From an uncultured virus (IMG/VR IMGVR_UViG_3300037067_026316) (lineage: Duplodnaviria; Heunggongvirae; Uroviricota; Caudoviricetes), in the IMG/VR virus record IMGVR_UViG_3300037067_026316: a stretch of 64,000 nt of DNA; one strand, given 5' to 3'. Made by a program: the position numbers and the translations under genes. Positions 1 through 64,000 of this stretch are shown one piece after another. Each line of letters begins with the position of its first letter. The first letter of the stretch is position 1. Below the pieces are notes generated by a model. It was not told where the DNA came from. It did no database searches and worked only from the letters and a program-made list of their open reading frames with translations.

Positions 1-45
1 TGTACATATATACATATATACGTGTGGGGTATTGCTATATATAAC

Positions 46-82
46 TTATAAGCTACTATGATCCTGGGGTAGTAGCTTATAA
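46..82. repeat. Perfect 13-bp inverted repeat upstream of terminase
   Basis: TTATAAGCTACTA (46-58) is the reverse complement of TAGTAGCTTATAA (70-82); 11-nt loop. Confidence 0.85.
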
Positions 83-374
83 AGGCCCACATTTTTATAA
101 ATATACTTCCGGGCCGATAACCATAGGTGTACGCGGTGGGAAATGGTGTTATCGTGAATCGATAGCAGTAGACTAAAGGAATCGCTATGAGAGAGTTGAT
201 CAAGTACAATTGTGTTTGATTCTATAGACTATGGAATAGCGAGGTTGCCAGAAGTGCTTTTAGGGTGCTTTTGCCTTTAAATCATAGCTGTAGGAATTGG
301 TACATATAACTTATAGATAATGACCTCGGGAATTGGTATGTTTTAGTAGATATTAAAAAACAATTGATATCAGT

Positions 375-420
375 AGACTTAAATTAGTTCGTTGCTAAAA
401 CAATGAACTAATTTAAGTCT
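375..420. repeat. Perfect 16-bp inverted repeat (hairpin/cruciform)
   Basis: AGACTTAAATTAGTTC (375-390) pairs with GAACTAATTTAAGTCT (405-420); the stem extends inward via GTTG/CAAT. Confidence 0.9.
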
Positions 421-951
421 TGCAATTTTATTGAGAGGCTGGAGGATTAAAGGCCTTGGGAACAGGCTGCTATTTTATCTGATCTTCTGCAGGAGACCGG
501 AGTATGGTATATTCGACAGCAGTAGACGGCACGAATCGAAATACCAGCACCGGGAGGGGTTTTTTAGTAAGACAAAGATATGGTGGGGTGGGGAGTCCTG
601 AGGGGTACAAAAATCCTACATACATCTTTAGAAAATAGACTAATACTATATAAATACTTATATTATAGTACACATCTACAACTAGTTATAGCTTTTTGAA
701 GAGTTGAAAAAAGGAAGGACTTAAATTTGTATGTCATAAAAGATGGTTATGTGACGTATAAAGGATTTTGTGTGTTATAGATTACTCATAAAGGAAGTAT
801 ATAGAAAAAAATAAAATGTATATAGTGCTATATATTTTTTAAATTATATGTTTATTTCTGTAGTTATTATATAACAACAAAAATTTTTACTAAATTTTTA
901 ATATTTTTCAAACTCATATAGATTACATTTACTATACTATATCTATGAGAA

Positions 952-2538
952 ATGTTATATAGAAAGAGCTTAGATCAAACATCAGGAAGGACAATGAAAC
1001 TGAAGTTTGAAAGAAAAGAGTTATCGCTCATAGGTCGTTATCTAGCAAGGCCATTGAAAAAAGAGGAAGTAGAGGCCTTACAGTGGACCTATGATAGTTT
1101 TGCATATTTTACATATACTATTTATAAATGGGCTGTACAAAGGCATTTTGAAGAATTTGTTGGTGGACAATTTATAATTGATGAATGCAATTTCCTGCAG
1201 AACAACGATAAGACAATAACAGTAGAACCAAGAGCTCATTGGAAGAGCATGAGGTTTTATGCTTATCTAATGTGGAGGCTTTGGAAGAATAGGTATGATA
1301 GAAGGAATATAAGATCATCTTATTTTTCTTATAGAAAGACGCTAGCAGAAGAGCACGTTCAAACATTAAAGTATCTTGTTGGAGACTCTATTCTTCCTAT
1401 CCTGGGAATGGTAGATGAAAAGGGAAGAGCGGATACATTAGCAAGATTTACATGGGATTCCCACAGGCCTATGAGTGACCGTAAGAGGTTTATGGTTAAG
1501 CCTCATGGTCTCCTTGAGTTCTCAAGAGGCACTCATACTGAGATTGTACTTGTGGATGATCCTCTTAAAGATGATTCTGATCCTAATGCAAGGACTAATG
1601 TCTGGCGAATTAATTCTATATTTGTCTCTGTAGTGATGAATATTCCTACCAGGGATGGAGTTTTACATGTAGTAGGAACTCCTCAAACAGAGGATGATTT
1701 TTTATTTGATAAGAATATTCAGAAAGAATTTAAAACTAGAGTAAAACCTGCTATATATGTTGAGAATGGAGAGGAGAAAGCTCTATGGCCTGAGATGTTT
1801 CCCCTAGATCTTCTAAAAAAGATGAGGGAAAGCCGGAAGATAAAGCTGAAAGGCGGTGTGGTCTCAACCTTCGAGCAAGAATATATGTGCGCTCCCAGGG
1901 CTGCAGCATTTTCTTACTTTGACCATGAGCTATGCCAAAGATGTATAGATATATCTCTCCACAACAACGACTTTTTCAGCATAGGGGTTAAGTGGAGGCC
2001 ATTCGCTGGAAGATATTGCATAGCAGGATATGACCCTGGCAAAAGGGTTAATCCAGGTCATTTTTCAGTTCTTGAAGTCTATGGAGGTCATTATACTCAA
2101 CTTCTCAGCAAGTGGTTCGACCATGTAGATTATGCATCTGTAGGAGAAGTGGGATACTCTCAATTTTCCTATATTAATAAAGCTAGAGAAAAATTGCATA
2201 TTACTTCTATTATGGCAGATAATACTAGAGGAGAGCTTACTACTGCAGAAGAAAGAAAGATCATTCCGGGTTTGGTTTGTGTTTCCATCACCCCTAGAAA
2301 GAAAATGGAAATGGCACAGGCTATCGATTCTGCGATGACTGATAGAGTTCTACATCTTGTAGATGATGCAAGGCAAACCAGACAGCTCATGGGCATTCAG
2401 CAGGATCTGACTTGTGCGAGCACTTCTGAAGGCCATGGAGAGCCGTTAACTACCATAGGATTGCCCCTTTCTACTTTATATTTCAAGCAGGGGCTTCTAG
2501 GAGCTAGGAGAGGGAGTTATCTCATAAAGCTTCATTAA
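952..2538 (+). CDS. terL: Terminase large subunit
   Basis: Walker A-like EPRAHWKS, Walker B VLVDD, motif III VGTP, LWPE..P and FEQEYMC motifs, RNase H-like GYDPG; lies upstream of portal. The true start may be the later Met (MKLKF). Confidence 0.9.
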   Translation: MLYRKSLDQTSGRTMKLKFERKELSLIGRYLARPLKKEEVEALQWTYDSFAYFTYTIYKWAVQRHFEEFVGGQFIIDECNFLQNNDKTITVEPRAHWKSMRFYAYLMWRLWKNRYDRRNIRSSYFSYRKTLAEEHVQTLKYLVGDSILPILGMVDEKGRADTLARFTWDSHRPMSDRKRFMVKPHGLLEFSRGTHTEIVLVDDPLKDDSDPNARTNVWRINSIFVSVVMNIPTRDGVLHVVGTPQTEDDFLFDKNIQKEFKTRVKPAIYVENGEEKALWPEMFPLDLLKKMRESRKIKLKGGVVSTFEQEYMCAPRAAAFSYFDHELCQRCIDISLHNNDFFSIGVKWRPFAGRYCIAGYDPGKRVNPGHFSVLEVYGGHYTQLLSKWFDHVDYASVGEVGYSQFSYINKAREKLHITSIMADNTRGELTTAEERKIIPGLVCVSITPRKKMEMAQAIDSAMTDRVLHLVDDARQTRQLMGIQQDLTCASTSEGHGEPLTTIGLPLSTLYFKQGLLGARRGSYLIKLH

Positions 2539-2546
2539 GAAAGTTA

Positions 2547-2556
2547 TTTATACTAT
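2547..2556 (+). promoter_or_regulatory. Archaeal-type TATA box with upstream purine-rich BRE-like segment
   Basis: GAAAGTTA-TTTATACTAT about 50 nt before ATG 2603, with a GGAG RBS; the same motif recurs before other gene blocks. Confidence 0.55.
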
Positions 2557-2602
2557 AACTACGCTTTAGTCTCCTATAACAAACAAAGGAGATGAACAAG
2601 GT

Positions 2603-3292
2603 ATGGCTTTCAAGAAAGAGAATGAGATCCCTGATAATGGGTATATAGATCTGCAGATTGCGGCACCAATAAAGTATATTGTGAGCATTGTAGGACAATC
2701 AGATATTCTATTTAATCGAATGATAGATCAATCTGAGACTCCTGCAGAAGGAGTTTTAAACGGAAGTAAAAAGAGTGCAATTACAAAGGACAAAGCAGAA
2801 GTTGAGAGGCAGATCTGGAGGGAGAAGGCATACTTCAGACCAGAGAGTGAAGTTCTGTATATCCCAGGAGAGAACATTCATCAATGCATGGTAGATGGGG
2901 CTTCCTACTGGGGTATGACTATACCAGGTAGAGGAAAGACTCAGTATACAGGAGTGGTAAAGGCTGGAGTTATTTGCCAGGATATAAGCCTTGCAACATT
3001 GGATAGCGAAGGAAACTACGTTGAAGCAACAAAGGCTGATCTGGTTAGCTTCGGAAGGTCTGTGAATGGTACTCCTACTAAAGGAAAAGGAAGTAAGGTT
3101 TATAGAATCCGTCCTTCGCTGGAAAGCTGGAATGGAACATTCCTAATGACAGTTATAGATGCCCGTCTTACTCCTCAGATTTTGAGAACAATAGTCTCAT
3201 ATGCAGGCCTATATAGGGGTCTAGGGGATTGGAGGCCTAACCATGGGCGCTTTGAGCTGGAGCACCTGGGAGAAGTTATGGGTAAGGCATAA
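2603..3292 (+). CDS. Stand-alone Cas7/RAMP-like RNA-binding protein (candidate effector of a GGY/NN-repeat RNA-guided system)
   Basis: RAMP-like layout: N-terminal strand VSIVGQSDILFN, central LYIPGENIHQCM (cf. IPGSSxKG), RIRP..W strand, C-terminal glycine-rich loop AGLYRGLGDWRPNHGRF. Confidence 0.75.
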   Translation: MAFKKENEIPDNGYIDLQIAAPIKYIVSIVGQSDILFNRMIDQSETPAEGVLNGSKKSAITKDKAEVERQIWREKAYFRPESEVLYIPGENIHQCMVDGASYWGMTIPGRGKTQYTGVVKAGVICQDISLATLDSEGNYVEATKADLVSFGRSVNGTPTKGKGSKVYRIRPSLESWNGTFLMTVIDARLTPQILRTIVSYAGLYRGLGDWRPNHGRFELEHLGEVMGKA

Positions 3293-3311
3293 GCTGCCCA
3301 TACCTTTTTAG

Positions 3312-4103
3312 GTGGTTTTTATGAAAGAGTTGTCTTCGGCAGATACCAAAGAGCTTGTTAATTTGTATATTGAAGAGCTCGGACAGACTGGAACGGCTAG
3401 AAAGCTTACAGAACTTGGATATAGGAGCCCTGAAGGTTCTTCAATTTTACAAGCACATATACATAAAATTATGCATGGAGCAAATATTTGCCTTTTAGCT
3501 CCTGAGAAAGAGCAGCAACTTAAGGATGTTATAGAAAGTAAAGAACAAACTCAGATAGATATTTGGGCTCCTTATGATCCATTCATCCCTAATAAGCGTA
3601 TAAGGAGTCCACAAGATATCATAGAAGATGCTGCAAATTGGATAAATGATGTGGTTTGTAAAGTTAAGATGTATGGAGAAGTTCCTAAAGGAGAAATACA
3701 ATTTACTCATATCTTAATGTCAAATCTTCTTGAGGTGAATTATATTCCTGGTAGAGTAAATAGAGTCTACTATGACTTTGTAACTGATCTTAGGGTAGTT
3801 TTGATGAAAAAGTATGGTATTTCTCTTAGGACCTTAAGATTTAGGTGTTCAGCTAATGGGGAGACTGGCGGCTATGCTGTAGAGACTAGAGGGCAATTTT
3901 CTTATGTAAGTCAGCTTTTGGATAAGATGGTTAGTTATGGGTCTCGCGCATCGATGTATATATCTCAAATAGAGGCACGGCAATTGGAAATTCAAGATCC
4001 TCAACTTAAGGAGAGAATTCAAAGAATTAGGCCTCAGCTTCTTGGTATGAATGAAAAACTAGGGACTTCTAGGATACGTATCGGCAAGAGGGAGAATTTA
4101 TGA
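3312..4103 (+). CDS. Hypothetical protein, possibly DNA-binding; candidate accessory of the RAMP locus
   Basis: 263-aa ORF; N-terminal helical ARKLTELGYRSPEG segment resembles an HTH/recombinase-type DNA-binding element; co-oriented with the RAMP gene. Confidence 0.5.
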   Translation: MVFMKELSSADTKELVNLYIEELGQTGTARKLTELGYRSPEGSSILQAHIHKIMHGANICLLAPEKEQQLKDVIESKEQTQIDIWAPYDPFIPNKRIRSPQDIIEDAANWINDVVCKVKMYGEVPKGEIQFTHILMSNLLEVNYIPGRVNRVYYDFVTDLRVVLMKKYGISLRTLRFRCSANGETGGYAVETRGQFSYVSQLLDKMVSYGSRASMYISQIEARQLEIQDPQLKERIQRIRPQLLGMNEKLGTSRIRIGKRENL

Positions 4104-4303
4104 GAAAATCAAGTGTAAAGTTAGAGCTTAATGGTGAGGAAAGGTTGTTGTTTACTAAACCTAGATTAAGACAAATTGATAGCAATGGACGGGTATTTGT
4201 GTCTAAGAATTATGTTGGCAAAGAGGTTCTAATGTTGTTAATTGATCCTATAGATGAGGATTTTAAGAACTTCAATCCTATAGCGAAGACTTACATCTTG
4301 TGA
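4100..4303 (+). CDS. Small AbrB/DUF2080-like DNA-binding protein
   Basis: RQIDSNGRVFVSKNYVGKEVLMLLI fits the swapped-hairpin pattern common in archaeal mobile elements; ATGA overlap with the upstream gene. Confidence 0.65.
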   Translation: MRKSSVKLELNGEERLLFTKPRLRQIDSNGRVFVSKNYVGKEVLMLLIDPIDEDFKNFNPIAKTYIL

Positions 4304-4319
4304 ATAAAGTTAAAATAAA

Positions 4320-4484
4320 GGCAAGGCAAGGTTCAAGGCCTGGCATGGCTAGGCTAGGCAGGGCAAGGCAAGGCAAGGCAAGGCAAGGTTCAAGGCATGG
4401 CTACATAAGCCTCAGCCAGCTCAGCAGCTACAGATATGTTTGCCAGGTAATGCAGAGGCAAGGTTCAAAGGTTCGGTGAGGTTA
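4320..4484 (+). ncRNA. GGY/NN pentamer repeat array (candidate guide RNA precursor)
   Basis: Intergenic GGC-AA-GGC-AA-GGT-TCAA-GGC-CT-GGC-AT-GGC-TA-GGC-TA-GGC-AG-(GGC-AA)x5-GGT-TCAA-GGC-AT-GGC-TA; AGGCAAGGTTCAA recurs at 4324, 4381 and 4456. Confidence 0.7.
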
Positions 4485-4498
4485 AAAAAAGAAAAAAC

Positions 4499-4557
4499 CA
4501 GATGGTATAGTAGTTACTTACTACTTTGTGTATTGGAGGCAAAAGTTCCACCATCTG
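4499..4557 (+). other. Stem-loop directly downstream of the GGY/NN array
   Basis: CAGATGGT (4499-4506) pairs with ACCATCTG (4550-4557), enclosing an AGTAG/CTACT hairpin. Confidence 0.45.
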
Positions 4558-4796
4558 TGAGCTATTAATTTTGAACTGCCGTTCTCTTGGAATGACAGGG
4601 AATATATTAGACCTATCTTAGGGTGATTAAATTATTTAAAAGTATCTATCAAATCGATAAAACAAACATTTAAATATTATATCTTTTACATATGATATTG
4701 GATAATGAAGTCCTTCTTGAAAAGGATGAGGCTGTTTATTAGCAGATGGGATGAAGTAGAGAAGGAATCATTTATAATAAATTTTGAAGTGTAAAA

Positions 4797-4949
4797 ATGG
4801 CAAAATCTCTTAGACTTGGATTAACTTTAAGTGAGGAAGATGTAAATGTATTCTGGCAGAATGAGAAAAATTATGTTGTAACACTGCAGCAGAAGCTTCA
4901 GTTTGAGGAAGCACAACGGATTTATCAATTGAAGCCGATTATATTTTAA
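4797..4949 (+). CDS. Small protein (50 aa), possibly antitoxin-like
   Basis: Hand-translated MAKSLRLGLTLSEEDVNVFWQNEKNY...; below the ORF-track cutoff; resembles small methanogen proteins beginning MAxxIxLGLxLxGED (recalled, unverified). Confidence 0.45.
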   Translation: MAKSLRLGLTLSEEDVNVFWQNEKNYVVTLQQKLQFEEAQRIYQLKPIIF

Positions 4950-5271
4950 TGGATACTCTTGGCTAAATAAAGTTCCATGAGGTTCTCGCTAAATGTCCAA
5001 ACGGACATTTCCAAAACCTTTTTATACTATAGCTGTACTTTATACTACTATGGTAGGAATATTAGATGAAAAACGCTGGCAAAGAAGTAATACAGGAATG
5101 TATCATAACGGGAGATGTAATGGAGCAGTAAGATTAAGACCATTGTATCTCTCTGGGGAAAAACTTTCTTATAATGAATTAATTAAACGAGGTTTACCTA
5201 TATGTAAAAAATGTATACGTATTTAAAATAAAGAGTGATATAATAAAGGAGGCTTCTATATAGACAATAAT

Positions 5272-5502
5272 ATGAGCATAGCAGAAGAGGCTTATCAGGA
5301 ATCTCTTTGTGAGAATGCAGAGCCTTTTGGATGGGAAGATCAGCCTAAGAACATTAAGGTTTTGCGAATTACACAAGAGCAGAAGAGAACATTAATTCTT
5401 GCAATTGAATTGATTGAATCAAATATTTATTACAATGACCATATAATGTTTGATCTTTGTAATTTGCTTAAAATTATGCTGAAGGAGATGGGGCAAAAAT
5501 GA
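5272..5502 (+). CDS. Hypothetical protein with ITxEQ...MLxE module
   Basis: GGAGG upstream; shares a module with the next gene. Confidence 0.6.
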   Translation: MSIAEEAYQESLCENAEPFGWEDQPKNIKVLRITQEQKRTLILAIELIESNIYYNDHIMFDLCNLLKIMLKEMGQK

Positions 5503-5825
5503 ATTCAGAAGATCATATTGATAATCGTTGGTGGCGAATCACGAAAGAGCGTAAGCATCTCATAAGTTTCCTTTTATCAGGTGAGTTTGATAGAAATTGC
5601 TCTTGTGGTTGTTGCAGACGTGCATTAAGAGAGGGTCAGGTTATGCTGGAGGAGGCAGCAGGAATAGATCTAGGAGATTCAAAGTGCGGGCAAATTACTG
5701 AAGAACAAAGAGAGGCCATTAGAATAATCATATCGGAAATGGAAAATGTGTCTACGTATATAAATGATCCATTCTGTGTAGATACTGCAACGGATATATT
5801 AAAAGCTATGTTAGAGGAGATATAA
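5499..5825 (+). CDS. Hypothetical protein with two ITxE...MLEE modules
   Basis: ATGA overlap with the previous gene; GGAG RBS. Confidence 0.6.
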   Translation: MNSEDHIDNRWWRITKERKHLISFLLSGEFDRNCSCGCCRRALREGQVMLEEAAGIDLGDSKCGQITEEQREAIRIIISEMENVSTYINDPFCVDTATDILKAMLEEI

Positions 5826-5880
5826 AACTATGAAAAGAAGAAGAGAGGATAAAATTTATATACTTTTATAGACAGATATA

Positions 5881-6041
5881 CTCTTGCTTATGCGGGCTTC
5901 TCACGTATAAGCTTCTTGGCCGAAATGGAAATATCTCCTCTGCAAAAAAAAGCAAGAGCGAATCTGAAGGGATTGGGGATCTTAATTGGGATCAGGAGGC
6001 GTTTATGCCTTTTCACCTCCTTTGATCCTGATCCCAATTAA
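5881..6041 (+). ncRNA. Candidate structured small RNA(s) with CU-rich anti-Shine-Dalgarno loops
   Basis: TATA-like TTTATATA about 25 nt upstream; CTCTTGCT/AGCAAGAG stem (5881-5958); perfect 16-bp stem 5982-5997/6026-6041 with TCACCTCCTT in the loop. Confidence 0.5.
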
Positions 6042-6116
6042 AGTTGTCTGATATAGCAAGTTATAGCAGTAATTTTACGAAAGATATAAGTTTAATCTTC
6101 ATGAGACTATCATATC

Positions 6117-8042
6117 ATGAGAATTGAAAAAAGTAGAAAAGCCAAAAGTAAAATAAAAGGGCATGCTATTACTCCGGAATTAAGATTTCATAGCGGTGGG
6201 GGATCAGCAGATGTATCTAATAAAGTAAGTTTTTACCAAATGTCTATTTATGATATGAAAAACTTTCTTGCTTCAGATCCTTCAAGAATTAATAAATATG
6301 TTTTATATAATTTAATGGTTAAATTAGATACTGAGTTAAGAACAGCTATTAGTATGATATCCTATACAGTGTCTAATTCTTACATGGGACCTGCTATTAA
6401 AGAGCCTCCTAAAGAGTTCGATAAGAGCACAAGATATATTCCGTCAACTCCTTATTTTCTGAAAGACGTGGAGAAGATCTTAGGGGAAATCAATTTCTCA
6501 AATGGCCTGCAGGCTATGGTAAGAATGATAGTTAGAGATGGGGATATCTATTATAGAATTCATAGAAAAGATAATAGAGAAATATCTCATCTTGAGCTTC
6601 TGCCTTCAGGAGCTGTAACGATAATGGATAACGAATATAAGAAAGATCCTAAGGAAGCAGGGTATGTAATTAGATCGCCTGATGTTTTTCTTCTTAACGA
6701 AGTTTTAGATACTGGAGCAACTAAAGGAACTTATGTTAATCAACAGACTCTAAGTAATCAAGGAGCAGCAGGGACTATTTATTCTAAAACTTCTGTTTTA
6801 TCTCCATTTTCGGGAATGTCAGATGGTAAATTATCAGGAGTTGCTGGATCAGAGAGCGTAGCGATGTATGAAGGAAGCGCTCTTACAATTCTGGAACCAG
6901 AAGAAGTACTTCATTTCTCTTACCAGCGAGAAGGTAGTGCATGTCGAGATATCTTAGGGAGGAATACATTTTCGATCTATGGAGAGAGTCCGTTAGAATC
7001 TTTGGTATTTATCTTGAAGCTTAAAATGGCTGTCACTCTTGATTACATGCTTTATAGTAGAACTGGTCTTCCCAGGTGGGATTTTTCTGTAGAGCTTTCT
7101 GAAATTATGAATCTTGAGAATTATACTGGAGACTATCAAAATCGACTCAAAGAGGCCCGAGGGCTAGCGAAAGAGATCTTTAATGAATTTGAAAAACAGT
7201 TATATTATGTGGATGAGGACCCTGAATCACCAACAGTAGGATCTACAATACCAATGGAAGCTGATCATGCTTTTATTCACGGAAATGATGTAGCTGTAGA
7301 ACAAAAAGGCGGAAGGCCTGCTAGCACGCAATATTTAGAGGTTATTAAGAAATGCGACATGTCCATTTGTTCTGCTTTAGGGGTCCCTCTATCTCTATTT
7401 GGGTATGAATCAGCTCAGACATATGCAATAGGATATATTACTAGATCTTTTATGTTATCTTTTGGCGGAAGCCTATTGAGTTCTATAGGTGGAGAAATCA
7501 AACAATTCTTAAAAGCTGAATTTGAAAGGAGGAACTTGCAGGCAGAGCCTGCAGATTGGGATCATTTAGAACTGGCATATTATATTGATGATTCTGATGC
7601 TATAGCCCTTGAAGCCGAACTTGAGAAAGCACGTCTTAATATTGCTGTTCAGGGTTATGTTAACGCTCTTCTTACTAAGAATGAAGGAAGGGCAAGAATT
7701 GGCTATGAGGATGTTGATGATGGAGATCAGTTTAGGGAAATTCCAGCGTTTAACAATCCTGGGAATCCTGCCAGCGCTGGAGAAGGAATTGGATCTGAAA
7801 CCGGAGGCTTAAATCCTCTAGGGGCTGGATACTCTGGAGAGGGAGGCGAATTATCAGGAATGCAGAAGAATCAATCTGCAGAAAAGCCTCATTTCCATAG
7901 ACATGATAGTTTAGAAGCTTTTTCAAGCTTACGAGAAAAGGAACCTGGGATGGAAAGTAGAATAAAGACGATTTATGATAAAGCTCTTCAGAAGGTCTTG
8001 GAAGATTTGGCTGTTCAATTAGATGGAGTTAGAAATGGCTAA
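6117..8042 (+). CDS. Portal protein
   Basis: Position; IVRDGDIY, EEVLHF, YGESPLE, ICSALGVPLSLFG and LTKNEGRARIGY are typical portal motifs. Confidence 0.85.
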   Translation: MRIEKSRKAKSKIKGHAITPELRFHSGGGSADVSNKVSFYQMSIYDMKNFLASDPSRINKYVLYNLMVKLDTELRTAISMISYTVSNSYMGPAIKEPPKEFDKSTRYIPSTPYFLKDVEKILGEINFSNGLQAMVRMIVRDGDIYYRIHRKDNREISHLELLPSGAVTIMDNEYKKDPKEAGYVIRSPDVFLLNEVLDTGATKGTYVNQQTLSNQGAAGTIYSKTSVLSPFSGMSDGKLSGVAGSESVAMYEGSALTILEPEEVLHFSYQREGSACRDILGRNTFSIYGESPLESLVFILKLKMAVTLDYMLYSRTGLPRWDFSVELSEIMNLENYTGDYQNRLKEARGLAKEIFNEFEKQLYYVDEDPESPTVGSTIPMEADHAFIHGNDVAVEQKGGRPASTQYLEVIKKCDMSICSALGVPLSLFGYESAQTYAIGYITRSFMLSFGGSLLSSIGGEIKQFLKAEFERRNLQAEPADWDHLELAYYIDDSDAIALEAELEKARLNIAVQGYVNALLTKNEGRARIGYEDVDDGDQFREIPAFNNPGNPASAGEGIGSETGGLNPLGAGYSGEGGELSGMQKNQSAEKPHFHRHDSLEAFSSLREKEPGMESRIKTIYDKALQKVLEDLAVQLDGVRNG

Positions 8043-9048
8043 AGTTTTGCTCTTTAAAGGGGTAGAAAAGAAGTTGTGGGAGGATAGTAAAAAAGGTTTA
8101 ATACCTTCTGATCTTACTTTTTATAGAGATACCAAAAAAGTAGAAGGTGGAGCAGCTTTAGCGGCTAGAAAAAATATAAAAGATATTGTTGATGGGGGCA
8201 TTATTGCTGCTGAGATAGATGAAGAGCTTTTAATGAATATCGAAGGAAAGGCTCTTAGCTATGCGGAATTGGTTAAAGTAAAACCGGAAGTTGATAATTT
8301 TAAAGTTTATCTTAGGATTCCTTCTCTAAAGATACCTTCTTCATCGAAGGAATTCCTTTCTTTAGTAAGCCAAAGGATTAAGAATGTAGAAGAATGGAGA
8401 TCAGATAAGAAGCCTATTGTAGATTCATTGTTTAAAACTTTTGATAGGCAAATAACTGAAGAAATGGCTCGGGAATTAATTAAGGATTTTTGGCAGGGTG
8501 ATTTAGCAGCTCAAAAGGAAAATCTTCAAAAACTTGGTAATCAATCAATAGGCATTGGTACAACTCCTAACCCTCAGGTATTGGAAGGCGCTGTTCTTTC
8601 TAAATTGGAACCTATTTCAGAATGGAATTCAGCTCTATCATCTCATATATCTGACAGTTTAGAAGAGTTAATAAGAGATGGTAATGCACATCCTTCAGAA
8701 CTTGCAAATATTATTAGACAAAAGACTCCAGAGATATTAACTTCTGAAACAATAACTATTCAGCGTGAAGGGAAACGTGCAATTGAAATGTCTACTGGAT
8801 ATTATACTGAGCTTCTTGCTAGAACTATTCCTTTTGAAGTAAGAAATGCTGGATATATAGATAGGATGAAACAGTTTAAAGATATGTATATTGGATGGAA
8901 ATCTATATGTCCTGCAGATGAAAGAAGTTGCGAAGAATGTTTAGAAAAAATGAAAGAATCAGAAAAAATACCCTACAAATGGTCTGATGAAATACCTCCT
9001 TATCATCCTTTATGTAGATGTAGGCCTTTAGCAGTAAGAGAAGATTAA
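8023..9048 (+). CDS. Minor head protein (MuF/SPP1 gp7-like)
   Basis: C-terminal DERSCEEC...PPYHPLCRC motif; directly follows portal. Confidence 0.85.
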   Translation: MELEMAKVLLFKGVEKKLWEDSKKGLIPSDLTFYRDTKKVEGGAALAARKNIKDIVDGGIIAAEIDEELLMNIEGKALSYAELVKVKPEVDNFKVYLRIPSLKIPSSSKEFLSLVSQRIKNVEEWRSDKKPIVDSLFKTFDRQITEEMARELIKDFWQGDLAAQKENLQKLGNQSIGIGTTPNPQVLEGAVLSKLEPISEWNSALSSHISDSLEELIRDGNAHPSELANIIRQKTPEILTSETITIQREGKRAIEMSTGYYTELLARTIPFEVRNAGYIDRMKQFKDMYIGWKSICPADERSCEECLEKMKESEKIPYKWSDEIPPYHPLCRCRPLAVRED

Positions 9049-9176
9049 ATATTATAGACACAATAATTTTTCGAAAGTGAAAAGGAAAAGATATATAGAA
9101 GTACCTTTGCATTAAGATTGTGATAAAGATTGTGGAAGAAGGAGAATTACATTTGTAAAAAGCAGATGGTGTTGTT

Positions 9177-10394
9177 ATGGGATCTTGTAAGAAAGAATTG
9201 AAAGAAGGTAATTTTCCTGAGCATCAGAAGTTAGAAATTCAATTTCATGATAACGTTATTCGAGCAAAAGCTGTAGCAACGAAAGAAGGTGTTTGGAAAG
9301 GGGTATTCAGACCTGCAGAATTGCTAAAATCTAATTATAGATGGCTTAAAGGAGTTCCTATAACGATTAATCATCCTTTAGAAGGAGTCTATGATCCAGC
9401 TCTTGCTATAGGGCAAGTAGTTGATACGGAATGGGATGATGATCTAAAGAGAGTCCTAGTAGATTGTGAAATGTGGCCTGAAAAATGCCCTCCGGAAATA
9501 GTTCAACGAATAGTCGCTGGCGATCCTACTGAAGTATCTACAGGATATTTCTCTTATCAGGAAGAGATGCCTGGTAAATGGGGTGATAAAGAATATTCAG
9601 AAATTGAAAAGTCGTTGTTCTTTGATCATTTGGCAATTGTTCCTGTTGGTGCATGTACTACAGAAGACGGTTGTGGATTTGGTGCTCATGCAAATCCTCA
9701 AATTAAATTACATGGAGACCAAAAGATTATAAATAAAAAGGACGAAGGAATTTATATGATAGAAATAAAAGTAAATAACCTTGAGGATTTCACTAAGATA
9801 TCAGATGATATCTCTAAGATTGAAGATCCTACAGAGTTCAAAACAAAGAGTTTAGAATTGCTTAACTTGCTAAATAATCAGGTTAAGGATAAGACAGGTG
9901 TTTTTGAACTTCCTAAAATTGATGCTCCTTCTTATCCAAAACCAAAGATCATTAAGGCGCAAGATAGCGATTCTTTGACTCTTGATTTTGAATCGTCTAT
10001 GGATATTGAGGAAGCTAAGGGAGCAATAGCTGATCTTTATGGTGATGCTATGAAGACTATAGCTGAAAAGGAGGCTCTTATTACAAAGCTTCAGGATGAG
10101 AACACAAGACTTCAGGAAGAAAAAAGCGTTATTGAAGGTAGTGTAAGAGCAGATCATATTGCTACCATTAAAGCTCATAGTGGAGATCTAACTGAAGAAG
10201 AAGCAAAAGTATATGAAGGAATGCCTATTGATCAATTGAAAGTTGTTGCTTCTGGCATGGCAAAAATTAGAGTTCACTCTGATAAGAAAGAAGATAAAAC
10301 AAAGTTTAAGATGCCTGACGGAAATGGAAATAAGAAGTTAACCGTTGATCAGTTGAATGCAGAGTTTGATGCTGCATTAGGATTTAAGAGGTAA
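9177..10394 (+). CDS. Prohead protease (DUF2213-like) fused to coiled-coil scaffold
   Basis: GVPITINHP, EVSTGY, DHLAIVPVGAC...GCG motifs; C-terminal coiled coil. Confidence 0.85.
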   Translation: MGSCKKELKEGNFPEHQKLEIQFHDNVIRAKAVATKEGVWKGVFRPAELLKSNYRWLKGVPITINHPLEGVYDPALAIGQVVDTEWDDDLKRVLVDCEMWPEKCPPEIVQRIVAGDPTEVSTGYFSYQEEMPGKWGDKEYSEIEKSLFFDHLAIVPVGACTTEDGCGFGAHANPQIKLHGDQKIINKKDEGIYMIEIKVNNLEDFTKISDDISKIEDPTEFKTKSLELLNLLNNQVKDKTGVFELPKIDAPSYPKPKIIKAQDSDSLTLDFESSMDIEEAKGAIADLYGDAMKTIAEKEALITKLQDENTRLQEEKSVIEGSVRADHIATIKAHSGDLTEEEAKVYEGMPIDQLKVVASGMAKIRVHSDKKEDKTKFKMPDGNGNKKLTVDQLNAEFDAALGFKR

Positions 10395-10400
10395 GAATAT

Positions 10401-11024
10401 ATGTCACTCGCTGGAAAAGTTGCTGGTGATGCCAGCATAGGACTTCCAATTACTGCTTGGTTGTATGAAGGAAATATTACCAGAGGTACGGCGGAAGGGA
10501 GAACAGGGCTAGATATGGTTACTGTTGTAAGAACTGCTCCTTTAGTACCTGGGGATAGAGTAGAGCTATGGGATGATGCAGCAATAGACTATGATACTTT
10601 GAAGGGATTGCCTATCGTCCGGAAGGCTCAGACTGCAGGGTTAACTTATGGTGGGGAAGTTATTTCTCAGCCTGATAGGGCTCCTAATATTCCCGCTGAT
10701 AGTACTCCCGTTACTGCTATAGCAGATCAGATATCTCAGGGACTCTTGAGGAAGGCTACAATTGAGTTTGATGGGCTAATGAAGATCAAGGTGGTTGAGG
10801 TAAAGGTTCCTGCAAATGGTGGTGGAGCAGATTCTATTGATGTTGGAGTTATTACAACTTTGAAATGGGATGTTTCCGAAGGTGGATATGCCTTTGAAGC
10901 TGCTGGTTCGTATGCCGGAGAAGGAGTTGTTCCTTTCCATCACATTGAAGGCTCTACGAGCGTAGCGGTAACGAAACCGTGTTTGATAGGATTTGGCATG
11001 AATCCTGTAAGGGTGGTGGCTTAA
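10401..11024 (+). CDS. Putative capsid decoration/minor capsid protein
   Basis: Between protease and major capsid gene; Gly/Ala/Val-rich. Confidence 0.55.
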   Translation: MSLAGKVAGDASIGLPITAWLYEGNITRGTAEGRTGLDMVTVVRTAPLVPGDRVELWDDAAIDYDTLKGLPIVRKAQTAGLTYGGEVISQPDRAPNIPADSTPVTAIADQISQGLLRKATIEFDGLMKIKVVEVKVPANGGGADSIDVGVITTLKWDVSEGGYAFEAAGSYAGEGVVPFHHIEGSTSVAVTKPCLIGFGMNPVRVVA

Positions 11025-11975
11025 ATGGCTGGAAAGATTACATTACCGAATGATAGATATCTCCAGTCTGACTTTGTGGAGAGTAGAGTTGTAAGCATGA
11101 TTCTTCCAGAGTTAGAATGGATGAATTTTATGCCTAAGGTACAGGTAGATAGTAAGGCTATTTGGGGCACTAAAGAACCTACGACTGCAGCAACAGATTC
11201 GAAGAGAAGAAGACCGCGCCTTAGGACTGCAGGCTCTCGATTTGTTAAGATTGAGGTTAGCAATCTTGAGGAAATCTCTACAACCATGGCCTCCTTTGGT
11301 CTGGAGATTAGGATAGATGAGGATGCAGTAAGATTTGCTGAAGGGCTTGATATGATTAACAGAGCCTATACCAGGGCTGCATTCTGGTTAGCTCAAGAAG
11401 TTAACATGGTTATTGGAGATGCTCTTGTAGATGGAGTTTATACTGAGGGAGCTACTGATAAGTTCTATGCTAAGTCTACTCCTGTATGGAGTGATGCTAC
11501 TAACCGCAAACCTGTATCAGATCTACAGCTCCTTCTCTCTGATATGGAGAGGGACGGATATCCATATGAATTGACGGACGTTTACCTTCACAAGGATAAC
11601 TACGATGAGATTATGAGTTATCTTATGAATATCAACGTTAACCAGGGAGAAAGACAGTTTATATGGGGGACTCCTAACTTCAAGACCGCAGCTATAGAAC
11701 TTCCTGTATTGGGAATAACAGCTCATAGGATGAGGTTTTCTGTTGGGGAAGGCACTGTTCTAGGCCTTGATAAGAGGTTTAGTCCTGCTACGTATTACTA
11801 CTCTAAGAATCCGAAGTATCCTCAGACGATGGAAAATAATATTGGCTTCCATTTGCATAGGTACGAAGATGATGATACTCATGATACTGTATTTCAGATG
11901 TGGCTGGAGTATGGTACTCTGGTTAAGGAGCCATATGCAGGTATCTACTATGATGGTACGGGAACTAAGGTTTGA
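11025..11975 (+). CDS. Major capsid protein (HK97 fold)
   Basis: 316 aa; position after protease and decoration genes; GLEIRIDEDAVR and backbone-helix-like RAAFWLAQEVN pattern. Confidence 0.75.
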   Translation: MAGKITLPNDRYLQSDFVESRVVSMILPELEWMNFMPKVQVDSKAIWGTKEPTTAATDSKRRRPRLRTAGSRFVKIEVSNLEEISTTMASFGLEIRIDEDAVRFAEGLDMINRAYTRAAFWLAQEVNMVIGDALVDGVYTEGATDKFYAKSTPVWSDATNRKPVSDLQLLLSDMERDGYPYELTDVYLHKDNYDEIMSYLMNINVNQGERQFIWGTPNFKTAAIELPVLGITAHRMRFSVGEGTVLGLDKRFSPATYYYSKNPKYPQTMENNIGFHLHRYEDDDTHDTVFQMWLEYGTLVKEPYAGIYYDGTGTKV

Positions 11976-12004
11976 AACCTTAGTTCCTAAAGAGAGGTGG
12001 TTGA

Positions 12005-12481
12005 ATGACAGAACTAATTCTTGCTAAATCCCCAGGGCCTGACCAGGTAGGAGAACTTAGAGTTGAGGGACCTCTACCAAGTACAGGAAAAGTAGCTTAT
12101 GTGGTAATGGTAGTAGGAACTGTAGCTGCGAATGCTGCAGAAGAAGTAGCGGATATAGGGCCTAGACTTCTGACTACAGGGGATGTAGGATATGGAGTAG
12201 TTCCTTTTGCAGGAATTATAACTAAGGTACAGCTCTTTAGTGTACAGGCCTCTGCAACTATAGCATTGGATATCAATAAGAAGACTATTGCAGGGACTTC
12301 ATTTGCAAAGATATCTGCTTCTGCAGGTCCGGCATTATCTAATGCACAACAGGCTAATGCAACTCTTACTACATGGACAACGGCGGTTGCTGCTGGGGAT
12401 GTTTTGGAAGCTAAAGTTAATACAGGTCCGGCTACTGCTTCTAAACAAGTTTATGTTTTAGTAGAAGTGACTGCTAGCTGA
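12005..12481 (+). CDS. Virion structural protein (beta-rich)
   Basis: Ala/Thr/Val-rich; VAAGDVL motif; GAGGTGG RBS. Confidence 0.55.
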   Translation: MTELILAKSPGPDQVGELRVEGPLPSTGKVAYVVMVVGTVAANAAEEVADIGPRLLTTGDVGYGVVPFAGIITKVQLFSVQASATIALDINKKTIAGTSFAKISASAGPALSNAQQANATLTTWTTAVAAGDVLEAKVNTGPATASKQVYVLVEVTAS

Positions 12482-12519
12482 AGAAAGGGAGGCTTTCCTT
12501 TCTTTGGCTTAACCTTTTT
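12481..12519 (+). terminator. Hairpin plus T-rich tail after the capsid block
   Basis: AAGAAAGG...CCTTTCTT stem followed by T-rich sequence. Confidence 0.45.
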
Positions 12520-12544
12520 ATCCGAAGAGGTATAAAGGAGCATT

Positions 12545-12922
12545 ATGTTAAAGAAAGGGAAGAGAAAAGAGGAAAAGAAAAAACCTATACCAATTGCTAG
12601 CCCTGATGTAGATAGTGCAAAGATTGAAGGACTTATAGATCTTTTGGTCTTAAAGGGAATTTTAACAGAGCAGGAATTAGCGCAAACAGCAGATATCTAT
12701 CTTTCATACATAAATGCAATAATAGACCTTTTAGTCTTGAAAGATATTTTCAAATCCTGGGAATTAGATATTTGCGTTAAGGCTTACCATGATTATTTAC
12801 AGGCTCAAGCTGGTAATCCTACTATTCCTCCTGAAGTCTTATTTCAGCAAAGGCGAAACTATGAAAAAGAATTAATTGATTTTCGCCGGAAGATGATAGA
12901 CGAAGGAAAGTTTAATGGGTAA
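12545..12922 (+). CDS. Hypothetical protein with internal duplication (IDLLVLK x2)
   Basis: GGAG RBS; GLIDLLVLKGI and AIIDLLVLKDI repeats. Confidence 0.65.
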   Translation: MLKKGKRKEEKKKPIPIASPDVDSAKIEGLIDLLVLKGILTEQELAQTADIYLSYINAIIDLLVLKDIFKSWELDICVKAYHDYLQAQAGNPTIPPEVLFQQRRNYEKELIDFRRKMIDEGKFNG

Positions 12923-15206
12923 TATATATCTACTATTATGTGATAATGGGGATGTACCTAGCGGATGGACTGAAATTTCATCATCCTATCATAATCGATT
13001 GCTTATGCTAGGTACATATAGCTTTTTGAGTACTGGAGGATCTGAAACTCATACTCATAATGCTACTACAAAGACTTCCTTAGCTTCTGGAGGAGCTTCA
13101 AATTCAGCAGTTAGTAGCGGTTTTTCTGTAAATATTGGATATTCAAATCATACTCATACAGCATCTAGCGCAGCTCAATCTTTAGATGCTGGAACGGGGA
13201 CGAGTTGGCCTTTTTATAAGAATTATCGTATGATATATAAAAATATAAATGATTTTAACGGTGTAGTTCCTGCTAATGTAGCATGCCTTAGAGGTTCTTT
13301 ACCTTCCAGTTCTGAGCCTGATTATGATCATTGGGTATGGGATGAAAATGCAGATTGTTATATTAGAATAGCTGCTTCTTATGGAGGAACAGGAGGGGCT
13401 GATAATCATACTCATCCTACAACTCTTGGATGGAATACTCAAGTTTTATCTACTACTCAAAAAAGTGATGGCTCTGTTTCATTTGTTAAAGGATCTATTA
13501 TTCATGGTCATACTTCAACAGGAATAACTTCTCAAGGAGCAGATCATACATATAAGTGGTGGGGAGCTGGAGTTTGCAAGGTGACTGAGCAGACTAATGG
13601 ATTTCCTGCTGGATCTTATGCCTGGTTTGATGATAGTGTTTCATCTGCTTGGACTGCTGTATCTTCTTCTTATAATGGTTATTTTTGTAAAAATCGAGGA
13701 AGTGCAAATAGAACAGTTGCACAAGGAGGAACAGATAATACTCATACTCATGAAGTGACTGGCGATAGTGGAACTATATCTTCAGGGACAAGTCAGGTTG
13801 CAGCAGGAGGATCTTCTGCAGGAGTTCTTTATTCTCATGTTCATGCAATTACTGGAGGTGTCTTTAAATCAGTATTGCCTGTTCCTCCTTATGTTGTATT
13901 AAGGTTGGCATCAATAGATGAAACATTAGCGCCAATGCAGACTAGAACTAAAACTTATGATATGGATTTAGTTTTGAAGAAGATTAATTCTAAAACTTAT
14001 ACATCAGATCTTCTTGTTAAAAAACTGAATATTAATAAGACTTATGCAATGGATTTATTGATTAAGAAAAATGGGATTACAAAATCAATAGATTCAGATA
14101 TATTGATTAAGAAGGCTTGTATAGAGTCTTTTAATGCTGATATATTGCTAAAGAAGTTCGGTATAAATAAGACATATCAGCTAGATATTCTTTTAGCTAA
14201 GCATTACATTAAGACTTATCAAATTGATATATTGCTTTTAGAGAAGGGAATAACAAAAGGTTATTCTATAGATTTATTATTAAAGAAATCCTATATTAAA
14301 ACTTATACATCAGATCTTCTTCTTAAGAGATTAGGGATTGATAAATCTTATATAATGGATTTACTAATAAAAAAGAATGAAATTATAAAATCAATGAATA
14401 TAGATATATTAGTTAAGAAGTCTTTTGTAAAAATTTATAATATTGATATATTATTGAAGAACTTAAATAATAAAGTTTATCAACTAGATATTCTTTTAGC
14501 CAAACGTTATTCTAAGATTTATCAAGTAAATGTAATAATTTTAAAGAAAGGAATAATGAAGAATTATAGTATAGATATTTTACTTACTAGTTTAACAAAA
14601 GTATTATATCAAGCAGATATTTTAATTAAGAAATATAATATAAGTAAAACGTATCAATTAGATATTGCTATTTTAAAAAGGATTGACAATAATTATATTA
14701 TGGATATTTTAGTTATAAGTCGTTTTAAATCTACTTATGAAGTTGATTTATTAATAAAAAAAATAGGTAGTAAGACTTATCAATTAAATGTTATTTTGCA
14801 AAAAAATAATATTAATAAAGCATATCAGATGGATTTATTATTAAGCAGCAATGATATTGATAAAACATACCAGATGAGTATGCTTATTTATAGAATTGGT
14901 ATTAAAAATTATCAAGCTAATTTGTTATTATATAAAACTTCTAGTATTCGTTATAGTTTTGGTATCAAGATTATATCTTATGGTTCATATCGTAAGAGAA
15001 GAAATTTAAGTTTGGACGATATACAACCAAAAATTACAATACAAAGGGGATTTGACAAATATACTTTTGATCCTATAGTAGATCAACTAAAGATAAAAGA
15101 CGGTACAGGAAAAGATATTCAACAGATAATAGAAATTAACAAAGGTTTCGATGAGTATGTATTTGATCCTATGATAGAACAATTAAGACGGAAGAGGAAT
15201 TTATAG
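12915..15206 (+). CDS. Fibre-like structural protein with HxH motifs and KTYxMDxLLKK repeats
   Basis: N-half GGxxxHTH and PPY motifs typical of fibre/collar domains; C-half has more than 20 repeats of 14-15 aa. Confidence 0.7.
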   Translation: MGNIYLLLCDNGDVPSGWTEISSSYHNRLLMLGTYSFLSTGGSETHTHNATTKTSLASGGASNSAVSSGFSVNIGYSNHTHTASSAAQSLDAGTGTSWPFYKNYRMIYKNINDFNGVVPANVACLRGSLPSSSEPDYDHWVWDENADCYIRIAASYGGTGGADNHTHPTTLGWNTQVLSTTQKSDGSVSFVKGSIIHGHTSTGITSQGADHTYKWWGAGVCKVTEQTNGFPAGSYAWFDDSVSSAWTAVSSSYNGYFCKNRGSANRTVAQGGTDNTHTHEVTGDSGTISSGTSQVAAGGSSAGVLYSHVHAITGGVFKSVLPVPPYVVLRLASIDETLAPMQTRTKTYDMDLVLKKINSKTYTSDLLVKKLNINKTYAMDLLIKKNGITKSIDSDILIKKACIESFNADILLKKFGINKTYQLDILLAKHYIKTYQIDILLLEKGITKGYSIDLLLKKSYIKTYTSDLLLKRLGIDKSYIMDLLIKKNEIIKSMNIDILVKKSFVKIYNIDILLKNLNNKVYQLDILLAKRYSKIYQVNVIILKKGIMKNYSIDILLTSLTKVLYQADILIKKYNISKTYQLDIAILKRIDNNYIMDILVISRFKSTYEVDLLIKKIGSKTYQLNVILQKNNINKAYQMDLLLSSNDIDKTYQMSMLIYRIGIKNYQANLLLYKTSSIRYSFGIKIISYGSYRKRRNLSLDDIQPKITIQRGFDKYTFDPIVDQLKIKDGTGKDIQQIIEINKGFDEYVFDPMIEQLRRKRNL

Positions 15207-15218
15207 GCGATTTAGATT

Positions 15219-15686
15219 ATGACAACTATTCTTCCTATAGAATATATATGTGCTAAAGTTGTAAATGGAGTACCTCAAGTATCTTTAGCAATAGCTCAAA
15301 AAGGAAAAATATTTGTTGTACCTCAAAATATGGTAGTACTTCCAGAACTAATTTATGGCAGTTATAAAGATGTTAATGGATTAAAACAGTATTTTAGTTG
15401 TAATATTTCAGCTAATACTGATGCATATTCTATTGTAGAAGCTAATTTATGTAATTATATTTCAGTAGGGACATTATCTTTTGTAATTTATCAAGGAGAA
15501 ATAAAAGGGGGAACGTTAGCTACAGAGATAACTGATGTTGATTACAATGGTTTGAATGGATTAGCGAATTATAATATATTAATTAGAGAAGTTCCTACTT
15601 ATGAAACAAATGAATATTATCGTGTTCGCCGCAATGTACGAGTGGATAATCTTAAACCAATAATAATTATCAATAGAGGGTTATAG
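15219..15686 (+). CDS. Structural protein made of the shared GSYKDVNG/ATEIT domain
   Basis: Clear similarity to the repeated domain in the 21216 ORF and to the middle of baseplate J. Confidence 0.65.
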   Translation: MTTILPIEYICAKVVNGVPQVSLAIAQKGKIFVVPQNMVVLPELIYGSYKDVNGLKQYFSCNISANTDAYSIVEANLCNYISVGTLSFVIYQGEIKGGTLATEITDVDYNGLNGLANYNILIREVPTYETNEYYRVRRNVRVDNLKPIIIINRGL

Positions 15687-15753
15687 GTATTGGGTAAAGC
15701 TTATATCTTAATATTGTATGATTATTAAACAAGACTTTGGTGGTGCATTTAAT

Positions 15754-15903
15754 ATGGTTAATATGCAAACAGGGGGGAATTCTAACCCTAAGATGATAAA
15801 GGCAACAGGGACGGGAACAGATCTAGATCCTTTTGTTATTGAATTCTCTTTGCCTGCGGCTCAGATAACTCAATTGATTGCTGATATAGGTGGTGCGGTT
15901 TAA
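15754..15903 (+). CDS. Short protein duplicating the N-terminus of the DGR target
   Basis: MVNMQTGGNSNPKMIKATGTGTDLDPF vs MANMESGGASNPKMIKATGIGTDLDPF; GGTGGTG RBS before ATG 15754 (the ORF track starts at 15718). Confidence 0.6.
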   Translation: MVNMQTGGNSNPKMIKATGTGTDLDPFVIEFSLPAAQITQLIADIGGAV

Positions 15904-17539
15904 AATGGCTAATATGGAATCTGGAGGAGCCTCAAATCCTAAGATGATAAAGGCAACAGGTATAGGGACAGATTTAGATCCTTTTATTATTGAATATGCG
16001 CTTACAGCTTCTCAGTTAACTCAACTAGCTGATGGTATGGTTAGTGCGTTAGCTTCATTGCCAGCTCATTATGAAAGATCAAGAATGTGGAAAAACAAAG
16101 GTAGTGATAGCGCAGCTAATCGCCGAACTTTAGTATCTCCTGATTTCTTAACTGTTAACATAAATAATGTAGGATATGTTAAACGAATAGAACAGGAATT
16201 AGATTTAGATGTAGTTGATACATGGGATACTATTGTTGGAACAGATTATTCTATAGCAGCAAATAGAGCTGGAAAAGATTTCTTTGTATATGCCTGTCAG
16301 CCTGTAAGCGGATCAGAGCCAATATTTCTTGTTTCGGCTGCAACTACTTATCCGGCAGGGTATTCTGCTTTGACAAGTCGTAAAATAGCTCAGTTTCATT
16401 GTGAATGCCTTAATGTAGGAACTATTTCAGGTCATTCTCTTACTGGATACCTTACAGGAGATATTTTACCTAGATCTATTCAAGACTTGAAACATAGACC
16501 AAATAATAACAGAGAGTTCAAGAATGGATTTGTATGGGGTGGTGTTACTGATTTTGATACCATTAACTATGCTCCTGTTTGGAAAGCTATTTACATGGCT
16601 TCCGGTACTGGTATTAATATGGCTTCAGTCTTTGGAGCTGTTGCCAAAGTATCTTACAACTGGAATCAGTTTGTAAATGATTTTGGATTAATCGGTTGTC
16701 GTATGATGACTGATGAGGAATTTCAAGTTCTATGTACAGGAATTGAGGAAGAAGTAAATGTTGCAGGATCAGTATCACCTACTACGACTGGAGGACATGT
16801 ATCAACAACAGGTCGTAGAATGATCTCAAATATAGGGTCTGAAGATGATGCTGGAGTATGGTGGCAATGGTTATCAACTCAGTCATATCGTGTTGATTTT
16901 GACGGATCTGTAGTAGCAGCTTCGCAAACAGCTAATGTTATTCATGATGCTGCACCTGGCGGGAATCCTGTTTATGTAGATTATATGGCAGATGGTAGTC
17001 CTTACTTATGCTGTAACATGGCAACTACAGGGGTAGATAAATGGGTAGTTTTTGGATCTACTTATGCTGTTTTGATAAAGCATATGTCTTCTATCCCTGC
17101 AACAGCAGTACAGGTTTATCTTGATGAAGATGCTACGCAACCTAATAGATTATTAGCTGTTATGGGAAGAGGAAAGAATAGCTATATTCAAGGATATCCG
17201 AATACAGCTTTTCAGCTTCAAATAACTCATAATATCAATGCAGCTACTTTAGGTAGTGCTATATACTTTGATGATGGGGCTAATCAGAGATTGGAATTTG
17301 CATCTCCTACAGCGCAGAGTGGTGTTATAGATATGGCACAAGATGCTATATCATGGGGGTATTACGATTTACCAACAGGAGTTGGATCATTATACCGACA
17401 GGGATCTTATGGTGATGTAAAGCTGCTCGCGGGCGGGTATTGGACGGATGCGACTTATGCGGGTTCCCGTGCTCGGTTTGGTCATAACTATCGCTGGTTT
17501 GCGACTTCGTATATCGGTGGTCGCCCTGTTGTCGACTAG
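15890..17539 (+). CDS. DGR target protein, C-type-lectin-fold (Mtd-like) receptor-binding/fibre protein
   Basis: GRRMISNIGSEDDAGVWWQW and C-terminal LLAGGYW...GSR..IGGR motifs; contains the VR. Likely start is ATG 15905. Confidence 0.9.
   Translation: MVRFKMANMESGGASNPKMIKATGIGTDLDPFIIEYALTASQLTQLADGMVSALASLPAHYERSRMWKNKGSDSAANRRTLVSPDFLTVNINNVGYVKRIEQELDLDVVDTWDTIVGTDYSIAANRAGKDFFVYACQPVSGSEPIFLVSAATTYPAGYSALTSRKIAQFHCECLNVGTISGHSLTGYLTGDILPRSIQDLKHRPNNNREFKNGFVWGGVTDFDTINYAPVWKAIYMASGTGINMASVFGAVAKVSYNWNQFVNDFGLIGCRMMTDEEFQVLCTGIEEEVNVAGSVSPTTTGGHVSTTGRRMISNIGSEDDAGVWWQWLSTQSYRVDFDGSVVAASQTANVIHDAAPGGNPVYVDYMADGSPYLCCNMATTGVDKWVVFGSTYAVLIKHMSSIPATAVQVYLDEDATQPNRLLAVMGRGKNSYIQGYPNTAFQLQITHNINAATLGSAIYFDDGANQRLEFASPTAQSGVIDMAQDAISWGYYDLPTGVGSLYRQGSYGDVKLLAGGYWTDATYAGSRARFGHNYRWFATSYIGGRPVVD
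17422..17533 (+). repeat. DGR variable repeat (VR)
   Basis: 112-nt ungapped match to TR with 14 mismatches, all opposite TR adenines. Confidence 0.97.
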
Positions 17540-17589
17540 GAGTTATTGTTATCAAAAGTCAATACTTTGGTAATAGGCTGAGTAAGTTT

Positions 17590-17701
17590 GCTGCTCGCAG
17601 GCAGGAATTGGACGAATGCGACTAATGCGGGTTCCCGTGCTCGGAATGGTAATAACTATCGCTGGAATGCGAATACGAATATCGGTGGTCACCCTGTTGT
17701 C
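17590..17701 (+). ncRNA. DGR template repeat (TR)
   Basis: Copy of VR with 8 AAT and 1 AAC codons in the VR frame; lies upstream of RT. Confidence 0.97.
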
Positions 17702-17836
17702 AGAGATCCGGGAAAAAATGACTTGGAGCCAACTCCCGGCTGAATTTACTAGCCTTGCCTTAGATCAGGCAAAATACAAGACGGAGGAGAAGAGTAGCTA
17801 GTACGTAAAAGGAACGTTACTTTTCTTAAAATTTAT

Positions 17837-18826
17837 ATGAAACGACATGGGAATCTATTTGAAAAAATAGTTGATTTAGATAATATCTATTTAGCTTATA
17901 AGCTTGCTAGAAAAGGTAAAACATGGCAAGATACTATAATTAGATTTGATGATGATTTAGATGAAAATATTTTTAATATTCGTGATATTCTTGTTGAAAA
18001 AACTTTTACTACTTCAAAATATATAGAAAAAGTAATTTATGAACCAAAGCAAAGAATTATTTATAAATTACCTTTTAATCCTGATCGTATAGTTCAACAT
18101 GCATTGATGAATGTACTTGAACCTATTTGGGATAATATTTTTATTTATGATTCTTATTCCTGTCGAAAAGGGAAAGGTATTCACGCTGGTAGTAGAAGAA
18201 CTATGGAGTTTATTCGTGCTGTAGGATCAGAGGCATATTGTTTAAAAATGGATATTAGGAAGTTTTACCCTTCAATAGATCAAAATATATTGTTTGATAT
18301 AGTACAGCAGAAGATTAAATGCAAAGATACACTTTGGCTTTTAGAAGATATTATTTATAGTATTTCTGGAGGAAAAAATATACCTATTGGCAATTATACT
18401 AGTCAATGGCTGGGTAATCTTTATATGAATGAACTAGATCAATTATTAAAGCATAAATATAAGATTAAATATTATATTAGATATTGTGATGATTTTATAT
18501 TATTACATCAAGATAAGAAGTTGTTAAAAAATATAGCTGAAGAAGTTGAAGAATTTCTTGCAGAAAAATTATTATTAAAATTAAGTAAAAATAATATATT
18601 CCCAATAAATCAAGGTATAGATTTTTTAGGGTACAGACATTTTCCAGGCTATATATTAGTAAGAAAATCTACTGCTAAACGAATTAAAAAAAGAATGTAT
18701 AAACTTCCTGGTATGCTTAAGCGTGGTGAAATTTCTTTAAGTCAGTATAAATCATCTATTGCATCTACTAAAGGTTGGCTTATGTGGTCTAATAGTTATA
18801 ATTTCCAAAAATATTTAGGAGTATGA
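17837..18826 (+). CDS. DGR reverse transcriptase
   Basis: DRIVQHA, LKMDIRKFYPSI, IPIGNYTSQ (DGR-type SQ motif), YIRYCDDF, GIDFLGY. Confidence 0.97.
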   Translation: MKRHGNLFEKIVDLDNIYLAYKLARKGKTWQDTIIRFDDDLDENIFNIRDILVEKTFTTSKYIEKVIYEPKQRIIYKLPFNPDRIVQHALMNVLEPIWDNIFIYDSYSCRKGKGIHAGSRRTMEFIRAVGSEAYCLKMDIRKFYPSIDQNILFDIVQQKIKCKDTLWLLEDIIYSISGGKNIPIGNYTSQWLGNLYMNELDQLLKHKYKIKYYIRYCDDFILLHQDKKLLKNIAEEVEEFLAEKLLLKLSKNNIFPINQGIDFLGYRHFPGYILVRKSTAKRIKKRMYKLPGMLKRGEISLSQYKSSIASTKGWLMWSNSYNFQKYLGV

Positions 18827-19104
18827 AAAGTATGATAGGATATCCAAAGAATCTAAATTTGACGAAAGTAGATTATGAGAATTTACTTTCTATACCGGAA
18901 TATGCAAAGAAAGCAGCTGAAGATTTAGCGAAATTAGCTGAAATAGACGACAGTAAGATTACTGTCTGTGAGGGAACAACACAAGAGAGCCTAAGTTTCA
19001 AGCAAATAGACAATCCTCTTCCAACTTGGAAAAAAGCAGGTTTTAAAAGTAAAGAGGAAATGCTAACTATTGCAAAAGTAGAATTAAAACTAACTGAATT
19101 ATAG
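18823..19104 (+). CDS. Small hypothetical protein coupled to RT (possible DGR accessory or fibre chaperone)
   Basis: ATGA overlap with RT stop; GYPKNL..KVDYE start; no recognisable Avd motif. Confidence 0.6.
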   Translation: MKSMIGYPKNLNLTKVDYENLLSIPEYAKKAAEDLAKLAEIDDSKITVCEGTTQESLSFKQIDNPLPTWKKAGFKSKEEMLTIAKVELKLTEL

Positions 19105-19289
19105 TAAAATTATTAAGGAGAAGATTAGTATAATCTATTTTTTTCTTATTAATATTTATTAGTATATATTTTTTATTCTATAATATTGTGATATACTGTA
19201 AAAAATGAAATAAATTACAGTAATCAAAAAAGCAATATACTAATAAGTTTTTTCTTATACTTAGAGTTCTTTAAAATAGAAGAGGAATT

Positions 19290-19730
19290 GTGATGGCGGA
19301 AGACCTATTAAAAGGATTAAAAAAAGCTACTGATATAATTCATCAGGAAGCTATACGATTAGTTCAACAGGGATCTATACCTCCTCCTCTATCGAAAAAA
19401 ACTATTAAAAATAAGGGCTCTAGTAAAACTCTAATTGACGATGGATGGTTGCTCGGTGCTCTTGAAGAAGGAGTTAAGATTTCTGAGGATGGAGAAAAAC
19501 TATCATCCGAAGTAGGTATTTTTGATCCTGCTATTGCTAAATATGCTGCGGTTCATGAATATGGTTATCCTCCGGTTGATGAATCTGATTTAACTGGATA
19601 TGCCGGTCAAAGAATACCTACTAGATCCTTTCTTAGAAGAGCCTGGGATAACAAAATAAACGAAGCTGAAGCTGCTCTTGGGGCATCTGTTCAAGAGCAT
19701 ATGACTTTAGTTTTTAGAGGAAGAAGGTGA
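19290..19730 (+). CDS. Neck/virion morphogenesis protein (Mu gpG/HK97 gp10-like)
   Basis: PPLSKKTIKNKGSSKTLID, YAAVHEYG and IPTRSFLR motifs. Confidence 0.85.
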   Translation: MMAEDLLKGLKKATDIIHQEAIRLVQQGSIPPPLSKKTIKNKGSSKTLIDDGWLLGALEEGVKISEDGEKLSSEVGIFDPAIAKYAAVHEYGYPPVDESDLTGYAGQRIPTRSFLRRAWDNKINEAEAALGASVQEHMTLVFRGRR

Positions 19731-19737
19731 TTAGAAA

Positions 19738-20313
19738 ATGGCTGCAACGGTAAACGTTGAAGAAGGCAATGGGGCTAGTCCTACATGGACTGTTATTACA
19801 ACGGGAAGGTATTGCACAACTGATGCATACAATCCTGGTGATAACTATCCTTGTGTGGTCCCTGCTGCTGGATTAAATTACTCTTACTGGAAGAGTCATA
19901 GAATTGCATGGACGGGAATCGGAACTCAAATATCCAATATCAGATGGTATGGACCTGGAAATATAGCTAGTACTTGGGGTCTTGGAACTCTTGGTATACT
20001 TTCTATTGGTGTCCGGGATACAGGAGATAATGGGTGTCCTACTGCTAATTATCAGCAGGCTACAGGTACTCAGGGTACGACTGGAAACAAGATTAAGGTT
20101 GCATCTGTAGGTCATGCCTATTATCTAGGCCAAACTGCTGATCCTGCAGATGCAGATGATTATACATCTGGTGCTAGCCTTCTTGTAGATTCAACAGTCT
20201 ACACTACAAATACAGCTTCTAAGCATGTAGTAACACAAGCTATCATTGATACTGATGCAACTCAGGGTGACAAGTCAAACGTCACTTTGACATTTCAGTA
20301 TGATGAAATTTGA
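19738..20313 (+). CDS. Virion structural protein
   Basis: Thr/Gly-rich; ends LTFQYDEI; within the morphogenesis module. Confidence 0.6.
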   Translation: MAATVNVEEGNGASPTWTVITTGRYCTTDAYNPGDNYPCVVPAAGLNYSYWKSHRIAWTGIGTQISNIRWYGPGNIASTWGLGTLGILSIGVRDTGDNGCPTANYQQATGTQGTTGNKIKVASVGHAYYLGQTADPADADDYTSGASLLVDSTVYTTNTASKHVVTQAIIDTDATQGDKSNVTLTFQYDEI

Positions 20314-20315
20314 CG

Positions 20316-20355
20316 TATTAAAACAGGAAACCTTGTGAGGCTTCCTGTTTTAATA
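20316..20355. terminator. 14-bp perfect inverted repeat after the stop codon
   Basis: TATTAAAACAGGAA / TTCCTGTTTTAATA with inner CCT-TGTG-AGG. Confidence 0.65.
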
Positions 20356-20542
20356 TATTAAATAAGTGACTATGTACTAAACTATGTACTAAAATAGATA
20401 TTTTCTAAAGGGATGATATTTATGTAGGGTGCTTTAAAACAGAAGAGGAAGCTGTAAATGCCCAAAAGTTTAAAGCCAAAGAAATAGGATTAGATTGTAG
20501 TTTAATTAAAAGTCGTATAAAGAGGAAGGAGAGGTAATTTCA

Positions 20543-21202
20543 ATGAGGCAGGAAATTATATTAGATCCTAGGACAAGTGGAGAAGGTCCGGCACCTATTA
20601 ATTTTTTTTGGGGGCTGGAAGACCAGGATGGAAATGTAATAGTACAGTATGATTTAGAGAGTGGAGAAGAGAATAAGATACCTACTGCTAATTTTGCAGC
20701 ATGGAATTCGTTTGTATGGGTTCCTTTTAGGGGTCCGGAATGGATAGAAAATATTAATGCTCTGCAGGATAAGCTTGATTCTCCATCTTATGTAGAGGCA
20801 TCTCAGATGCCAATGGTGCAAGTTATACCAAAAAAGGGTGAATTTTCAAGAATAACAAGAAGAGGGTTTGTAGATTACTTTGATTATTATGAATGTAGTG
20901 CATGCGGAACTACCTTCAAATGGGTAGAAGAAGATGATGATAGAATCGCTGTATGCCCTAATTGTGGGATGCATAATATTTGGATTTGTGATATACATGG
21001 TGAAATGAATCCAATTCATATGGCAAATGGAGAACATAGATGCCCTGAATGTGAAAAGACGGGCATACCTAGGGGATGTACGAGAGTAAAGAATTTAATT
21101 TCAAAGGAAGGTCTGCAGAAAAGAATCCATTATATAGGTATAGTGGATAATAAATTCGAAGTAGAGATAGGGGACGATAGAATAATTATTAGATCGCTAT
21201 AG
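20543..21202 (+). CDS. Zinc-finger protein
   Basis: CSAC, CPNC, CDIH and CPEC motifs. Confidence 0.7.
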   Translation: MRQEIILDPRTSGEGPAPINFFWGLEDQDGNVIVQYDLESGEENKIPTANFAAWNSFVWVPFRGPEWIENINALQDKLDSPSYVEASQMPMVQVIPKKGEFSRITRRGFVDYFDYYECSACGTTFKWVEEDDDRIAVCPNCGMHNIWICDIHGEMNPIHMANGEHRCPECEKTGIPRGCTRVKNLISKEGLQKRIHYIGIVDNKFEVEIGDDRIIIRSL

Positions 21203-21215
21203 AAGAGATTTATAT

Positions 21216-24200
21216 ATGGCTGCTACTAAACTTTATGCGTTTTGGGAATTGTCGGGAAACCCGCCTTCTCCCTGGTATAAAGTTTTAACTTATAATGATA
21301 GATTTCCACGTAGTACTAGTAATACGAGTAGCGCTTTAGGTACAGGTGGAAATAACACTCATTTGCATAGCTTGAATAGTGGTCATACTATATCTACTAC
21401 TAACGATTTAACTAATATTGCATTTACGCCAGGAACTTCAGTTTTACAAAGTTATGGAGTAGGTCATAATCATAGTATAGGTACTGTAGCAATTGCTGCT
21501 GCATCTAATAATCCATCATATTATACTTTATCGCTAATTGCAATAGATCTTTATGAGTTCGTAAATTCGCAAAGAAAGCTTCCTAAGGGAGCGGTTGTTG
21601 CATCTACTGCATCTATTTCAGATGCAGGGTTTAGTAGAATTAGTTCTGCAGATGGGAAATTGATAAAGTTATCAGATGTTCCGGGAAGTAGCTATGATAA
21701 TACAACTCATGTTCATAGCTTTACAGGATCTCTTTCGTATTATCAAAGTAGTGCAGGTCAAACAATAGCTGCTGTAGCTGCTATTCTTTATGGTCCTATT
21801 GGAGATACTCATACTCATGGAGTTTCATCTCTCTCTACAACGAGTGAATCTATAATGCCTTCCAGAATTCAGACAAGGCTTTATGGAATTACTGCAGATC
21901 CTTATACTTCTTCAGTACCAATAAATACTGTTTTATTTGTTGATGGGTCTATAACAGGTTATACAAATTACTTTGAGACTATAGCTACATGGAATGATAG
22001 ATTTATTGAATCAGCAGATAGCGATCCTACTCAAATAGGTTCTGACATACATAATCATGGAAGTTCTACTTCCGGAGCTTCTGATATTAGCGATAAATCT
22101 TGGGGTAGCGGGAAAATCTATGGTAGTAGTAGAGCTATATCACGGAATCATACTCATGATCTTGTAATTTATATTGATTCTACTGATGTAGATCATAAAC
22201 CACCATATGTTTATCTTGCGGCGGTTAGGGTAAAAGCTAGTATTTTGTCTCAACAAACTAAAACTAAAACCTATAGTATGAAGACTATCCTCCAGAAGAA
22301 GGATTCTCCTAGAAGTTATGGTATGGATATTAGGCTTTTTAGACCTGGTAGTAAATACTATAATATGGGTATATTTATGCAAAAAGGAGGCCTTACAAAG
22401 ACTATTAATATGGATATTAAGCTCCTTCTACAAGGTTTTAAGAGTTATGATACTGATATAGTTCTTAAAAGAAATGATATGTCTATCAGTTATAGAATGG
22501 ACATGGCTCCTTTATTTTTAAAAGGTAGAAAATACGAGATGGGGATTAGGTTAGTTAATATTGCAGCTATTCCTCGATATTCAGTTATTAATACGTTGCA
22601 AGATTCTTATATTGGTCAATATAATAAATTTTTACAAACTGTTGAAGCTTCGAAGGTAAGTTTAAAAATTGAAAGCGCTGCAGGATATGATTTAGAGCGA
22701 AGATGGGGAAGAGCTTTTGATCTTCCTAGAGATCCTGGGGAAACAGACACTCAGTATAGATCTCGATTAATGTCTTATATGTCTTCGGTGGTAGGTTGTG
22801 GAACCAAGTCAGCAATTAAAGCTGCTCTTAATGTTGCAACTGGAGGCCAAAAGGCTAGAGTTGATTCTTATCCTGGTTTAATTAGAGTTAACTTTGATTC
22901 TGATTTTCAAAGAAGAGCTGCTTTTGAGAGACGAACAACTATAGAAAAGATTTTAAATTTTTCTGTAGCTGCAGGGATACAATGGATTTTATATCTGCCA
23001 TTTAAAGATTATCGTATGAATATTCTTCTTAGAAAAGAGAGGTTAGATAAGAATTATAATATTGATATGCTTTTGGAAAGGAAAGGTATATCAATCTCGT
23101 ATGCTATGGATTTAATAATCTGTAGCGTTCGTGATAAATCTTATACAATGGATACGCTGCTTGAAAAAACATGCAGCAAAAATTATAGTATGTTCATGGG
23201 GCTGAAGCGTATAGGCTTAAACCCTTATGAGATGGATACAAGGCTTCTAAAGAAATCTATTACAGTGTCTCATATTATGGACTTAAGATTAATGAAAATC
23301 TGTAGCAAAATCTATTATATGAAAATGATACTGGAGAAGTTCAATATTGAGAAAAAGTATGTAATGGATATGAGGCTTACTAAGACTGATTATAAACTTT
23401 ATAAAATGGCTATGATATTGAAGAAGAAATTTAATGTATCTTATTCAATGGATTTACTGTTGGCTCTTAGCAGGAAGAAATCTTATGTTATGGATATTTT
23501 CCTAGTTAATAGGATTCATAAAATTTATACAACGGATCTGCTTGTTAAGAAGTTAGGAGATGATGCAAAAGAGAGTATTGCAGCAAAGATTGTTGAAGGG
23601 GCTTCACAATCTTCATTAGCTACATCCTTAGGCGGTAAGATATGGATAAAACCGCAAGAAGATATAGTACTTCCTGAGATGGTTTATGGAAGTTATAAAG
23701 ATGTTAATGGATTAAATCAATACTTTAGCGCTGATATTCCAGCGAATACAAAGGCGTATTCCAGCATAAAAGCGAATTTATGTAACTATATTTCAGTAGG
23801 GACATTACCTTTTATAATCTATCAAGGGGAGATAGAAGGGGAAACATTAGCTACAGAGATAACTGATGTAGATTATACAGGGCTAAATGGATTAACTAAT
23901 TATGATGTATTAATTAGAGATGGATTAATCTCAGATTACACTATGGATATCCTACTTGCTAATGAAAGAACAATGACTATAGATGTAAATATAATGCTAA
24001 ATAAATCCGTTACAAAATCTTATTATGTAGATATATTACTTAAGAAAGTATTCTTTACAGATTATAATATGGGTATGAGATTAAAAACTGTAAGGAGTAA
24101 ATCTTATCTGATGGATTTATATCTTATGAAAAAGGCTAGGATCAAGACTTATACAATAGATTTGATGTTAAAGAAAGCTTGTTTAAAGATCTATTTCATG

Positions 24201-24826
24201 GGCATTCTTACGAAAAAGGCTAGGACTAAGACTTATACAATAGATTTGATGTTAAAGAAAGCTTGTCTAAAGATCTATTTCATGGGCATTCTTACGAAGA
24301 AGGCTAGAACTAAGACTTATACAATGGATTTGATGTTAAAGAAAGTTTATCCAAAAATTTACTTTATAGATATTCTTATAAAAAAGGCTAGAACTAAGAC
24401 TTATACAACGGATCTGCTTGTTAAGAAGTTAGGAGATGATGCAAAAGAGAGTATTGCAGCAAAGATTGTTGAAGGGGCTTCGCAATCTTCATTAGCTACA
24501 TCCTTAGGCGGTAAGATATGGATAAAACCGCAAGAAGATATAGTACTTCCTGAGATGGTTTATGGAAGTTATAAAGATGTTAATGGATTAAATCAATACT
24601 TTAGCGCTGATATTCCAGCGAATACAAAGGCGTATTCCAGCATAAAAGCGAATTTATGTAACTATATTTCAGTAGGGACATTACCTTTTATAATCTATCA
24701 AGGGGAGATAGAAGGGGAAACATTAGCTACAGAGATAACTGATGTAGATTATACAGGGCTAAATGGATTAACTAATTATGATGTATTAATTAGAGATGGA
24801 TTAATCTCAGATTACACTATGGATAT
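21216..24826 (+). CDS. Giant fibre/baseplate protein, 5' part (interrupted by assembly gap)
   Basis: HxH fibre domain paralogous to 12915; gpI-like segment DLERRWGRAFDLPRDPGETDTQYRSRL; KxYxMD repeats; duplicated ~140-aa domain. Confidence 0.75.
23525..24826 (+). repeat. Near-identical direct repeat of at least 426 bp (23525-23950 and 24401-24826), plus 84-bp tandem units at ~24131-24400
   Basis: Offset 876 nt; only one difference seen by eye (GCTTCAC vs GCTTCGC); the 3' end of the repeat recurs after the gap (24927-25053). Confidence 0.9.
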
Positions 24827-24926
24827 NNNNNNNNNNNNNNNNNNNNNNNNNNNNNNNNNNNNNNNNNNNNNNNNNNNNNNNNNNNNNNNNNNNNNNNNNN
24901 NNNNNNNNNNNNNNNNNNNNNNNNNN
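24827..24926. other. Assembly gap (100 N)
   Basis: Run of N flanked by repeat sequence. Confidence 1.
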
Positions 24927-25591
24927 AAGGGGAGATAGAAGGGGAAACATTAGCTACAGAGATAACTGATGTAGATTATACAGGGCTAAATGGATTAACT
25001 AATTATGATGTATTAATTAGAGATGGATTAATCTCAGATTACACTATGGATATTTTGATAGGATCTGAGTTATTTAAAGTCTATACTATGGATCTACAAC
25101 TTAGGAAGGCTATCTTAAAGACTTACCAAGTTGATACTCTCTTACAGGGACAACGTATAAAATCGCTTTTTATGGATATCTTCTTGGCAAAAAGAATAAA
25201 TAAGTCTTATGCAATGGATATCTATCTTAAGAATGTTAATTTTAAGTCTTGCACTATGGATTTGCAACTTAGGAAGACTGTCTTAAAGATTTATGCAGTT
25301 GATCTACTTATTCGTAAGAAAGAAATCTTGAAAACTTATAATATGAGTTTAAAGATTAGAACTTTATGGAATAGGAAGATCTATGTTATGGATATATTCC
25401 TGATGAAGCGGATAAGTAGATCCTATGTGATGGATATCTATCTTATGCAGAAAGATCGAATTAGAGCTTATACTATGAGTTTAGTAGTACAAAAGGAGCA
25501 TGTTAAATATTTTAGTATGGACACTCTTATAGAAGAGCGTAAGATAACTCCTTATGGAATGGGAATCATATTGGAGGCTGCAGCTCCATGA
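24927..25591 (+). CDS. 3' continuation of the 21216 fibre/baseplate gene (ORF track 25046-25591)
   Basis: Post-gap sequence repeats the duplicated domain and runs in frame into MDILIG...; same KxYxMD repeats. Confidence 0.7.
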
Positions 25592-27102
25592 GTGTTATTC
25601 TTATATCAGTCTTAGGACCTCCTAGGTTGATATGTGGAACCAATAATGTAGAAGATATAAATCCTTATGATTGGTGGAATACCACAACTCCTCTAGAATA
25701 TCCTGGTTATATCTGCAACAGAATAAAGCATCTTAATGGCGATACATTCTTAGCAATAGTACATGATGCATCATCTACAGGATATGTTTTAATTACTCAT
25801 GATCAAGGACATAACTGGAGTGTTGCATACAGATTTTATTCTGATCAACCTATTACCTTAGAAGTAGGGAATGGATATGCATTTATTTCTGGTGGATCAG
25901 GGATCTATAGATCTATTGATGGATATAATTGGACCTTACTACCGGGAAGTCCGGGTAGCACGCAAAACTTTGTTATCTTCCCTGGGGGCTATATTATGGC
26001 TCACAAGGGTGATAAGCTTTACAGAAGCTATAATAATGGAGATAACTGGCAACAGATATATAGCCCTACTAGAGGGTCTCCTATTCCCTGGTTCGATACA
26101 TTAGCTGCTTCAGGGAGTCCTTCCTTTGCTATTTCAGGCAAACATCATAATTATGTTATAGCTTCTTTAGGAGCTTCTTTATGGTTATCAATAAACTTTG
26201 GCAACTCATGGACTAAAATAATTGAATGGTCTACCTGGTTTATACCTAGGGAGCTTCATTTTACAAGAGGAAATACTTTTATCCTGAAGATAAGGAAAAT
26301 TGGAGGAGACGAAGTAAATAGTATTATGGTAAGTCAGGATAATTGTCATTCGTTTGTTGAAAAATTTAATCAAGATGTAACATGGGAGCATCAGATAGAA
26401 TATATTGCTCCATTAGATTTAATCCTTGTAGGGCATACTCATTATATGGACCCCTATCCTCCCGAGACATGGTTGGATAGATTTACTCCAGCTTTAATGT
26501 ATTCTAAGAATAATGGAATTTCTTTTACAGAAGTAGTAAGTCCTACTTTTGGTAAGACATTTTCTATTATAGCTATATGCGGATGGGTTCACGAACCATC
26601 TACTTACGAGATGGATATTATTCTTAAAAAGCAGCGTGCTAAGAATTTAGATATGGGTATCCGTCTTAAGAAAATACCTTCTAAGGCTTTTACAATGGAT
26701 ATCCAAGTGCGAAGGCTTAGAACTAATACATTAGATATGGATATGTTGTTAAAAAAGACTATGGTAAAGAACTATAAACCAAATATAAGAATTGAAAAAA
26801 GAGATATAGAAGTTCCATATTCCTTAGATCTTCTGATAGCTGAGAGGAAAGAAAAAACTTATAGTATGAGTTCTATCTTTAAGAAGATAGAACATTCTTA
26901 TTATCGTATGTCTTGCTTGAAAAGAAAAACTGTTTCACAAGGCTATGGTATGGGGATTACATTAGTGGGCGATTATACATTGCCTCTAAAAAGAGATGTA
27001 ATGCTAGCTTTCCCACAGCCATTTGCTTTAGAGATAACAAATATTAATTATGTGTTAAGGCAGGATATAACAAAGCAAAGGATAGATGAGCATGGCTACT
27101 AA
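25588..27102 (+). CDS. Asp-box/BNR beta-propeller protein with C-terminal KxYxMD repeats (candidate receptor-binding protein)
   Basis: Repeated SxDxGxxW-type boxes: THDQGHNW, SIDGYNW, SYNNGDNW, SINFGNSW, SKNNGISF. Confidence 0.75.
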   Translation: MSVILISVLGPPRLICGTNNVEDINPYDWWNTTTPLEYPGYICNRIKHLNGDTFLAIVHDASSTGYVLITHDQGHNWSVAYRFYSDQPITLEVGNGYAFISGGSGIYRSIDGYNWTLLPGSPGSTQNFVIFPGGYIMAHKGDKLYRSYNNGDNWQQIYSPTRGSPIPWFDTLAASGSPSFAISGKHHNYVIASLGASLWLSINFGNSWTKIIEWSTWFIPRELHFTRGNTFILKIRKIGGDEVNSIMVSQDNCHSFVEKFNQDVTWEHQIEYIAPLDLILVGHTHYMDPYPPETWLDRFTPALMYSKNNGISFTEVVSPTFGKTFSIIAICGWVHEPSTYEMDIILKKQRAKNLDMGIRLKKIPSKAFTMDIQVRRLRTNTLDMDMLLKKTMVKNYKPNIRIEKRDIEVPYSLDLLIAERKEKTYSMSSIFKKIEHSYYRMSCLKRKTVSQGYGMGITLVGDYTLPLKRDVMLAFPQPFALEITNINYVLRQDITKQRIDEHGY

Positions 27103-27547
27103 GACATATACCTATGGAATGGGCATTAGGCTTATTCTTGGACCAACTTCAGGAATTAGAGTTAGCCAAGTAAGAAGTGTTATAAATATATTTAAAACTT
27201 CAGAATTAGTGGATGATGTAATTCTTATTGCGATTCAACAGGCGGATGCTCTCATAGATGCTAAAGGTTCTCCTTCTGCTCCTGCAGGATTAATATGGTT
27301 GGCTAAACTTAGACTATCGGCATATTATGCTTATCTGTCATATTCAGATAGGATTTTCAATGAAGTACCAGGTTCTCATAGTAGAACTGGAGAATGGAAT
27401 CCTATAGGACAAGCAATATGGAGAGAGACAAGAGAAAAATTAGCTGCAATGGAAAGGACAGCAACAAAGGCCTTAAAGGAAATAGGAATAGATCAAGATG
27501 AGATAGGAAAAGCATATACAGTGCCTGTATTTGGGACAATTAGGTGA
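27086..27547 (+). CDS. Putative head-tail adaptor
   Basis: Helical pattern (AIQQADALID...LSAYYAY); position before tail genes. Confidence 0.55.
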   Translation: MSMATKTYTYGMGIRLILGPTSGIRVSQVRSVINIFKTSELVDDVILIAIQQADALIDAKGSPSAPAGLIWLAKLRLSAYYAYLSYSDRIFNEVPGSHSRTGEWNPIGQAIWRETREKLAAMERTATKALKEIGIDQDEIGKAYTVPVFGTIR

Positions 27548-27553
27548 ATTTAA

Positions 27554-28162
27554 ATGCTATCCCGTTGGCAAAGGAACTACATATTTGAGGCGATTCCAAC
27601 AGAGTTAGCTGGATTTAACGTTGTTAAAAATAGGGATGGTGAAATACAAGCTGAGTCTGCATTTCCTAAGATGATAGTATCTGTGATTTCCGAAGGGGTA
27701 AGAGTTCATTTTTACAAAGATAGGATTAGATATCAGAAAAGATTAGTAGGTGGTGACAAACAAGCTGATTATTGGTATGGACAGATAGATAGAGCTTCAT
27801 TTTCCATTGCTCTTGAAGCCTATGATAAAGATGATTTGGGCGATATAGGCAGAGATTTGTATCTTTATCTTTGGAGTAAAGAACTTGGACTTTCTTGGTA
27901 TTCATCTGAAGTTCCAAGAATGAGATTATCTAAAATTTTCGAACCTGTTTATCTACCTGAGATTTATGATCAAAGAACAGGGAAAAATATATCTCGTTTG
28001 ATTATTGATTTTTGGGTAGAATATGAGTTCTCTTGGATGGAAACTAATCCTCTCATAAGAAGATTTAATTACTTGCTGATCAAAGATGAGTTAGCAAGAG
28101 TGAATGTGGAGACATATGCAAAAAACTCATATGGTATGTCTTTGAAAATTGTAAAATTGTGA
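27554..28162 (+). CDS. Putative tail completion/terminator protein
   Basis: Position before sheath; FPKMIVS pattern. Confidence 0.5.
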   Translation: MLSRWQRNYIFEAIPTELAGFNVVKNRDGEIQAESAFPKMIVSVISEGVRVHFYKDRIRYQKRLVGGDKQADYWYGQIDRASFSIALEAYDKDDLGDIGRDLYLYLWSKELGLSWYSSEVPRMRLSKIFEPVYLPEIYDQRTGKNISRLIIDFWVEYEFSWMETNPLIRRFNYLLIKDELARVNVETYAKNSYGMSLKIVKL

Positions 28163-28173
28163 GGTAGTTAGCT

Positions 28174-28314
28174 ATGATTGTAAGAGGTAGGATAAGAGAT
28201 TTAGTTTACAGGGAGCAATTATCTCCTGAAGAAGCTGATAAGCTCTATCTTACGGGATTAAATCCTAAGTCGATTTATTCCCTAGAGATAAAGAATAAAG
28301 ATTTAGAAGGCTAG
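28174..28314 (+). CDS. Small hypothetical protein (46 aa)
   Basis: Hand-translated MIVRGRIRDLVYREQLSPEEA...; GAGGT RBS; fills the gap before the sheath gene. Confidence 0.5.
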   Translation: MIVRGRIRDLVYREQLSPEEADKLYLTGLNPKSIYSLEIKNKDLEG

Positions 28315-28325
28315 GGGGAAAAATT

Positions 28326-29951
28326 ATGGTACTATATGGAAATCCAAATTCCCTTGTAGGAATAACATTAGAACTCAGGCCTATGGGTCCGGTTCCAGTT
28401 ACTATAGGGACTGGTATAATAGCCGTTGTGGGGCCATCTAATCGCGGACCAGTAGAGCCTACAGGATTAAGAAGTGTTTCCCAAATTAAGACGCTTTACG
28501 ATAGCGGCGATTTGAAAGAAGGAGGAGAACTTGCATTTTCTCAAGGCGCTCCAAATGTGTATCTCGTAAGGGTAATGGGTGCTGGATATGCTACAGCAAC
28601 AGCAATTCTAGAAGATAGTACAGGAACTACTATTGGAGTTGTTGATGCTATGTCTCCGGGAAATTGGGGTAATGGCCTTGTTTTTCAAATTGAGGATGGA
28701 GACTATCTTGGAACAGATGTTGAAATATTTTCTGGAGATGGAACAGAAGGGCCTTATGCTTTAGACAGAGATGATCTAGTTGAGGATACTTCAAACTATG
28801 TAAAGGTTAACAACGTAGTTAAGACATTAGTCTATAGCGCTCCTGGATTAATTGCAGGAACGGTATATTGTAATAAGGCTAACGGCTCTCTTACGTTCTT
28901 TGCAGGAGAAGGTCCTACTGTCTCTGATCAGATAAGGGTATCAATTAAATTTAAGAGTAGAAAGCTTACTCTCTATGATGGAGTATATAAGTATGAGTTT
29001 AACAATATTCGCAGCTTAGAGGATATGCAGGCTAAGATAGCTGAATCAGCTTTGATAACCTTTACTCCATCAGCAAATAAAACTCATTTGCCGAAGACCT
29101 ATACAGCAACTGCCTTATCTGGTGGTCTGGAAGGTGCAACTCCTACAACTGACGATTGGGAAACCTCTCTGAATGCTTTGGCTGAGGCAGTCACTCCTAC
29201 TACTGTAGTTTTGACTGATTATGAAGTAGCTGGAAGCTCATATGATCTAGTACCTATCTTAGATGGATGGCTAATGTATATGGCAAATAAATTTAGGCCA
29301 TGTTTAGGATTCATTCCGTGTAAGATGAATGAGACAAAGGCAAAAGTAATGGACCTTTGCGCAGGCTACAATAACCGTTTGCTTTCTATTGTAGCAAACG
29401 CCTGGGATGCTGATCCTACTCTGAAACAGAATATTGCTGTTGCCAGGGCTGGAAAAGAAGCAGCTTGTGCTCTTGGAGAAAGTGCTGCGAGATCGTACAA
29501 TTCAATGAATGGCCTTAATGGATTGCTACAGATACATTCAGATGAGGATGTAGATGTACTTTCTAGAAGTGGCGCTGATGTTATCATCTTGAAGAGGGGT
29601 ATTAGGCCTTACATTGGAATCTCAACTGCAACAGATTGGCAGTTTATGAGGACGGTGGACAACCGGACGATAAATTGGATAATCTTGGCAGTTAAGTATA
29701 TCACTGATCAATTCTATCATGAGCGGCGCACTAAGGTAGTTCTAACTTCTCTTAAAGCTAGTTTGGCTAGCGTATTTGAAGAACAGATAGAATTAGAGAA
29801 TATTAGAGCTTACGCTCTTAGTGTGAGTGCTGATGCTATTGACACTGGAAGAGTGGATATAGACATTAAGATGGAGAACATAGGCCACATTGAGCGATTT
29901 AGGGTCTTAATGCAGGTTGGTGTAATGCCTGGCGGTGGATTCACAGTATAG
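28326..29951 (+). CDS. Contractile tail sheath protein
   Basis: VVGPSNRGPVEP, YLVRV, SPGNWGN and LSGG motifs; C-terminal sheath domain. Confidence 0.92.
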   Translation: MVLYGNPNSLVGITLELRPMGPVPVTIGTGIIAVVGPSNRGPVEPTGLRSVSQIKTLYDSGDLKEGGELAFSQGAPNVYLVRVMGAGYATATAILEDSTGTTIGVVDAMSPGNWGNGLVFQIEDGDYLGTDVEIFSGDGTEGPYALDRDDLVEDTSNYVKVNNVVKTLVYSAPGLIAGTVYCNKANGSLTFFAGEGPTVSDQIRVSIKFKSRKLTLYDGVYKYEFNNIRSLEDMQAKIAESALITFTPSANKTHLPKTYTATALSGGLEGATPTTDDWETSLNALAEAVTPTTVVLTDYEVAGSSYDLVPILDGWLMYMANKFRPCLGFIPCKMNETKAKVMDLCAGYNNRLLSIVANAWDADPTLKQNIAVARAGKEAACALGESAARSYNSMNGLNGLLQIHSDEDVDVLSRSGADVIILKRGIRPYIGISTATDWQFMRTVDNRTINWIILAVKYITDQFYHERRTKVVLTSLKASLASVFEEQIELENIRAYALSVSADAIDTGRVDIDIKMENIGHIERFRVLMQVGVMPGGGFTV

Positions 29952-29963
29952 GAGTGATGAGAA

Positions 29964-30488
29964 ATGGCATTAAGTGTAACGGAATCATATGAAGTCGAAG
30001 CAACTGATCCAGGAGATATTGTAGTTGTAGTTAAGCCTCCTCAGGGAGCTACTATGCTACAATTTCCTGTAAAGGCGCTTACGGTTGATAAAACAATAGA
30101 CATTACTCCTGAATATGGTACTGGCAGCCATCTATCTTATCAGTTAACTCCTGGTAAGATAGGATTCTCCGGTTCCTTCAGAATAGGGACATTCGTAGGA
30201 AAAGGAACTGCAGCAACAGATGGAACTAACCATAAGATTGCTGGAGAACAGAAGGAGCAATTGGTTAAGTATCTTACTGATCAGGGAGATGAAGGTTTAC
30301 CTCTCTATTTCTCTATCGAGATTCATGATAGAAAGGTAGGGGCTGGAGGTGAGGCTGGAGAAGCAGATGCTTTGATAGAGCAATATACTGGATGTATGCT
30401 ATCAGGAGATGGGATAGACATTGGGGAACCAGGGACGACAGTAACGAGAGCATATCCATTTGTCGCCATGAGAAGGAATCCTAAATAG
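29964..30488 (+). CDS. Tail tube protein
   Basis: Directly after sheath; PGKIGFSGS and YTGCM patterns. Confidence 0.8.
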   Translation: MALSVTESYEVEATDPGDIVVVVKPPQGATMLQFPVKALTVDKTIDITPEYGTGSHLSYQLTPGKIGFSGSFRIGTFVGKGTAATDGTNHKIAGEQKEQLVKYLTDQGDEGLPLYFSIEIHDRKVGAGGEAGEADALIEQYTGCMLSGDGIDIGEPGTTVTRAYPFVAMRRNPK

Positions 30489-30530
30489 GATTTCTTCTTT
30501 TACAAATTTTTAGCAGGAGAGGATAAAAAA

Positions 30531-30977
30531 TTGGTAGAGATAAGTAAAGAACGGATTATAAAGGGCAAGGATGCATTTAGAATTTTGCCTGTAATTGGAT
30601 ATGAAGACATGCAGGTTAGAATTCGAAGCCTAACGGATCTTGAACTTGCCGAAGTTATAGGTATAGCAAAACAGAATGGATGGATAGAATTCTTTAATAT
30701 TGTATCTGGAGGAGAGAATAAAATTGCACAAGATATTTCTCTTATATCTGGAGCTATACCATTGATGGTAGAGATATGTTCTAGAGGGACTATCATTTAC
30801 AAAGGCGAAGAAGGAGAAGAGAATCGTAAGGAGCTTACTAAAGAGGAAAAGAAGGATATATTTAAGGATATTGGAAGATTTGCTACAGTATCCATAGGGG
30901 TAGAAATCTTAATGGATACTTTAAAACCTTTGGAAGATCTAGAGGGTTTTATGGTACCACCGAAGCAACTATCTTGA
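30531..30977 (+). CDS. Tail assembly chaperone (G-like)
   Basis: VRIRSLT motif; between tube and tape measure genes; ends with a slippery site. Confidence 0.75.
   Translation: MVEISKERIIKGKDAFRILPVIGYEDMQVRIRSLTDLELAEVIGIAKQNGWIEFFNIVSGGENKIAQDISLISGAIPLMVEICSRGTIIYKGEEGEENRKELTKEEKKDIFKDIGRFATVSIGVEILMDTLKPLEDLEGFMVPPKQLS
30944..30950 (+). promoter_or_regulatory. -1 programmed ribosomal frameshift site G GGT TTT
   Basis: X XXY YYZ heptamer in the correct frame; the -1 frame is open into ORF 30974-31330. Confidence 0.8.
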
Positions 30978-31330
30978 AAGTCTTGATTTGGGATGGATAC
31001 AAATTAGGAGATATCAGGGACCTTACTCCTCTGCAGACTAATTTCATAGCTCTATGCTTTAAAGAGAAGATGGAGATATCATTAAGGGCTACTGGTATAG
31101 CTCCTTCTTCTGCTGCTTCAAAGCAAAAAGCCTTAAGGAAGCAGCCTATAAGAGTAGATGAGGATGGCCGGGAAGGACCATTCTATGAAACTGCAGGCGG
31201 TATTCCTGTAGAGAGACCATTCTACAGGAAGAAAATGAATGTAAAAGACTATATTGCTATGAGAAAGCAAGAGAGAGCAAATGACCCTGAGAGTTACCGT
31301 ATTGGAGAGGTAATAACTCCTGATAGCTAA
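30974..31330 (+). CDS. Tail chaperone extension (T-like; translated via frameshift)
   Basis: In the -1 frame relative to the chaperone gene; only a TTG start; precedes tape measure. Confidence 0.7.
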   Translation: MKVLIWDGYKLGDIRDLTPLQTNFIALCFKEKMEISLRATGIAPSSAASKQKALRKQPIRVDEDGREGPFYETAGGIPVERPFYRKKMNVKDYIAMRKQERANDPESYRIGEVITPDS

Positions 31331-31343
31331 GGTGGTATAAAGG

Positions 31344-34300
31344 ATGCCTGAAGGAGGAGAAGTTAGAAAGCTATCGTATGTTATCGATCTGATAGATCGA
31401 GCTACTAAGCCTTTAAAGAATATTGTAGCGATAGCTGATCAAACAGATAACCGCAAAGCTACCTTAAAGGTAGGAATTGAGGGTTATGCTGATTCTCAGA
31501 CTAAGATAGGTAAGCTTCAAGGATCTGTTGGAAAGCTTACTGATCTTGGAAGTAAAATGGGGGAGGGTCTAAAAGGGGCTGGAGAAAAAATGTCCCTAGC
31601 GGGGTCTCAAATACAGAAAATTTGGGACCCTGCTACACAATCTTTTTATGAACTTGCAGAAGCTTCTGAGAAGGCTGGAGAGAAGTTAGAAGACACAACT
31701 AAAAAAATGGGGCCTATGGCTCTTAAGGCCAAAGCGCTATCCAATGCTATCGAAGCTGTACAATTCCAATTGCTAGCTGTACAAGGCGCGGCTACCATAT
31801 TTATGTATTCATCAATTAATGCTGCGATGAAGACAGAAAGATGGACAACAATTACTAAAGGATCATTTGGAGATAGAGCTGATGAAATTCTGGCATGGGC
31901 TGAGGCAGGAGCAAAATTAACTTCGGTAACAAATGATTCTAGATTAGCAATGGCTCAGATGTTTAATCAAGCAAAAATGGGTAACAAAGAGATAATGGAA
32001 ACATCTGAGTTAGTAGAAAAATATTGGAAGAATAAAGCATTAAGGGCAAAACTTCAGGAAGCAGGAATCTCTTCAAAAGAGAGTTTTGCAGAACAAATTA
32101 AAAATATAGAAATTGGAGGAGGCCGGGCCTTTGGCCTTCGGCAAGTTTGGGGCAAAGAAGCGCTTGAAAGTCTTATAGAAAATGGGCATGGAGCTAAAAA
32201 AGTTCTTTCTTTGATGAGAAAAGATCTTGAAAAAACTGCAGATACTGTAGATGATACAACATCTGCTCAAGCTGATTTTGCTGAAGTTTGGACGGAATTT
32301 CTAGAGGATGCTGGAATGACTTTACTTCCAGTAGTTCAAAAGATTTATTTAGGTCTCACTAAACTTATTATGTTGATACAAAATATACCAGGGGCTCCAG
32401 GTTTTGTAGTAATTGCTGCTGCTGCAACATTTCTTTCAATATCTTTAGTTTTTCTTTTAGGGGTATTAGCACAGAGCTATCTTGCTCTGGCAAAATTAGT
32501 AGGGCAATTAGGGATAACATCTTTAGCTATGAAAGGGGCAACAATCTCTACTTATGCTCATGCTATTTCTCATAAGGCAGCAACTGCAGCTATATGGTTA
32601 TCTACAGGAGCAACTCATTTATGGACGTTATCGCAGATAGGTGCTGCAAGAGCTGCAGCTTTAACTTCTGGAGCTATTGGAGTTTTAATAAGCTCTTTAA
32701 CAGCATTAAAGGTAGCTATGCTTTCGAATCCAGTAACGGCTGCATTAGTTATCTTGTTAACTGTATTGTTGCTTTTAGAAGCTAAGTTCCATATATTTTC
32801 AAATCTATTTAAGAGTTTAGATAAAGTCAATTGGGCGGAAAAATGGGCTGAAGGAGTAAAATATCTTTCTGATTTATTTGATGGACTAATTGGAAAGGCT
32901 ACATGGCTGAAAAATTTAGCTAGTGGTGGAACTGATCTATTAAAAAAGATTGGTGGAGGAAATGTAGGGTTAGGCGGATTAATGCTAGCTATCCCTGGCG
33001 TAGGGATAATAATAGGAAATCTAAAGATGCTGAATGCATCTTTGAAATATCTTCTTCAGCTATCAGGCGGAAATTTACAATTCCTGCAGGATATTTCAGG
33101 TTCCCTGAAAGATAAATTTGACAAGGCTATAGATCTTCTGGAGTCATTAATTCCTGGTTGGTTGCAAAGTATCTTTCAGGGAGTAGACGACTTTACAGAG
33201 TGGCTTAGAACTGCCTGGGATAGATTAATTGAAGGCATCAACAGCTTCTTAACTTCTCTTGGATTGAATCCTATTGAAGGAGCTCCTAAGAGAGGGCTAA
33301 CTGAAGAAGGTTTGTCTGCAGAAGATAAAGAAAGAATTTTAAAAGAAAATTTAACAGCATATAATATTGATATAGCTGCAGGGTCAAAGTTTGGAACTCC
33401 TGCAGTAGGGGCTGGAGGGGTTGAAGCCTGGCAACCAGCGTTTGAAGGTAAATTCAAAGAATATGCTTTTGAATCTGCTAGATATCCAAATGTTACACGG
33501 ACTGGAGAAGAGCTTACAAAAGAGCAAATGCTAACGGGAGAATGGACTCCTAAGTCATTTAATATGATGCCTTTGACAGACCAGCAGATTCAGGCTTTTT
33601 ATGATGCAATAGCTGCTGCTAAAGAACAACAAATTGTTATAGAAGAGAAGAAGGAAGAACCTAAACCAGAGCCGATAGATATAATTCCTCCTTATGAAAT
33701 TTCATCAGGAAAATCCAAAAAAGAGGTTATGGAAGATATTGTTAAACCTCCATCTAGCGGCGAATTATCTATAAAAACTGGGGAACCTACTCCAGTAGAA
33801 GCATTAATGGAATCGAGTATAGCACAAACAAAAGTTTCAAGAGAAGTACCTTTTCTACCAACAGGAGAAGAGAAAAAGGAAGAAAAGAAAGATGAAGGTC
33901 TTTTAGATAAGGTATGGAATACAATAGTTAGTCCTTTTGCAGAGAAAGAAGAAGAAAAAGCAGACGAAGAATCTAAACCTTCAAAACCTAAAGAAAGCAG
34001 TAATAAAGAAGGAAAAAGTAGCGTAAGCGCTACAGGTTCTGATGCTAAAAAGCCTTCTGGAGAGTCTAAGGAATCTACCAGGGCAACTTATGAAGATCGC
34101 TGGAATAGAGCTGATAAGGGAGGCATAATAACCCATACAGGCCGGGGGACTCTACATAAGGGAGAAGAAGTAATTTCTGAAGAAGATAAATTAATGTACA
34201 ATACTGGAGAAATTCCAAGTATTCTTCAAAGTATTGACTCGATTACAAGACAGGTTAAAGGAGCTGAAGCTTCTGTTGCCGTTAAATCAGGAGATAAAAT

Positions 34301-34430
34301 AGTTAATTTGAATTTCTATTCTCCATTAATGAAAATAGAAAAAGTGGTAGGAGAAGTTGATTTTAGCAGGGCGCAAACTACATTGCTTCGATTTATTAGG
34401 GATGAGGTAAAATCTGCAATAAAGGGATAA
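31344..34430 (+). CDS. Tail tape measure protein
   Basis: 1028 aa; Ala/Leu-rich helical with hydrophobic middle; C-terminal GGII..G..TLHKGEEV motif. Confidence 0.9.
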   Translation: MPEGGEVRKLSYVIDLIDRATKPLKNIVAIADQTDNRKATLKVGIEGYADSQTKIGKLQGSVGKLTDLGSKMGEGLKGAGEKMSLAGSQIQKIWDPATQSFYELAEASEKAGEKLEDTTKKMGPMALKAKALSNAIEAVQFQLLAVQGAATIFMYSSINAAMKTERWTTITKGSFGDRADEILAWAEAGAKLTSVTNDSRLAMAQMFNQAKMGNKEIMETSELVEKYWKNKALRAKLQEAGISSKESFAEQIKNIEIGGGRAFGLRQVWGKEALESLIENGHGAKKVLSLMRKDLEKTADTVDDTTSAQADFAEVWTEFLEDAGMTLLPVVQKIYLGLTKLIMLIQNIPGAPGFVVIAAAATFLSISLVFLLGVLAQSYLALAKLVGQLGITSLAMKGATISTYAHAISHKAATAAIWLSTGATHLWTLSQIGAARAAALTSGAIGVLISSLTALKVAMLSNPVTAALVILLTVLLLLEAKFHIFSNLFKSLDKVNWAEKWAEGVKYLSDLFDGLIGKATWLKNLASGGTDLLKKIGGGNVGLGGLMLAIPGVGIIIGNLKMLNASLKYLLQLSGGNLQFLQDISGSLKDKFDKAIDLLESLIPGWLQSIFQGVDDFTEWLRTAWDRLIEGINSFLTSLGLNPIEGAPKRGLTEEGLSAEDKERILKENLTAYNIDIAAGSKFGTPAVGAGGVEAWQPAFEGKFKEYAFESARYPNVTRTGEELTKEQMLTGEWTPKSFNMMPLTDQQIQAFYDAIAAAKEQQIVIEEKKEEPKPEPIDIIPPYEISSGKSKKEVMEDIVKPPSSGELSIKTGEPTPVEALMESSIAQTKVSREVPFLPTGEEKKEEKKDEGLLDKVWNTIVSPFAEKEEEKADEESKPSKPKESSNKEGKSSVSATGSDAKKPSGESKESTRATYEDRWNRADKGGIITHTGRGTLHKGEEVISEEDKLMYNTGEIPSILQSIDSITRQVKGAEASVAVKSGDKIVNLNFYSPLMKIEKVVGEVDFSRAQTTLLRFIRDEVKSAIKG

Positions 34431-34435
34431 TTAGC

Positions 34436-36757
34436 ATGTTGAGACATTATTTAAAAATCGGAGGAGAAGATGTAAGCGGCTATATGCAATCTGTTCATAT
34501 AGAGCGTTATGATAGTGGAGCTACTGCTGAATTTGTTATTGCTAATATTTACGGCATGTTTACGGGGAAATGGAAAGATGAAGGCGATGAGACAGCAAAG
34601 GTAGTCCTTCTTCTTGAGAACGAGAGGCATACTTGCGTAGGAGATGCTGATTATAGGCAAGAGGGAGCAGAACTTGATATTGAGATTGAATCTAACTCAA
34701 AGATCTATCATGCTTTTTGCGGCTACATAACAAAAGTTGATTATGATGAGCATTTTGTTAAGCTGAAGGCTAATACATCAGATGAATTTCTTGAAGAGGA
34801 GGCTATGCCGGATGGTGTTAAGCCAAGAGGAGGAACTGCTTACATAGCTACTCCACCAGCAGAGATTATCTTGGACGTTATTGCTCAGCATAAAGATCCT
34901 CCCATAGGAATAACAATTCTGAGCGAAGGAGCAGCAGCAAATAAAGGCTATCCCGTCCTTCAAGTTCCAAGAAAGAAGTTGCCAGGCTACAAACCTCCTA
35001 TTCCTCCTGGCGGATCACAAGCTAAATTTCCGTCTCACTATGAATATTTGTCTCCATCAGAATATGAGAGGAAATATCCCAATAATTCAGGCCGGCCTGA
35101 TGGCTGGAGACCAGGTACCGGAGTCTATGGAGATGGTTGGTATAGACCGCCTGAAGGAATGCCCAGGCCTGAATATCCCCAAAGGTGCAAACACGTCTGC
35201 AGGTACAAAGAGCAGTACAAATGCTGTAAATCAACAGAATGCGCTTACAAGCAAGAAGGGACTTTGTGTAGACAGGTCAGTTGCCCTTATGACATAGAGA
35301 AAAGAAATCTCTGCTATACAATCTGTCCTTATGATAGTGGAGACTGCATAGACTCTTCGTTAACTGACCTTTCAGAGTGCTCTACTTGCGGTGGTTCCGG
35401 TTCTGCTGCCAATGGTGCTATATGCTCTGAATGCGGCGGAACAGGTCTTTCGAATAACAAAGCAATCAACTCTGCATTAGATAATGCTCAAAGAGTATTT
35501 GATGATGCATCTAATAGGCTAACAGCAGCTCAGGAAGCCTATGATAGAGCTGAGACTTCATTACAGAAGAGGAATGCCAGTATTGCTATCCAGAAGGCAA
35601 TGCAAGATGTAATAAAGGCTAGAAATGATCTCAATCGGCTTGAGAAGTTTAAAGAACAGCCTGTTGATGAAGGAGATGCAGAAATTTCTGGCAATCCTGA
35701 AGAACTGGTTTATGTGGATTTTTGGAATCCACCGATTATAAAAGATCAGGTACAGGGAGTCAAAGGCGTAAAGTATGCAGATGTTATCAGGGCCGTACAA
35801 AGAAGCACAGGAGGCCAATTCTTCGTCAATGAAGAATGCAAAGCTCAATTCATCCCGCCTAACTATGTTATTCCATCAACAGAATCAGCTATCGATATTA
35901 CTCATTTGGTAACAAGGCAGGGATTGGCTAAGAGTGCTATGGGTCACGCTAATATAGTTGTGGTCTATGGCTCGGGGATTACAGAACCAGGAGCTAGCCC
36001 TGTAGAGAGGGAGAGGCACAAAGTTGTTGGTTATCTGCATGAGAATGTAGATTCTATTCAGAGACATGGTACAATCCATGCTGCAGAGGTTGATGTGCAT
36101 TATCTGCCAAAGCAATCTCAGGTCGAAGAACTGGCAAAGAACCTTATCGATTTTTATAAAGGAGATGATGATAAAGCCGAAGTTGATGCAATCGGTATTT
36201 GTCCAAGAATTTTTCAAAAGGTGCAATGGAAGGTTCCAATCGGGCCGGTGATGGATACTGACGAATGTCAATTTGGTAGTACAGCAATCATGGCAGTTGT
36301 CTCTGGCAGGATTTCAAAGGTAGTTCTTGATTATTCTTGTCAAGGCTGGCAAGTAAATTTAGATGTAAGCACAGAAGGAGAAGACTCAGGGACAGGATCA
36401 ATGATGAAACCTTATGTGACTGCTGGCGATTATGCCTTTGCTACTCCGGAACTTTATGATCAATTGGAAGCTCAGAATCAGGAAAATTGGAATAGAATGT
36501 CTACTGTATTCACAGGTAGTTCTGGACCAACTCCTTTAGATCCCTCATGGAATTCACAAAATGAAGATGGATATCATTTATGGGTAAAGCCTTCTGCAGA
36601 TGGTAAAACGTTAGAATTGGTAATGGATACAGGGCAATCATGGGGTAAAGTAGGGGATAAGCCTTCTGGAGCTTTTGCATTAAGGAGAATGATAGGACCA
36701 AGTTCATTATTTAATGGAGAAGATATAAATTCATTAATGAATCAATCGGAGATATAA
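34436..36757 (+). CDS. Baseplate hub (gpD/gp27-like) with Pro- and Cys-rich insertion
   Basis: Follows tape measure; FCGYITKV, GGQFFVNEE and ANIVVVYG patterns. Confidence 0.6.
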   Translation: MLRHYLKIGGEDVSGYMQSVHIERYDSGATAEFVIANIYGMFTGKWKDEGDETAKVVLLLENERHTCVGDADYRQEGAELDIEIESNSKIYHAFCGYITKVDYDEHFVKLKANTSDEFLEEEAMPDGVKPRGGTAYIATPPAEIILDVIAQHKDPPIGITILSEGAAANKGYPVLQVPRKKLPGYKPPIPPGGSQAKFPSHYEYLSPSEYERKYPNNSGRPDGWRPGTGVYGDGWYRPPEGMPRPEYPQRCKHVCRYKEQYKCCKSTECAYKQEGTLCRQVSCPYDIEKRNLCYTICPYDSGDCIDSSLTDLSECSTCGGSGSAANGAICSECGGTGLSNNKAINSALDNAQRVFDDASNRLTAAQEAYDRAETSLQKRNASIAIQKAMQDVIKARNDLNRLEKFKEQPVDEGDAEISGNPEELVYVDFWNPPIIKDQVQGVKGVKYADVIRAVQRSTGGQFFVNEECKAQFIPPNYVIPSTESAIDITHLVTRQGLAKSAMGHANIVVVYGSGITEPGASPVERERHKVVGYLHENVDSIQRHGTIHAAEVDVHYLPKQSQVEELAKNLIDFYKGDDDKAEVDAIGICPRIFQKVQWKVPIGPVMDTDECQFGSTAIMAVVSGRISKVVLDYSCQGWQVNLDVSTEGEDSGTGSMMKPYVTAGDYAFATPELYDQLEAQNQENWNRMSTVFTGSSGPTPLDPSWNSQNEDGYHLWVKPSADGKTLELVMDTGQSWGKVGDKPSGAFALRRMIGPSSLFNGEDINSLMNQSEI

Positions 36758-36759
36758 AA

Positions 36760-37239
36760 ATGGTTGACGGATATATAACTCCAGGCCCAAATGATATAAC
36801 TCCTGATGATATTGCATCATTGATTAATGTTAATAGTCTCCTTGGGCAAATAGAAGATAATGAAGCTGCTCAGGGGTATATTAAAGTCTCTATAGATGGT
36901 CAGGAGTTCAAAGTTAACCCAAGACAAATAGAATGGAGTAAAGAGTTTAAGATTGTAGAATATGATATTCCATATTATAAGAACAAAACTCAAAGTTTAG
37001 GATCTAAACTTTGGAGATGTTCTATGACTATAAGGAGCTTGAAAAGTGCTGAAAGACGCTTTTTATGGGATCTTGGAGAACCTGACATACATCCTGGTCC
37101 CCATCTCCTTGTAACGGCAGGAGCAACTTCTGCTATGTGCGTTTACATTGTAAAAAAAGGAGAAGTTCAAGCCTCAGCAGAAGGAGATATTGTTTTTCTA
37201 TGGAGCTTGGATTTTATAGAAGCTAATGATGCTAATTAG
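36760..37239 (+). CDS. Tail tube initiator/gpU-like baseplate protein
   Basis: VNPRQI...IVEYDIP...TQSLG...LDFIE pattern. Confidence 0.6.
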   Translation: MVDGYITPGPNDITPDDIASLINVNSLLGQIEDNEAAQGYIKVSIDGQEFKVNPRQIEWSKEFKIVEYDIPYYKNKTQSLGSKLWRCSMTIRSLKSAERRFLWDLGEPDIHPGPHLLVTAGATSAMCVYIVKKGEVQASAEGDIVFLWSLDFIEANDAN

Positions 37240-37254
37240 AAAGGAGATAAATTT

Positions 37255-38166
37255 ATGTCATTAAGAGAGGCCATTGCGAATGAGATAGAAAGGCAAATGA
37301 GACTTTACTTACGAGTGGAGTTATGTGTCGTTTTAGCTGTTCAACGACATGCATTTGAAGACGATTTATTAACCAATACTGTAACGGTAAAAGTCCGGGA
37401 TTTAATAGGATATTATAGTCCTTGCCCTGAAGTAGATAGACAGAGAGTCTATCAGGTACAGGGGTATATGGGGCATCATTATGGTAATCCTATTCATCCC
37501 AGGATAGGAGATATGGTATGGGTTCTATTTTATCAAAATGAAAAAGGAATCATCTTAGGCCAATGTCCCTCATGGGAACAGTTGCCTCTTTGCCGCCAGA
37601 ATGATAGCGATTTTGTTATCAAAATGGTACAGCATGAGCTGCCTACAGAATTAGATGAATGTGGAGATATTGTAGGAAAATTTCCAGAACCTCATTGGCC
37701 GGTATGTTTTAAGTTCTTCGGAAAGGATAGAAGCGCTTTAACTGTATCTGAATGTCCACTAGGAGAATCGGTTCCTTCCTGCGAGGTTTGTAAGGATTTG
37801 GATGATATTACTAATAACAGCAAGTCGTTTAAATGGTATTCTAAGGATCATCAATCTCATCCCGATAGGGTTAGGTGGTCTCATAAAAAGGGGCAATTTA
37901 TCCAGATGGAGAGAGATGGATCTATTCTTATCAAAGATAATACAGGATCGTTTATTTGCTTAAAAGGAGAGAGTGGAGGCGGGATTCTAATTAAGGATAA
38001 AGCTGGAAGCTATGTAGCTCTAAATGGAAATGGAACTTTAACGGTTAGGGCTGCTGGAGCTGGATCGCATAACCTCTATAATACATGTTGTGCATGTGCA
38101 TGCAAGAATTGCCCTTCAGCATCAGATGATATGGGCGGAAAATGTTCTCCACCCCATTCAGAATAA
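37255..38166 (+). CDS. Baseplate spike (gpV/gp45-like)
   Basis: OB-fold PRIGDMVWVLF; beta-helix repeats IKDNTGSFI and IKDKAGSYV; Cys/His-rich tip. Confidence 0.8.
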   Translation: MSLREAIANEIERQMRLYLRVELCVVLAVQRHAFEDDLLTNTVTVKVRDLIGYYSPCPEVDRQRVYQVQGYMGHHYGNPIHPRIGDMVWVLFYQNEKGIILGQCPSWEQLPLCRQNDSDFVIKMVQHELPTELDECGDIVGKFPEPHWPVCFKFFGKDRSALTVSECPLGESVPSCEVCKDLDDITNNSKSFKWYSKDHQSHPDRVRWSHKKGQFIQMERDGSILIKDNTGSFICLKGESGGGILIKDKAGSYVALNGNGTLTVRAAGAGSHNLYNTCCACACKNCPSASDDMGGKCSPPHSE

Positions 38167-38215
38167 TTACAGTAATCTATATATACTATTGAAAAACAAT
38201 AAGGGAGAGGGATAA

Positions 38216-38365
38216 ATGAAACATAAACAATTTGGGAAGCCTTACATGGTAAGGCTTTTCTTAGATGATGAGCAAAAGTTATCTAGGTTGAGTGGGAGAA
38301 ATACTAGCGAAAAGATCAGAAATGCAATGCATAGTTTCCTTAAGAGTCAGGATGAAGGTAGATGA
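38216..38365 (+). CDS. Small ribbon-helix-helix-like protein (49 aa)
   Basis: Hand-translated MKHKQFGKPYMVRLFLDDEQKLSRLSGRNTSEKIRNAMHSFLK; own TATA-like TATATATACTAT upstream. Confidence 0.55.
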   Translation: MKHKQFGKPYMVRLFLDDEQKLSRLSGRNTSEKIRNAMHSFLKSQDEGR

Positions 38366-38982
38366 ATATCTATGGTGATTTAACTGTAGCATATGAAGAA
38401 TTTCAAAAGGCTAAAACCCTTCAGGGACATTATGGAACCTCTGAAGGGGTAATGAAAGCCTGGGATACTAGGGGTAGGGGACTAAAGGAAGAAGAGAAAA
38501 AGGGAAATGAACCTAAGAAATCAGTAAAACTTGAAAAAATTGAAAATGTAGTAAAAACCAATGTTAAGCAAGTATCTGGCAAGGATTTCATTTCCCAAAG
38601 AGATAAACTGCCTACAGAACTAAAGGCCTTCCTAACTCCATATACTGAGGAAGAATACTTAAAAGGTGGAGTTAAACTTTATCTTGAAGATAATGGGAAA
38701 GCAGGGTTTGGTCTTAGAGGAAATGAATTGATCTCTGCATTCTCTTTACCTAAGGCTCATATGGGAGAAAGCATGATAGATCATGCAATGAGTTTAGGGG
38801 CAACGGTTCTAGATTGTATGGGGCCAAAGCTTCGAAAATTCTATAAAAATAAAGGCTTTAAAGTGGTTAAAGTAGATAAGTGGAATCCGAAGTATAAGCC
38901 TGAGGGATGGAACCATAAGAAGTTTGATAGGCCAAATATCTACTATATGGAGCTGAGAAAGAAGGAGGAGAAGAAGAAATGA
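38362..38982 (+). CDS. GNAT-like domain protein with N-terminal GTSEG..KAWDTRGRG segment
   Basis: ELISAFS...GATVLDC...LRKFYKNKGF resembles GNAT motifs A/B. Confidence 0.55.
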   Translation: MNIYGDLTVAYEEFQKAKTLQGHYGTSEGVMKAWDTRGRGLKEEEKKGNEPKKSVKLEKIENVVKTNVKQVSGKDFISQRDKLPTELKAFLTPYTEEEYLKGGVKLYLEDNGKAGFGLRGNELISAFSLPKAHMGESMIDHAMSLGATVLDCMGPKLRKFYKNKGFKVVKVDKWNPKYKPEGWNHKKFDRPNIYYMELRKKEEKKK

Positions 38983-39353
38983 AATTAACTAAAGAGCAGG
39001 ATAAAAATCTCTTAGAGGCTGCAGAAGAGTTCTTTGACTATAGCCCTTGTATGCACTGCAAACATTACTTCGACGATGAAGACGAAGATAGCGAAAGATT
39101 CAACGAACCTTCGGCGTGCGATGCATTCCCGGAAGGGATACCTGAAGAGATATTTTTTGGGCGAAACTTGCATCTAGAGCCTTACCCTGAGGACCATGGG
39201 ATTACTTTTGCAGACAAGGATATAGATGAAGAGGGAGAAGGGGAAGATGAAGAAGGAAAAGACATAGGAGAAGAGATAGAAGGAGGAGAAGGAGAGACAG
39301 GAGGAAGGGAAAAAATAGTATGGGAAGCAATAAATAAAAGGAGGAATGTATGA
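38979..39353 (+). CDS. Small Cys/His protein with acidic tail
   Basis: CMHCKH...CDAFPEGIPEEI...H..PYPEDHGITF. Confidence 0.6.
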   Translation: MKLTKEQDKNLLEAAEEFFDYSPCMHCKHYFDDEDEDSERFNEPSACDAFPEGIPEEIFFGRNLHLEPYPEDHGITFADKDIDEEGEGEDEEGKDIGEEIEGGEGETGGREKIVWEAINKRRNV

Positions 39354-39843
39354 GGAGAAGAATAGAAAAAAGCGCCTGGTAAGGAAAGGTAAAATTATGG
39401 CTGATCTATTAATTACAGGGAGCTTTGATAGCGGAAAATTAGAATGTAGGAAAGATATAGATTTAGCTTTAGATTCATCTGGAGATATAGCATTAACTTC
39501 TGATGATGATACTGTCTTAATACAAGAGCTAATGTTTTATCTTTTTACTGAAAAAAATACTAGACCAGGGCTACCTATGGCAGGATGTATCTTGCCAGAA
39601 ATCATGCATGATAAAAGAACTCGCGGCGTTATGAAAAGATTAAATGCTGCAATTAGCAGAGATATAGCTAGCTTTTTTCCTCAGTTTAAAGGGGTACAAG
39701 TTTTATGTCATACTGTACCTAATAGTCCCACTGATATTTTTATAACTGTAATACTTCCTACAGGTAAGTTGCTGGAAGTTATAGCGGACTTTCAAAATGT
39801 AATGAAGAATTCATCAGTAATGGCTGATATATTTAATTGGTGA
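39346..39843 (+). CDS. Baseplate wedge protein (gp25/gpW-like)
   Basis: DLALDSSGDIAL...LFTEK..P..G pattern; directly before baseplate J. Confidence 0.65.
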   Translation: MYEEKNRKKRLVRKGKIMADLLITGSFDSGKLECRKDIDLALDSSGDIALTSDDDTVLIQELMFYLFTEKNTRPGLPMAGCILPEIMHDKRTRGVMKRLNAAISRDIASFFPQFKGVQVLCHTVPNSPTDIFITVILPTGKLLEVIADFQNVMKNSSVMADIFNW

Positions 39844-39857
39844 TTTGGTGATTTAAT

Positions 39858-41279
39858 ATGGTTATAGTCAGATCAATATCAAGCATAATGACTGAAATGG
39901 AAGTCTTCCAAAGAGGAAGGCATCCTAGAATGACTAATTATACTCCTACATCAGTTATTACAATGTTGAATGAAAGTGTAGCTAATCAGATACGAAAATT
40001 AGAATTAGCTCTTCAACAAGGATTAGATGCTTCAAATCTATATAATGCTACAGGTCAAGATTTAGATTACCTAGTTAGTGATAGGCTGCCGGAAGGCAGA
40101 TTATTAGGCTCTAAATCATTAGGGCAAATTACATTTTATAGAAATACTCCAGCTACATATGCAATTACAATTCCGAAAGGTACTATTTGTACAGCTCCAT
40201 CGACCTATGGCTCCATCAGCTTTCAAACTACAGAAGATGCTGTACTGGATTTAGGGGAAACTCAAAAAGTAGTAGCATCAGAAGCTATAGTTCCAGGTAC
40301 AAAAGGAAATGTGCCGGGAATGACAATAGTCCATATGCCTGCTCCTATTGGAGGTATTGATTATATCAATAATCCTCTGCCATTTTCCGGAGGGGAAGAT
40401 AAGGAAACCGATGAAGAGCTGAGAACAAGATATATTTACGTAGTTCGGCTTCCTGGGAGAGCTACTCCATTCCTAATAGAGCAGCATATTAAGGATCATC
40501 CTAATGCTACACAAGCTGTTGCTACAACTATTGGCTTTGGAGACCTCATGATAGTTGTAGATGCTCCAGATAATGAAGAAGTAGTTAATGATATATCATC
40601 TATAATTGATGATAACATTGCCGGAGGGGTGATTGCTTGTGCCTGCATAGCAGCTCGTATAATAGCTGGATCTCCAATAGTATCTGTAAATACTGCAAAA
40701 GGAGGTAAGATATGGGTTAGACCAAAGGATTACATTCTTGGTGGAGAGACGATAACAGGAACTTACAAAGATCCTTCAGGGGGATCTCATTCCTTTAGTG
40801 CTATTATTCCAGATAACACTTTAGGAGGAATAGGTATTCTTGCAACTATGGAGTCAGGTTATCCTGATGCTACAGAGATAACTAATTTACCATATACAGG
40901 GTCAGAAGCTTATGATATCCTGATTGGCTATGGAACATATCCTAATTTATTCTTGAGGCCTAAAGAAGTACCTCTTAGTGTTTATTTAAAGATCAAAAAA
41001 GAAGCTTCGTTTGAAGCTGATTTGGAATGGAAGATAGAACAATCCCTAAGGGCATGGATAGCTTCCTTCATGATAGGAGTGGATTTTGAATATGCTGATA
41101 TGATAAAGGTGATATTCAGAGATTACAATTCGCCTAACCGAAACTTTGAAGGGATAGATGATATCATATCATGCTATGCTGTAGGTGGTGGAATTATGGT
41201 AGCTTCCTTTAACTCTAATTTAACAATTAATCCTGATGAAAAGATAACTTTATCCTCTGTGACTGTGGAGAGTATATAA
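39858..41279 (+). CDS. Baseplate J-like protein
   Basis: ATGQDLD, TIPKGT, FQTTED, GTKGNV and GGEDKETDEELRTR motifs. Confidence 0.92.
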   Translation: MVIVRSISSIMTEMEVFQRGRHPRMTNYTPTSVITMLNESVANQIRKLELALQQGLDASNLYNATGQDLDYLVSDRLPEGRLLGSKSLGQITFYRNTPATYAITIPKGTICTAPSTYGSISFQTTEDAVLDLGETQKVVASEAIVPGTKGNVPGMTIVHMPAPIGGIDYINNPLPFSGGEDKETDEELRTRYIYVVRLPGRATPFLIEQHIKDHPNATQAVATTIGFGDLMIVVDAPDNEEVVNDISSIIDDNIAGGVIACACIAARIIAGSPIVSVNTAKGGKIWVRPKDYILGGETITGTYKDPSGGSHSFSAIIPDNTLGGIGILATMESGYPDATEITNLPYTGSEAYDILIGYGTYPNLFLRPKEVPLSVYLKIKKEASFEADLEWKIEQSLRAWIASFMIGVDFEYADMIKVIFRDYNSPNRNFEGIDDIISCYAVGGGIMVASFNSNLTINPDEKITLSSVTVESI

Positions 41280-41366
41280 ATGTTTGATAGATAGATTTAT
41301 CTTCAATTACTACAGGAATGATATTAATATGCTAGATCAAAGAAGTTTTACTAGGAGGAAATAAAT

Positions 41367-41702
41367 ATGATTGATGAAGAGCAGATTAAAGACTGCATAG
41401 ACGTTGTTGGGTATCGAATTTGTGGAGTAAGGACTTTTATTATTGCCCTGGTAATTCTCATTCCATTTTCAGTGCTCGCTTTTCAGACTCAGGCTACAGA
41501 CCTGTTGTTTGCTGCAGCAACGATGATTTTATCATTCTTCTTTGGAATGAAAAATGAGCAGAAGAATGAGGAGATCGCAAATTTGAAGTCTCAGTTGAAG
41601 GAGAAGCTTCAGACAGACCTTCTAGTTGCTTCTATACCTCAGCCTCTTGAATACAAAGTAGAAGGAGGAGAGAAAGAAGATGGGTCGAATAATCAAGGTT
41701 AA
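41367..41702 (+). CDS. Two-TM membrane protein (holin-like)
   Basis: Two hydrophobic helices ending ILSFFFG, then a charged tail; end of the structural module. Confidence 0.55.
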   Translation: MIDEEQIKDCIDVVGYRICGVRTFIIALVILIPFSVLAFQTQATDLLFAAATMILSFFFGMKNEQKNEEIANLKSQLKEKLQTDLLVASIPQPLEYKVEGGEKEDGSNNQG

Positions 41703-41826
41703 ATGCCCTTATTGCGGCGGGATATGCCAGGGAGACATTAAGGAAGCTATAGATGATTGGCTTCCTGCTGATCCTGTTGAATCTAGTAATCTTTCTAAAA
41801 AGAAGAGGAAGAAGAGAGGAGAATAA
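41680..41826 (+). CDS. Small CxxC protein (48 aa)
   Basis: Hand-translated MGRIIKVKCPYCGGICQG...; GGAG RBS. Confidence 0.5.
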   Translation: MGRIIKVKCPYCGGICQGDIKEAIDDWLPADPVESSNLSKKKRKKRGE

Positions 41827-41829
41827 ATT

Positions 41830-42003
41830 ATGCCTGTCATGAGCTGTAGCTCAGAAGGGAAACCAGGATATAAATATGGAGATACTGGATATTGCTATAC
41901 TTTTCGACATGGAGATATGAAGTCTGAAAAGGATGCTTATGATAAAGCAGTATCCCAGGGCAGGGCTATAGAGCTGTCGAAAAAGAGAGGAGAATCAGAA
42001 TAG
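41830..42003 (+). CDS. Small conserved-looking phage protein (57 aa)
   Basis: MPVMSC..EGKPGYKYG..GYCY...KAVSQGRAI pattern. Confidence 0.6.
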   Translation: MPVMSCSSEGKPGYKYGDTGYCYTFRHGDMKSEKDAYDKAVSQGRAIELSKKRGESE

Positions 42004-42092
42004 CTCTTCTCTACCTTCACTTTTAAAACTATCACAACCACAACCTTTTTAAGCTATAGCATACTATAGTATCCTCTTAAGAGGAGATTAAA

Positions 42093-42446
42093 ATGCAGAT
42101 GATGATAGAGTCTACTAAGGAGTATATAGTATTATTTATTTTGTTACCTGATAAAAAGACATTTTTAATAAACATTCCGCACGATCATTTTAGTATAATG
42201 GAGAGTAGTATGAAGAATGATCCTCAAAAGAATATGTTAAATCCTTATCCTTTTGGAGATTTTGAAAAAATATTGACCAGGGACAGGCCAATAGGATGCA
42301 GACCTATTTTTGAATTGGAGATGAGTTTTTTTATGGTGCCTGCAGGGGTAGTACTTGAAGTTATAGATCATATATGTGGAGATACGGCAAGGTCTAAAGC
42401 AATCTCTAGATCAGCATTTAAACCAAGTTCTATAGTAGAAATTTAG
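42093..42446 (+). CDS. Hypothetical protein
   Basis: GAGGAG RBS and upstream TTTAAGCTATAG motif. Confidence 0.6.
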   Translation: MQMMIESTKEYIVLFILLPDKKTFLINIPHDHFSIMESSMKNDPQKNMLNPYPFGDFEKILTRDRPIGCRPIFELEMSFFMVPAGVVLEVIDHICGDTARSKAISRSAFKPSSIVEI

Positions 42447-42469
42447 GAGAAGATAAAGGAGTAACGTTA

Positions 42470-43237
42470 ATGACATTAGATATAAAAGGCTACAGCATTG
42501 CAGAAGTGTGGATAGACTGTCTAGAACAAATCTGGAATCATGGGTCCCTGGTTGAAATAATGTATGATGGAAAAAGTATAGAGACTGTAGAACTTATAGG
42601 CCTCAGATCTGAGATAAAAAAACCAGGTAATAAAGATTTGCTAGGAAATTATATATGGAAATCGGATTCTGAAGCCTGGGAAATCTATAAAAAAGAATTC
42701 TTTGATAAAGCAACTAAAGGATTTGCATATACCTATGGTTCTCGTTTAAGAGATTGGGGAATGGGATATCTTTTTCCTTCAAGAGAAGTAGATCTTAAAC
42801 CTATATCTATAGACCAAATAGAATATATAATAAAAGAATTAAAAAGGGACCCATCTAGTAGAAGAGCTGTAGCAATTACATGGGTTCCTTCTGTTGATGA
42901 AGAGACTGAGACTCCTCCTTGTCTAATGAATTTTCATTGTTTCATTAGAAATAATATTTTAAGAGCTATTTGCAATTACAGAAGCCATGATATAGCTGGA
43001 GCTTATCCTGCTAATAGCTATGGATTAAATGGAGTTCTAGAATACATAGGAGAGAAATTAAAATGCCAAACTGGAAGTATAACATTCTTCTCAGAGAGCG
43101 CTCATATCTATCAGCATGATTGGCCTATGGTAGCTTCTATTTTAGGGACAAAAATTCAGATACCAATTGCAAAACAAAGAGATGATCAGGCTAAGGCTTT
43201 AGATGCATGGAGAAGGAGGAATCATAGCAATGAATGA
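42470..43237 (+). CDS. thyA: Thymidylate synthase (archaeal/methanogen type)
   Basis: GFAYTYGSRLR, DQIEYII, SSRRAVA, catalytic PPCL, RSHD..GAYPAN and SAHIY. Confidence 0.9.
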   Translation: MTLDIKGYSIAEVWIDCLEQIWNHGSLVEIMYDGKSIETVELIGLRSEIKKPGNKDLLGNYIWKSDSEAWEIYKKEFFDKATKGFAYTYGSRLRDWGMGYLFPSREVDLKPISIDQIEYIIKELKRDPSSRRAVAITWVPSVDEETETPPCLMNFHCFIRNNILRAICNYRSHDIAGAYPANSYGLNGVLEYIGEKLKCQTGSITFFSESAHIYQHDWPMVASILGTKIQIPIAKQRDDQAKALDAWRRRNHSNE

Positions 43238-43472
43238 TTTTAAAATAGTTAAAACTAAAGCTCCATATCAGAAGGTAATGATAGATGTAATAGATATCTA
43301 TCATACCTTTGAGATCTCTCTTAATAGCGAAATTAAAATGCCTCAAGATTTAAGATATGTATATAAAGTTTATGAAATATTACCTGATCATTCATATAAG
43401 CTCTTAGGGGTCTTTCGCTATCAGAGACATGCTGAAGTTTTTCAGAATTTCTTGAAACAAGGGCATAGGTAA
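43203..43472 (+). CDS. Hypothetical protein
   Basis: ORF track; likely start at MNDF after GGAGG. Confidence 0.5.
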   Translation: MHGEGGIIAMNDFKIVKTKAPYQKVMIDVIDIYHTFEISLNSEIKMPQDLRYVYKVYEILPDHSYKLLGVFRYQRHAEVFQNFLKQGHR

Positions 43473-43482
43473 GGCGGATTTT

Positions 43483-43722
43483 ATGATATTGGATAATCTG
43501 ATAGAGAAAAAAGATATCAATGCTTTTATAGACGGCAGAATAGCTAGACTTTTTGTTCATATGCATAAAAACATCTTAAATGCAGAACAAAAAGATAGAG
43601 AGAAAGTAAGAGCAAAGACCTATGGACGGATAGATGAATTGAGATATCTAAAACAAGTAATCAATAGTGGTAAGCTTAAAGAGAAATCTAAGGCTCTCTG
43701 GAAAGCAAATAATTTAAAATAA
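43483..43722 (+). CDS. Hypothetical protein
   Basis: ORF track; last gene before the strand switch. Confidence 0.55.
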   Translation: MILDNLIEKKDINAFIDGRIARLFVHMHKNILNAEQKDREKVRAKTYGRIDELRYLKQVINSGKLKEKSKALWKANNLK

Positions 43723-43875
43723 TTATTTTTCCCTCTTTTTTCTTATTTGACTGATCAGTAGTTCCTCTAATAAACCTGGTGGCTCGCTACTCAGTTCCCA
43801 TTCTCCAGCAAGATTCTTTTCAGCTTTAATAACAATTGTTCCATGTATTGTTAATTTGTAATTTGTTATTATCAT
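43723..43875 (-). CDS. Small hypothetical protein (50 aa)
   Basis: Hand-translated MIITNYKLTIHGTIVIKAEK...; GAGGT RBS on the minus strand. Confidence 0.45.
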   Translation of the reverse strand: MIITNYKLTIHGTIVIKAEKNLAGEWELSSEPPGLLEELLISQIRKKREK

Positions 43876-43882
43876 AAAAACC

Positions 43883-44191
43883 TCACTTTATAAATTCCCA
43901 ATATATACTTGCAAATCCTGCGGATTTCTCATACTCTTCATAATGAGGGAATCCTGCTTTAGGTTGTATAACAAATCTTTCTAAATATCTGCATCGCGGG
44001 CAAAAAGTTCTCCATTCTACAAAGTTATTAGGCAATCGCAGAACAAAAAATACTACTAGCATATTGCACGAAGAACATTTCTTGTAGCCTGCATCTTTAG
44101 GAATTAAATCTCTCTTAGGATCAAACCTTTTATAAGGAGCATGTTCGTCTCCAGCAGAACCCCAGCCCTCATAAAAATCAAAGTCATTCAT
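43883..44191 (-). CDS. Zinc-ribbon protein
   Basis: CSSC...CPRC. Confidence 0.6.
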   Translation of the reverse strand: MNDFDFYEGWGSAGDEHAPYKRFDPKRDLIPKDAGYKKCSSCNMLVVFFVLRLPNNFVEWRTFCPRCRYLERFVIQPKAGFPHYEEYEKSAGFASIYWEFIK

Positions 44192-44541
44192 TCTTCATAT
44201 TCCCTCATAGATTGAATAACATTTATTCTAACATTTTCTTTTGAATCTATTAAATCATTTTGTCTATATATCTTTTCGCCTGCAATGACAACAGGAACAG
44301 CTAAAATAGTAATTCCCCTCCTCCGTAGGGAAGCCTTATAAATTCCTGAGTTCTGTTTATCAAGATATGCTTTTGTATATTCTATTCCTAATTCATCTAA
44401 TACATTTCCCACCTTTTTGCAAAGATGACATTGAGAAGTTGTATACAGAGTTATCATTTTAGTCTCTCCTGTTTTTAGTAATTCGGTTGATACATGTTTC
44501 CATTGCTTCATACAAGAGCTCTTCTGTACTCTTCCGTCCAT
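44188..44541 (-). CDS. Glutaredoxin/NrdH-like protein
   Basis: ITLYTTSQCHLC, cis-Pro VPV; true start probably MITLY. Confidence 0.8.
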   Translation of the reverse strand: MDGRVQKSSCMKQWKHVSTELLKTGETKMITLYTTSQCHLCKKVGNVLDELGIEYTKAYLDKQNSGIYKASLRRRGITILAVPVVIAGEKIYRQNDLIDSKENVRINVIQSMREYEE

Positions 44542-45235
44542 CTAAAACTTTGAAGTCGTTGAAACAACATAATTTATCATATCTTTTTGCTACTCTCTCA
44601 AGGAAATCTTCTTTCTCATAATCATGAAATGGCTCTGATCTTTTCTGAATTCTATCCATTGCCTGATGTACAGGCATTCGCAGATAAAATGTAGCATCTG
44701 GAATCAGATCCCAATTTCTATGAAGTCCGCGAAGGAATTCTAAGGGTTCTGGATCTCCTACTTCTTCAAGCCTTTCAACTTGATAACAGTAAGAAGACCA
44801 GAACCACCTATCAGAGACAACAGTCATTCCAGAAGATAAAGCTGGAATAACGATTTTTGCTAAATGAATACAATGATCCATAGAAAGCTGTATAGCTTCA
44901 AACCTTCTGTCCATTGGATGTTTAGTTATATATCTCTTAGTAAGTACTGCTAATCCATCTTTAAGATTAGCTGTCGGCTCAGCAGTTAGAAGGATATTTT
45001 CTCCTAAAAATCCTGACAGCGCTTTAGCCATCTGATGAGCTAAAGTTGTTTTTCCACTACCATCAATTCCCTCCAAAACAAAGAGGGAACCTCTTCTGAC
45101 TTCATCCCAAACATAGTTAGAGAAATTTAAATCCTCAAATGGTTTATCGATCTCTTTGTTAAATAGATCATTAACAAATATAGGCTTTTCTATTCTCATC
45201 TTCATTACCTCCTTATTTTCGTATACTAGCGGCAT
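44459..45235 (-). CDS. tmk: Thymidylate (dTMP) kinase
   Basis: FVLEGIDGSGKTT P-loop, EP, VVSDRW..SS.CYQ, PDATFYL. Confidence 0.93.
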   Translation of the reverse strand: MPLVYENKEVMKMRIEKPIFVNDLFNKEIDKPFEDLNFSNYVWDEVRRGSLFVLEGIDGSGKTTLAHQMAKALSGFLGENILLTAEPTANLKDGLAVLTKRYITKHPMDRRFEAIQLSMDHCIHLAKIVIPALSSGMTVVSDRWFWSSYCYQVERLEEVGDPEPLEFLRGLHRNWDLIPDATFYLRMPVHQAMDRIQKRSEPFHDYEKEDFLERVAKRYDKLCCFNDFKVLDGRKSTEELLYEAMETCINRITKNRRD

Positions 45236-45306
45236 CGTTTTAAAGGCCTTTTTCAGGCCTATAGAACGATTATTTTTTGATTTTTGATACTAAGTAAGGG
45301 GAAATC

Positions 45307-45609
45307 TTAAGAATCTTCTGGAATTTCTGGATATAGACTTGAAATGATCTTTACTAAGGCATCCTCAGAGACAACTCCAGATTCTCTTACAAGAGCTAAG
45401 CCCTGCATAATACCAATTAAATATGCTGACATAGCTAAAGAAGCTAACTTATCATCTTCAGGTAAATCTTTAATTTTAATGCTATCATAGATTAGATTAT
45501 TAATAATATCTTCCATAGAAGATTCTTCCTTTCTTGCATACTTCTCCATGATAGCATCTGTCTTCATCTGAGCTATTCCCTTTACTGCTCTTGTCAAATA
45601 GTTTTTCAT
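45307..45609 (-). CDS. Hypothetical protein
   Basis: ATGA overlap with the polymerase gene. Confidence 0.55.
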   Translation of the reverse strand: MKNYLTRAVKGIAQMKTDAIMEKYARKEESSMEDIINNLIYDSIKIKDLPEDDKLASLAMSAYLIGIMQGLALVRESGVVSEDALVKIISSLYPEIPEDS

Positions 45610-48600
45610 TTCTTAATTTCTCCTAGTTGTTTTTCGTATTCCCATCTAAAGAATCCATTGCCATAATTACCTACAAGAATAGCTCCTCTTCTGATCTTTT
45701 TAAGATATTCTTCTGGAGCCATGATAATTGATTCTATAATTCTTACTTCAGAATTATCTCTTAAGGGAGTCTTCATTAAAGCAAGAATATACCAATTGCC
45801 CGCCTTAGAGTTTATCGGCTTCGTTGCATAGACAACTCTAAATCCTGCTGGCGTAGGATTTGTAGGTCTTTCTGGATTAGAATACCCCTCTTTTTCAATA
45901 AGATAAATCTTATCATTTTGTCCCTTAAATATTAATCCGTTAAGAATACCTACTTTTAGATCTTCTTTCGTTATAGGTATTCCCTGAGAATATAGCCTAA
46001 AAGCTCCACTATTGTCTTCTACTCTTACAATATGATCTAAGCCCTCATAGAGAATTAATGTCATTTGGCCGGAATCCCCAGGAGCCATATCCAATATTGA
46101 AGCTTGATTAAAGTTATATGTATGCCATGGAACAACTTCTACACTATCTAAAGGCAGAGAACTTGATAAGAAAGGTTGGTCTGAAGGCCCGGAGAATCCG
46201 GCCCTTTCTAGAAGGGAAACCTGGCGATCAGTTAGTTCTTTTTCTTCTGAAAGCTTTTCTGCGATCTTCATAGAAGTCTTTTCTGCTAAACCTTTAACTG
46301 TATTGAATCCTAAGATTATCTTCTTTTTATCTTCCAAAGCTATTGATGTTTGGTAAGTAACAAAATCATTTCCATGAGAAAAATTTATATTAGGCCGAAG
46401 GATAGATATTCCTATATCTCGGGCCTCCCTAAGAGCTGCTCTCCTTTTAACTTTATCTGTCTCCAAATTTAGAACGTGAGCATAAAAGGTTGCTGGCATA
46501 CGATCTTTAGCCCAAATAGTCATTATACTTAAAACTGCATAAGCTGTAGCATGGCTCCTATTGAATCCATAAGCAGCCCAATTCATTACCTGATCCCAAA
46601 TAACCTTTCTCTCTGGATCAGATAGATATTCTACAAGCCCCTCTTCAACTTCTTGAAGTTTTTCCAATTTTTTCTTGGATATGTATCTCCTAACTTCATC
46701 TGCCTGTCCTAGGGACATGCCAAAGACTTTGTTTAAAATAACTAGGATTTGTTCTTGGAAAATCGGGCATCCATAAGTCTCTGATGTAGATATTAGAGGA
46801 ACATAAGGTTCTTTATCAAACTTTCTTTTTTTGTAAAGATCTACCATACCAGATTCTCTAGGCCCTGGTCGATTTATAGCTAAGACATGAATAAGTTCTT
46901 CAAATGTCGAAGGTTTTAATTCATTCATAGTATTATTGCCTGCAGAAGTTTTAATCTGAAAAAGACCAACTGGATATCTACAAGCTAATTCCAAAAGCCT
47001 TTTTATCTCCTCAGGAGGAAGCTTATTTACCTTAAATTCATAATTATCCCATAGGCCTTCGTCAATCATCCTCTGTAAAATAGGACTTTCTACATAATCT
47101 CCTTGATAGGAAGCCATATCCAAAATTGGCTTATGAGTTTCAAGATCTTCCATCATATAGATATTATCTAATTCCGTAAGTCCTAATATATCAAATTTGG
47201 CAATACCTAATCTATTTAATGTATTTAATTCAAATTCTATAGATGGTATTTCCCGGTTAGCTGCTAGCTTTGCTAGGGGAAATAGAGAATCTAAATTATC
47301 GAAACCTACAAAACCTGAGGCATGAGTCCCTCTATATCGGATATGATCTACAATGTTGTTGATGATAGGCTGTATAACTTCTGTCCCTGCTCCGTTATGC
47401 TCAAATTCATATTGATCTTCTTCAAGGAGCCAACATACATCTCTAGCAGCCATATCTTTTTTCCATCTGCCATAGTCCATGATATTTGCTATATCATGAA
47501 ATCCCATAATCTCAGATAAGATATCTATAGCTTCTGCTCTTCTAGATGTAGCTACATCTAGATCAATATCAGGAGGATCATTTCTTTCTTCAGACATGAA
47601 TCTATCAAATAAAAGGTTATGCTCAATAGGATCAATATGAGTAATACCTAGCACATAAGCTATAAGCGATCCTCCAGCGGACCCTCTACCAGGTCCTACA
47701 GGTATCCCTCTTTCAATTAGCCTGTCAGAGAATCTTTTCATAATCTTAAAATACCAGCCAAAGCCTTTTCTCTTTATTCTATCAACTTCAAGTCTAAGAC
47801 GATCTTCATAAATTTGAATAATATCAGGATTATCAAATTTAGTCATTTTTAGGAAATTCCAGCTTTCCCATATTTCAAATTCAAAATCTATTCCGGGATC
47901 TATATTCATAGGAGCAAATATTCTTGGCAACTTGAAATCCTGAGTTAGCATTGCCATTTTAGAAGTAAATAAATAAGATACGTGAATAATATTACCTACT
48001 TCTTCAGGTTTTATACCTATTGCTTCTTCCCCTATGCTAAGCGCTTTGATGATTTCAGATCTGCTCATGAAGTAATAGCTATTTCCTAAGAAATAATCGC
48101 TATCAGGATTTATTATACTTCTATCATGATATGCCATTGCCATTGCCTGCATTTTTATTTCTTTATCTTCAGGCCTATTATAATGACTATCAGTAGTAGC
48201 AATTACATTAAGGCTTAACTTTCTACCTGCATAAATCAGGAATCTATTTAATTCTGCCTGTGAAAGTCCATTGCGGCCTTCTTTAGGAGGAATCCTTACT
48301 TCTAGATGAGGCATTACTTCTAGCATTATAGTAGAATCCTGAGCTCGTAAAACATTAGCTAGGTCTCTTAGCCACTCTAGAGCAGCCTCCTCTCCAAGAT
48401 GTAATAACTGTTGAGCTAAGAGCCCACCTATACAGGCTGATCCAAAAATCAAGCCTCTAGCATGTTCTTTCAAGGAATCAAGAGATATAACAACTTTTCT
48501 AGTGGTAGACTTTCTTGCTCCTTCATTATGGAGATAGAGCAAATTTTGCCAGCCTTCAGGAGATATAACCCATATGTTCATATGCCCTGATTCAACTTTA

Positions 48601-49601
48601 CCATTTCCCCATTGAGCAACAAATTCTTTTCCTCTAATTGAATCAAATTTTTTACTCTTAGATTTATTTACGAATCTACTTATAATATCATTTAGAGATG
48701 GTTCTAAGAGAGCCATTAATACTTCTTTTTCAAGAGGCATATCTTTTATATAATTAACTAAATTTATATCATGAGTAAAAGAAGGACAGCTTATAGATAG
48801 CTTCCAAGAAGAATCTTTAGCCTTCTTCAATGAGCATGTTAAAGACATTTCATTATTTTCTTTTAATGATACATATGCCTCATAGCCTATAATATGAGGT
48901 ATTTCTGCCTTAATTGCAGCATCTTCAAAATCATAAATTCCAGCTAATGTTCCATGGTCTGTAAGGGCAACTATAGGCATCTCTCCAGCTTTGCAAAAAT
49001 CTATGATTTCCTCAGGAGAACGGACAGAATCCCCTACAGAAAAATGAGAGTGGTTGTGAAATGCTGGAAATAGATCTGTAATTATTTCTTTCTCTTTTTC
49101 TTCATAGAGAATTCTAGAAATCTCTACAGCGTATTCTTTGGCTTTCATTTCTTTCCTAAGAGCCCATGAAGGATGATTTAAAGTAACATGCCTAATTTTT
49201 AAAGCTTTAAGAGCTTCATCTGCTATTTTTCCAAGAGCTACAACTTTTTTAAGTTCTGGTTGCAGAATAGTTATTTGGTCTCTCAGAAATGGATAGCAAT
49301 TTTTCATTTCTACAAATGATGGGTCCCTATTGTTCGGCGGTCTGCATTTTAATACATTTAATAAAGTATAATTTCCTTCATTTATAATTGATAAAGCTTC
49401 TCTTAAGAATTGGCCTGAAGGCCCACAGAAAGGTATCCCTTTCTCAGCTTCAACTTCCCCAGGAGCTTCTCCTACAAAGATAAGGTCTGTAGGGTCTTTT
49501 TCATCATTTAACGATACTATTGATCCTACGACATGGCATAGCTCAACTTGCGGGCATATAGAGCAATCCCTTATTGCCTTTGATATTTCAGTAATATCCA
49601 T
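45606..49601 (-). CDS. dnaE: Family-4 uracil-DNA glycosylase fused to family C DNA polymerase (DnaE/Pol III alpha)
   Basis: UDG: CSIC, GEAPG, KCRPP, HPS. PHP: HNHSHFS, ALTDHG, TTDSHY. Polymerase: GPGRGSAGGS, PDIDLD, KFDILGL, FQEQ, YGFNRSHA. Confidence 0.93.
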   Translation of the reverse strand: MDITEISKAIRDCSICPQVELCHVVGSIVSLNDEKDPTDLIFVGEAPGEVEAEKGIPFCGPSGQFLREALSIINEGNYTLLNVLKCRPPNNRDPSFVEMKNCYPFLRDQITILQPELKKVVALGKIADEALKALKIRHVTLNHPSWALRKEMKAKEYAVEISRILYEEKEKEIITDLFPAFHNHSHFSVGDSVRSPEEIIDFCKAGEMPIVALTDHGTLAGIYDFEDAAIKAEIPHIIGYEAYVSLKENNEMSLTCSLKKAKDSSWKLSISCPSFTHDINLVNYIKDMPLEKEVLMALLEPSLNDIISRFVNKSKSKKFDSIRGKEFVAQWGNGKVESGHMNIWVISPEGWQNLLYLHNEGARKSTTRKVVISLDSLKEHARGLIFGSACIGGLLAQQLLHLGEEAALEWLRDLANVLRAQDSTIMLEVMPHLEVRIPPKEGRNGLSQAELNRFLIYAGRKLSLNVIATTDSHYNRPEDKEIKMQAMAMAYHDRSIINPDSDYFLGNSYYFMSRSEIIKALSIGEEAIGIKPEEVGNIIHVSYLFTSKMAMLTQDFKLPRIFAPMNIDPGIDFEFEIWESWNFLKMTKFDNPDIIQIYEDRLRLEVDRIKRKGFGWYFKIMKRFSDRLIERGIPVGPGRGSAGGSLIAYVLGITHIDPIEHNLLFDRFMSEERNDPPDIDLDVATSRRAEAIDILSEIMGFHDIANIMDYGRWKKDMAARDVCWLLEEDQYEFEHNGAGTEVIQPIINNIVDHIRYRGTHASGFVGFDNLDSLFPLAKLAANREIPSIEFELNTLNRLGIAKFDILGLTELDNIYMMEDLETHKPILDMASYQGDYVESPILQRMIDEGLWDNYEFKVNKLPPEEIKRLLELACRYPVGLFQIKTSAGNNTMNELKPSTFEELIHVLAINRPGPRESGMVDLYKKRKFDKEPYVPLISTSETYGCPIFQEQILVILNKVFGMSLGQADEVRRYISKKKLEKLQEVEEGLVEYLSDPERKVIWDQVMNWAAYGFNRSHATAYAVLSIMTIWAKDRMPATFYAHVLNLETDKVKRRAALREARDIGISILRPNINFSHGNDFVTYQTSIALEDKKKIILGFNTVKGLAEKTSMKIAEKLSEEKELTDRQVSLLERAGFSGPSDQPFLSSSLPLDSVEVVPWHTYNFNQASILDMAPGDSGQMTLILYEGLDHIVRVEDNSGAFRLYSQGIPITKEDLKVGILNGLIFKGQNDKIYLIEKEGYSNPERPTNPTPAGFRVVYATKPINSKAGNWYILALMKTPLRDNSEVRIIESIIMAPEEYLKKIRRGAILVGNYGNGFFRWEYEKQLGEIKK

Positions 49602-49638
49602 TTTTATACATCCTAAAAATAAATAATAGAGAAGATAT

Positions 49639-51063
49639 TTACAGAATCTTCTCTTCTACTTTATCTTCTAAAAATTTAGGTCTCCTAGGCTTTTTCTCTT
49701 CCTTCTTCTCTTCTGCTGGATCAGGATCAGAAGCAGGAGTAAGAGGAGATCCCAGGGATTTTAGATCTATTCCCTTTATATCTTCTGTTATTGGGGTATC
49801 TATTGGAAAATCTTCTTTCAGCTTATCAGGCAAAATGATATCTTCATCAGCTTCAGAATCATCTACAGCCCAAACAGCATAAGCAGTCCGGGAAAGACGA
49901 ATCTTCTCGCTCTTAGAATACTGCTGGATCTTAACTAAGACTCTAATCCTAGCAGCATTAAAAATGATATTGTCACCTGCTTCCTCGATGATATCCCTTT
50001 GCACATCTGCGCTATCCATTAATCTAACCGTTGTAGCATCTGAAAAGAAGCTTTCTATCTTCAGAAGTTGTATAGGCCCTTTCTCTCCTTCTGCAATCCA
50101 GTACCGCCCTGGGATTGCATCATAGATAATAAATTCTTCAAGATGGATTTCTGCAGTCTCATCAGATAAATCTGCTATAATAGGAATGTCTGATGGATAT
50201 CCTATCGGAGATTGATCTTTAGCCTCATGCCAGTCTCCAATATTAATGAAGCCTTTATTCTCTACAATAGTGGTATTCAGTATCTTACCATGAGGAGCCT
50301 TAAGCCAAGAGTCAGGTTTAAGACTTGAACCCTCAATAAGAGAACTAGTCCCATCTTTGTTGTCTACAAGTAGAGCTACATATATCCCCTCAAGCTCATA
50401 TTCTCCTCTTTCAGTAACACCTCTCCTTACGTAGGGCTGCCCCATAGCTACAAGCCTACAACGAGCTCTAATATCCCCTGGTATAAAATCAGGCAGCTTC
50501 TTATCCGACAGTGCCAATTCTGATAAAGTAGTAAAATCTCCTTTCTGAGATAAGACTATATTATAAGGCGCTCCAAATTCAATATTAGGAGCCGTGCCCC
50601 AATGAATTGCTCTTATTATTTCCCAGTCTTTACCAGGCTGGTCAGGCTCTAGCATCAATTGAAGCCATCTAAACTTAGCATTCTGAGGTCCATTTGCTGT
50701 TTTGGTCTTGTCCATTGATATGAATACTCCAAGCCTTACCGTCTTGCCAATGTATCTCTGAGCCATTATATTTCTCAGAGAGTTGATAACCATCTCCTCA
50801 GGAGGAGTAGGAATCTTCCATCTTGCAAAAGCTGATCTCCATTTGCTGAGTTGCCCTATGAATTCATTCCAGACAGCTTTGCTATCCTGGGATAAGTCTC
50901 CTGCGATTTTTTCGCATGCCTCTCTATCTCCTATGATAGACTTCTCAATTGATTCCTTATCTGTTCCATATCTCATTACCTTTAAAGCAACGTAAAATTG
51001 TGGTTGCCCCAAACTCTCAGCCAATTGTTTTAGTTCTTGATTGTCCATAATATCTTCCTCCAT
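49639..51063 (-). CDS. Hypothetical protein, possibly OB-fold ssDNA-binding
   Basis: Next to the polymerase; beta-rich core with acidic/Pro-rich tail; no diagnostic motif. Confidence 0.4.
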   Translation of the reverse strand: MEEDIMDNQELKQLAESLGQPQFYVALKVMRYGTDKESIEKSIIGDREACEKIAGDLSQDSKAVWNEFIGQLSKWRSAFARWKIPTPPEEMVINSLRNIMAQRYIGKTVRLGVFISMDKTKTANGPQNAKFRWLQLMLEPDQPGKDWEIIRAIHWGTAPNIEFGAPYNIVLSQKGDFTTLSELALSDKKLPDFIPGDIRARCRLVAMGQPYVRRGVTERGEYELEGIYVALLVDNKDGTSSLIEGSSLKPDSWLKAPHGKILNTTIVENKGFINIGDWHEAKDQSPIGYPSDIPIIADLSDETAEIHLEEFIIYDAIPGRYWIAEGEKGPIQLLKIESFFSDATTVRLMDSADVQRDIIEEAGDNIIFNAARIRVLVKIQQYSKSEKIRLSRTAYAVWAVDDSEADEDIILPDKLKEDFPIDTPITEDIKGIDLKSLGSPLTPASDPDPAEEKKEEKKPRRPKFLEDKVEEKIL

Positions 51064-51441
51064 TTACTTTTTTATGCCTGCAAGAATCAATCTTAATAGA
51101 TAAGCCATATCATCTTCTTCTTGTAGCTTCTCTAGCCCCTTAAAAGATAATGTATCTCCAGACTTCAATTTATTTATGATCCTTGTAGCATATTGTTCTA
51201 CATTTTCATCTTCCTCTGGATAGGCCCACCGGGAACCATCCGAAGCAGAGATTCTCTGCAGAACTCTTACTGTTGCTATTTGTAACTGCGCAAATGGGCA
51301 ATTTACATAATGATCGCTCAGACGTTTTATAGTATCATCATAGCGCTCACTTGGAAATCCTATTTTTTGCAACAGATCCCTTGTAGCAACGGTAAGAGCA
51401 ATAGTTGTACTACATGTACTTATTGGATTTTCTTCCTTCAT
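51064..51441 (-). CDS. Archaeal-type RHH-like DNA-binding protein
   Basis: TTIALTVATRDLLQKIG...ERYDDTIKRL. Confidence 0.6.
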   Translation of the reverse strand: MKEENPISTCSTTIALTVATRDLLQKIGFPSERYDDTIKRLSDHYVNCPFAQLQIATVRVLQRISASDGSRWAYPEEDENVEQYATRIINKLKSGDTLSFKGLEKLQEEDDMAYLLRLILAGIKK

Positions 51442-51595
51442 AATATCTCCAGCTTTACCATAAGACCATAAATACCAGCTATGGCATAATATTTATAGTT
51501 TCCGGAAAGCTGACACTGATAATTTTTTCTAAGCTATAGCGTGGACATAATTATAAATAGTATAACCACCTATGTGTAATTAGGAGGTAGAAGCT

Positions 51596-51937
51596 TTGAT
51601 AAAATCATATAGTAGAGATGTTATTCCCGGCCTAGAATGCGAAAAAGTAAGAAGTATAGATGGGTCTTACCTAGCATTCTATGATGATGAGATGCCTAAG
51701 TGGAAGGTAATTCCAACAAAAACAAAAGGGAGATTCTCTCTCTATCACTTAAATCAAAGAGGAGATTATGGTTGGCATTTTCAGGAAGTTGTTGGTAGGT
51801 TGCCAGATGTACTTTTCCAGATAGCTATGCATGAGGCTTTTGAAAGAAGATTGATTAAACCCAATGATAAAAAATATATAAATTGGAATCTAAATGATAT
51901 GGTTAAATTATTGAGAGGTAAAGTTAAGGAGGTTTAA
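51596..51937 (+). CDS. Hypothetical protein
   Basis: GGAGGT RBS before the TTG start; first gene after the divergent promoter region. Confidence 0.6.
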   Translation: MIKSYSRDVIPGLECEKVRSIDGSYLAFYDDEMPKWKVIPTKTKGRFSLYHLNQRGDYGWHFQEVVGRLPDVLFQIAMHEAFERRLIKPNDKKYINWNLNDMVKLLRGKVKEV

Positions 51938-51939
51938 AG

Positions 51940-52884
51940 ATGGAAATAGAGAAAAGAAAAATTAGCGAACTATCAAGGCGCTCTCCATTCTCAGAATATA
52001 GCGGGCTAATAACTAAAGATACAACATTACAAGATAAGTATAGAATTTATAGAGAGAAAATAAAGCAGTCAATGATTGATCACGGATTCGATCCATCTAA
52101 GCCTATTGATGTATGGAAGAGCTACAATATTCAAGAACTTATAGTTGTAGATGGCTATACCAGATTAGATATAGCAGAAGAAATAGGCTTGGACGAAGTT
52201 TATATAGCTCTTCATGAATTTGCTTCTACAGAAGAAGCTCTTATTTATGCAATTCATAATCAAGAAGCTAGGAGACCTTCTACAGATTACACTATTTTGG
52301 TAGGTGTTCAAATGATGGATGCTTATCATAGACCTCAAAAAGGAAAAGTATCCACTGATAGCAGGAAACCTTCTCAGAAGACAATAAAAGAAGTAGCAAA
52401 GACTCTTGGAGTAAATAGAAATACAGTAGAAAAAGCAAGAACAATTATCAGCGATACAGAAAGAAAGAAAGACAAAAAGATAATAGAAGAAGTAAGGGAA
52501 GGAAAGAAAAGTATCAATTCAGCATATAATGCTACTATGCTAGAGAGGCTGCAGAACTATGCTAAGATGAAGAATGAATTAGGGATAGTCTCATGGAAGG
52601 ACCCCAGGGAGCGAAGCCGGTTAGCAGCTCAAGCTCTAATTGGCGATGGTACAGCAAACCGATTTGATTATGTAGCAGCTAGAGACAATAAAATTGCTCA
52701 AAAAGTCCTAAATGGAAATATGACCTGTAACGCTGCCTATAGGCTGCTAAAAAGTAAAGAACCTCCTGCAGGTCAAAAGGAAGCAATCAGTAATTTCATG
52801 AACATAATAAAAGATCTTAAATGCCCTATCTGTGGTGGACCTGCTTCAAAATGTATTAGCTGGATCTGTAATGAAAAGGCTTAA
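51940..52884 (+). CDS. ParB/Srx-like protein with HTH
   Basis: SMIDHGFD..PIDV, IVVDGYTRL, NQEARR; HTH EVAKTLGVNRNTV. Confidence 0.8.
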   Translation: MEIEKRKISELSRRSPFSEYSGLITKDTTLQDKYRIYREKIKQSMIDHGFDPSKPIDVWKSYNIQELIVVDGYTRLDIAEEIGLDEVYIALHEFASTEEALIYAIHNQEARRPSTDYTILVGVQMMDAYHRPQKGKVSTDSRKPSQKTIKEVAKTLGVNRNTVEKARTIISDTERKKDKKIIEEVREGKKSINSAYNATMLERLQNYAKMKNELGIVSWKDPRERSRLAAQALIGDGTANRFDYVAARDNKIAQKVLNGNMTCNAAYRLLKSKEPPAGQKEAISNFMNIIKDLKCPICGGPASKCISWICNEKA

Positions 52885-52914
52885 GTTCCTTTAATTTCAT
52901 TTTGTTTTTAAGGA

Positions 52915-53571
52915 TTGATTAACTTGGATACTAATAAAATAGATCATATATCAGCATCGCAAATACATACATGGCTATATTGCCAAAGATCTTATCATTT
53001 TAAGTATAATCTGAAATTGCCACAGGCATCTAGCTGTTTTATGTCGCGAGGGAAGGTATTTCATGAGCGGATCGCAAAGGCTCTCCAAGAAAAAAAGGAA
53101 CCTAAACTTCCTAAAAGATGGTTAGCGAATTACAAAGCAATAGCTGAGCGCTTAAATTTTTCAGACGATCTCTTGATAGAGGAAAAAGTTGAGACAAAGA
53201 TAGATGGGTATAATGTCTTAGGATACATCGATGTTATAGATTATAAGAGAGCCCTTATTGTAGACTGGAAATTTGGAAGGAAGATTTCCAAGTACAACGT
53301 TCAAGGATATTTATATAAAAGGTTAGTAAAAGAAATATACAATATAGACTGTGATGTAGCTTTTTGTTTTATACCATCTCTATCGATTAATCCAATGTAC
53401 CCTGCAGATTATGCTGATGGAGAAAGCATCTTTAATTCTTTCATAAAAAAGCCACAAGATAGCAATTTTAAATTCTACCCTAGCTCACGAAAATGTCAAA
53501 TGTGCGGTTATTATATGTACTGCATGAATCCCGAGGTGATCTCTGCTCTTGAAGGACCAAAAGATATTTAA
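52915..53571 (+). CDS. Cas4-like/RecB-type PD-(D/E)XK nuclease
   Basis: ISASQI...C, G..FHE, GYIDVID, IVDWK, Q..LY, C-terminal CQMC.Y..YC (four-Cys arrangement). Confidence 0.85.
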   Translation: MINLDTNKIDHISASQIHTWLYCQRSYHFKYNLKLPQASSCFMSRGKVFHERIAKALQEKKEPKLPKRWLANYKAIAERLNFSDDLLIEEKVETKIDGYNVLGYIDVIDYKRALIVDWKFGRKISKYNVQGYLYKRLVKEIYNIDCDVAFCFIPSLSINPMYPADYADGESIFNSFIKKPQDSNFKFYPSSRKCQMCGYYMYCMNPEVISALEGPKDI

Positions 53572-53596
53572 GCTATGCCCTCCTAAATAGGGACTA

Positions 53597-53700
53597 TGGT
53601 AAAGGAGCATATAGTTGTGAGGCCTAAAAGCTTAAAAACGCTAGGTTGTTTTGCCCTCCTTTACCAGTTTAGTCTCCGTTCCTGGCGGCTTTGGGCCTCA
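53597..53700 (+). ncRNA. Candidate structured RNA with crossing helices
   Basis: TGGTAAAGGAG (53597-53607)/CTCCTTTACCA (53656-53666) and TGAGGCCTAAAAGC (53618-53631)/GCTTTGGGCCTCA (53688-53700); TATA-like motif at 53567. Confidence 0.45.
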
Positions 53701-53879
53701 TCTTTTAAAAGGGAGATATAAGAAATGAAGAAGTGCATATATCAAGTTCAAACCGACAGTAGAAAATTGTGTAGCCATCCTGATAATCCCTCTGTAGAAT
53801 GTGATAAAGAGGGCATTCATTGCCTGCTATTTGAAGAGGCAGAATAATCAGGAGAATTACTTAGTTTTGAAGAGATAGA

Positions 53880-54269
53880 ATGATTGAATTTGAGTATTCA
53901 GAACAAATATCAGAATGGATAAGCACAGATAGATTAATCCATATAATTAATGATTCTAAAACAAATATCCTTAATTGCTGTAAAGATAGAAATGAACATG
54001 GTATATTTAGAATAATTGTATTGAAATCAGAAGATATATTATATATCTTCTATGGCGCTGGATATCATGATTCTGAAGGGTACATTTATGATCGATGGTA
54101 CTTTGATTTTTATCTTAATTATCTATATATGGTAGATAACAATTATAGTAAAAAGAGTATTATAAATACAATTAAATTAGAGAGTTCTTGGTTTGAAAAA
54201 AAATCTAAAACATATAAAGGGATACATAATAATTGCAGATGTAATCTCAGTTATTACAGAGAGGTATAA
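53880..54269 (+). CDS. Hypothetical protein
   Basis: ORF track; FYGAGYHD motif. Confidence 0.55.
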   Translation: MIEFEYSEQISEWISTDRLIHIINDSKTNILNCCKDRNEHGIFRIIVLKSEDILYIFYGAGYHDSEGYIYDRWYFDFYLNYLYMVDNNYSKKSIINTIKLESSWFEKKSKTYKGIHNNCRCNLSYYREV

Positions 54270-54413
54270 ATGTTGTGCAAATATTTAACAACTGATAAAT
54301 GTGCTAAATTTGGTTTAAACAAAGCATGTCCCTATATGCCGTATTCATACACCCAATGCATAGAAGCAAAACCAGCTAAGGAAGTAGCAACAAGAACAAA
54401 AGGAGGATAAGAT

Positions 54414-54959
54414 ATGGATCTAAGCCCAAATTTAAGTCCGGATGATAAGGAAATATTGAAGTGTTTTATTAAAACAGATAAACCTGAGGGAGTAATACTC
54501 CTTGATATAAAAAATCCTTTGCCGTTTTTAGTAGCGTTTAGGATAGGCTGGTTTATGGAGAATTCTCTAGAATATTATACTCCATGGACCCCTATAACTC
54601 CAGATTACCTAAAAGCAATAGCAGCTTATTTAGCATGGACAGGAGTATTTAGAAATGTAATGATCAAATGCCAGATTAAGGCAATAGATCCAGATATAAA
54701 AGATGTAATATATAATTCTATTCATGAAATATTTACTAAATTTGCCTGTAAAGGAAATGTTAGAGAAGGAACCATATCTTCGGATGGGTTATGCAAGATG
54801 GAAGATAAAGGTTTCTTTACTACAGAAAATGTTGTTCCTCCTAAAATAAATGTAGAATTTGAATGTGGAACCCGCGAAGAACTAAATCCTACTGAGGAGG
54901 ATTTGTTACAATCATTAGATGAAGCATTCCGGTATATTCTTAGAGAGGAAAAAGAATGA
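54414..54959 (+). CDS. Hypothetical protein
   Basis: GGAGG RBS. Confidence 0.6.
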   Translation: MDLSPNLSPDDKEILKCFIKTDKPEGVILLDIKNPLPFLVAFRIGWFMENSLEYYTPWTPITPDYLKAIAAYLAWTGVFRNVMIKCQIKAIDPDIKDVIYNSIHEIFTKFACKGNVREGTISSDGLCKMEDKGFFTTENVVPPKINVEFECGTREELNPTEEDLLQSLDEAFRYILREEKE

Positions 54960-55291
54960 ATTTTCTTAGAGTATGGACCTGTAGTCGAACTCATGATAAG
55001 ATATATATCAAAAGTGAGGATCGCAAACCTTTATGCCCGATTTGCGGCGGTTTTATGTCTAAAGCTAGGGGAGATGGAATACCAGCTCTCTTAGCACAAC
55101 ATAAAGAAATAGAAGTTGAAGTATTCGATGAAGAAGAAGAAATAGAAGAAATAGAAGAGGAGCCTTACGACGTATATCCTGAAAAGCCTCAAAGAATAAC
55201 TCCAGAAGAGCCAAAACAAAAAGAAGAGATTTCATTAACTCTAAAAGAATCGCTAGGAAAGAAAAGAAGAAATAAAGAGGTTAAACTATGA
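54956..55291 (+). CDS. Zinc-finger protein with acidic tail
   Basis: CSRTH...CPICG. Confidence 0.6.
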   Translation: MNFLRVWTCSRTHDKIYIKSEDRKPLCPICGGFMSKARGDGIPALLAQHKEIEVEVFDEEEEIEEIEEEPYDVYPEKPQRITPEEPKQKEEISLTLKESLGKKRRNKEVKL

Positions 55292-55524
55292 GCGAAGAGT
55301 CTAAATTTGATCCAATGATTGTTACAGGAGCTAAATGCATTCTTTGTAATAGCCCTGTAGTAGTAAAGTTGCCTATTAGAATGTACTTAGAAGGTAAGAT
55401 GATAGGAGAAGTAAATATGGTATGTACTAATCCTAAATGCATGGCAATAGGCACTGCAGGATTAGTAGTTAAAAGATGCGATTTTGTGCAGCCTAAAAAG
55501 GGACCTGTCCCTATGGAGGAGTAA
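55288..55524 (+). CDS. Small zinc-finger protein
   Basis: CILC...CTNPKC. Confidence 0.6.
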   Translation: MSEESKFDPMIVTGAKCILCNSPVVVKLPIRMYLEGKMIGEVNMVCTNPKCMAIGTAGLVVKRCDFVQPKKGPVPMEE

Positions 55525-55763
55525 TGGTAAGGGTAGATATGAGTGTTCTCTTGCATTTCTCAGGGCCTGATTGCATTGAATGTAGTTGCCCAATGCTTCT
55601 TGAAAATGAGAAGACAAAAGAACTTACCGAAGGCAATCCTGTTATGGGCCTCCAGTCCGGAGCGAATGGAGAATGTATCTTCAAAGGAATTTTCTATTGC
55701 CCTGAATGTGGAGATGAAATTGATGGATCAGCCATTCTAAGCAAAGCATGGCTATTAGGGTAG
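55524..55763 (+). CDS. Small zinc-finger protein
   Basis: CIEC...CPECG; GGAGG RBS. Confidence 0.6.
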   Translation: MVRVDMSVLLHFSGPDCIECSCPMLLENEKTKELTEGNPVMGLQSGANGECIFKGIFYCPECGDEIDGSAILSKAWLLG

Positions 55764-55773
55764 GTGAATTTAT

Positions 55774-56157
55774 ATGAATAAGGAAAAAGGCAAAAGAAAA
55801 GAATTACCTAAAGAAAGAGAAGAAGTAATACAATTTAGGAAGGATCTGGCAGAAGGGAAGATAACAAGTTATGATCAATTCCCGGAAGAGTTTTGGGGAT
55901 TAGGAATGCTTCTAGGAGTATCATACTTAGATGAAATTGAAATCTTCAACAAGATAACAAATAAAGGAAAAGAAGAAGGAATGGGAAAGGACCTTGTTGT
56001 ACATTTCTTTTCTGAGGCTAAGGATATGATAAACCATAGCCGGGAAGCTGAAGCTCTAATTATTGCATATTGGATAGGTAAAATTTTTGGAATCTATCGG
56101 AGAAATGTAAGAGAAGACGAAGTAAATAAGTTAATGGCTAACACCAAAGGAGGATAG
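55774..56157 (+). CDS. Paralog 1 of a tandem small helical protein family
   Basis: WGLGMLLG..DEIEIF...IGKIFG. Confidence 0.65.
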   Translation: MNKEKGKRKELPKEREEVIQFRKDLAEGKITSYDQFPEEFWGLGMLLGVSYLDEIEIFNKITNKGKEEGMGKDLVVHFFSEAKDMINHSREAEALIIAYWIGKIFGIYRRNVREDEVNKLMANTKGG

Positions 56158-56159
56158 AA

Positions 56160-56387
56160 ATGCAATCTGAACAAGGCTGGATGTTTTGCGAAACCCTGGG
56201 GACAAATGTATCTAAAGAAGAAGAATCTAAAGTCTTTAATCAATTAATGAAGATGAAAGGTCTATTTGTAAACCCCAGGGATTTTGTAAAAGCAGCATTA
56301 AGCATAATCAATGAGACAGAAGATAACGAGAAGAAGCTAATTATAATGGCAACTACAGGTAAAATAATTGGATTCTTCAGTGGATAA
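56160..56387 (+). CDS. Paralog 2 of the tandem family
   Basis: WMFCETLG..EEESKVF...TGKIIG. Confidence 0.65.
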   Translation: MQSEQGWMFCETLGTNVSKEEESKVFNQLMKMKGLFVNPRDFVKAALSIINETEDNEKKLIIMATTGKIIGFFSG

Positions 56388-56400
56388 GGAGGTAAAGAAT

Positions 56401-56673
56401 ATGGGCGGATGGTCAATAGGAGAGCTCTTCGGATTCGATAAGGAAAAAGAAGATGAGATATTAACTAAAGTTCGAAAAGTAGTAATTGACAATCAAGAAA
56501 CAGTAGATGGGGGAAAGTTAGTTCTCATAGATCTTATAGAAGAAATGAAAGATACTCCTGTAGAAGAAGGAATCTTTGCCATGCTGTTATTAGGCAGAGC
56601 AATGGGAATAGAAAATGCTAAGCTATTATATGATAGTTTTGAAAAAGCTCCAGCTATAAAGGAGGAGGTATGA
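56401..56673 (+). CDS. Paralog 3 of the tandem family
   Basis: GGAGGT RBS before ATG 56401; WSIGELFG..EKEDEIL...LGRAMG. Confidence 0.65.
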   Translation: MGGWSIGELFGFDKEKEDEILTKVRKVVIDNQETVDGGKLVLIDLIEEMKDTPVEEGIFAMLLLGRAMGIENAKLLYDSFEKAPAIKEEV

Positions 56674-56882
56674 TGAGCCCATGGCGGTTCTGCGAAGTTG
56701 TGAATCTTACGGAAAAGGAAGAAGATGAGATATGGAATTTTCTCATAAAGGTTAAGAAAGAGGGAAAACAAGCTGATGAAATAGCTAGAATAATATTAGA
56801 AAAAGTCAAAGGGTTTGAAAGGAATAAAGCCTACTTATGGGCTCTTGTAACGGGAAAATTCTTTGGATTGCACGGAGTCTAA
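56670..56882 (+). CDS. Paralog 4 of the tandem family
   Basis: WRFCEVVN..KEEDEIW...TGKFFG. Confidence 0.65.
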   Translation: MMSPWRFCEVVNLTEKEEDEIWNFLIKVKKEGKQADEIARIILEKVKGFERNKAYLWALVTGKFFGLHGV

Positions 56883-57339
56883 GGTTATGGATAGACAAGC
56901 GGGAAATAAGGAAGTATATGAGGCAGATATATATTATAATGCCAAATGGAAACCAGAAGAAGAAATAGACCTCGGTAAAGGTGGAAATGCATCTCCTTGT
57001 AGATGCTTAGCTGAAAGTGATTGTAGGCCTAACATAGTTTCAAAGCCAAAAGAAGGTAGCTTTAAAGCTAGGATAGCAAAAAAACTTCAAGCTGAAAAGG
57101 AAAAGCAAAAGAGAATAGAAGTAAAGCCAAAAAAGAAAAACCTAAATTTCAGAGAATTAAAAGAGAGCAGAAGAGTATACGTCTTCCCAGGGAATAATAG
57201 AGTAATAGTTGAAAATGCATGTCGCATTGCTATTATGGATAGCGGCATACATAGAATCGAGACCACTACAGGAGAGAAGCACATAATTCCTACTGGATGG
57301 CTGCAAATTAAGATAAATAGTAAGGAGTGGAATTTTTAA
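56863..57339 (+). CDS. Hypothetical phage protein
   Basis: C-terminal R.YVFP...SG.HRI....KHIIPTGW pattern. Confidence 0.55.
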   Translation: MDCTESKVMDRQAGNKEVYEADIYYNAKWKPEEEIDLGKGGNASPCRCLAESDCRPNIVSKPKEGSFKARIAKKLQAEKEKQKRIEVKPKKKNLNFRELKESRRVYVFPGNNRVIVENACRIAIMDSGIHRIETTTGEKHIIPTGWLQIKINSKEWNF

Positions 57340-60020
57340 TCACTCCTTTTATAGAGGGAAAAAAGGCCATGATTGAGATTAGATTAGGAATTACAAAATC
57401 ACCAAACAAGCAAGATAGATACTTCCTCTTCTCAAAAAGGAAAAACGAAGAGCTTGAAGAGATAGGATTCTATTATGACTATGCCAGAGAAGGATATAGA
57501 AGGCCATTTGATATTGAAATTGTAAAAGAATTAGCAAAGCATCCTTTAAAATATGAGATAGCAGAATCCGTATTAAATCAATATAAATATGAAACAGCAA
57601 AAATAAGACCTTATCCATTCTTTCACGAATCTGATTTAAAAATAGATCTTTTGCCATTCCAGCAAGAAGGCATGGATTTTATTTTAAAAACCGGAAGCTG
57701 TATAATTGCAGATCAAATGGGATTGGGAAAAGCTCAAAGCTTAGATGCTAAAATTTTAACTTCTATTGGCTGGAAACCAATGGGCGAAATCAAAATAGGA
57801 GATTATGTTATTGGTTCTAATGGTAGAGAGAGAAGAGTCTTAGGAGTATATCCTCAAGGAGAAAAGGATATCTATAAGATAACCTTCGATGATGAATGTT
57901 CTACTGAATGCTGCGATGAACATTTGTGGACTGTAATTACAGATTCTAAGGAGCAAAAAACATTACCTCTTTCAGAGATCAGAAAAAGCGCTTATCATAA
58001 TTATTGTATTCCTATAATAAAGCCTGTCCATTTTAATCAAATTGAAAAGCTCCCTATAGACCCTTATTTATTAGGAGTTCTATTAGGATCAGGTAGTCTA
58101 ATTCAAGACCCATCTTTTTCTACTTTTGATGATGAAATATTAGACTATATTAATGAATCTTTGCCCAAAGGTCATGTCATAAAATATAAAGGCGATTCTG
58201 ATTATAGAATAACTACTAATAAGAGCCCTGATAAAAGAATAGGATCTAATAAAATAAGGAATAATTTAAAAATTATGGGGCTTCTTAAAAAGAAATCTAA
58301 TACTAAATTTATACCTAACGCATATAAATTTGCTTTTATTAGAAATAGGGAAGCTATGCTTCAGGGTCTATTAGATGCAAACGGACATATTGAAGAAGAA
58401 AGTATAAAATATACAACAACTTCAAAACAACTTGCAGAAGATATTCAATTCCTAGTTCAATCTTTAGGTGGAATTGCTTATATAAAATTTAAGCCTACAA
58501 GATGCCAATTATATTGTAATATGAAAATATTATTACCAGATTCCATTGAACCCTTTAAAACTACCAAGAAGATCGATAATTATAAAAGAGGAGCCAATCC
58601 AACTAGATCCATAGTAAGTATTGAATATATAGGGAAAAAAGAAGCACAATGTATATGGGTAAATTCTAAAGATAATCTTTATGCAACGGATAGTTGTATT
58701 TTAACTCACAATACCCCTACAGCTTTAGCAGCAATAGAAAAATGGGGTGCTAAATGTTTAGTTGTCTCTAGATCTTCTCTCCTCCGACAATGGGGATCAG
58801 AGATCGAAAAATTTACTAATAGTACATATGAAATTATAGAGGGATCTATAAAAAAGAGAGAACTAGCCTGGGATTCTGCTATTCGGACTCCTGTTCATTA
58901 TGCTATTGTCTCATATGATATACTGAGATCTAAAAATGATAGAGCTGCAGCTAAAAGGTATATAGATAATAACGGAGTATGTATTTACGACGAAATAACA
59001 ATGGTAAAAAATATAAAATCCAGCAGAGCAAAAGCAATTAGAGGGTTAAAGCCTCATAATATTATCGGCCTTACAGGAACCCCCTATGAAAATCATTTAG
59101 ATGAATATTATCAGATATTTTCTTTAGTAAAACCCGGCCTATTACCACCTTTTGAGATTTACAAAGACATGTTTACCATCAGGCATAGCCAAGTAATCCA
59201 AACTAAGAGTGGTAGAACTTTTACCTTAGAAAGGATCGAAAAAGAAATTAATTTAGATGTTTTAAAAAAAATGGTAGCTCCTGCAATGATCAGGAGAGAG
59301 AGGAAAGATGTACTAAACCTTCCACCATCAGAACCGGTAATTCATACAGTAGGTATGAGCAGGGTTCAGAGAGAGATTGAAACCATGCTTATTAAAGGAG
59401 CTAAGAAGCATGAAGATCTTAAACTTCCATTTTTTACTTTTGGGCTGGAGAATGCAATATCTCCAGCATTAATAAGATCAGATCAGATTACAGACTATAT
59501 TGATTTGCTTCCTTTAATTGATAAACTAGTTGATGTAGAAAAATCGATAGATGAAGAATCTACTATAGCTTCTATGACTCCCAGGATAGAAGAAATAGGT
59601 TCTATCCTGGATGAATCTGGAAACTTAAAGATTGCTATATATAGCCGCTACACAAGAGCATTAGATCTTATAGATAATCTTATATTAAAATCAAGAGATA
59701 TAGATGCTGCATATTTTACAGGAAGTATTAGAGAACTAAATAAATTTAACGATAGTGACAGCAGAGTTCTACTTATGAGTGGAGCGGGAGCCTATGGCCT
59801 TAATATTCAGCATAATTGCCATATTATGATATTGGTAGACAAACCCTTTAACCCTGCAATCCTAGAACAGGTAAAAGGCAGAATTGACAGAATTGGACAA
59901 ACTCATGCTATGCAATACCACGAATTCAATACAAATTCAATTATAGAACAAAAAGCATATGATATTATCAATAGAAAAGGTACTACGTCAGCAATATTAT
60001 TAGCAAAGGATGTGATGTAA
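57327..60020 (+). CDS. SNF2-family helicase containing an intein
   Basis: LLPFQQEG, IIADQMGLGK|T split by the intein, YDEI, LTGTPYEN, MIRR, GLNIQ, QVKGRIDRIGQ. Confidence 0.92.
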   Translation: MEFLITPFIEGKKAMIEIRLGITKSPNKQDRYFLFSKRKNEELEEIGFYYDYAREGYRRPFDIEIVKELAKHPLKYEIAESVLNQYKYETAKIRPYPFFHESDLKIDLLPFQQEGMDFILKTGSCIIADQMGLGKAQSLDAKILTSIGWKPMGEIKIGDYVIGSNGRERRVLGVYPQGEKDIYKITFDDECSTECCDEHLWTVITDSKEQKTLPLSEIRKSAYHNYCIPIIKPVHFNQIEKLPIDPYLLGVLLGSGSLIQDPSFSTFDDEILDYINESLPKGHVIKYKGDSDYRITTNKSPDKRIGSNKIRNNLKIMGLLKKKSNTKFIPNAYKFAFIRNREAMLQGLLDANGHIEEESIKYTTTSKQLAEDIQFLVQSLGGIAYIKFKPTRCQLYCNMKILLPDSIEPFKTTKKIDNYKRGANPTRSIVSIEYIGKKEAQCIWVNSKDNLYATDSCILTHNTPTALAAIEKWGAKCLVVSRSSLLRQWGSEIEKFTNSTYEIIEGSIKKRELAWDSAIRTPVHYAIVSYDILRSKNDRAAAKRYIDNNGVCIYDEITMVKNIKSSRAKAIRGLKPHNIIGLTGTPYENHLDEYYQIFSLVKPGLLPPFEIYKDMFTIRHSQVIQTKSGRTFTLERIEKEINLDVLKKMVAPAMIRRERKDVLNLPPSEPVIHTVGMSRVQREIETMLIKGAKKHEDLKLPFFTFGLENAISPALIRSDQITDYIDLLPLIDKLVDVEKSIDEESTIASMTPRIEEIGSILDESGNLKIAIYSRYTRALDLIDNLILKSRDIDAAYFTGSIRELNKFNDSDSRVLLMSGAGAYGLNIQHNCHIMILVDKPFNPAILEQVKGRIDRIGQTHAMQYHEFNTNSIIEQKAYDIINRKGTTSAILLAKDVM
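57732..58712 (+). mobile_element. Class 3-type intein (327 aa) with degenerate LAGLIDADG endonuclease
   Basis: Starts AQSLDAKILT..GW, block B CCDEHLW, block F AQCI, ends LTHN followed by Thr; endonuclease blocks LLGVLLGSG and LQGLLDANG. Confidence 0.9.
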
Positions 60021-60058
60021 ATGATAGAAATAGAGTACATAGCTACTATATAAGACTT

Positions 60059-60211
60059 ATGCCCAAGAAAGACATCGCGGTAATTCAACTGAGAACGGCT
60101 ACAAGAGAACGCCTTAAGGAAATTGGTACGAAAGGAGAAAGCTATGATGAGATTATCATTAGATTGTTGGATGAGCATAATAAAGGCGGGGCATGCTCCT
60201 CTCACGACTGA
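60059..60211 (+). CDS. Small archaeal-type RHH-like protein (50 aa)
   Basis: Hand-translated MPKKDIAVIQLRTATRERLKEIGTKGESYDEIIIRLLDEH; similar to the 51064-51441 product. Confidence 0.65.
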   Translation: MPKKDIAVIQLRTATRERLKEIGTKGESYDEIIIRLLDEHNKGGACSSHD

Positions 60212-60250
60212 AGTCGCGAGTATCCGCTGCCCCTGCACCCCGAGGTTTTC
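60186..60250. mobile_element. Possible IS200/IS605-like end hairpin remnant
   Basis: GC-rich CTCACGAC-TGAA-GTCGCGAG hairpin (60201-60220) inside a GGGGCA/TGCCCC stem; no transposase nearby. Confidence 0.4.
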
Positions 60251-60700
60251 ATGAATATTGGATGGGAATATGAAAGAGATAATGGAGAACTAAATAAAAT
60301 CATTATCTCTGAAGGTATAGACCAGAAGGTATATGCTATAACATGCCCAAAGTGCGGCTGCCATAGGATTGCTCTTATAGGCTTTGGAAAAGAAGCTATA
60401 CATGGTAGAGCCCTAAATGGAATAACAGAAATTGAAACTTCTTCTGATGAAATTGAAGTCCTAATATTTAAATGTAATAAATGTAAGGAAGAAGTAAAAT
60501 ATGGAGCAGACAATGCTATTGCGCTTTTAAACAGATTTGCATCAGCTATAGATAAGGAATTGAATATATTAATAGGAGAAGCTGCAAAACTTTTTCCTGA
60601 TGTTGATATAACTGAAAAAGGAGCTATCGTAAAGCTATTAAATGATCATGCAACATTATTAGAGATAATAAAAGTCAGGAAGGAAGGTAGAGAGAAATGA
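60251..60700 (+). CDS. Zinc-ribbon protein
   Basis: CPKCG...CNKC. Confidence 0.6.
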   Translation: MNIGWEYERDNGELNKIIISEGIDQKVYAITCPKCGCHRIALIGFGKEAIHGRALNGITEIETSSDEIEVLIFKCNKCKEEVKYGADNAIALLNRFASAIDKELNILIGEAAKLFPDVDITEKGAIVKLLNDHATLLEIIKVRKEGREK

Positions 60701-61002
60701 ATAAAAAAGGATACCATTTGATTATTCTAACTTCTAAGTTAGAAATAATTGTACTATCAGCTAAGTCTAAAGAAGCAGCTAGGGCTGCAGATCTCCTCAT
60801 AAGAGGAGAAGATAGAGAAAAAGCCGAAGCTGGAAATGATATAAAGAAGTTGATAGGCTCCTGGTTGATAGATGTAGATACAGGTAATGTAATAGAAGCA
60901 TATGGACTCAGATGCAAGAATGTAGATCCTGAAGAATACGGCTATATTAGAATGAATACGTTACCCAATGGAACCATAGATAATCCACCATTATTTTATT
61001 AG
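60697..61002 (+). CDS. Hypothetical protein
   Basis: ATGA overlap with the previous gene. Confidence 0.55.
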   Translation: MNKKGYHLIILTSKLEIIVLSAKSKEAARAADLLIRGEDREKAEAGNDIKKLIGSWLIDVDTGNVIEAYGLRCKNVDPEEYGYIRMNTLPNGTIDNPPLFY

Positions 61003-61248
61003 GAGATTTCTATGAGAGCATGGTGTTCATTCTGCAGGGAGCATGTAGAACTCTTACCTGAAAAAGGAGACTTGGAACCTAGATGTTCTAAATGTAAGAA
61101 TAGAATTCCTGCAGGAAATCAGAAATGGAATCCTCGATATGTGGACACAAGATGATTATCAAGAAGATTTCTTTTCTTCTTATTGTAGAGAAGAATGGAA
61201 ATCTTTTTATGAAAGTTCAATGTGTCCTAGTCCTTTAGGAGGGATTGC

Positions 61249-61971
61249 ATGAAGGTAATGGGTATTACTGATCTATCTACTGTAGATTGGCCGGGAAAGG
61301 CAGCAACTATTATATTCTTCTTTGGATGCCCTCTAGCATGCCCGAGATGCCACAATAAGAACTTCCTGGGAGAACTAAAAGATCTCTCTAGAAAGCAAAT
61401 TGTTGAAGTTATCAAAGAGAATTCAAAAGTAGTTGATGCTGTTATTTTCTCAGGAGGAGAAGCTTCTCAGCATGCAGTAGATCTTTCTCATATAGGAAGA
61501 GAAGCAAAAGATTTAGGCTTAATGGTAGGAATAGAGACCTCAGGCATTTATCCAAATAATTTAAATCTAATGCTTGAATCTAATGCGTTAGATAAGGTGT
61601 TCTTGGATGTAAAAGGCCCCTTGTATGAAGGCGGATTGCTATTAAAAAAGAGGATAGGTAATACAATGGAAGACCCTGCCCTACCTATAGCAAGAAGCTT
61701 AACCCATATAATTAGAACGGGAACACCTCTAGAATTAAGAATGACAGTGTTTCCTGATTACCCTGATGAGAATGAAATAAAGAAGGTATTTAGAGATATA
61801 GGATCTATATTCCTGATGAATAAAAGGCCTATAGAATATAGACTCCTTCGCGGTATGCCTATAGATGGAGATTTTAAACCTTTATCAATGCAAGAGTTAG
61901 CAGATATAGCTGCTAGAATAGAAAAGCATCTATGGGGTCTAGGTGCTAAAATATCGATTGGTGCAAAATGA
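61249..61971 (+). CDS. Anaerobic ribonucleotide reductase activating radical SAM protein (NrdG-like)
   Basis: STVDWPGK..IFFFGCPLACPRCHN, VIFSGGEA, IETSG, LDVKG. Confidence 0.85.
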   Translation: MKVMGITDLSTVDWPGKAATIIFFFGCPLACPRCHNKNFLGELKDLSRKQIVEVIKENSKVVDAVIFSGGEASQHAVDLSHIGREAKDLGLMVGIETSGIYPNNLNLMLESNALDKVFLDVKGPLYEGGLLLKKRIGNTMEDPALPIARSLTHIIRTGTPLELRMTVFPDYPDENEIKKVFRDIGSIFLMNKRPIEYRLLRGMPIDGDFKPLSMQELADIAARIEKHLWGLGAKISIGAK

Positions 61972-62837
61972 GACCAAATTTTAAGGACTTCCTAACCGTA
62001 AGGGACGGATATTCCATTTTGGGATATCCATCCTCTATTATCTCATTAAATCCTTACGGCAGGGGCTGCAATTATAATTGCCTATATTGCCATCAGAGAT
62101 ATTGTATAAAAGGAAATGGTGTTGCTGCTGATGAAAATACTTTCCTAGAAAAACTAGAGAGGGGACTGGAAGGAAAGTTAATGAAAAAAGCTTTTCAAAA
62201 TCAAAATTGGCTTTTCATAGGTGACCGTACAGAATGCTTTGGTCCCTTTGAGGAACAATATAAACTTTCATTAAAAGCTATGAAGTTGTTAAATAAATAT
62301 AATTATAGATATGGAATAATGACAAAATCCAATTTGGTAGGCACGGACCAATATATAAAACAATTAAGAAAGAATACAGAATTACAAATATCAGTAAGTA
62401 CTCCAATAGATTATTGCAGTAGAATAATGGAACAAGGGGCTCCTACTACTAGCCAAAGATTAAAGGTAGCTGGAATAATTAAAAATTTAGGATTCAATGT
62501 AGTAATAAGAGTTGAACCAGTTTTTCCAGATAGACCTGACTATTTTTATAGTTTTGGAAGAAATCAAAGGTCAGCATCAAAATTTGTATATTGGAATAAT
62601 ACTTTAATATATCAAATATTCGATAGAGGTGTAAGAGATATAATAGTCCATATGCTGCAGGCTCATTGGCCTATGTTCTCAGAAATAAAAAAAGCATTTG
62701 AATTTGATTTAAGGCCTTTTTATAAAGAGAATGGTACAATGATTCCTTATTATTCTATATTAGAGAAAGATTATTATTACAATCAAATAAAGTCATTAGC
62801 AGAGCGCTATAAAATACATGCAACAATCATAAGTTAA
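61968..62837 (+). CDS. Radical SAM protein, spore photoproduct lyase-like
   Basis: LNPYGRGCNYNCLYC, MTKS, EQGAPTT.QRL, RVEPVFP. Confidence 0.8.
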   Translation: MRPNFKDFLTVRDGYSILGYPSSIISLNPYGRGCNYNCLYCHQRYCIKGNGVAADENTFLEKLERGLEGKLMKKAFQNQNWLFIGDRTECFGPFEEQYKLSLKAMKLLNKYNYRYGIMTKSNLVGTDQYIKQLRKNTELQISVSTPIDYCSRIMEQGAPTTSQRLKVAGIIKNLGFNVVIRVEPVFPDRPDYFYSFGRNQRSASKFVYWNNTLIYQIFDRGVRDIIVHMLQAHWPMFSEIKKAFEFDLRPFYKENGTMIPYYSILEKDYYYNQIKSLAERYKIHATIIS

Positions 62838-62941
62838 GCTTTTATACTATAGCAGCATAATTAGATGCTATAGGAGAAAAGATAACGAATGGCTGAAGAA
62901 GATTATATTTTTGCTAAACCAGTAATTCCCGCTATTGGAAC

Positions 62942-63364
62942 ATGTACAAAAATAAAGAGCATCAGATGTTTTATCAAGGGAAACATCTTAAAAGAATGGG
63001 GCCTTATAAAATGAAAGAACAAACTTGCTTTAACTGCAGGTATGCAGACGTATATCCCGGAACTCCGGATGTATTCTATCTACCTAATGGAGACCCTGGT
63101 TATCCTGGAGACCCTCCAGAGGCAATGTGTACAGATCCTTTAGCTTCCTTTTTAAAGGAGGAATACGAAGACTTGATAGATATATATCAGCATCTAATAA
63201 GATCTCTATTTAGAAAAGAATTCGAACTAGAAGACAAAGGATTCTTAAAACTAAGCGCTTCTCAACTATGTCGAATAGAGAATAATCTAAATGTAGAACT
63301 TGATTTTGCTATCTATTGTCCTATGTATGAGTACGATAGAAAAAAAAGACGTAGAATACTATGA
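62942..63364 (+). CDS. Hypothetical Cys-containing protein
   Basis: CFNC...GDPGYPGDPPE.C...FA.YC. Confidence 0.55.
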   Translation: MYKNKEHQMFYQGKHLKRMGPYKMKEQTCFNCRYADVYPGTPDVFYLPNGDPGYPGDPPEAMCTDPLASFLKEEYEDLIDIYQHLIRSLFRKEFELEDKGFLKLSASQLCRIENNLNVELDFAIYCPMYEYDRKKRRRIL

Positions 63365-63373
63365 TAGTGAAAT

Positions 63374-63748
63374 ATGCAAAGACTGCGAATGCATATCTTG
63401 CCAGTTGAAGAGGTGACGATGAATAATATAATATGGTCTTTTACCCCTTTTTCAATAGATGAATTAAGTCCATATATTAACTGGAATTCAATAAAAAGAA
63501 AAAGATACTTTTATATAAGAGAAAATAAAAAAGATAGCAGTTTACATCTTAGAATTGCAACTCTAAAATCTTGCGGACAGAAGATCTCCATGGATTTAAA
63601 TCATAAGTATCTAAATATAAGCAATCTTGAACTAGCTGAATCGGTTGCTATGTCAAAGATAAATGGAGATTCATATAAAAATGACCATAGTATAAATAAA
63701 AGAATAAAAACAGCTTTAGAAAAAGCGTTAAAAGAGAATCTAATATAG
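63374..63748 (+). CDS. Hypothetical protein
   Basis: ORF track only. Confidence 0.45.
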   Translation: MQRLRMHILPVEEVTMNNIIWSFTPFSIDELSPYINWNSIKRKRYFYIRENKKDSSLHLRIATLKSCGQKISMDLNHKYLNISNLELAESVAMSKINGDSYKNDHSINKRIKTALEKALKENLI

Positions 63749-64000
63749 CCGGAGGAAAAATGAGCCCTGATGAAGAAGAGCTAAAACGCTACAGAGAACA
63801 TATAAATAAAATATTAGATTTCAGCAACAACCAAAATGCGCAAATTTATCCAGTAGTAATTCCAGATAGTAAAAAATATCAATATTTATGGTGCAAATGG
63901 AGCATAGAGAGGAAAGAATGACCGTGATTGATGAGATCAAAGAATCGCAGGATAAATTTAAGCTAGCATACTTATTAGATCCTAGACACCGATGCTCTAC

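Follow-up and report, generated by a model that had tools for sequence, protein, structure and literature searches.

Positions 2603-4484 of a 64,000-nt stretch of DNA from an uncultured tailed phage (hereafter, the window) very probably form a VIPR locus, in which vipr is followed by a divergent vap-like gene, a small ORF that is optional and a short vrRNA array (Table 1). We favour this reading because the protein is homologous to the Vipr of phage SUSP1 and keeps four residues that contact GG, its predicted structure is RAMP-like, arrays are linked to relatives of the gene in a strand-specific manner, and variation among near-identical phages is specific to the guide. VIPR is a CRISPR-related viral RNA-guided DNA silencer described in three 2026 preprints (10.64898/2026.04.26.720920, 10.64898/2026.04.26.720927, 10.64898/2026.10.15.759431), and the name, which the original prediction had mentioned, is indeed in use as Viral Interference Programmable Repeat (10.64898/2026.04.26.720920, 10.64898/2026.04.26.720927). 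Experiments in SUSP1 showed that one Vipr protomer occupies each GGY-NN unit, that GGY is sequestered and that a gapped DNA target is read by way of the NN pairs (10.64898/2026.04.26.720920, 10.64898/2026.04.26.720927). The proposal of one subunit per 5-nt GGY-NN unit, with NN as a gapped target code, matches these experiments and would apply to the window by homology. Since VIPR is already in print, the high novelty implied for the locus is not supported, and the known picture of what VIPR is remains unchanged.

Table 1. Features of the predicted VIPR locus, in window coordinates
Feature	Position	Strand	Remarks
vipr gene	2603..3292	+	229-aa stand-alone RAMP/Cas7-like Vipr, putative guide-RNA binder; basis: phmmer, tblastn, phrog_4652, AF2, Foldseek, aligned residues
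vap-like accessory gene	3312..4103	+	263 aa from GTG 3312, or 260 aa from ATG 3321
67-aa ORF	4100..4303	+	between vap-like gene and array; optional, absent from relative L081
Array stub	4320..4336	+	GGCAA GGCAA plus GGTTCAA as punctuation; the conserved guide-end motif occurs here for the first time; L081 guides each end likewise
Guide tract of one complete predicted vrRNA	4337..4386	+	10 GGC-NN units, NN = CT AT TA TA AG AA AA AA AA AA
GGTTCAA punctuation	4387..4393	+	57 nt after first copy (10 pentamers + 1 heptamer)
Two more units, start of second, interrupted guide	4394..4403	+	GGCAT GGCTA
53-nt non-repeat segment within array region	4404..4456	+	candidate decayed guide, or tail or spacer module
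Degenerate array end	4457..4484	+	GGCAA GGTTC AAA GGTTC GGTGA GGTTA

The assignment of the first gene was supported by both sequence and structural comparison. The predicted 229-aa ORF is real and carries the two motifs quoted for it, YIPGENIHQCM and GLGDWRPNHGRF. Its sole match in a phmmer search of the PDB was the chain named 'SUSP1 Vipr protein' (36pp_D, E 1e-5), with query residues 163-224 aligned to chain residues 131-192, and it also matched phiSUSP1 by tblastn (E 8e-4) and phrog_4652 (E 2e-15). The Vipr family is large, with 1044 cluster representatives at E<=0.001, while Pfam and PADLOC, the latter older than VIPR, returned no match for the protein. An AF2 model (pLDDT 73.7, with low confidence at the thumb tip, residues 156-164) gave 109 PDB matches at E<=0.001 in Foldseek, led by type III Csm/Cmr, type VII and Cas7-11 chains and with a best E of 2.8e-7 to type III Csm/Cmr chains. 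The expected RAMP fold was thus recovered in the model, which resembles the backbone subunits of type III CRISPR complexes. Taken together, these searches support the window protein as a sequence homologue of SUSP1 Vipr that is predicted to be RAMP-like.

The cryo-EM preprint on SUSP1 lists H17, R138, D177, W178, R179, E71, M72, C173 and T175 as the residues that hold GGY; of these, R138, D177, W178 and R179 contact G1, G2 and Y3, and silencing was abolished by D177A and by R138A. In the window protein, R170, D209, W210, R211 and E90 align with SUSP1 R138, D177, W178, R179 and E71, respectively. Alignments A1 and A4 show no variation at the first four, and the G-loop (G206-L-G-D-W-R-P212) is likewise invariant. 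SUSP1 H17 is not conserved and falls at a gap, beside which the window Vipr has an invariant Asn38 (N38). The other contact positions differ, with N91 in place of M72, R205 in place of C173 and L207 at position 175, where the 36pp_D chain has V and the preprint names T175.

Downstream of vipr, the co-oriented unit was found as described, with ORFs 3312-4103 and 4100-4303 on the same strand followed by a non-coding period-5 tract. TRF placed this tract at 4318-4401 (16 copies, score 83), and strict (GGY-NN)n runs, all on the + strand, lie at 4320-4334 (3 units), 4337-4391 (11 units) and 4470-4484 (3 units). The GGY-NN tract at 4320-4403, with remnants to 4484, is unique within the window: nowhere else in the 64 kb scanned do 5 or more in-phase GGY fall within 60 nt, and the tract reaches 11, against maxima elsewhere of 4 on the + strand and 3 on the - strand. 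The description of constant GGC/GGT trinucleotides separated by variable dinucleotides holds for the period but overstates the uniformity, as two 7-nt GGTTCAA units (4330-4336, 4387-4393) interrupt the 5-nt register and 4404-4456 contains no GGY-NN before five further degenerate units at 4457-4484. The array therefore amounts to one complete 10-unit guide and an interrupted second guide, and the complete guide is information-poor, with AA in five of its ten units. A search rule given in the VIPR preprint asks for at least 4 tandem YNNGG/GGYNN units beside vipr on the same strand; the window has 11 strict units, at 4337-4391.

Folds of 4320-4545, 4394-4460 and 4387-4484 were no better than shuffles (z +0.84, +0.70 and -0.03), giving no sign of a structured 3' tail in these segments. 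Because the VIPR preprint allows other array architectures, the missing tail bears on the type of the system (VIPR types run from I to VII) and not on its membership. Between 2300 and 5200, 9 promoter-like sites were found against 8.5 expected, along with 0 terminators, a signal no stronger than in shuffles. The segment at 4404-4456 is found again in further short contigs, from four runs, where the depth differs and another sequence follows 4457. Two window sub-strings of 4404-4457 found nothing in IMG/VR beyond 1 chance match, in coding sequence on a 313-kb contig. A candidate link between a DUF3800-X RNA and VIPR was rejected because the motif is missing from the loci of 16 relatives.

Arrays accompany vipr consistently among its relatives, in line with the adjacency that had been predicted. 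Of 80 unrelated viral loci encoding relatives, 73 have on the gene's strand a 50-nt stretch with 6 or more in-phase GGY, and all 175 gene-strand tracts lie within 2 kb of vipr, with 0 farther away; on the opposite strand there were only 6 tracts, in 4 loci (772 kb). The NN positions are diverse across the relatives' arrays. This linkage largely refutes a reading of the tract as a common pentanucleotide microsatellite, or as a signal for packaging or replication, with no relation to the RAMP-like gene. Its position in the packaging module, between the terminase (952-2538) and the portal (6117-8042), is what such a signal might lead one to expect, but Vipr also retains several of the residues through which GGY is held in the solved SUSP1 complex, and we regard this explanation as very improbable. 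Even less credible is a coding role for the tract as ORF 4300-4479, a 59-aa Gly/Arg/Gln-rich repeat protein. An open frame does span the tract; however, near-identical genomes differ inside it by 10 nt (L082) and by 5 nt (contigs X6 and X7), so that any frame is broken, the 5-nt period is not a codon period, and in relatives the repeat incidentally leaves several frames open across the arrays, on both strands.

In the clade closest to the window, guides run head to tail with GGTTC-NN heptamers between them, each ending in GGCAA(n)-GGTTC. GGTTC reaches 12.9/kb inside close-clade arrays versus 0.9/kb outside arrays across all loci, and its spacings in arrays are mostly 5k+2. Runs punctuated in this way were found in the window and in L001, L003, L004, L006, L081 and L084, with L081 holding six complete guides versus one in the window. 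The GGCAA-GGTTC end is a candidate processing or filament-termination signal. As far as a figure legend conveys (fig. S18, 10.64898/2026.04.26.720920), 'staggered vrRNA arrays' of VIPR consist of consecutive guides without separate leaders or tails, in which the end of one guide marks the start of the next, and the punctuated runs of the window and its relatives fit this legend text; the string 'GGTTC' has 0 occurrences in the main text and the supplement PDF of that preprint.

The gene after vipr appears to encode a weakly vap1-like protein with an additional N-terminal domain. The C-terminal ~190 aa are conserved beside vipr in close relatives, and the extra ~70 aa at the N-terminus, which are helical and possibly HTH, are lacking in three homologues of 186-195 aa. 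In L081, the homologue lies directly after vipr. Using hhalign, the window protein matched the profile of the clade's post-vipr gene weakly (prob 50-57%, E 1e-4), and this profile in turn matched the SUSP1 gene after vipr (prob 87.9%, E 3e-6); a direct comparison of the window protein with that SUSP1 gene gave no match. Residues 10-52 have a weak Pfam Recombinase match (E 0.044), PADLOC gave no match and the Atlas no usable feature match, and the AF2 model (pLDDT 41.3) was too low for use. The 67-aa ORF had no match in Pfam, PHROG or PADLOC. Its Atlas look-alikes, DUF2080-type clusters and an AbrB/MazE-like fold (scores 0.87-0.89), are leads only.

Compared with known systems, the locus most resembles the type II VIPR of Escherichia phage SUSP1 (Vipr, Vap1 and four vrRNAs; PDB 36pp). 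Their Vipr proteins are homologous and share the G-loop (GxGDWRP) and the thumb arginine, both place vipr, an accessory gene (putative in the window) and GGY-NN guides in that order on one strand, and both carry phage-borne guides of ~10-12 units with no CRISPR array; the post-vipr gene of the clade also resembles its SUSP1 counterpart. However, Vipr identity is only ~23-26%, the clade's Vipr has an insert (WG..IPGxGxxxY) absent from SUSP1, and the vap-like protein of the window has its extra N-terminal segment. In SUSP1 every guide is a gene of its own, built mostly of GGT units and provided with a leader and a conserved tail, whereas the window units are GGC and its guides abut with GGTTC-NN between them and no detectable tail structure; the clade lacks the SUSP1-type leader and pseudoknot tail.

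More distantly, the modelled protein resembles CRISPR type III backbone RAMPs (Csm3, Cmr-complex subunits, Cas7-11 and type VII Cas7), its best structural matches (E 2.8e-7 to 6e-5, TM ~0.45-0.58), which share an RRM-type fold and glycine-rich loop and polymerise on guide RNA. Identity to these proteins is 10-16%, the VIPR period is 5 nt and not 6 with a fixed GGY in each unit, and the published VIPR target is dsDNA read in a gapped code rather than by contiguous pairing. Unlike CRISPR loci, the window has no CRISPR array or other cas gene nearby. The absence noted originally was borne out: TRF found no repeat-spacer array, and none of the Cas1/2/3/5/6/7/8/10 protein families was detected among the 71 window ORFs compared with PADLOC. 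The only Cas-named PADLOC matches were a distant Cas4-like PD-(D/E)XK nuclease at 52915-53571, 48 kb away, and, for the DGR reverse transcriptase of the window, RT-type models that include the RT-bearing Cas1_IIIb model.

The guide is almost the only difference between near-identical copies of the phage. Contig L082 matches the window over ~8.1 kb (positions 115-8275), with only one SNP outside the guide, at 4912, and with the vap-like gene and flanks identical. Inside the guide, L082 has a 10-nt indel giving two extra units (12 units) and three substitutions, at 4355, 4356 and 4361, all of them NN positions, and GGC is present in all units of the two alleles. In contigs from three other studies, the tract measures 95, 95 and 100 nt versus 90 in the window (+5 and +10 nt, lengths by subtraction), these alleles being known by length alone, as read mapping skips the repeat at 4305-4394. 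Otherwise near-clonal copies carry three length alleles of the guide tract. The sequencing runs listed as containing the phage include no RNA run.

Searches for a target gave no match above controls. Under a 1-nt-skip rule, the best match in the loci of the window and its relatives (1.43 Mb) was 17/20 bases, no better than under the other skip rules (0-3 tried), and matches of 26 clade guides (the window's and 25 from relatives) were no better than those of shuffled guides. In IMG/VR, the window guide pattern had 3 exact matches, all in AT-rich DNA (18-34% GC), compared with 15 for a unit-order-reversed control, and the L082 guide had 0 matches; the collections searched need not contain the competitor element.

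This outcome raises the question of whether the locus is VIPR by descent and now decaying or idle, so that a low-complexity guide and an interrupted second guide no longer silence and the variation is neutral pentanucleotide slippage. Besides the lack of a target by any search, the single complete guide against the six of L081, the second guide broken by 53 nt and length alleles that differ by whole 5-nt units, as from slippage, all fit such decay. On the other hand, the vipr ORF is intact and lacks none of the conserved residues, the vap-like gene and flanks are unchanged in L082, three of the changes, being substitutions at NN positions only, are not unit slippage, and GGC is kept throughout both alleles. 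We therefore consider idleness distinctly unlikely. An opposite suggestion, in which changes in VIPR guides come from a dedicated, active rewriting process and not from passive slippage and selection, is also unlikely, if slightly less so; candidate routes could be unit-wise cassette exchange between arrays or copying via the phage's own reverse transcriptase.

The viral context is given by terminase, portal and baseplate J genes. The terminase has distant matches to Bacteroides phages only and the portal none, while DnaE shows 25-29% identity to phages of many bacteria, and no tRNA genes were found in the window. The suggestion of a probable methanogen virus was not supported, as the DnaE polymerase is of bacterial type and the nearest genomic Vipr relatives (44%) occur in MAGs labelled bacterial; the sole archaeal hint comes from the Atlas, where the 67-aa ORF has a look-alike that is a lead only.

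By analogy with SUSP1, the array of this VIPR locus would be transcribed on the + strand, and Vipr protomers would polymerise along its RNA, one per GGY-NN unit. In the resulting filament, each GGY would be buried and the NN pairs exposed to read dsDNA with one base skipped after every two (NNxNNx...), and the predicted outcome is transcriptional silencing of a competing mobile element. The locus extends the VIPR family by a divergent, low-GC environmental phage and documents a clade with concatenated guides punctuated by GGTTC-NN. It also offers a clean natural example of guide turnover, in which near-identical genomes differ in little besides NN positions and unit number. Active guide rewriting, if true, would be a primitive counterpart of CRISPR adaptation.

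The locus between the terminase and portal genes is a further member of VIPR (Viral Interference Programmable Repeat), the name suggested in the original prediction and a system already described in three 2026 preprints (10.64898/2026.04.26.720920, 10.64898/2026.04.26.720927, 10.64898/2026.10.15.759431), rather than a new system. All of its parts lie on the plus strand of a portion of a tailed-phage genome in which Pfam also identified baseplate J, thymidylate synthase and kinase, a DnaE-type polymerase and a diversity-generating retroelement. The predicted GGY-NN tract next to a RAMP-like gene was confirmed by the ORFs, TRF and a count of in-phase GGY, in which the tract (peak 11) was the sole site in 64 kb with at least 5 per 60 nt; elsewhere the maximum was 4 on the plus strand and 3 on the minus strand. 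Read in register, the tract begins GGCAA GGCAA GGTTCAA, continues with ten GGC-NN units and GGTTCAA GGCAT GGCTA and, after 53 nt without repeats, resumes as GGCAA GGTTC AAA GGTTC GGTGA GGTTA. The array comprises a single complete guide, with 10 units (half of them AA) and a spacing of 57, and an interrupted second guide. No tail structure, promoter or terminator stood out at the locus.

Features of the VIPR locus and the surrounding phage genome
Feature	Coordinates	Strand	Detail
Terminase large subunit	952-2538		PHROGs
vipr	2603-3292	+	229-aa ORF
Putative vap-like gene	3312-4103	+	263-aa ORF
N-terminal extension of vap-like gene	3321-3530		~70 residues, helical
67-aa ORF	4100-4303	+	
Period-5 tract, non-coding	4318-4401	+	TRF, 16 copies, score 83
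Non-repeat insert inside array region	4404-4456		53 nt
DUF3800-X RNA motif	4703-4773	+	Rfam 58.5 bits, gathering score 38.2
Portal	6117-8042		PHROGs
Diversity-generating retroelement	15890-18826		VR 17422-17533, TR 17590-17701
ORF, probable tail protein	21216-24938		1240 aa
84-nt tandem repeat	24122-24408		3.4 copies, 90% match
UDG + PHP + DNA polymerase III alpha (DnaE-type) fusion	45606-49601	-	1331 aa
Cas4-like PD-(D/E)XK nuclease	52915-53571		PADLOC Cas4, E 2e-12; Pfam PDDEXK_1
SNF2 helicase, broken by LAGLIDADG-type, intein-like insert	57327-60020 and 61249-62837		

The 229-aa protein has no Pfam family and falls in phrog_4652, of unknown function (PHROGs, E 2e-15). Its sole phmmer match among all PDB sequences was 36pp_D, the Vipr protein of Escherichia phage SUSP1 (E 1e-5; query 163-224 against 131-192). 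In this alignment R170, D209, W210 and R211 correspond to SUSP1 R138, D177, W178 and R179, reported from cryo-EM as thumb/G-loop contacts of G1, G2 and Y3 in each GGY, with silencing lost in the D177A and R138A mutants (10.64898/2026.04.26.720927). These four residues and E90 (SUSP1 E71) were invariant across alignments of relatives; SUSP1 H17 was not kept, a gap standing there beside an invariant Asn38. The RAMP/Cas7-like fold was borne out by Foldseek of an AlphaFold2 model (16-sequence alignment, mean pLDDT 73.7, low confidence at 1-13, 39-73 and 156-164), which gave 109 PDB matches at E<=0.001, led by type III Csm/Cmr, type VII complexes and Cas7-11 subunits (top E 2.8e-7, TM about 0.45-0.58, identity 10-16%); no Vipr chain was among the matches in this PDB copy (up to 2026-04-08).

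Vipr belongs to a large family, numbering 1044 cluster representatives at E<=0.001, and homologues carry adjacent GGY-NN tracts, as the original prediction had proposed to check. A relative was encoded in 312 of 342 candidate IMG/VR stretches, and among the best 80 of those loci, 73 had, on the same strand as the gene, at least one tract (at least 6 in-phase GGY within 50 nt), the remaining seven being L018, L019, L023, L032, L037, L057 and L074. None of the 175 gene-strand tracts was more than 2 kb from vipr (55 upstream and 110 downstream as counted); on the opposite strand, 772 kb contained 6 tracts, in 4 high-GC loci.

When the first 12 kb of the window were compared by BLASTP with the ORFs of the 80 loci, vipr was the sole common gene. 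The gene that follows it has three database homologues (186-195 aa, 68-74% identity), all without its N-terminal ~70 residues, and a homologue lies directly after vipr and before the array in L081, a close relative. In the more distant clade L001-L006, a conserved 147-169-aa gene occupies the post-vipr position; in hhalign, its profile matched the SUSP1 post-vipr gene, judged by position to be vap1, with 87.9% probability (E 3e-6), and the window protein with only 50-57% (E 1e-4, 55-59 columns). Direct comparison of the window protein with SUSP1 gave no match. We therefore call the 263-aa product vap-like with moderate confidence; its AlphaFold2 model was unusable (pLDDT 41). The N-terminal extension, with a weak Pfam 'Recombinase' match (residues 10-52, E 0.044), may represent a DNA-binding domain acquired by fusion. 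L081 lacks the 67-aa ORF, which had only Atlas look-alikes: DUF2080-type clusters and an AbrB/MazE-like fold, scoring below 0.9.

For SUSP1, it is reported that vrRNAs, the guide RNAs, co-purify with Vipr, that each protomer takes one repeat, that NN pairs read dsDNA with one base skipped, that binding silences transcription, that the accessory protein Vap1 is required during infection, and that the system naturally targets a satellite phage and rival prophages (10.64898/2026.04.26.720920; 10.64898/2026.10.15.759431). By analogy, the window locus would follow the same steps of guide binding, gapped dsDNA reading and silencing, with the predicted target CTxATxTAxTAxAGxAAxAAxAAxAAxAA on either strand. 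Target searches including IMG/VR found none for this guide, the IMG/VR pattern matches numbering 3 for the real guide compared to 15 for an order-reversed control.

The host is more likely bacterial, and the evidence did not support the suggestion of a methanogen virus. For replication the phage encodes a bacterial-type DNA polymerase III alpha joined to a uracil-DNA glycosylase; among GenBank phages its relatives are from bacterial phages only, and it shares just 25-29% identity with the phage DnaE-like polymerases there. The closest Vipr relatives on genomes, at 44, 44 and 38%, come from MAGs carrying the labels Pelotomaculum, Saccharibacteria and Holophagaceae. Sequencing runs containing the locus are landfill and groundwater metagenomes, none of them an RNA data set, and an archaeal leaning came only from Atlas neighbours of the 67-aa ORF.

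Several other features of the phage genome were observed. The retroelement has the textbook form: its target gene is Mtd-like (Pfam mtd_2nd, E 5e-12) and is accompanied by a reverse transcriptase (RVT_1, E 2e-20). The 112-nt VR and TR differ at 14 positions, all of them adenine in TR. The DUF3800-X RNA motif lies 300 nt downstream of the array; a Pfam scan of 65 window ORFs detected no DUF3800 family. The VIPR loci of 16 relatives lack the motif, which was therefore rejected as a VIPR component. DUF3800 domains have reportedly been linked of late to RNA-centric defence (Adt1), so a decoy role for this phage-borne orphan RNA is conceivable, as pure speculation. The SNF2 helicase, which resembles ZorD and DpdE in PADLOC, adjoins two radical-SAM genes and so may belong to a DNA-modification module. 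The 84-nt repeat encodes a repeated 28-residue unit within the 1240-aa ORF. The Cas4-like nuclease is 48 kb from the VIPR locus with no visible tie to it; such nucleases are usual in phage recombination modules.

Arrays of the close clade share a punctuated grammar. In L001, L003, L004, L006, L084 and, most clearly, L081 (Vipr 75% identical to the window's; six punctuated guides), a GGTTC-NN heptamer, usually preceded by GGCAA or GGCRT, breaks up the GGC-NN runs at intervals of 42-82 nt. GGTTC density was 12.9 per kb within close-clade arrays compared to 0.9 per kb in the non-array sequence of all loci. GGTTC-GGTTC spacings are mostly 5k+2, which corresponds to about 7-15 units per guide, similar to the published 9-16 (10.64898/2026.04.26.720920). 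Unlike this clade, SUSP1 has a separate gene for each guide, built mainly from GGT-NN units and provided with its own leader and conserved tail. The punctuated layout fits the 'staggered arrays', in which the end of one vrRNA is the start of the next, as worded in the fig. S18 legend of the discovery preprint (10.64898/2026.04.26.720920), whose text and supplement PDF, figure S18 image apart, nowhere contain 'GGTTC'. After the L081 array, a GC-rich hairpin and T-run (2020-2100) resemble, by eye, an intrinsic terminator in the orientation of the array.

Guides also vary between near-identical genomes. Metagenome contig L082 matches window 3-8279 at 99.5% and, past a divergent first 114 nt, differs only inside the guide and by one SNP at 4912. 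Its guide is longer by two inserted units (10 nt) and is substituted at 4355, 4356 and 4361, each on an NN position, changing the series from CT AT TA TA AG AA AA AA AA AA in the window to CT AC AT AT TA AG AC AA AA AA AA AA, with GGC retained in every unit of both. Tract-bridging contigs from three further studies have flanks without other letter differences, one of them (X5) sharing the 4912 SNP; by subtraction their tracts measure 100 nt (X5), 95 nt (X6) and 95 nt (X7) compared to 90 nt in the window, lengths that come without the repeat letters and from repeat assemblies that may err. The 5- and 10-nt differences also exclude ORF 4300-4479 as coding. Separately, other short contigs in all four metagenome runs examined, at depths unlike the phage's, aligned to segment 4404-4457 with 2-5 differences; after 4457 these contigs differ from the window, and GGY-NN-like units soon reappear. 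This recurrence and resumption suggest that the segment, two exact sub-strings of which were not found in IMG/VR, may be a module common to arrays of different elements. Guide turnover at the population level and the GGTTC grammar add useful detail to VIPR, not a new system.
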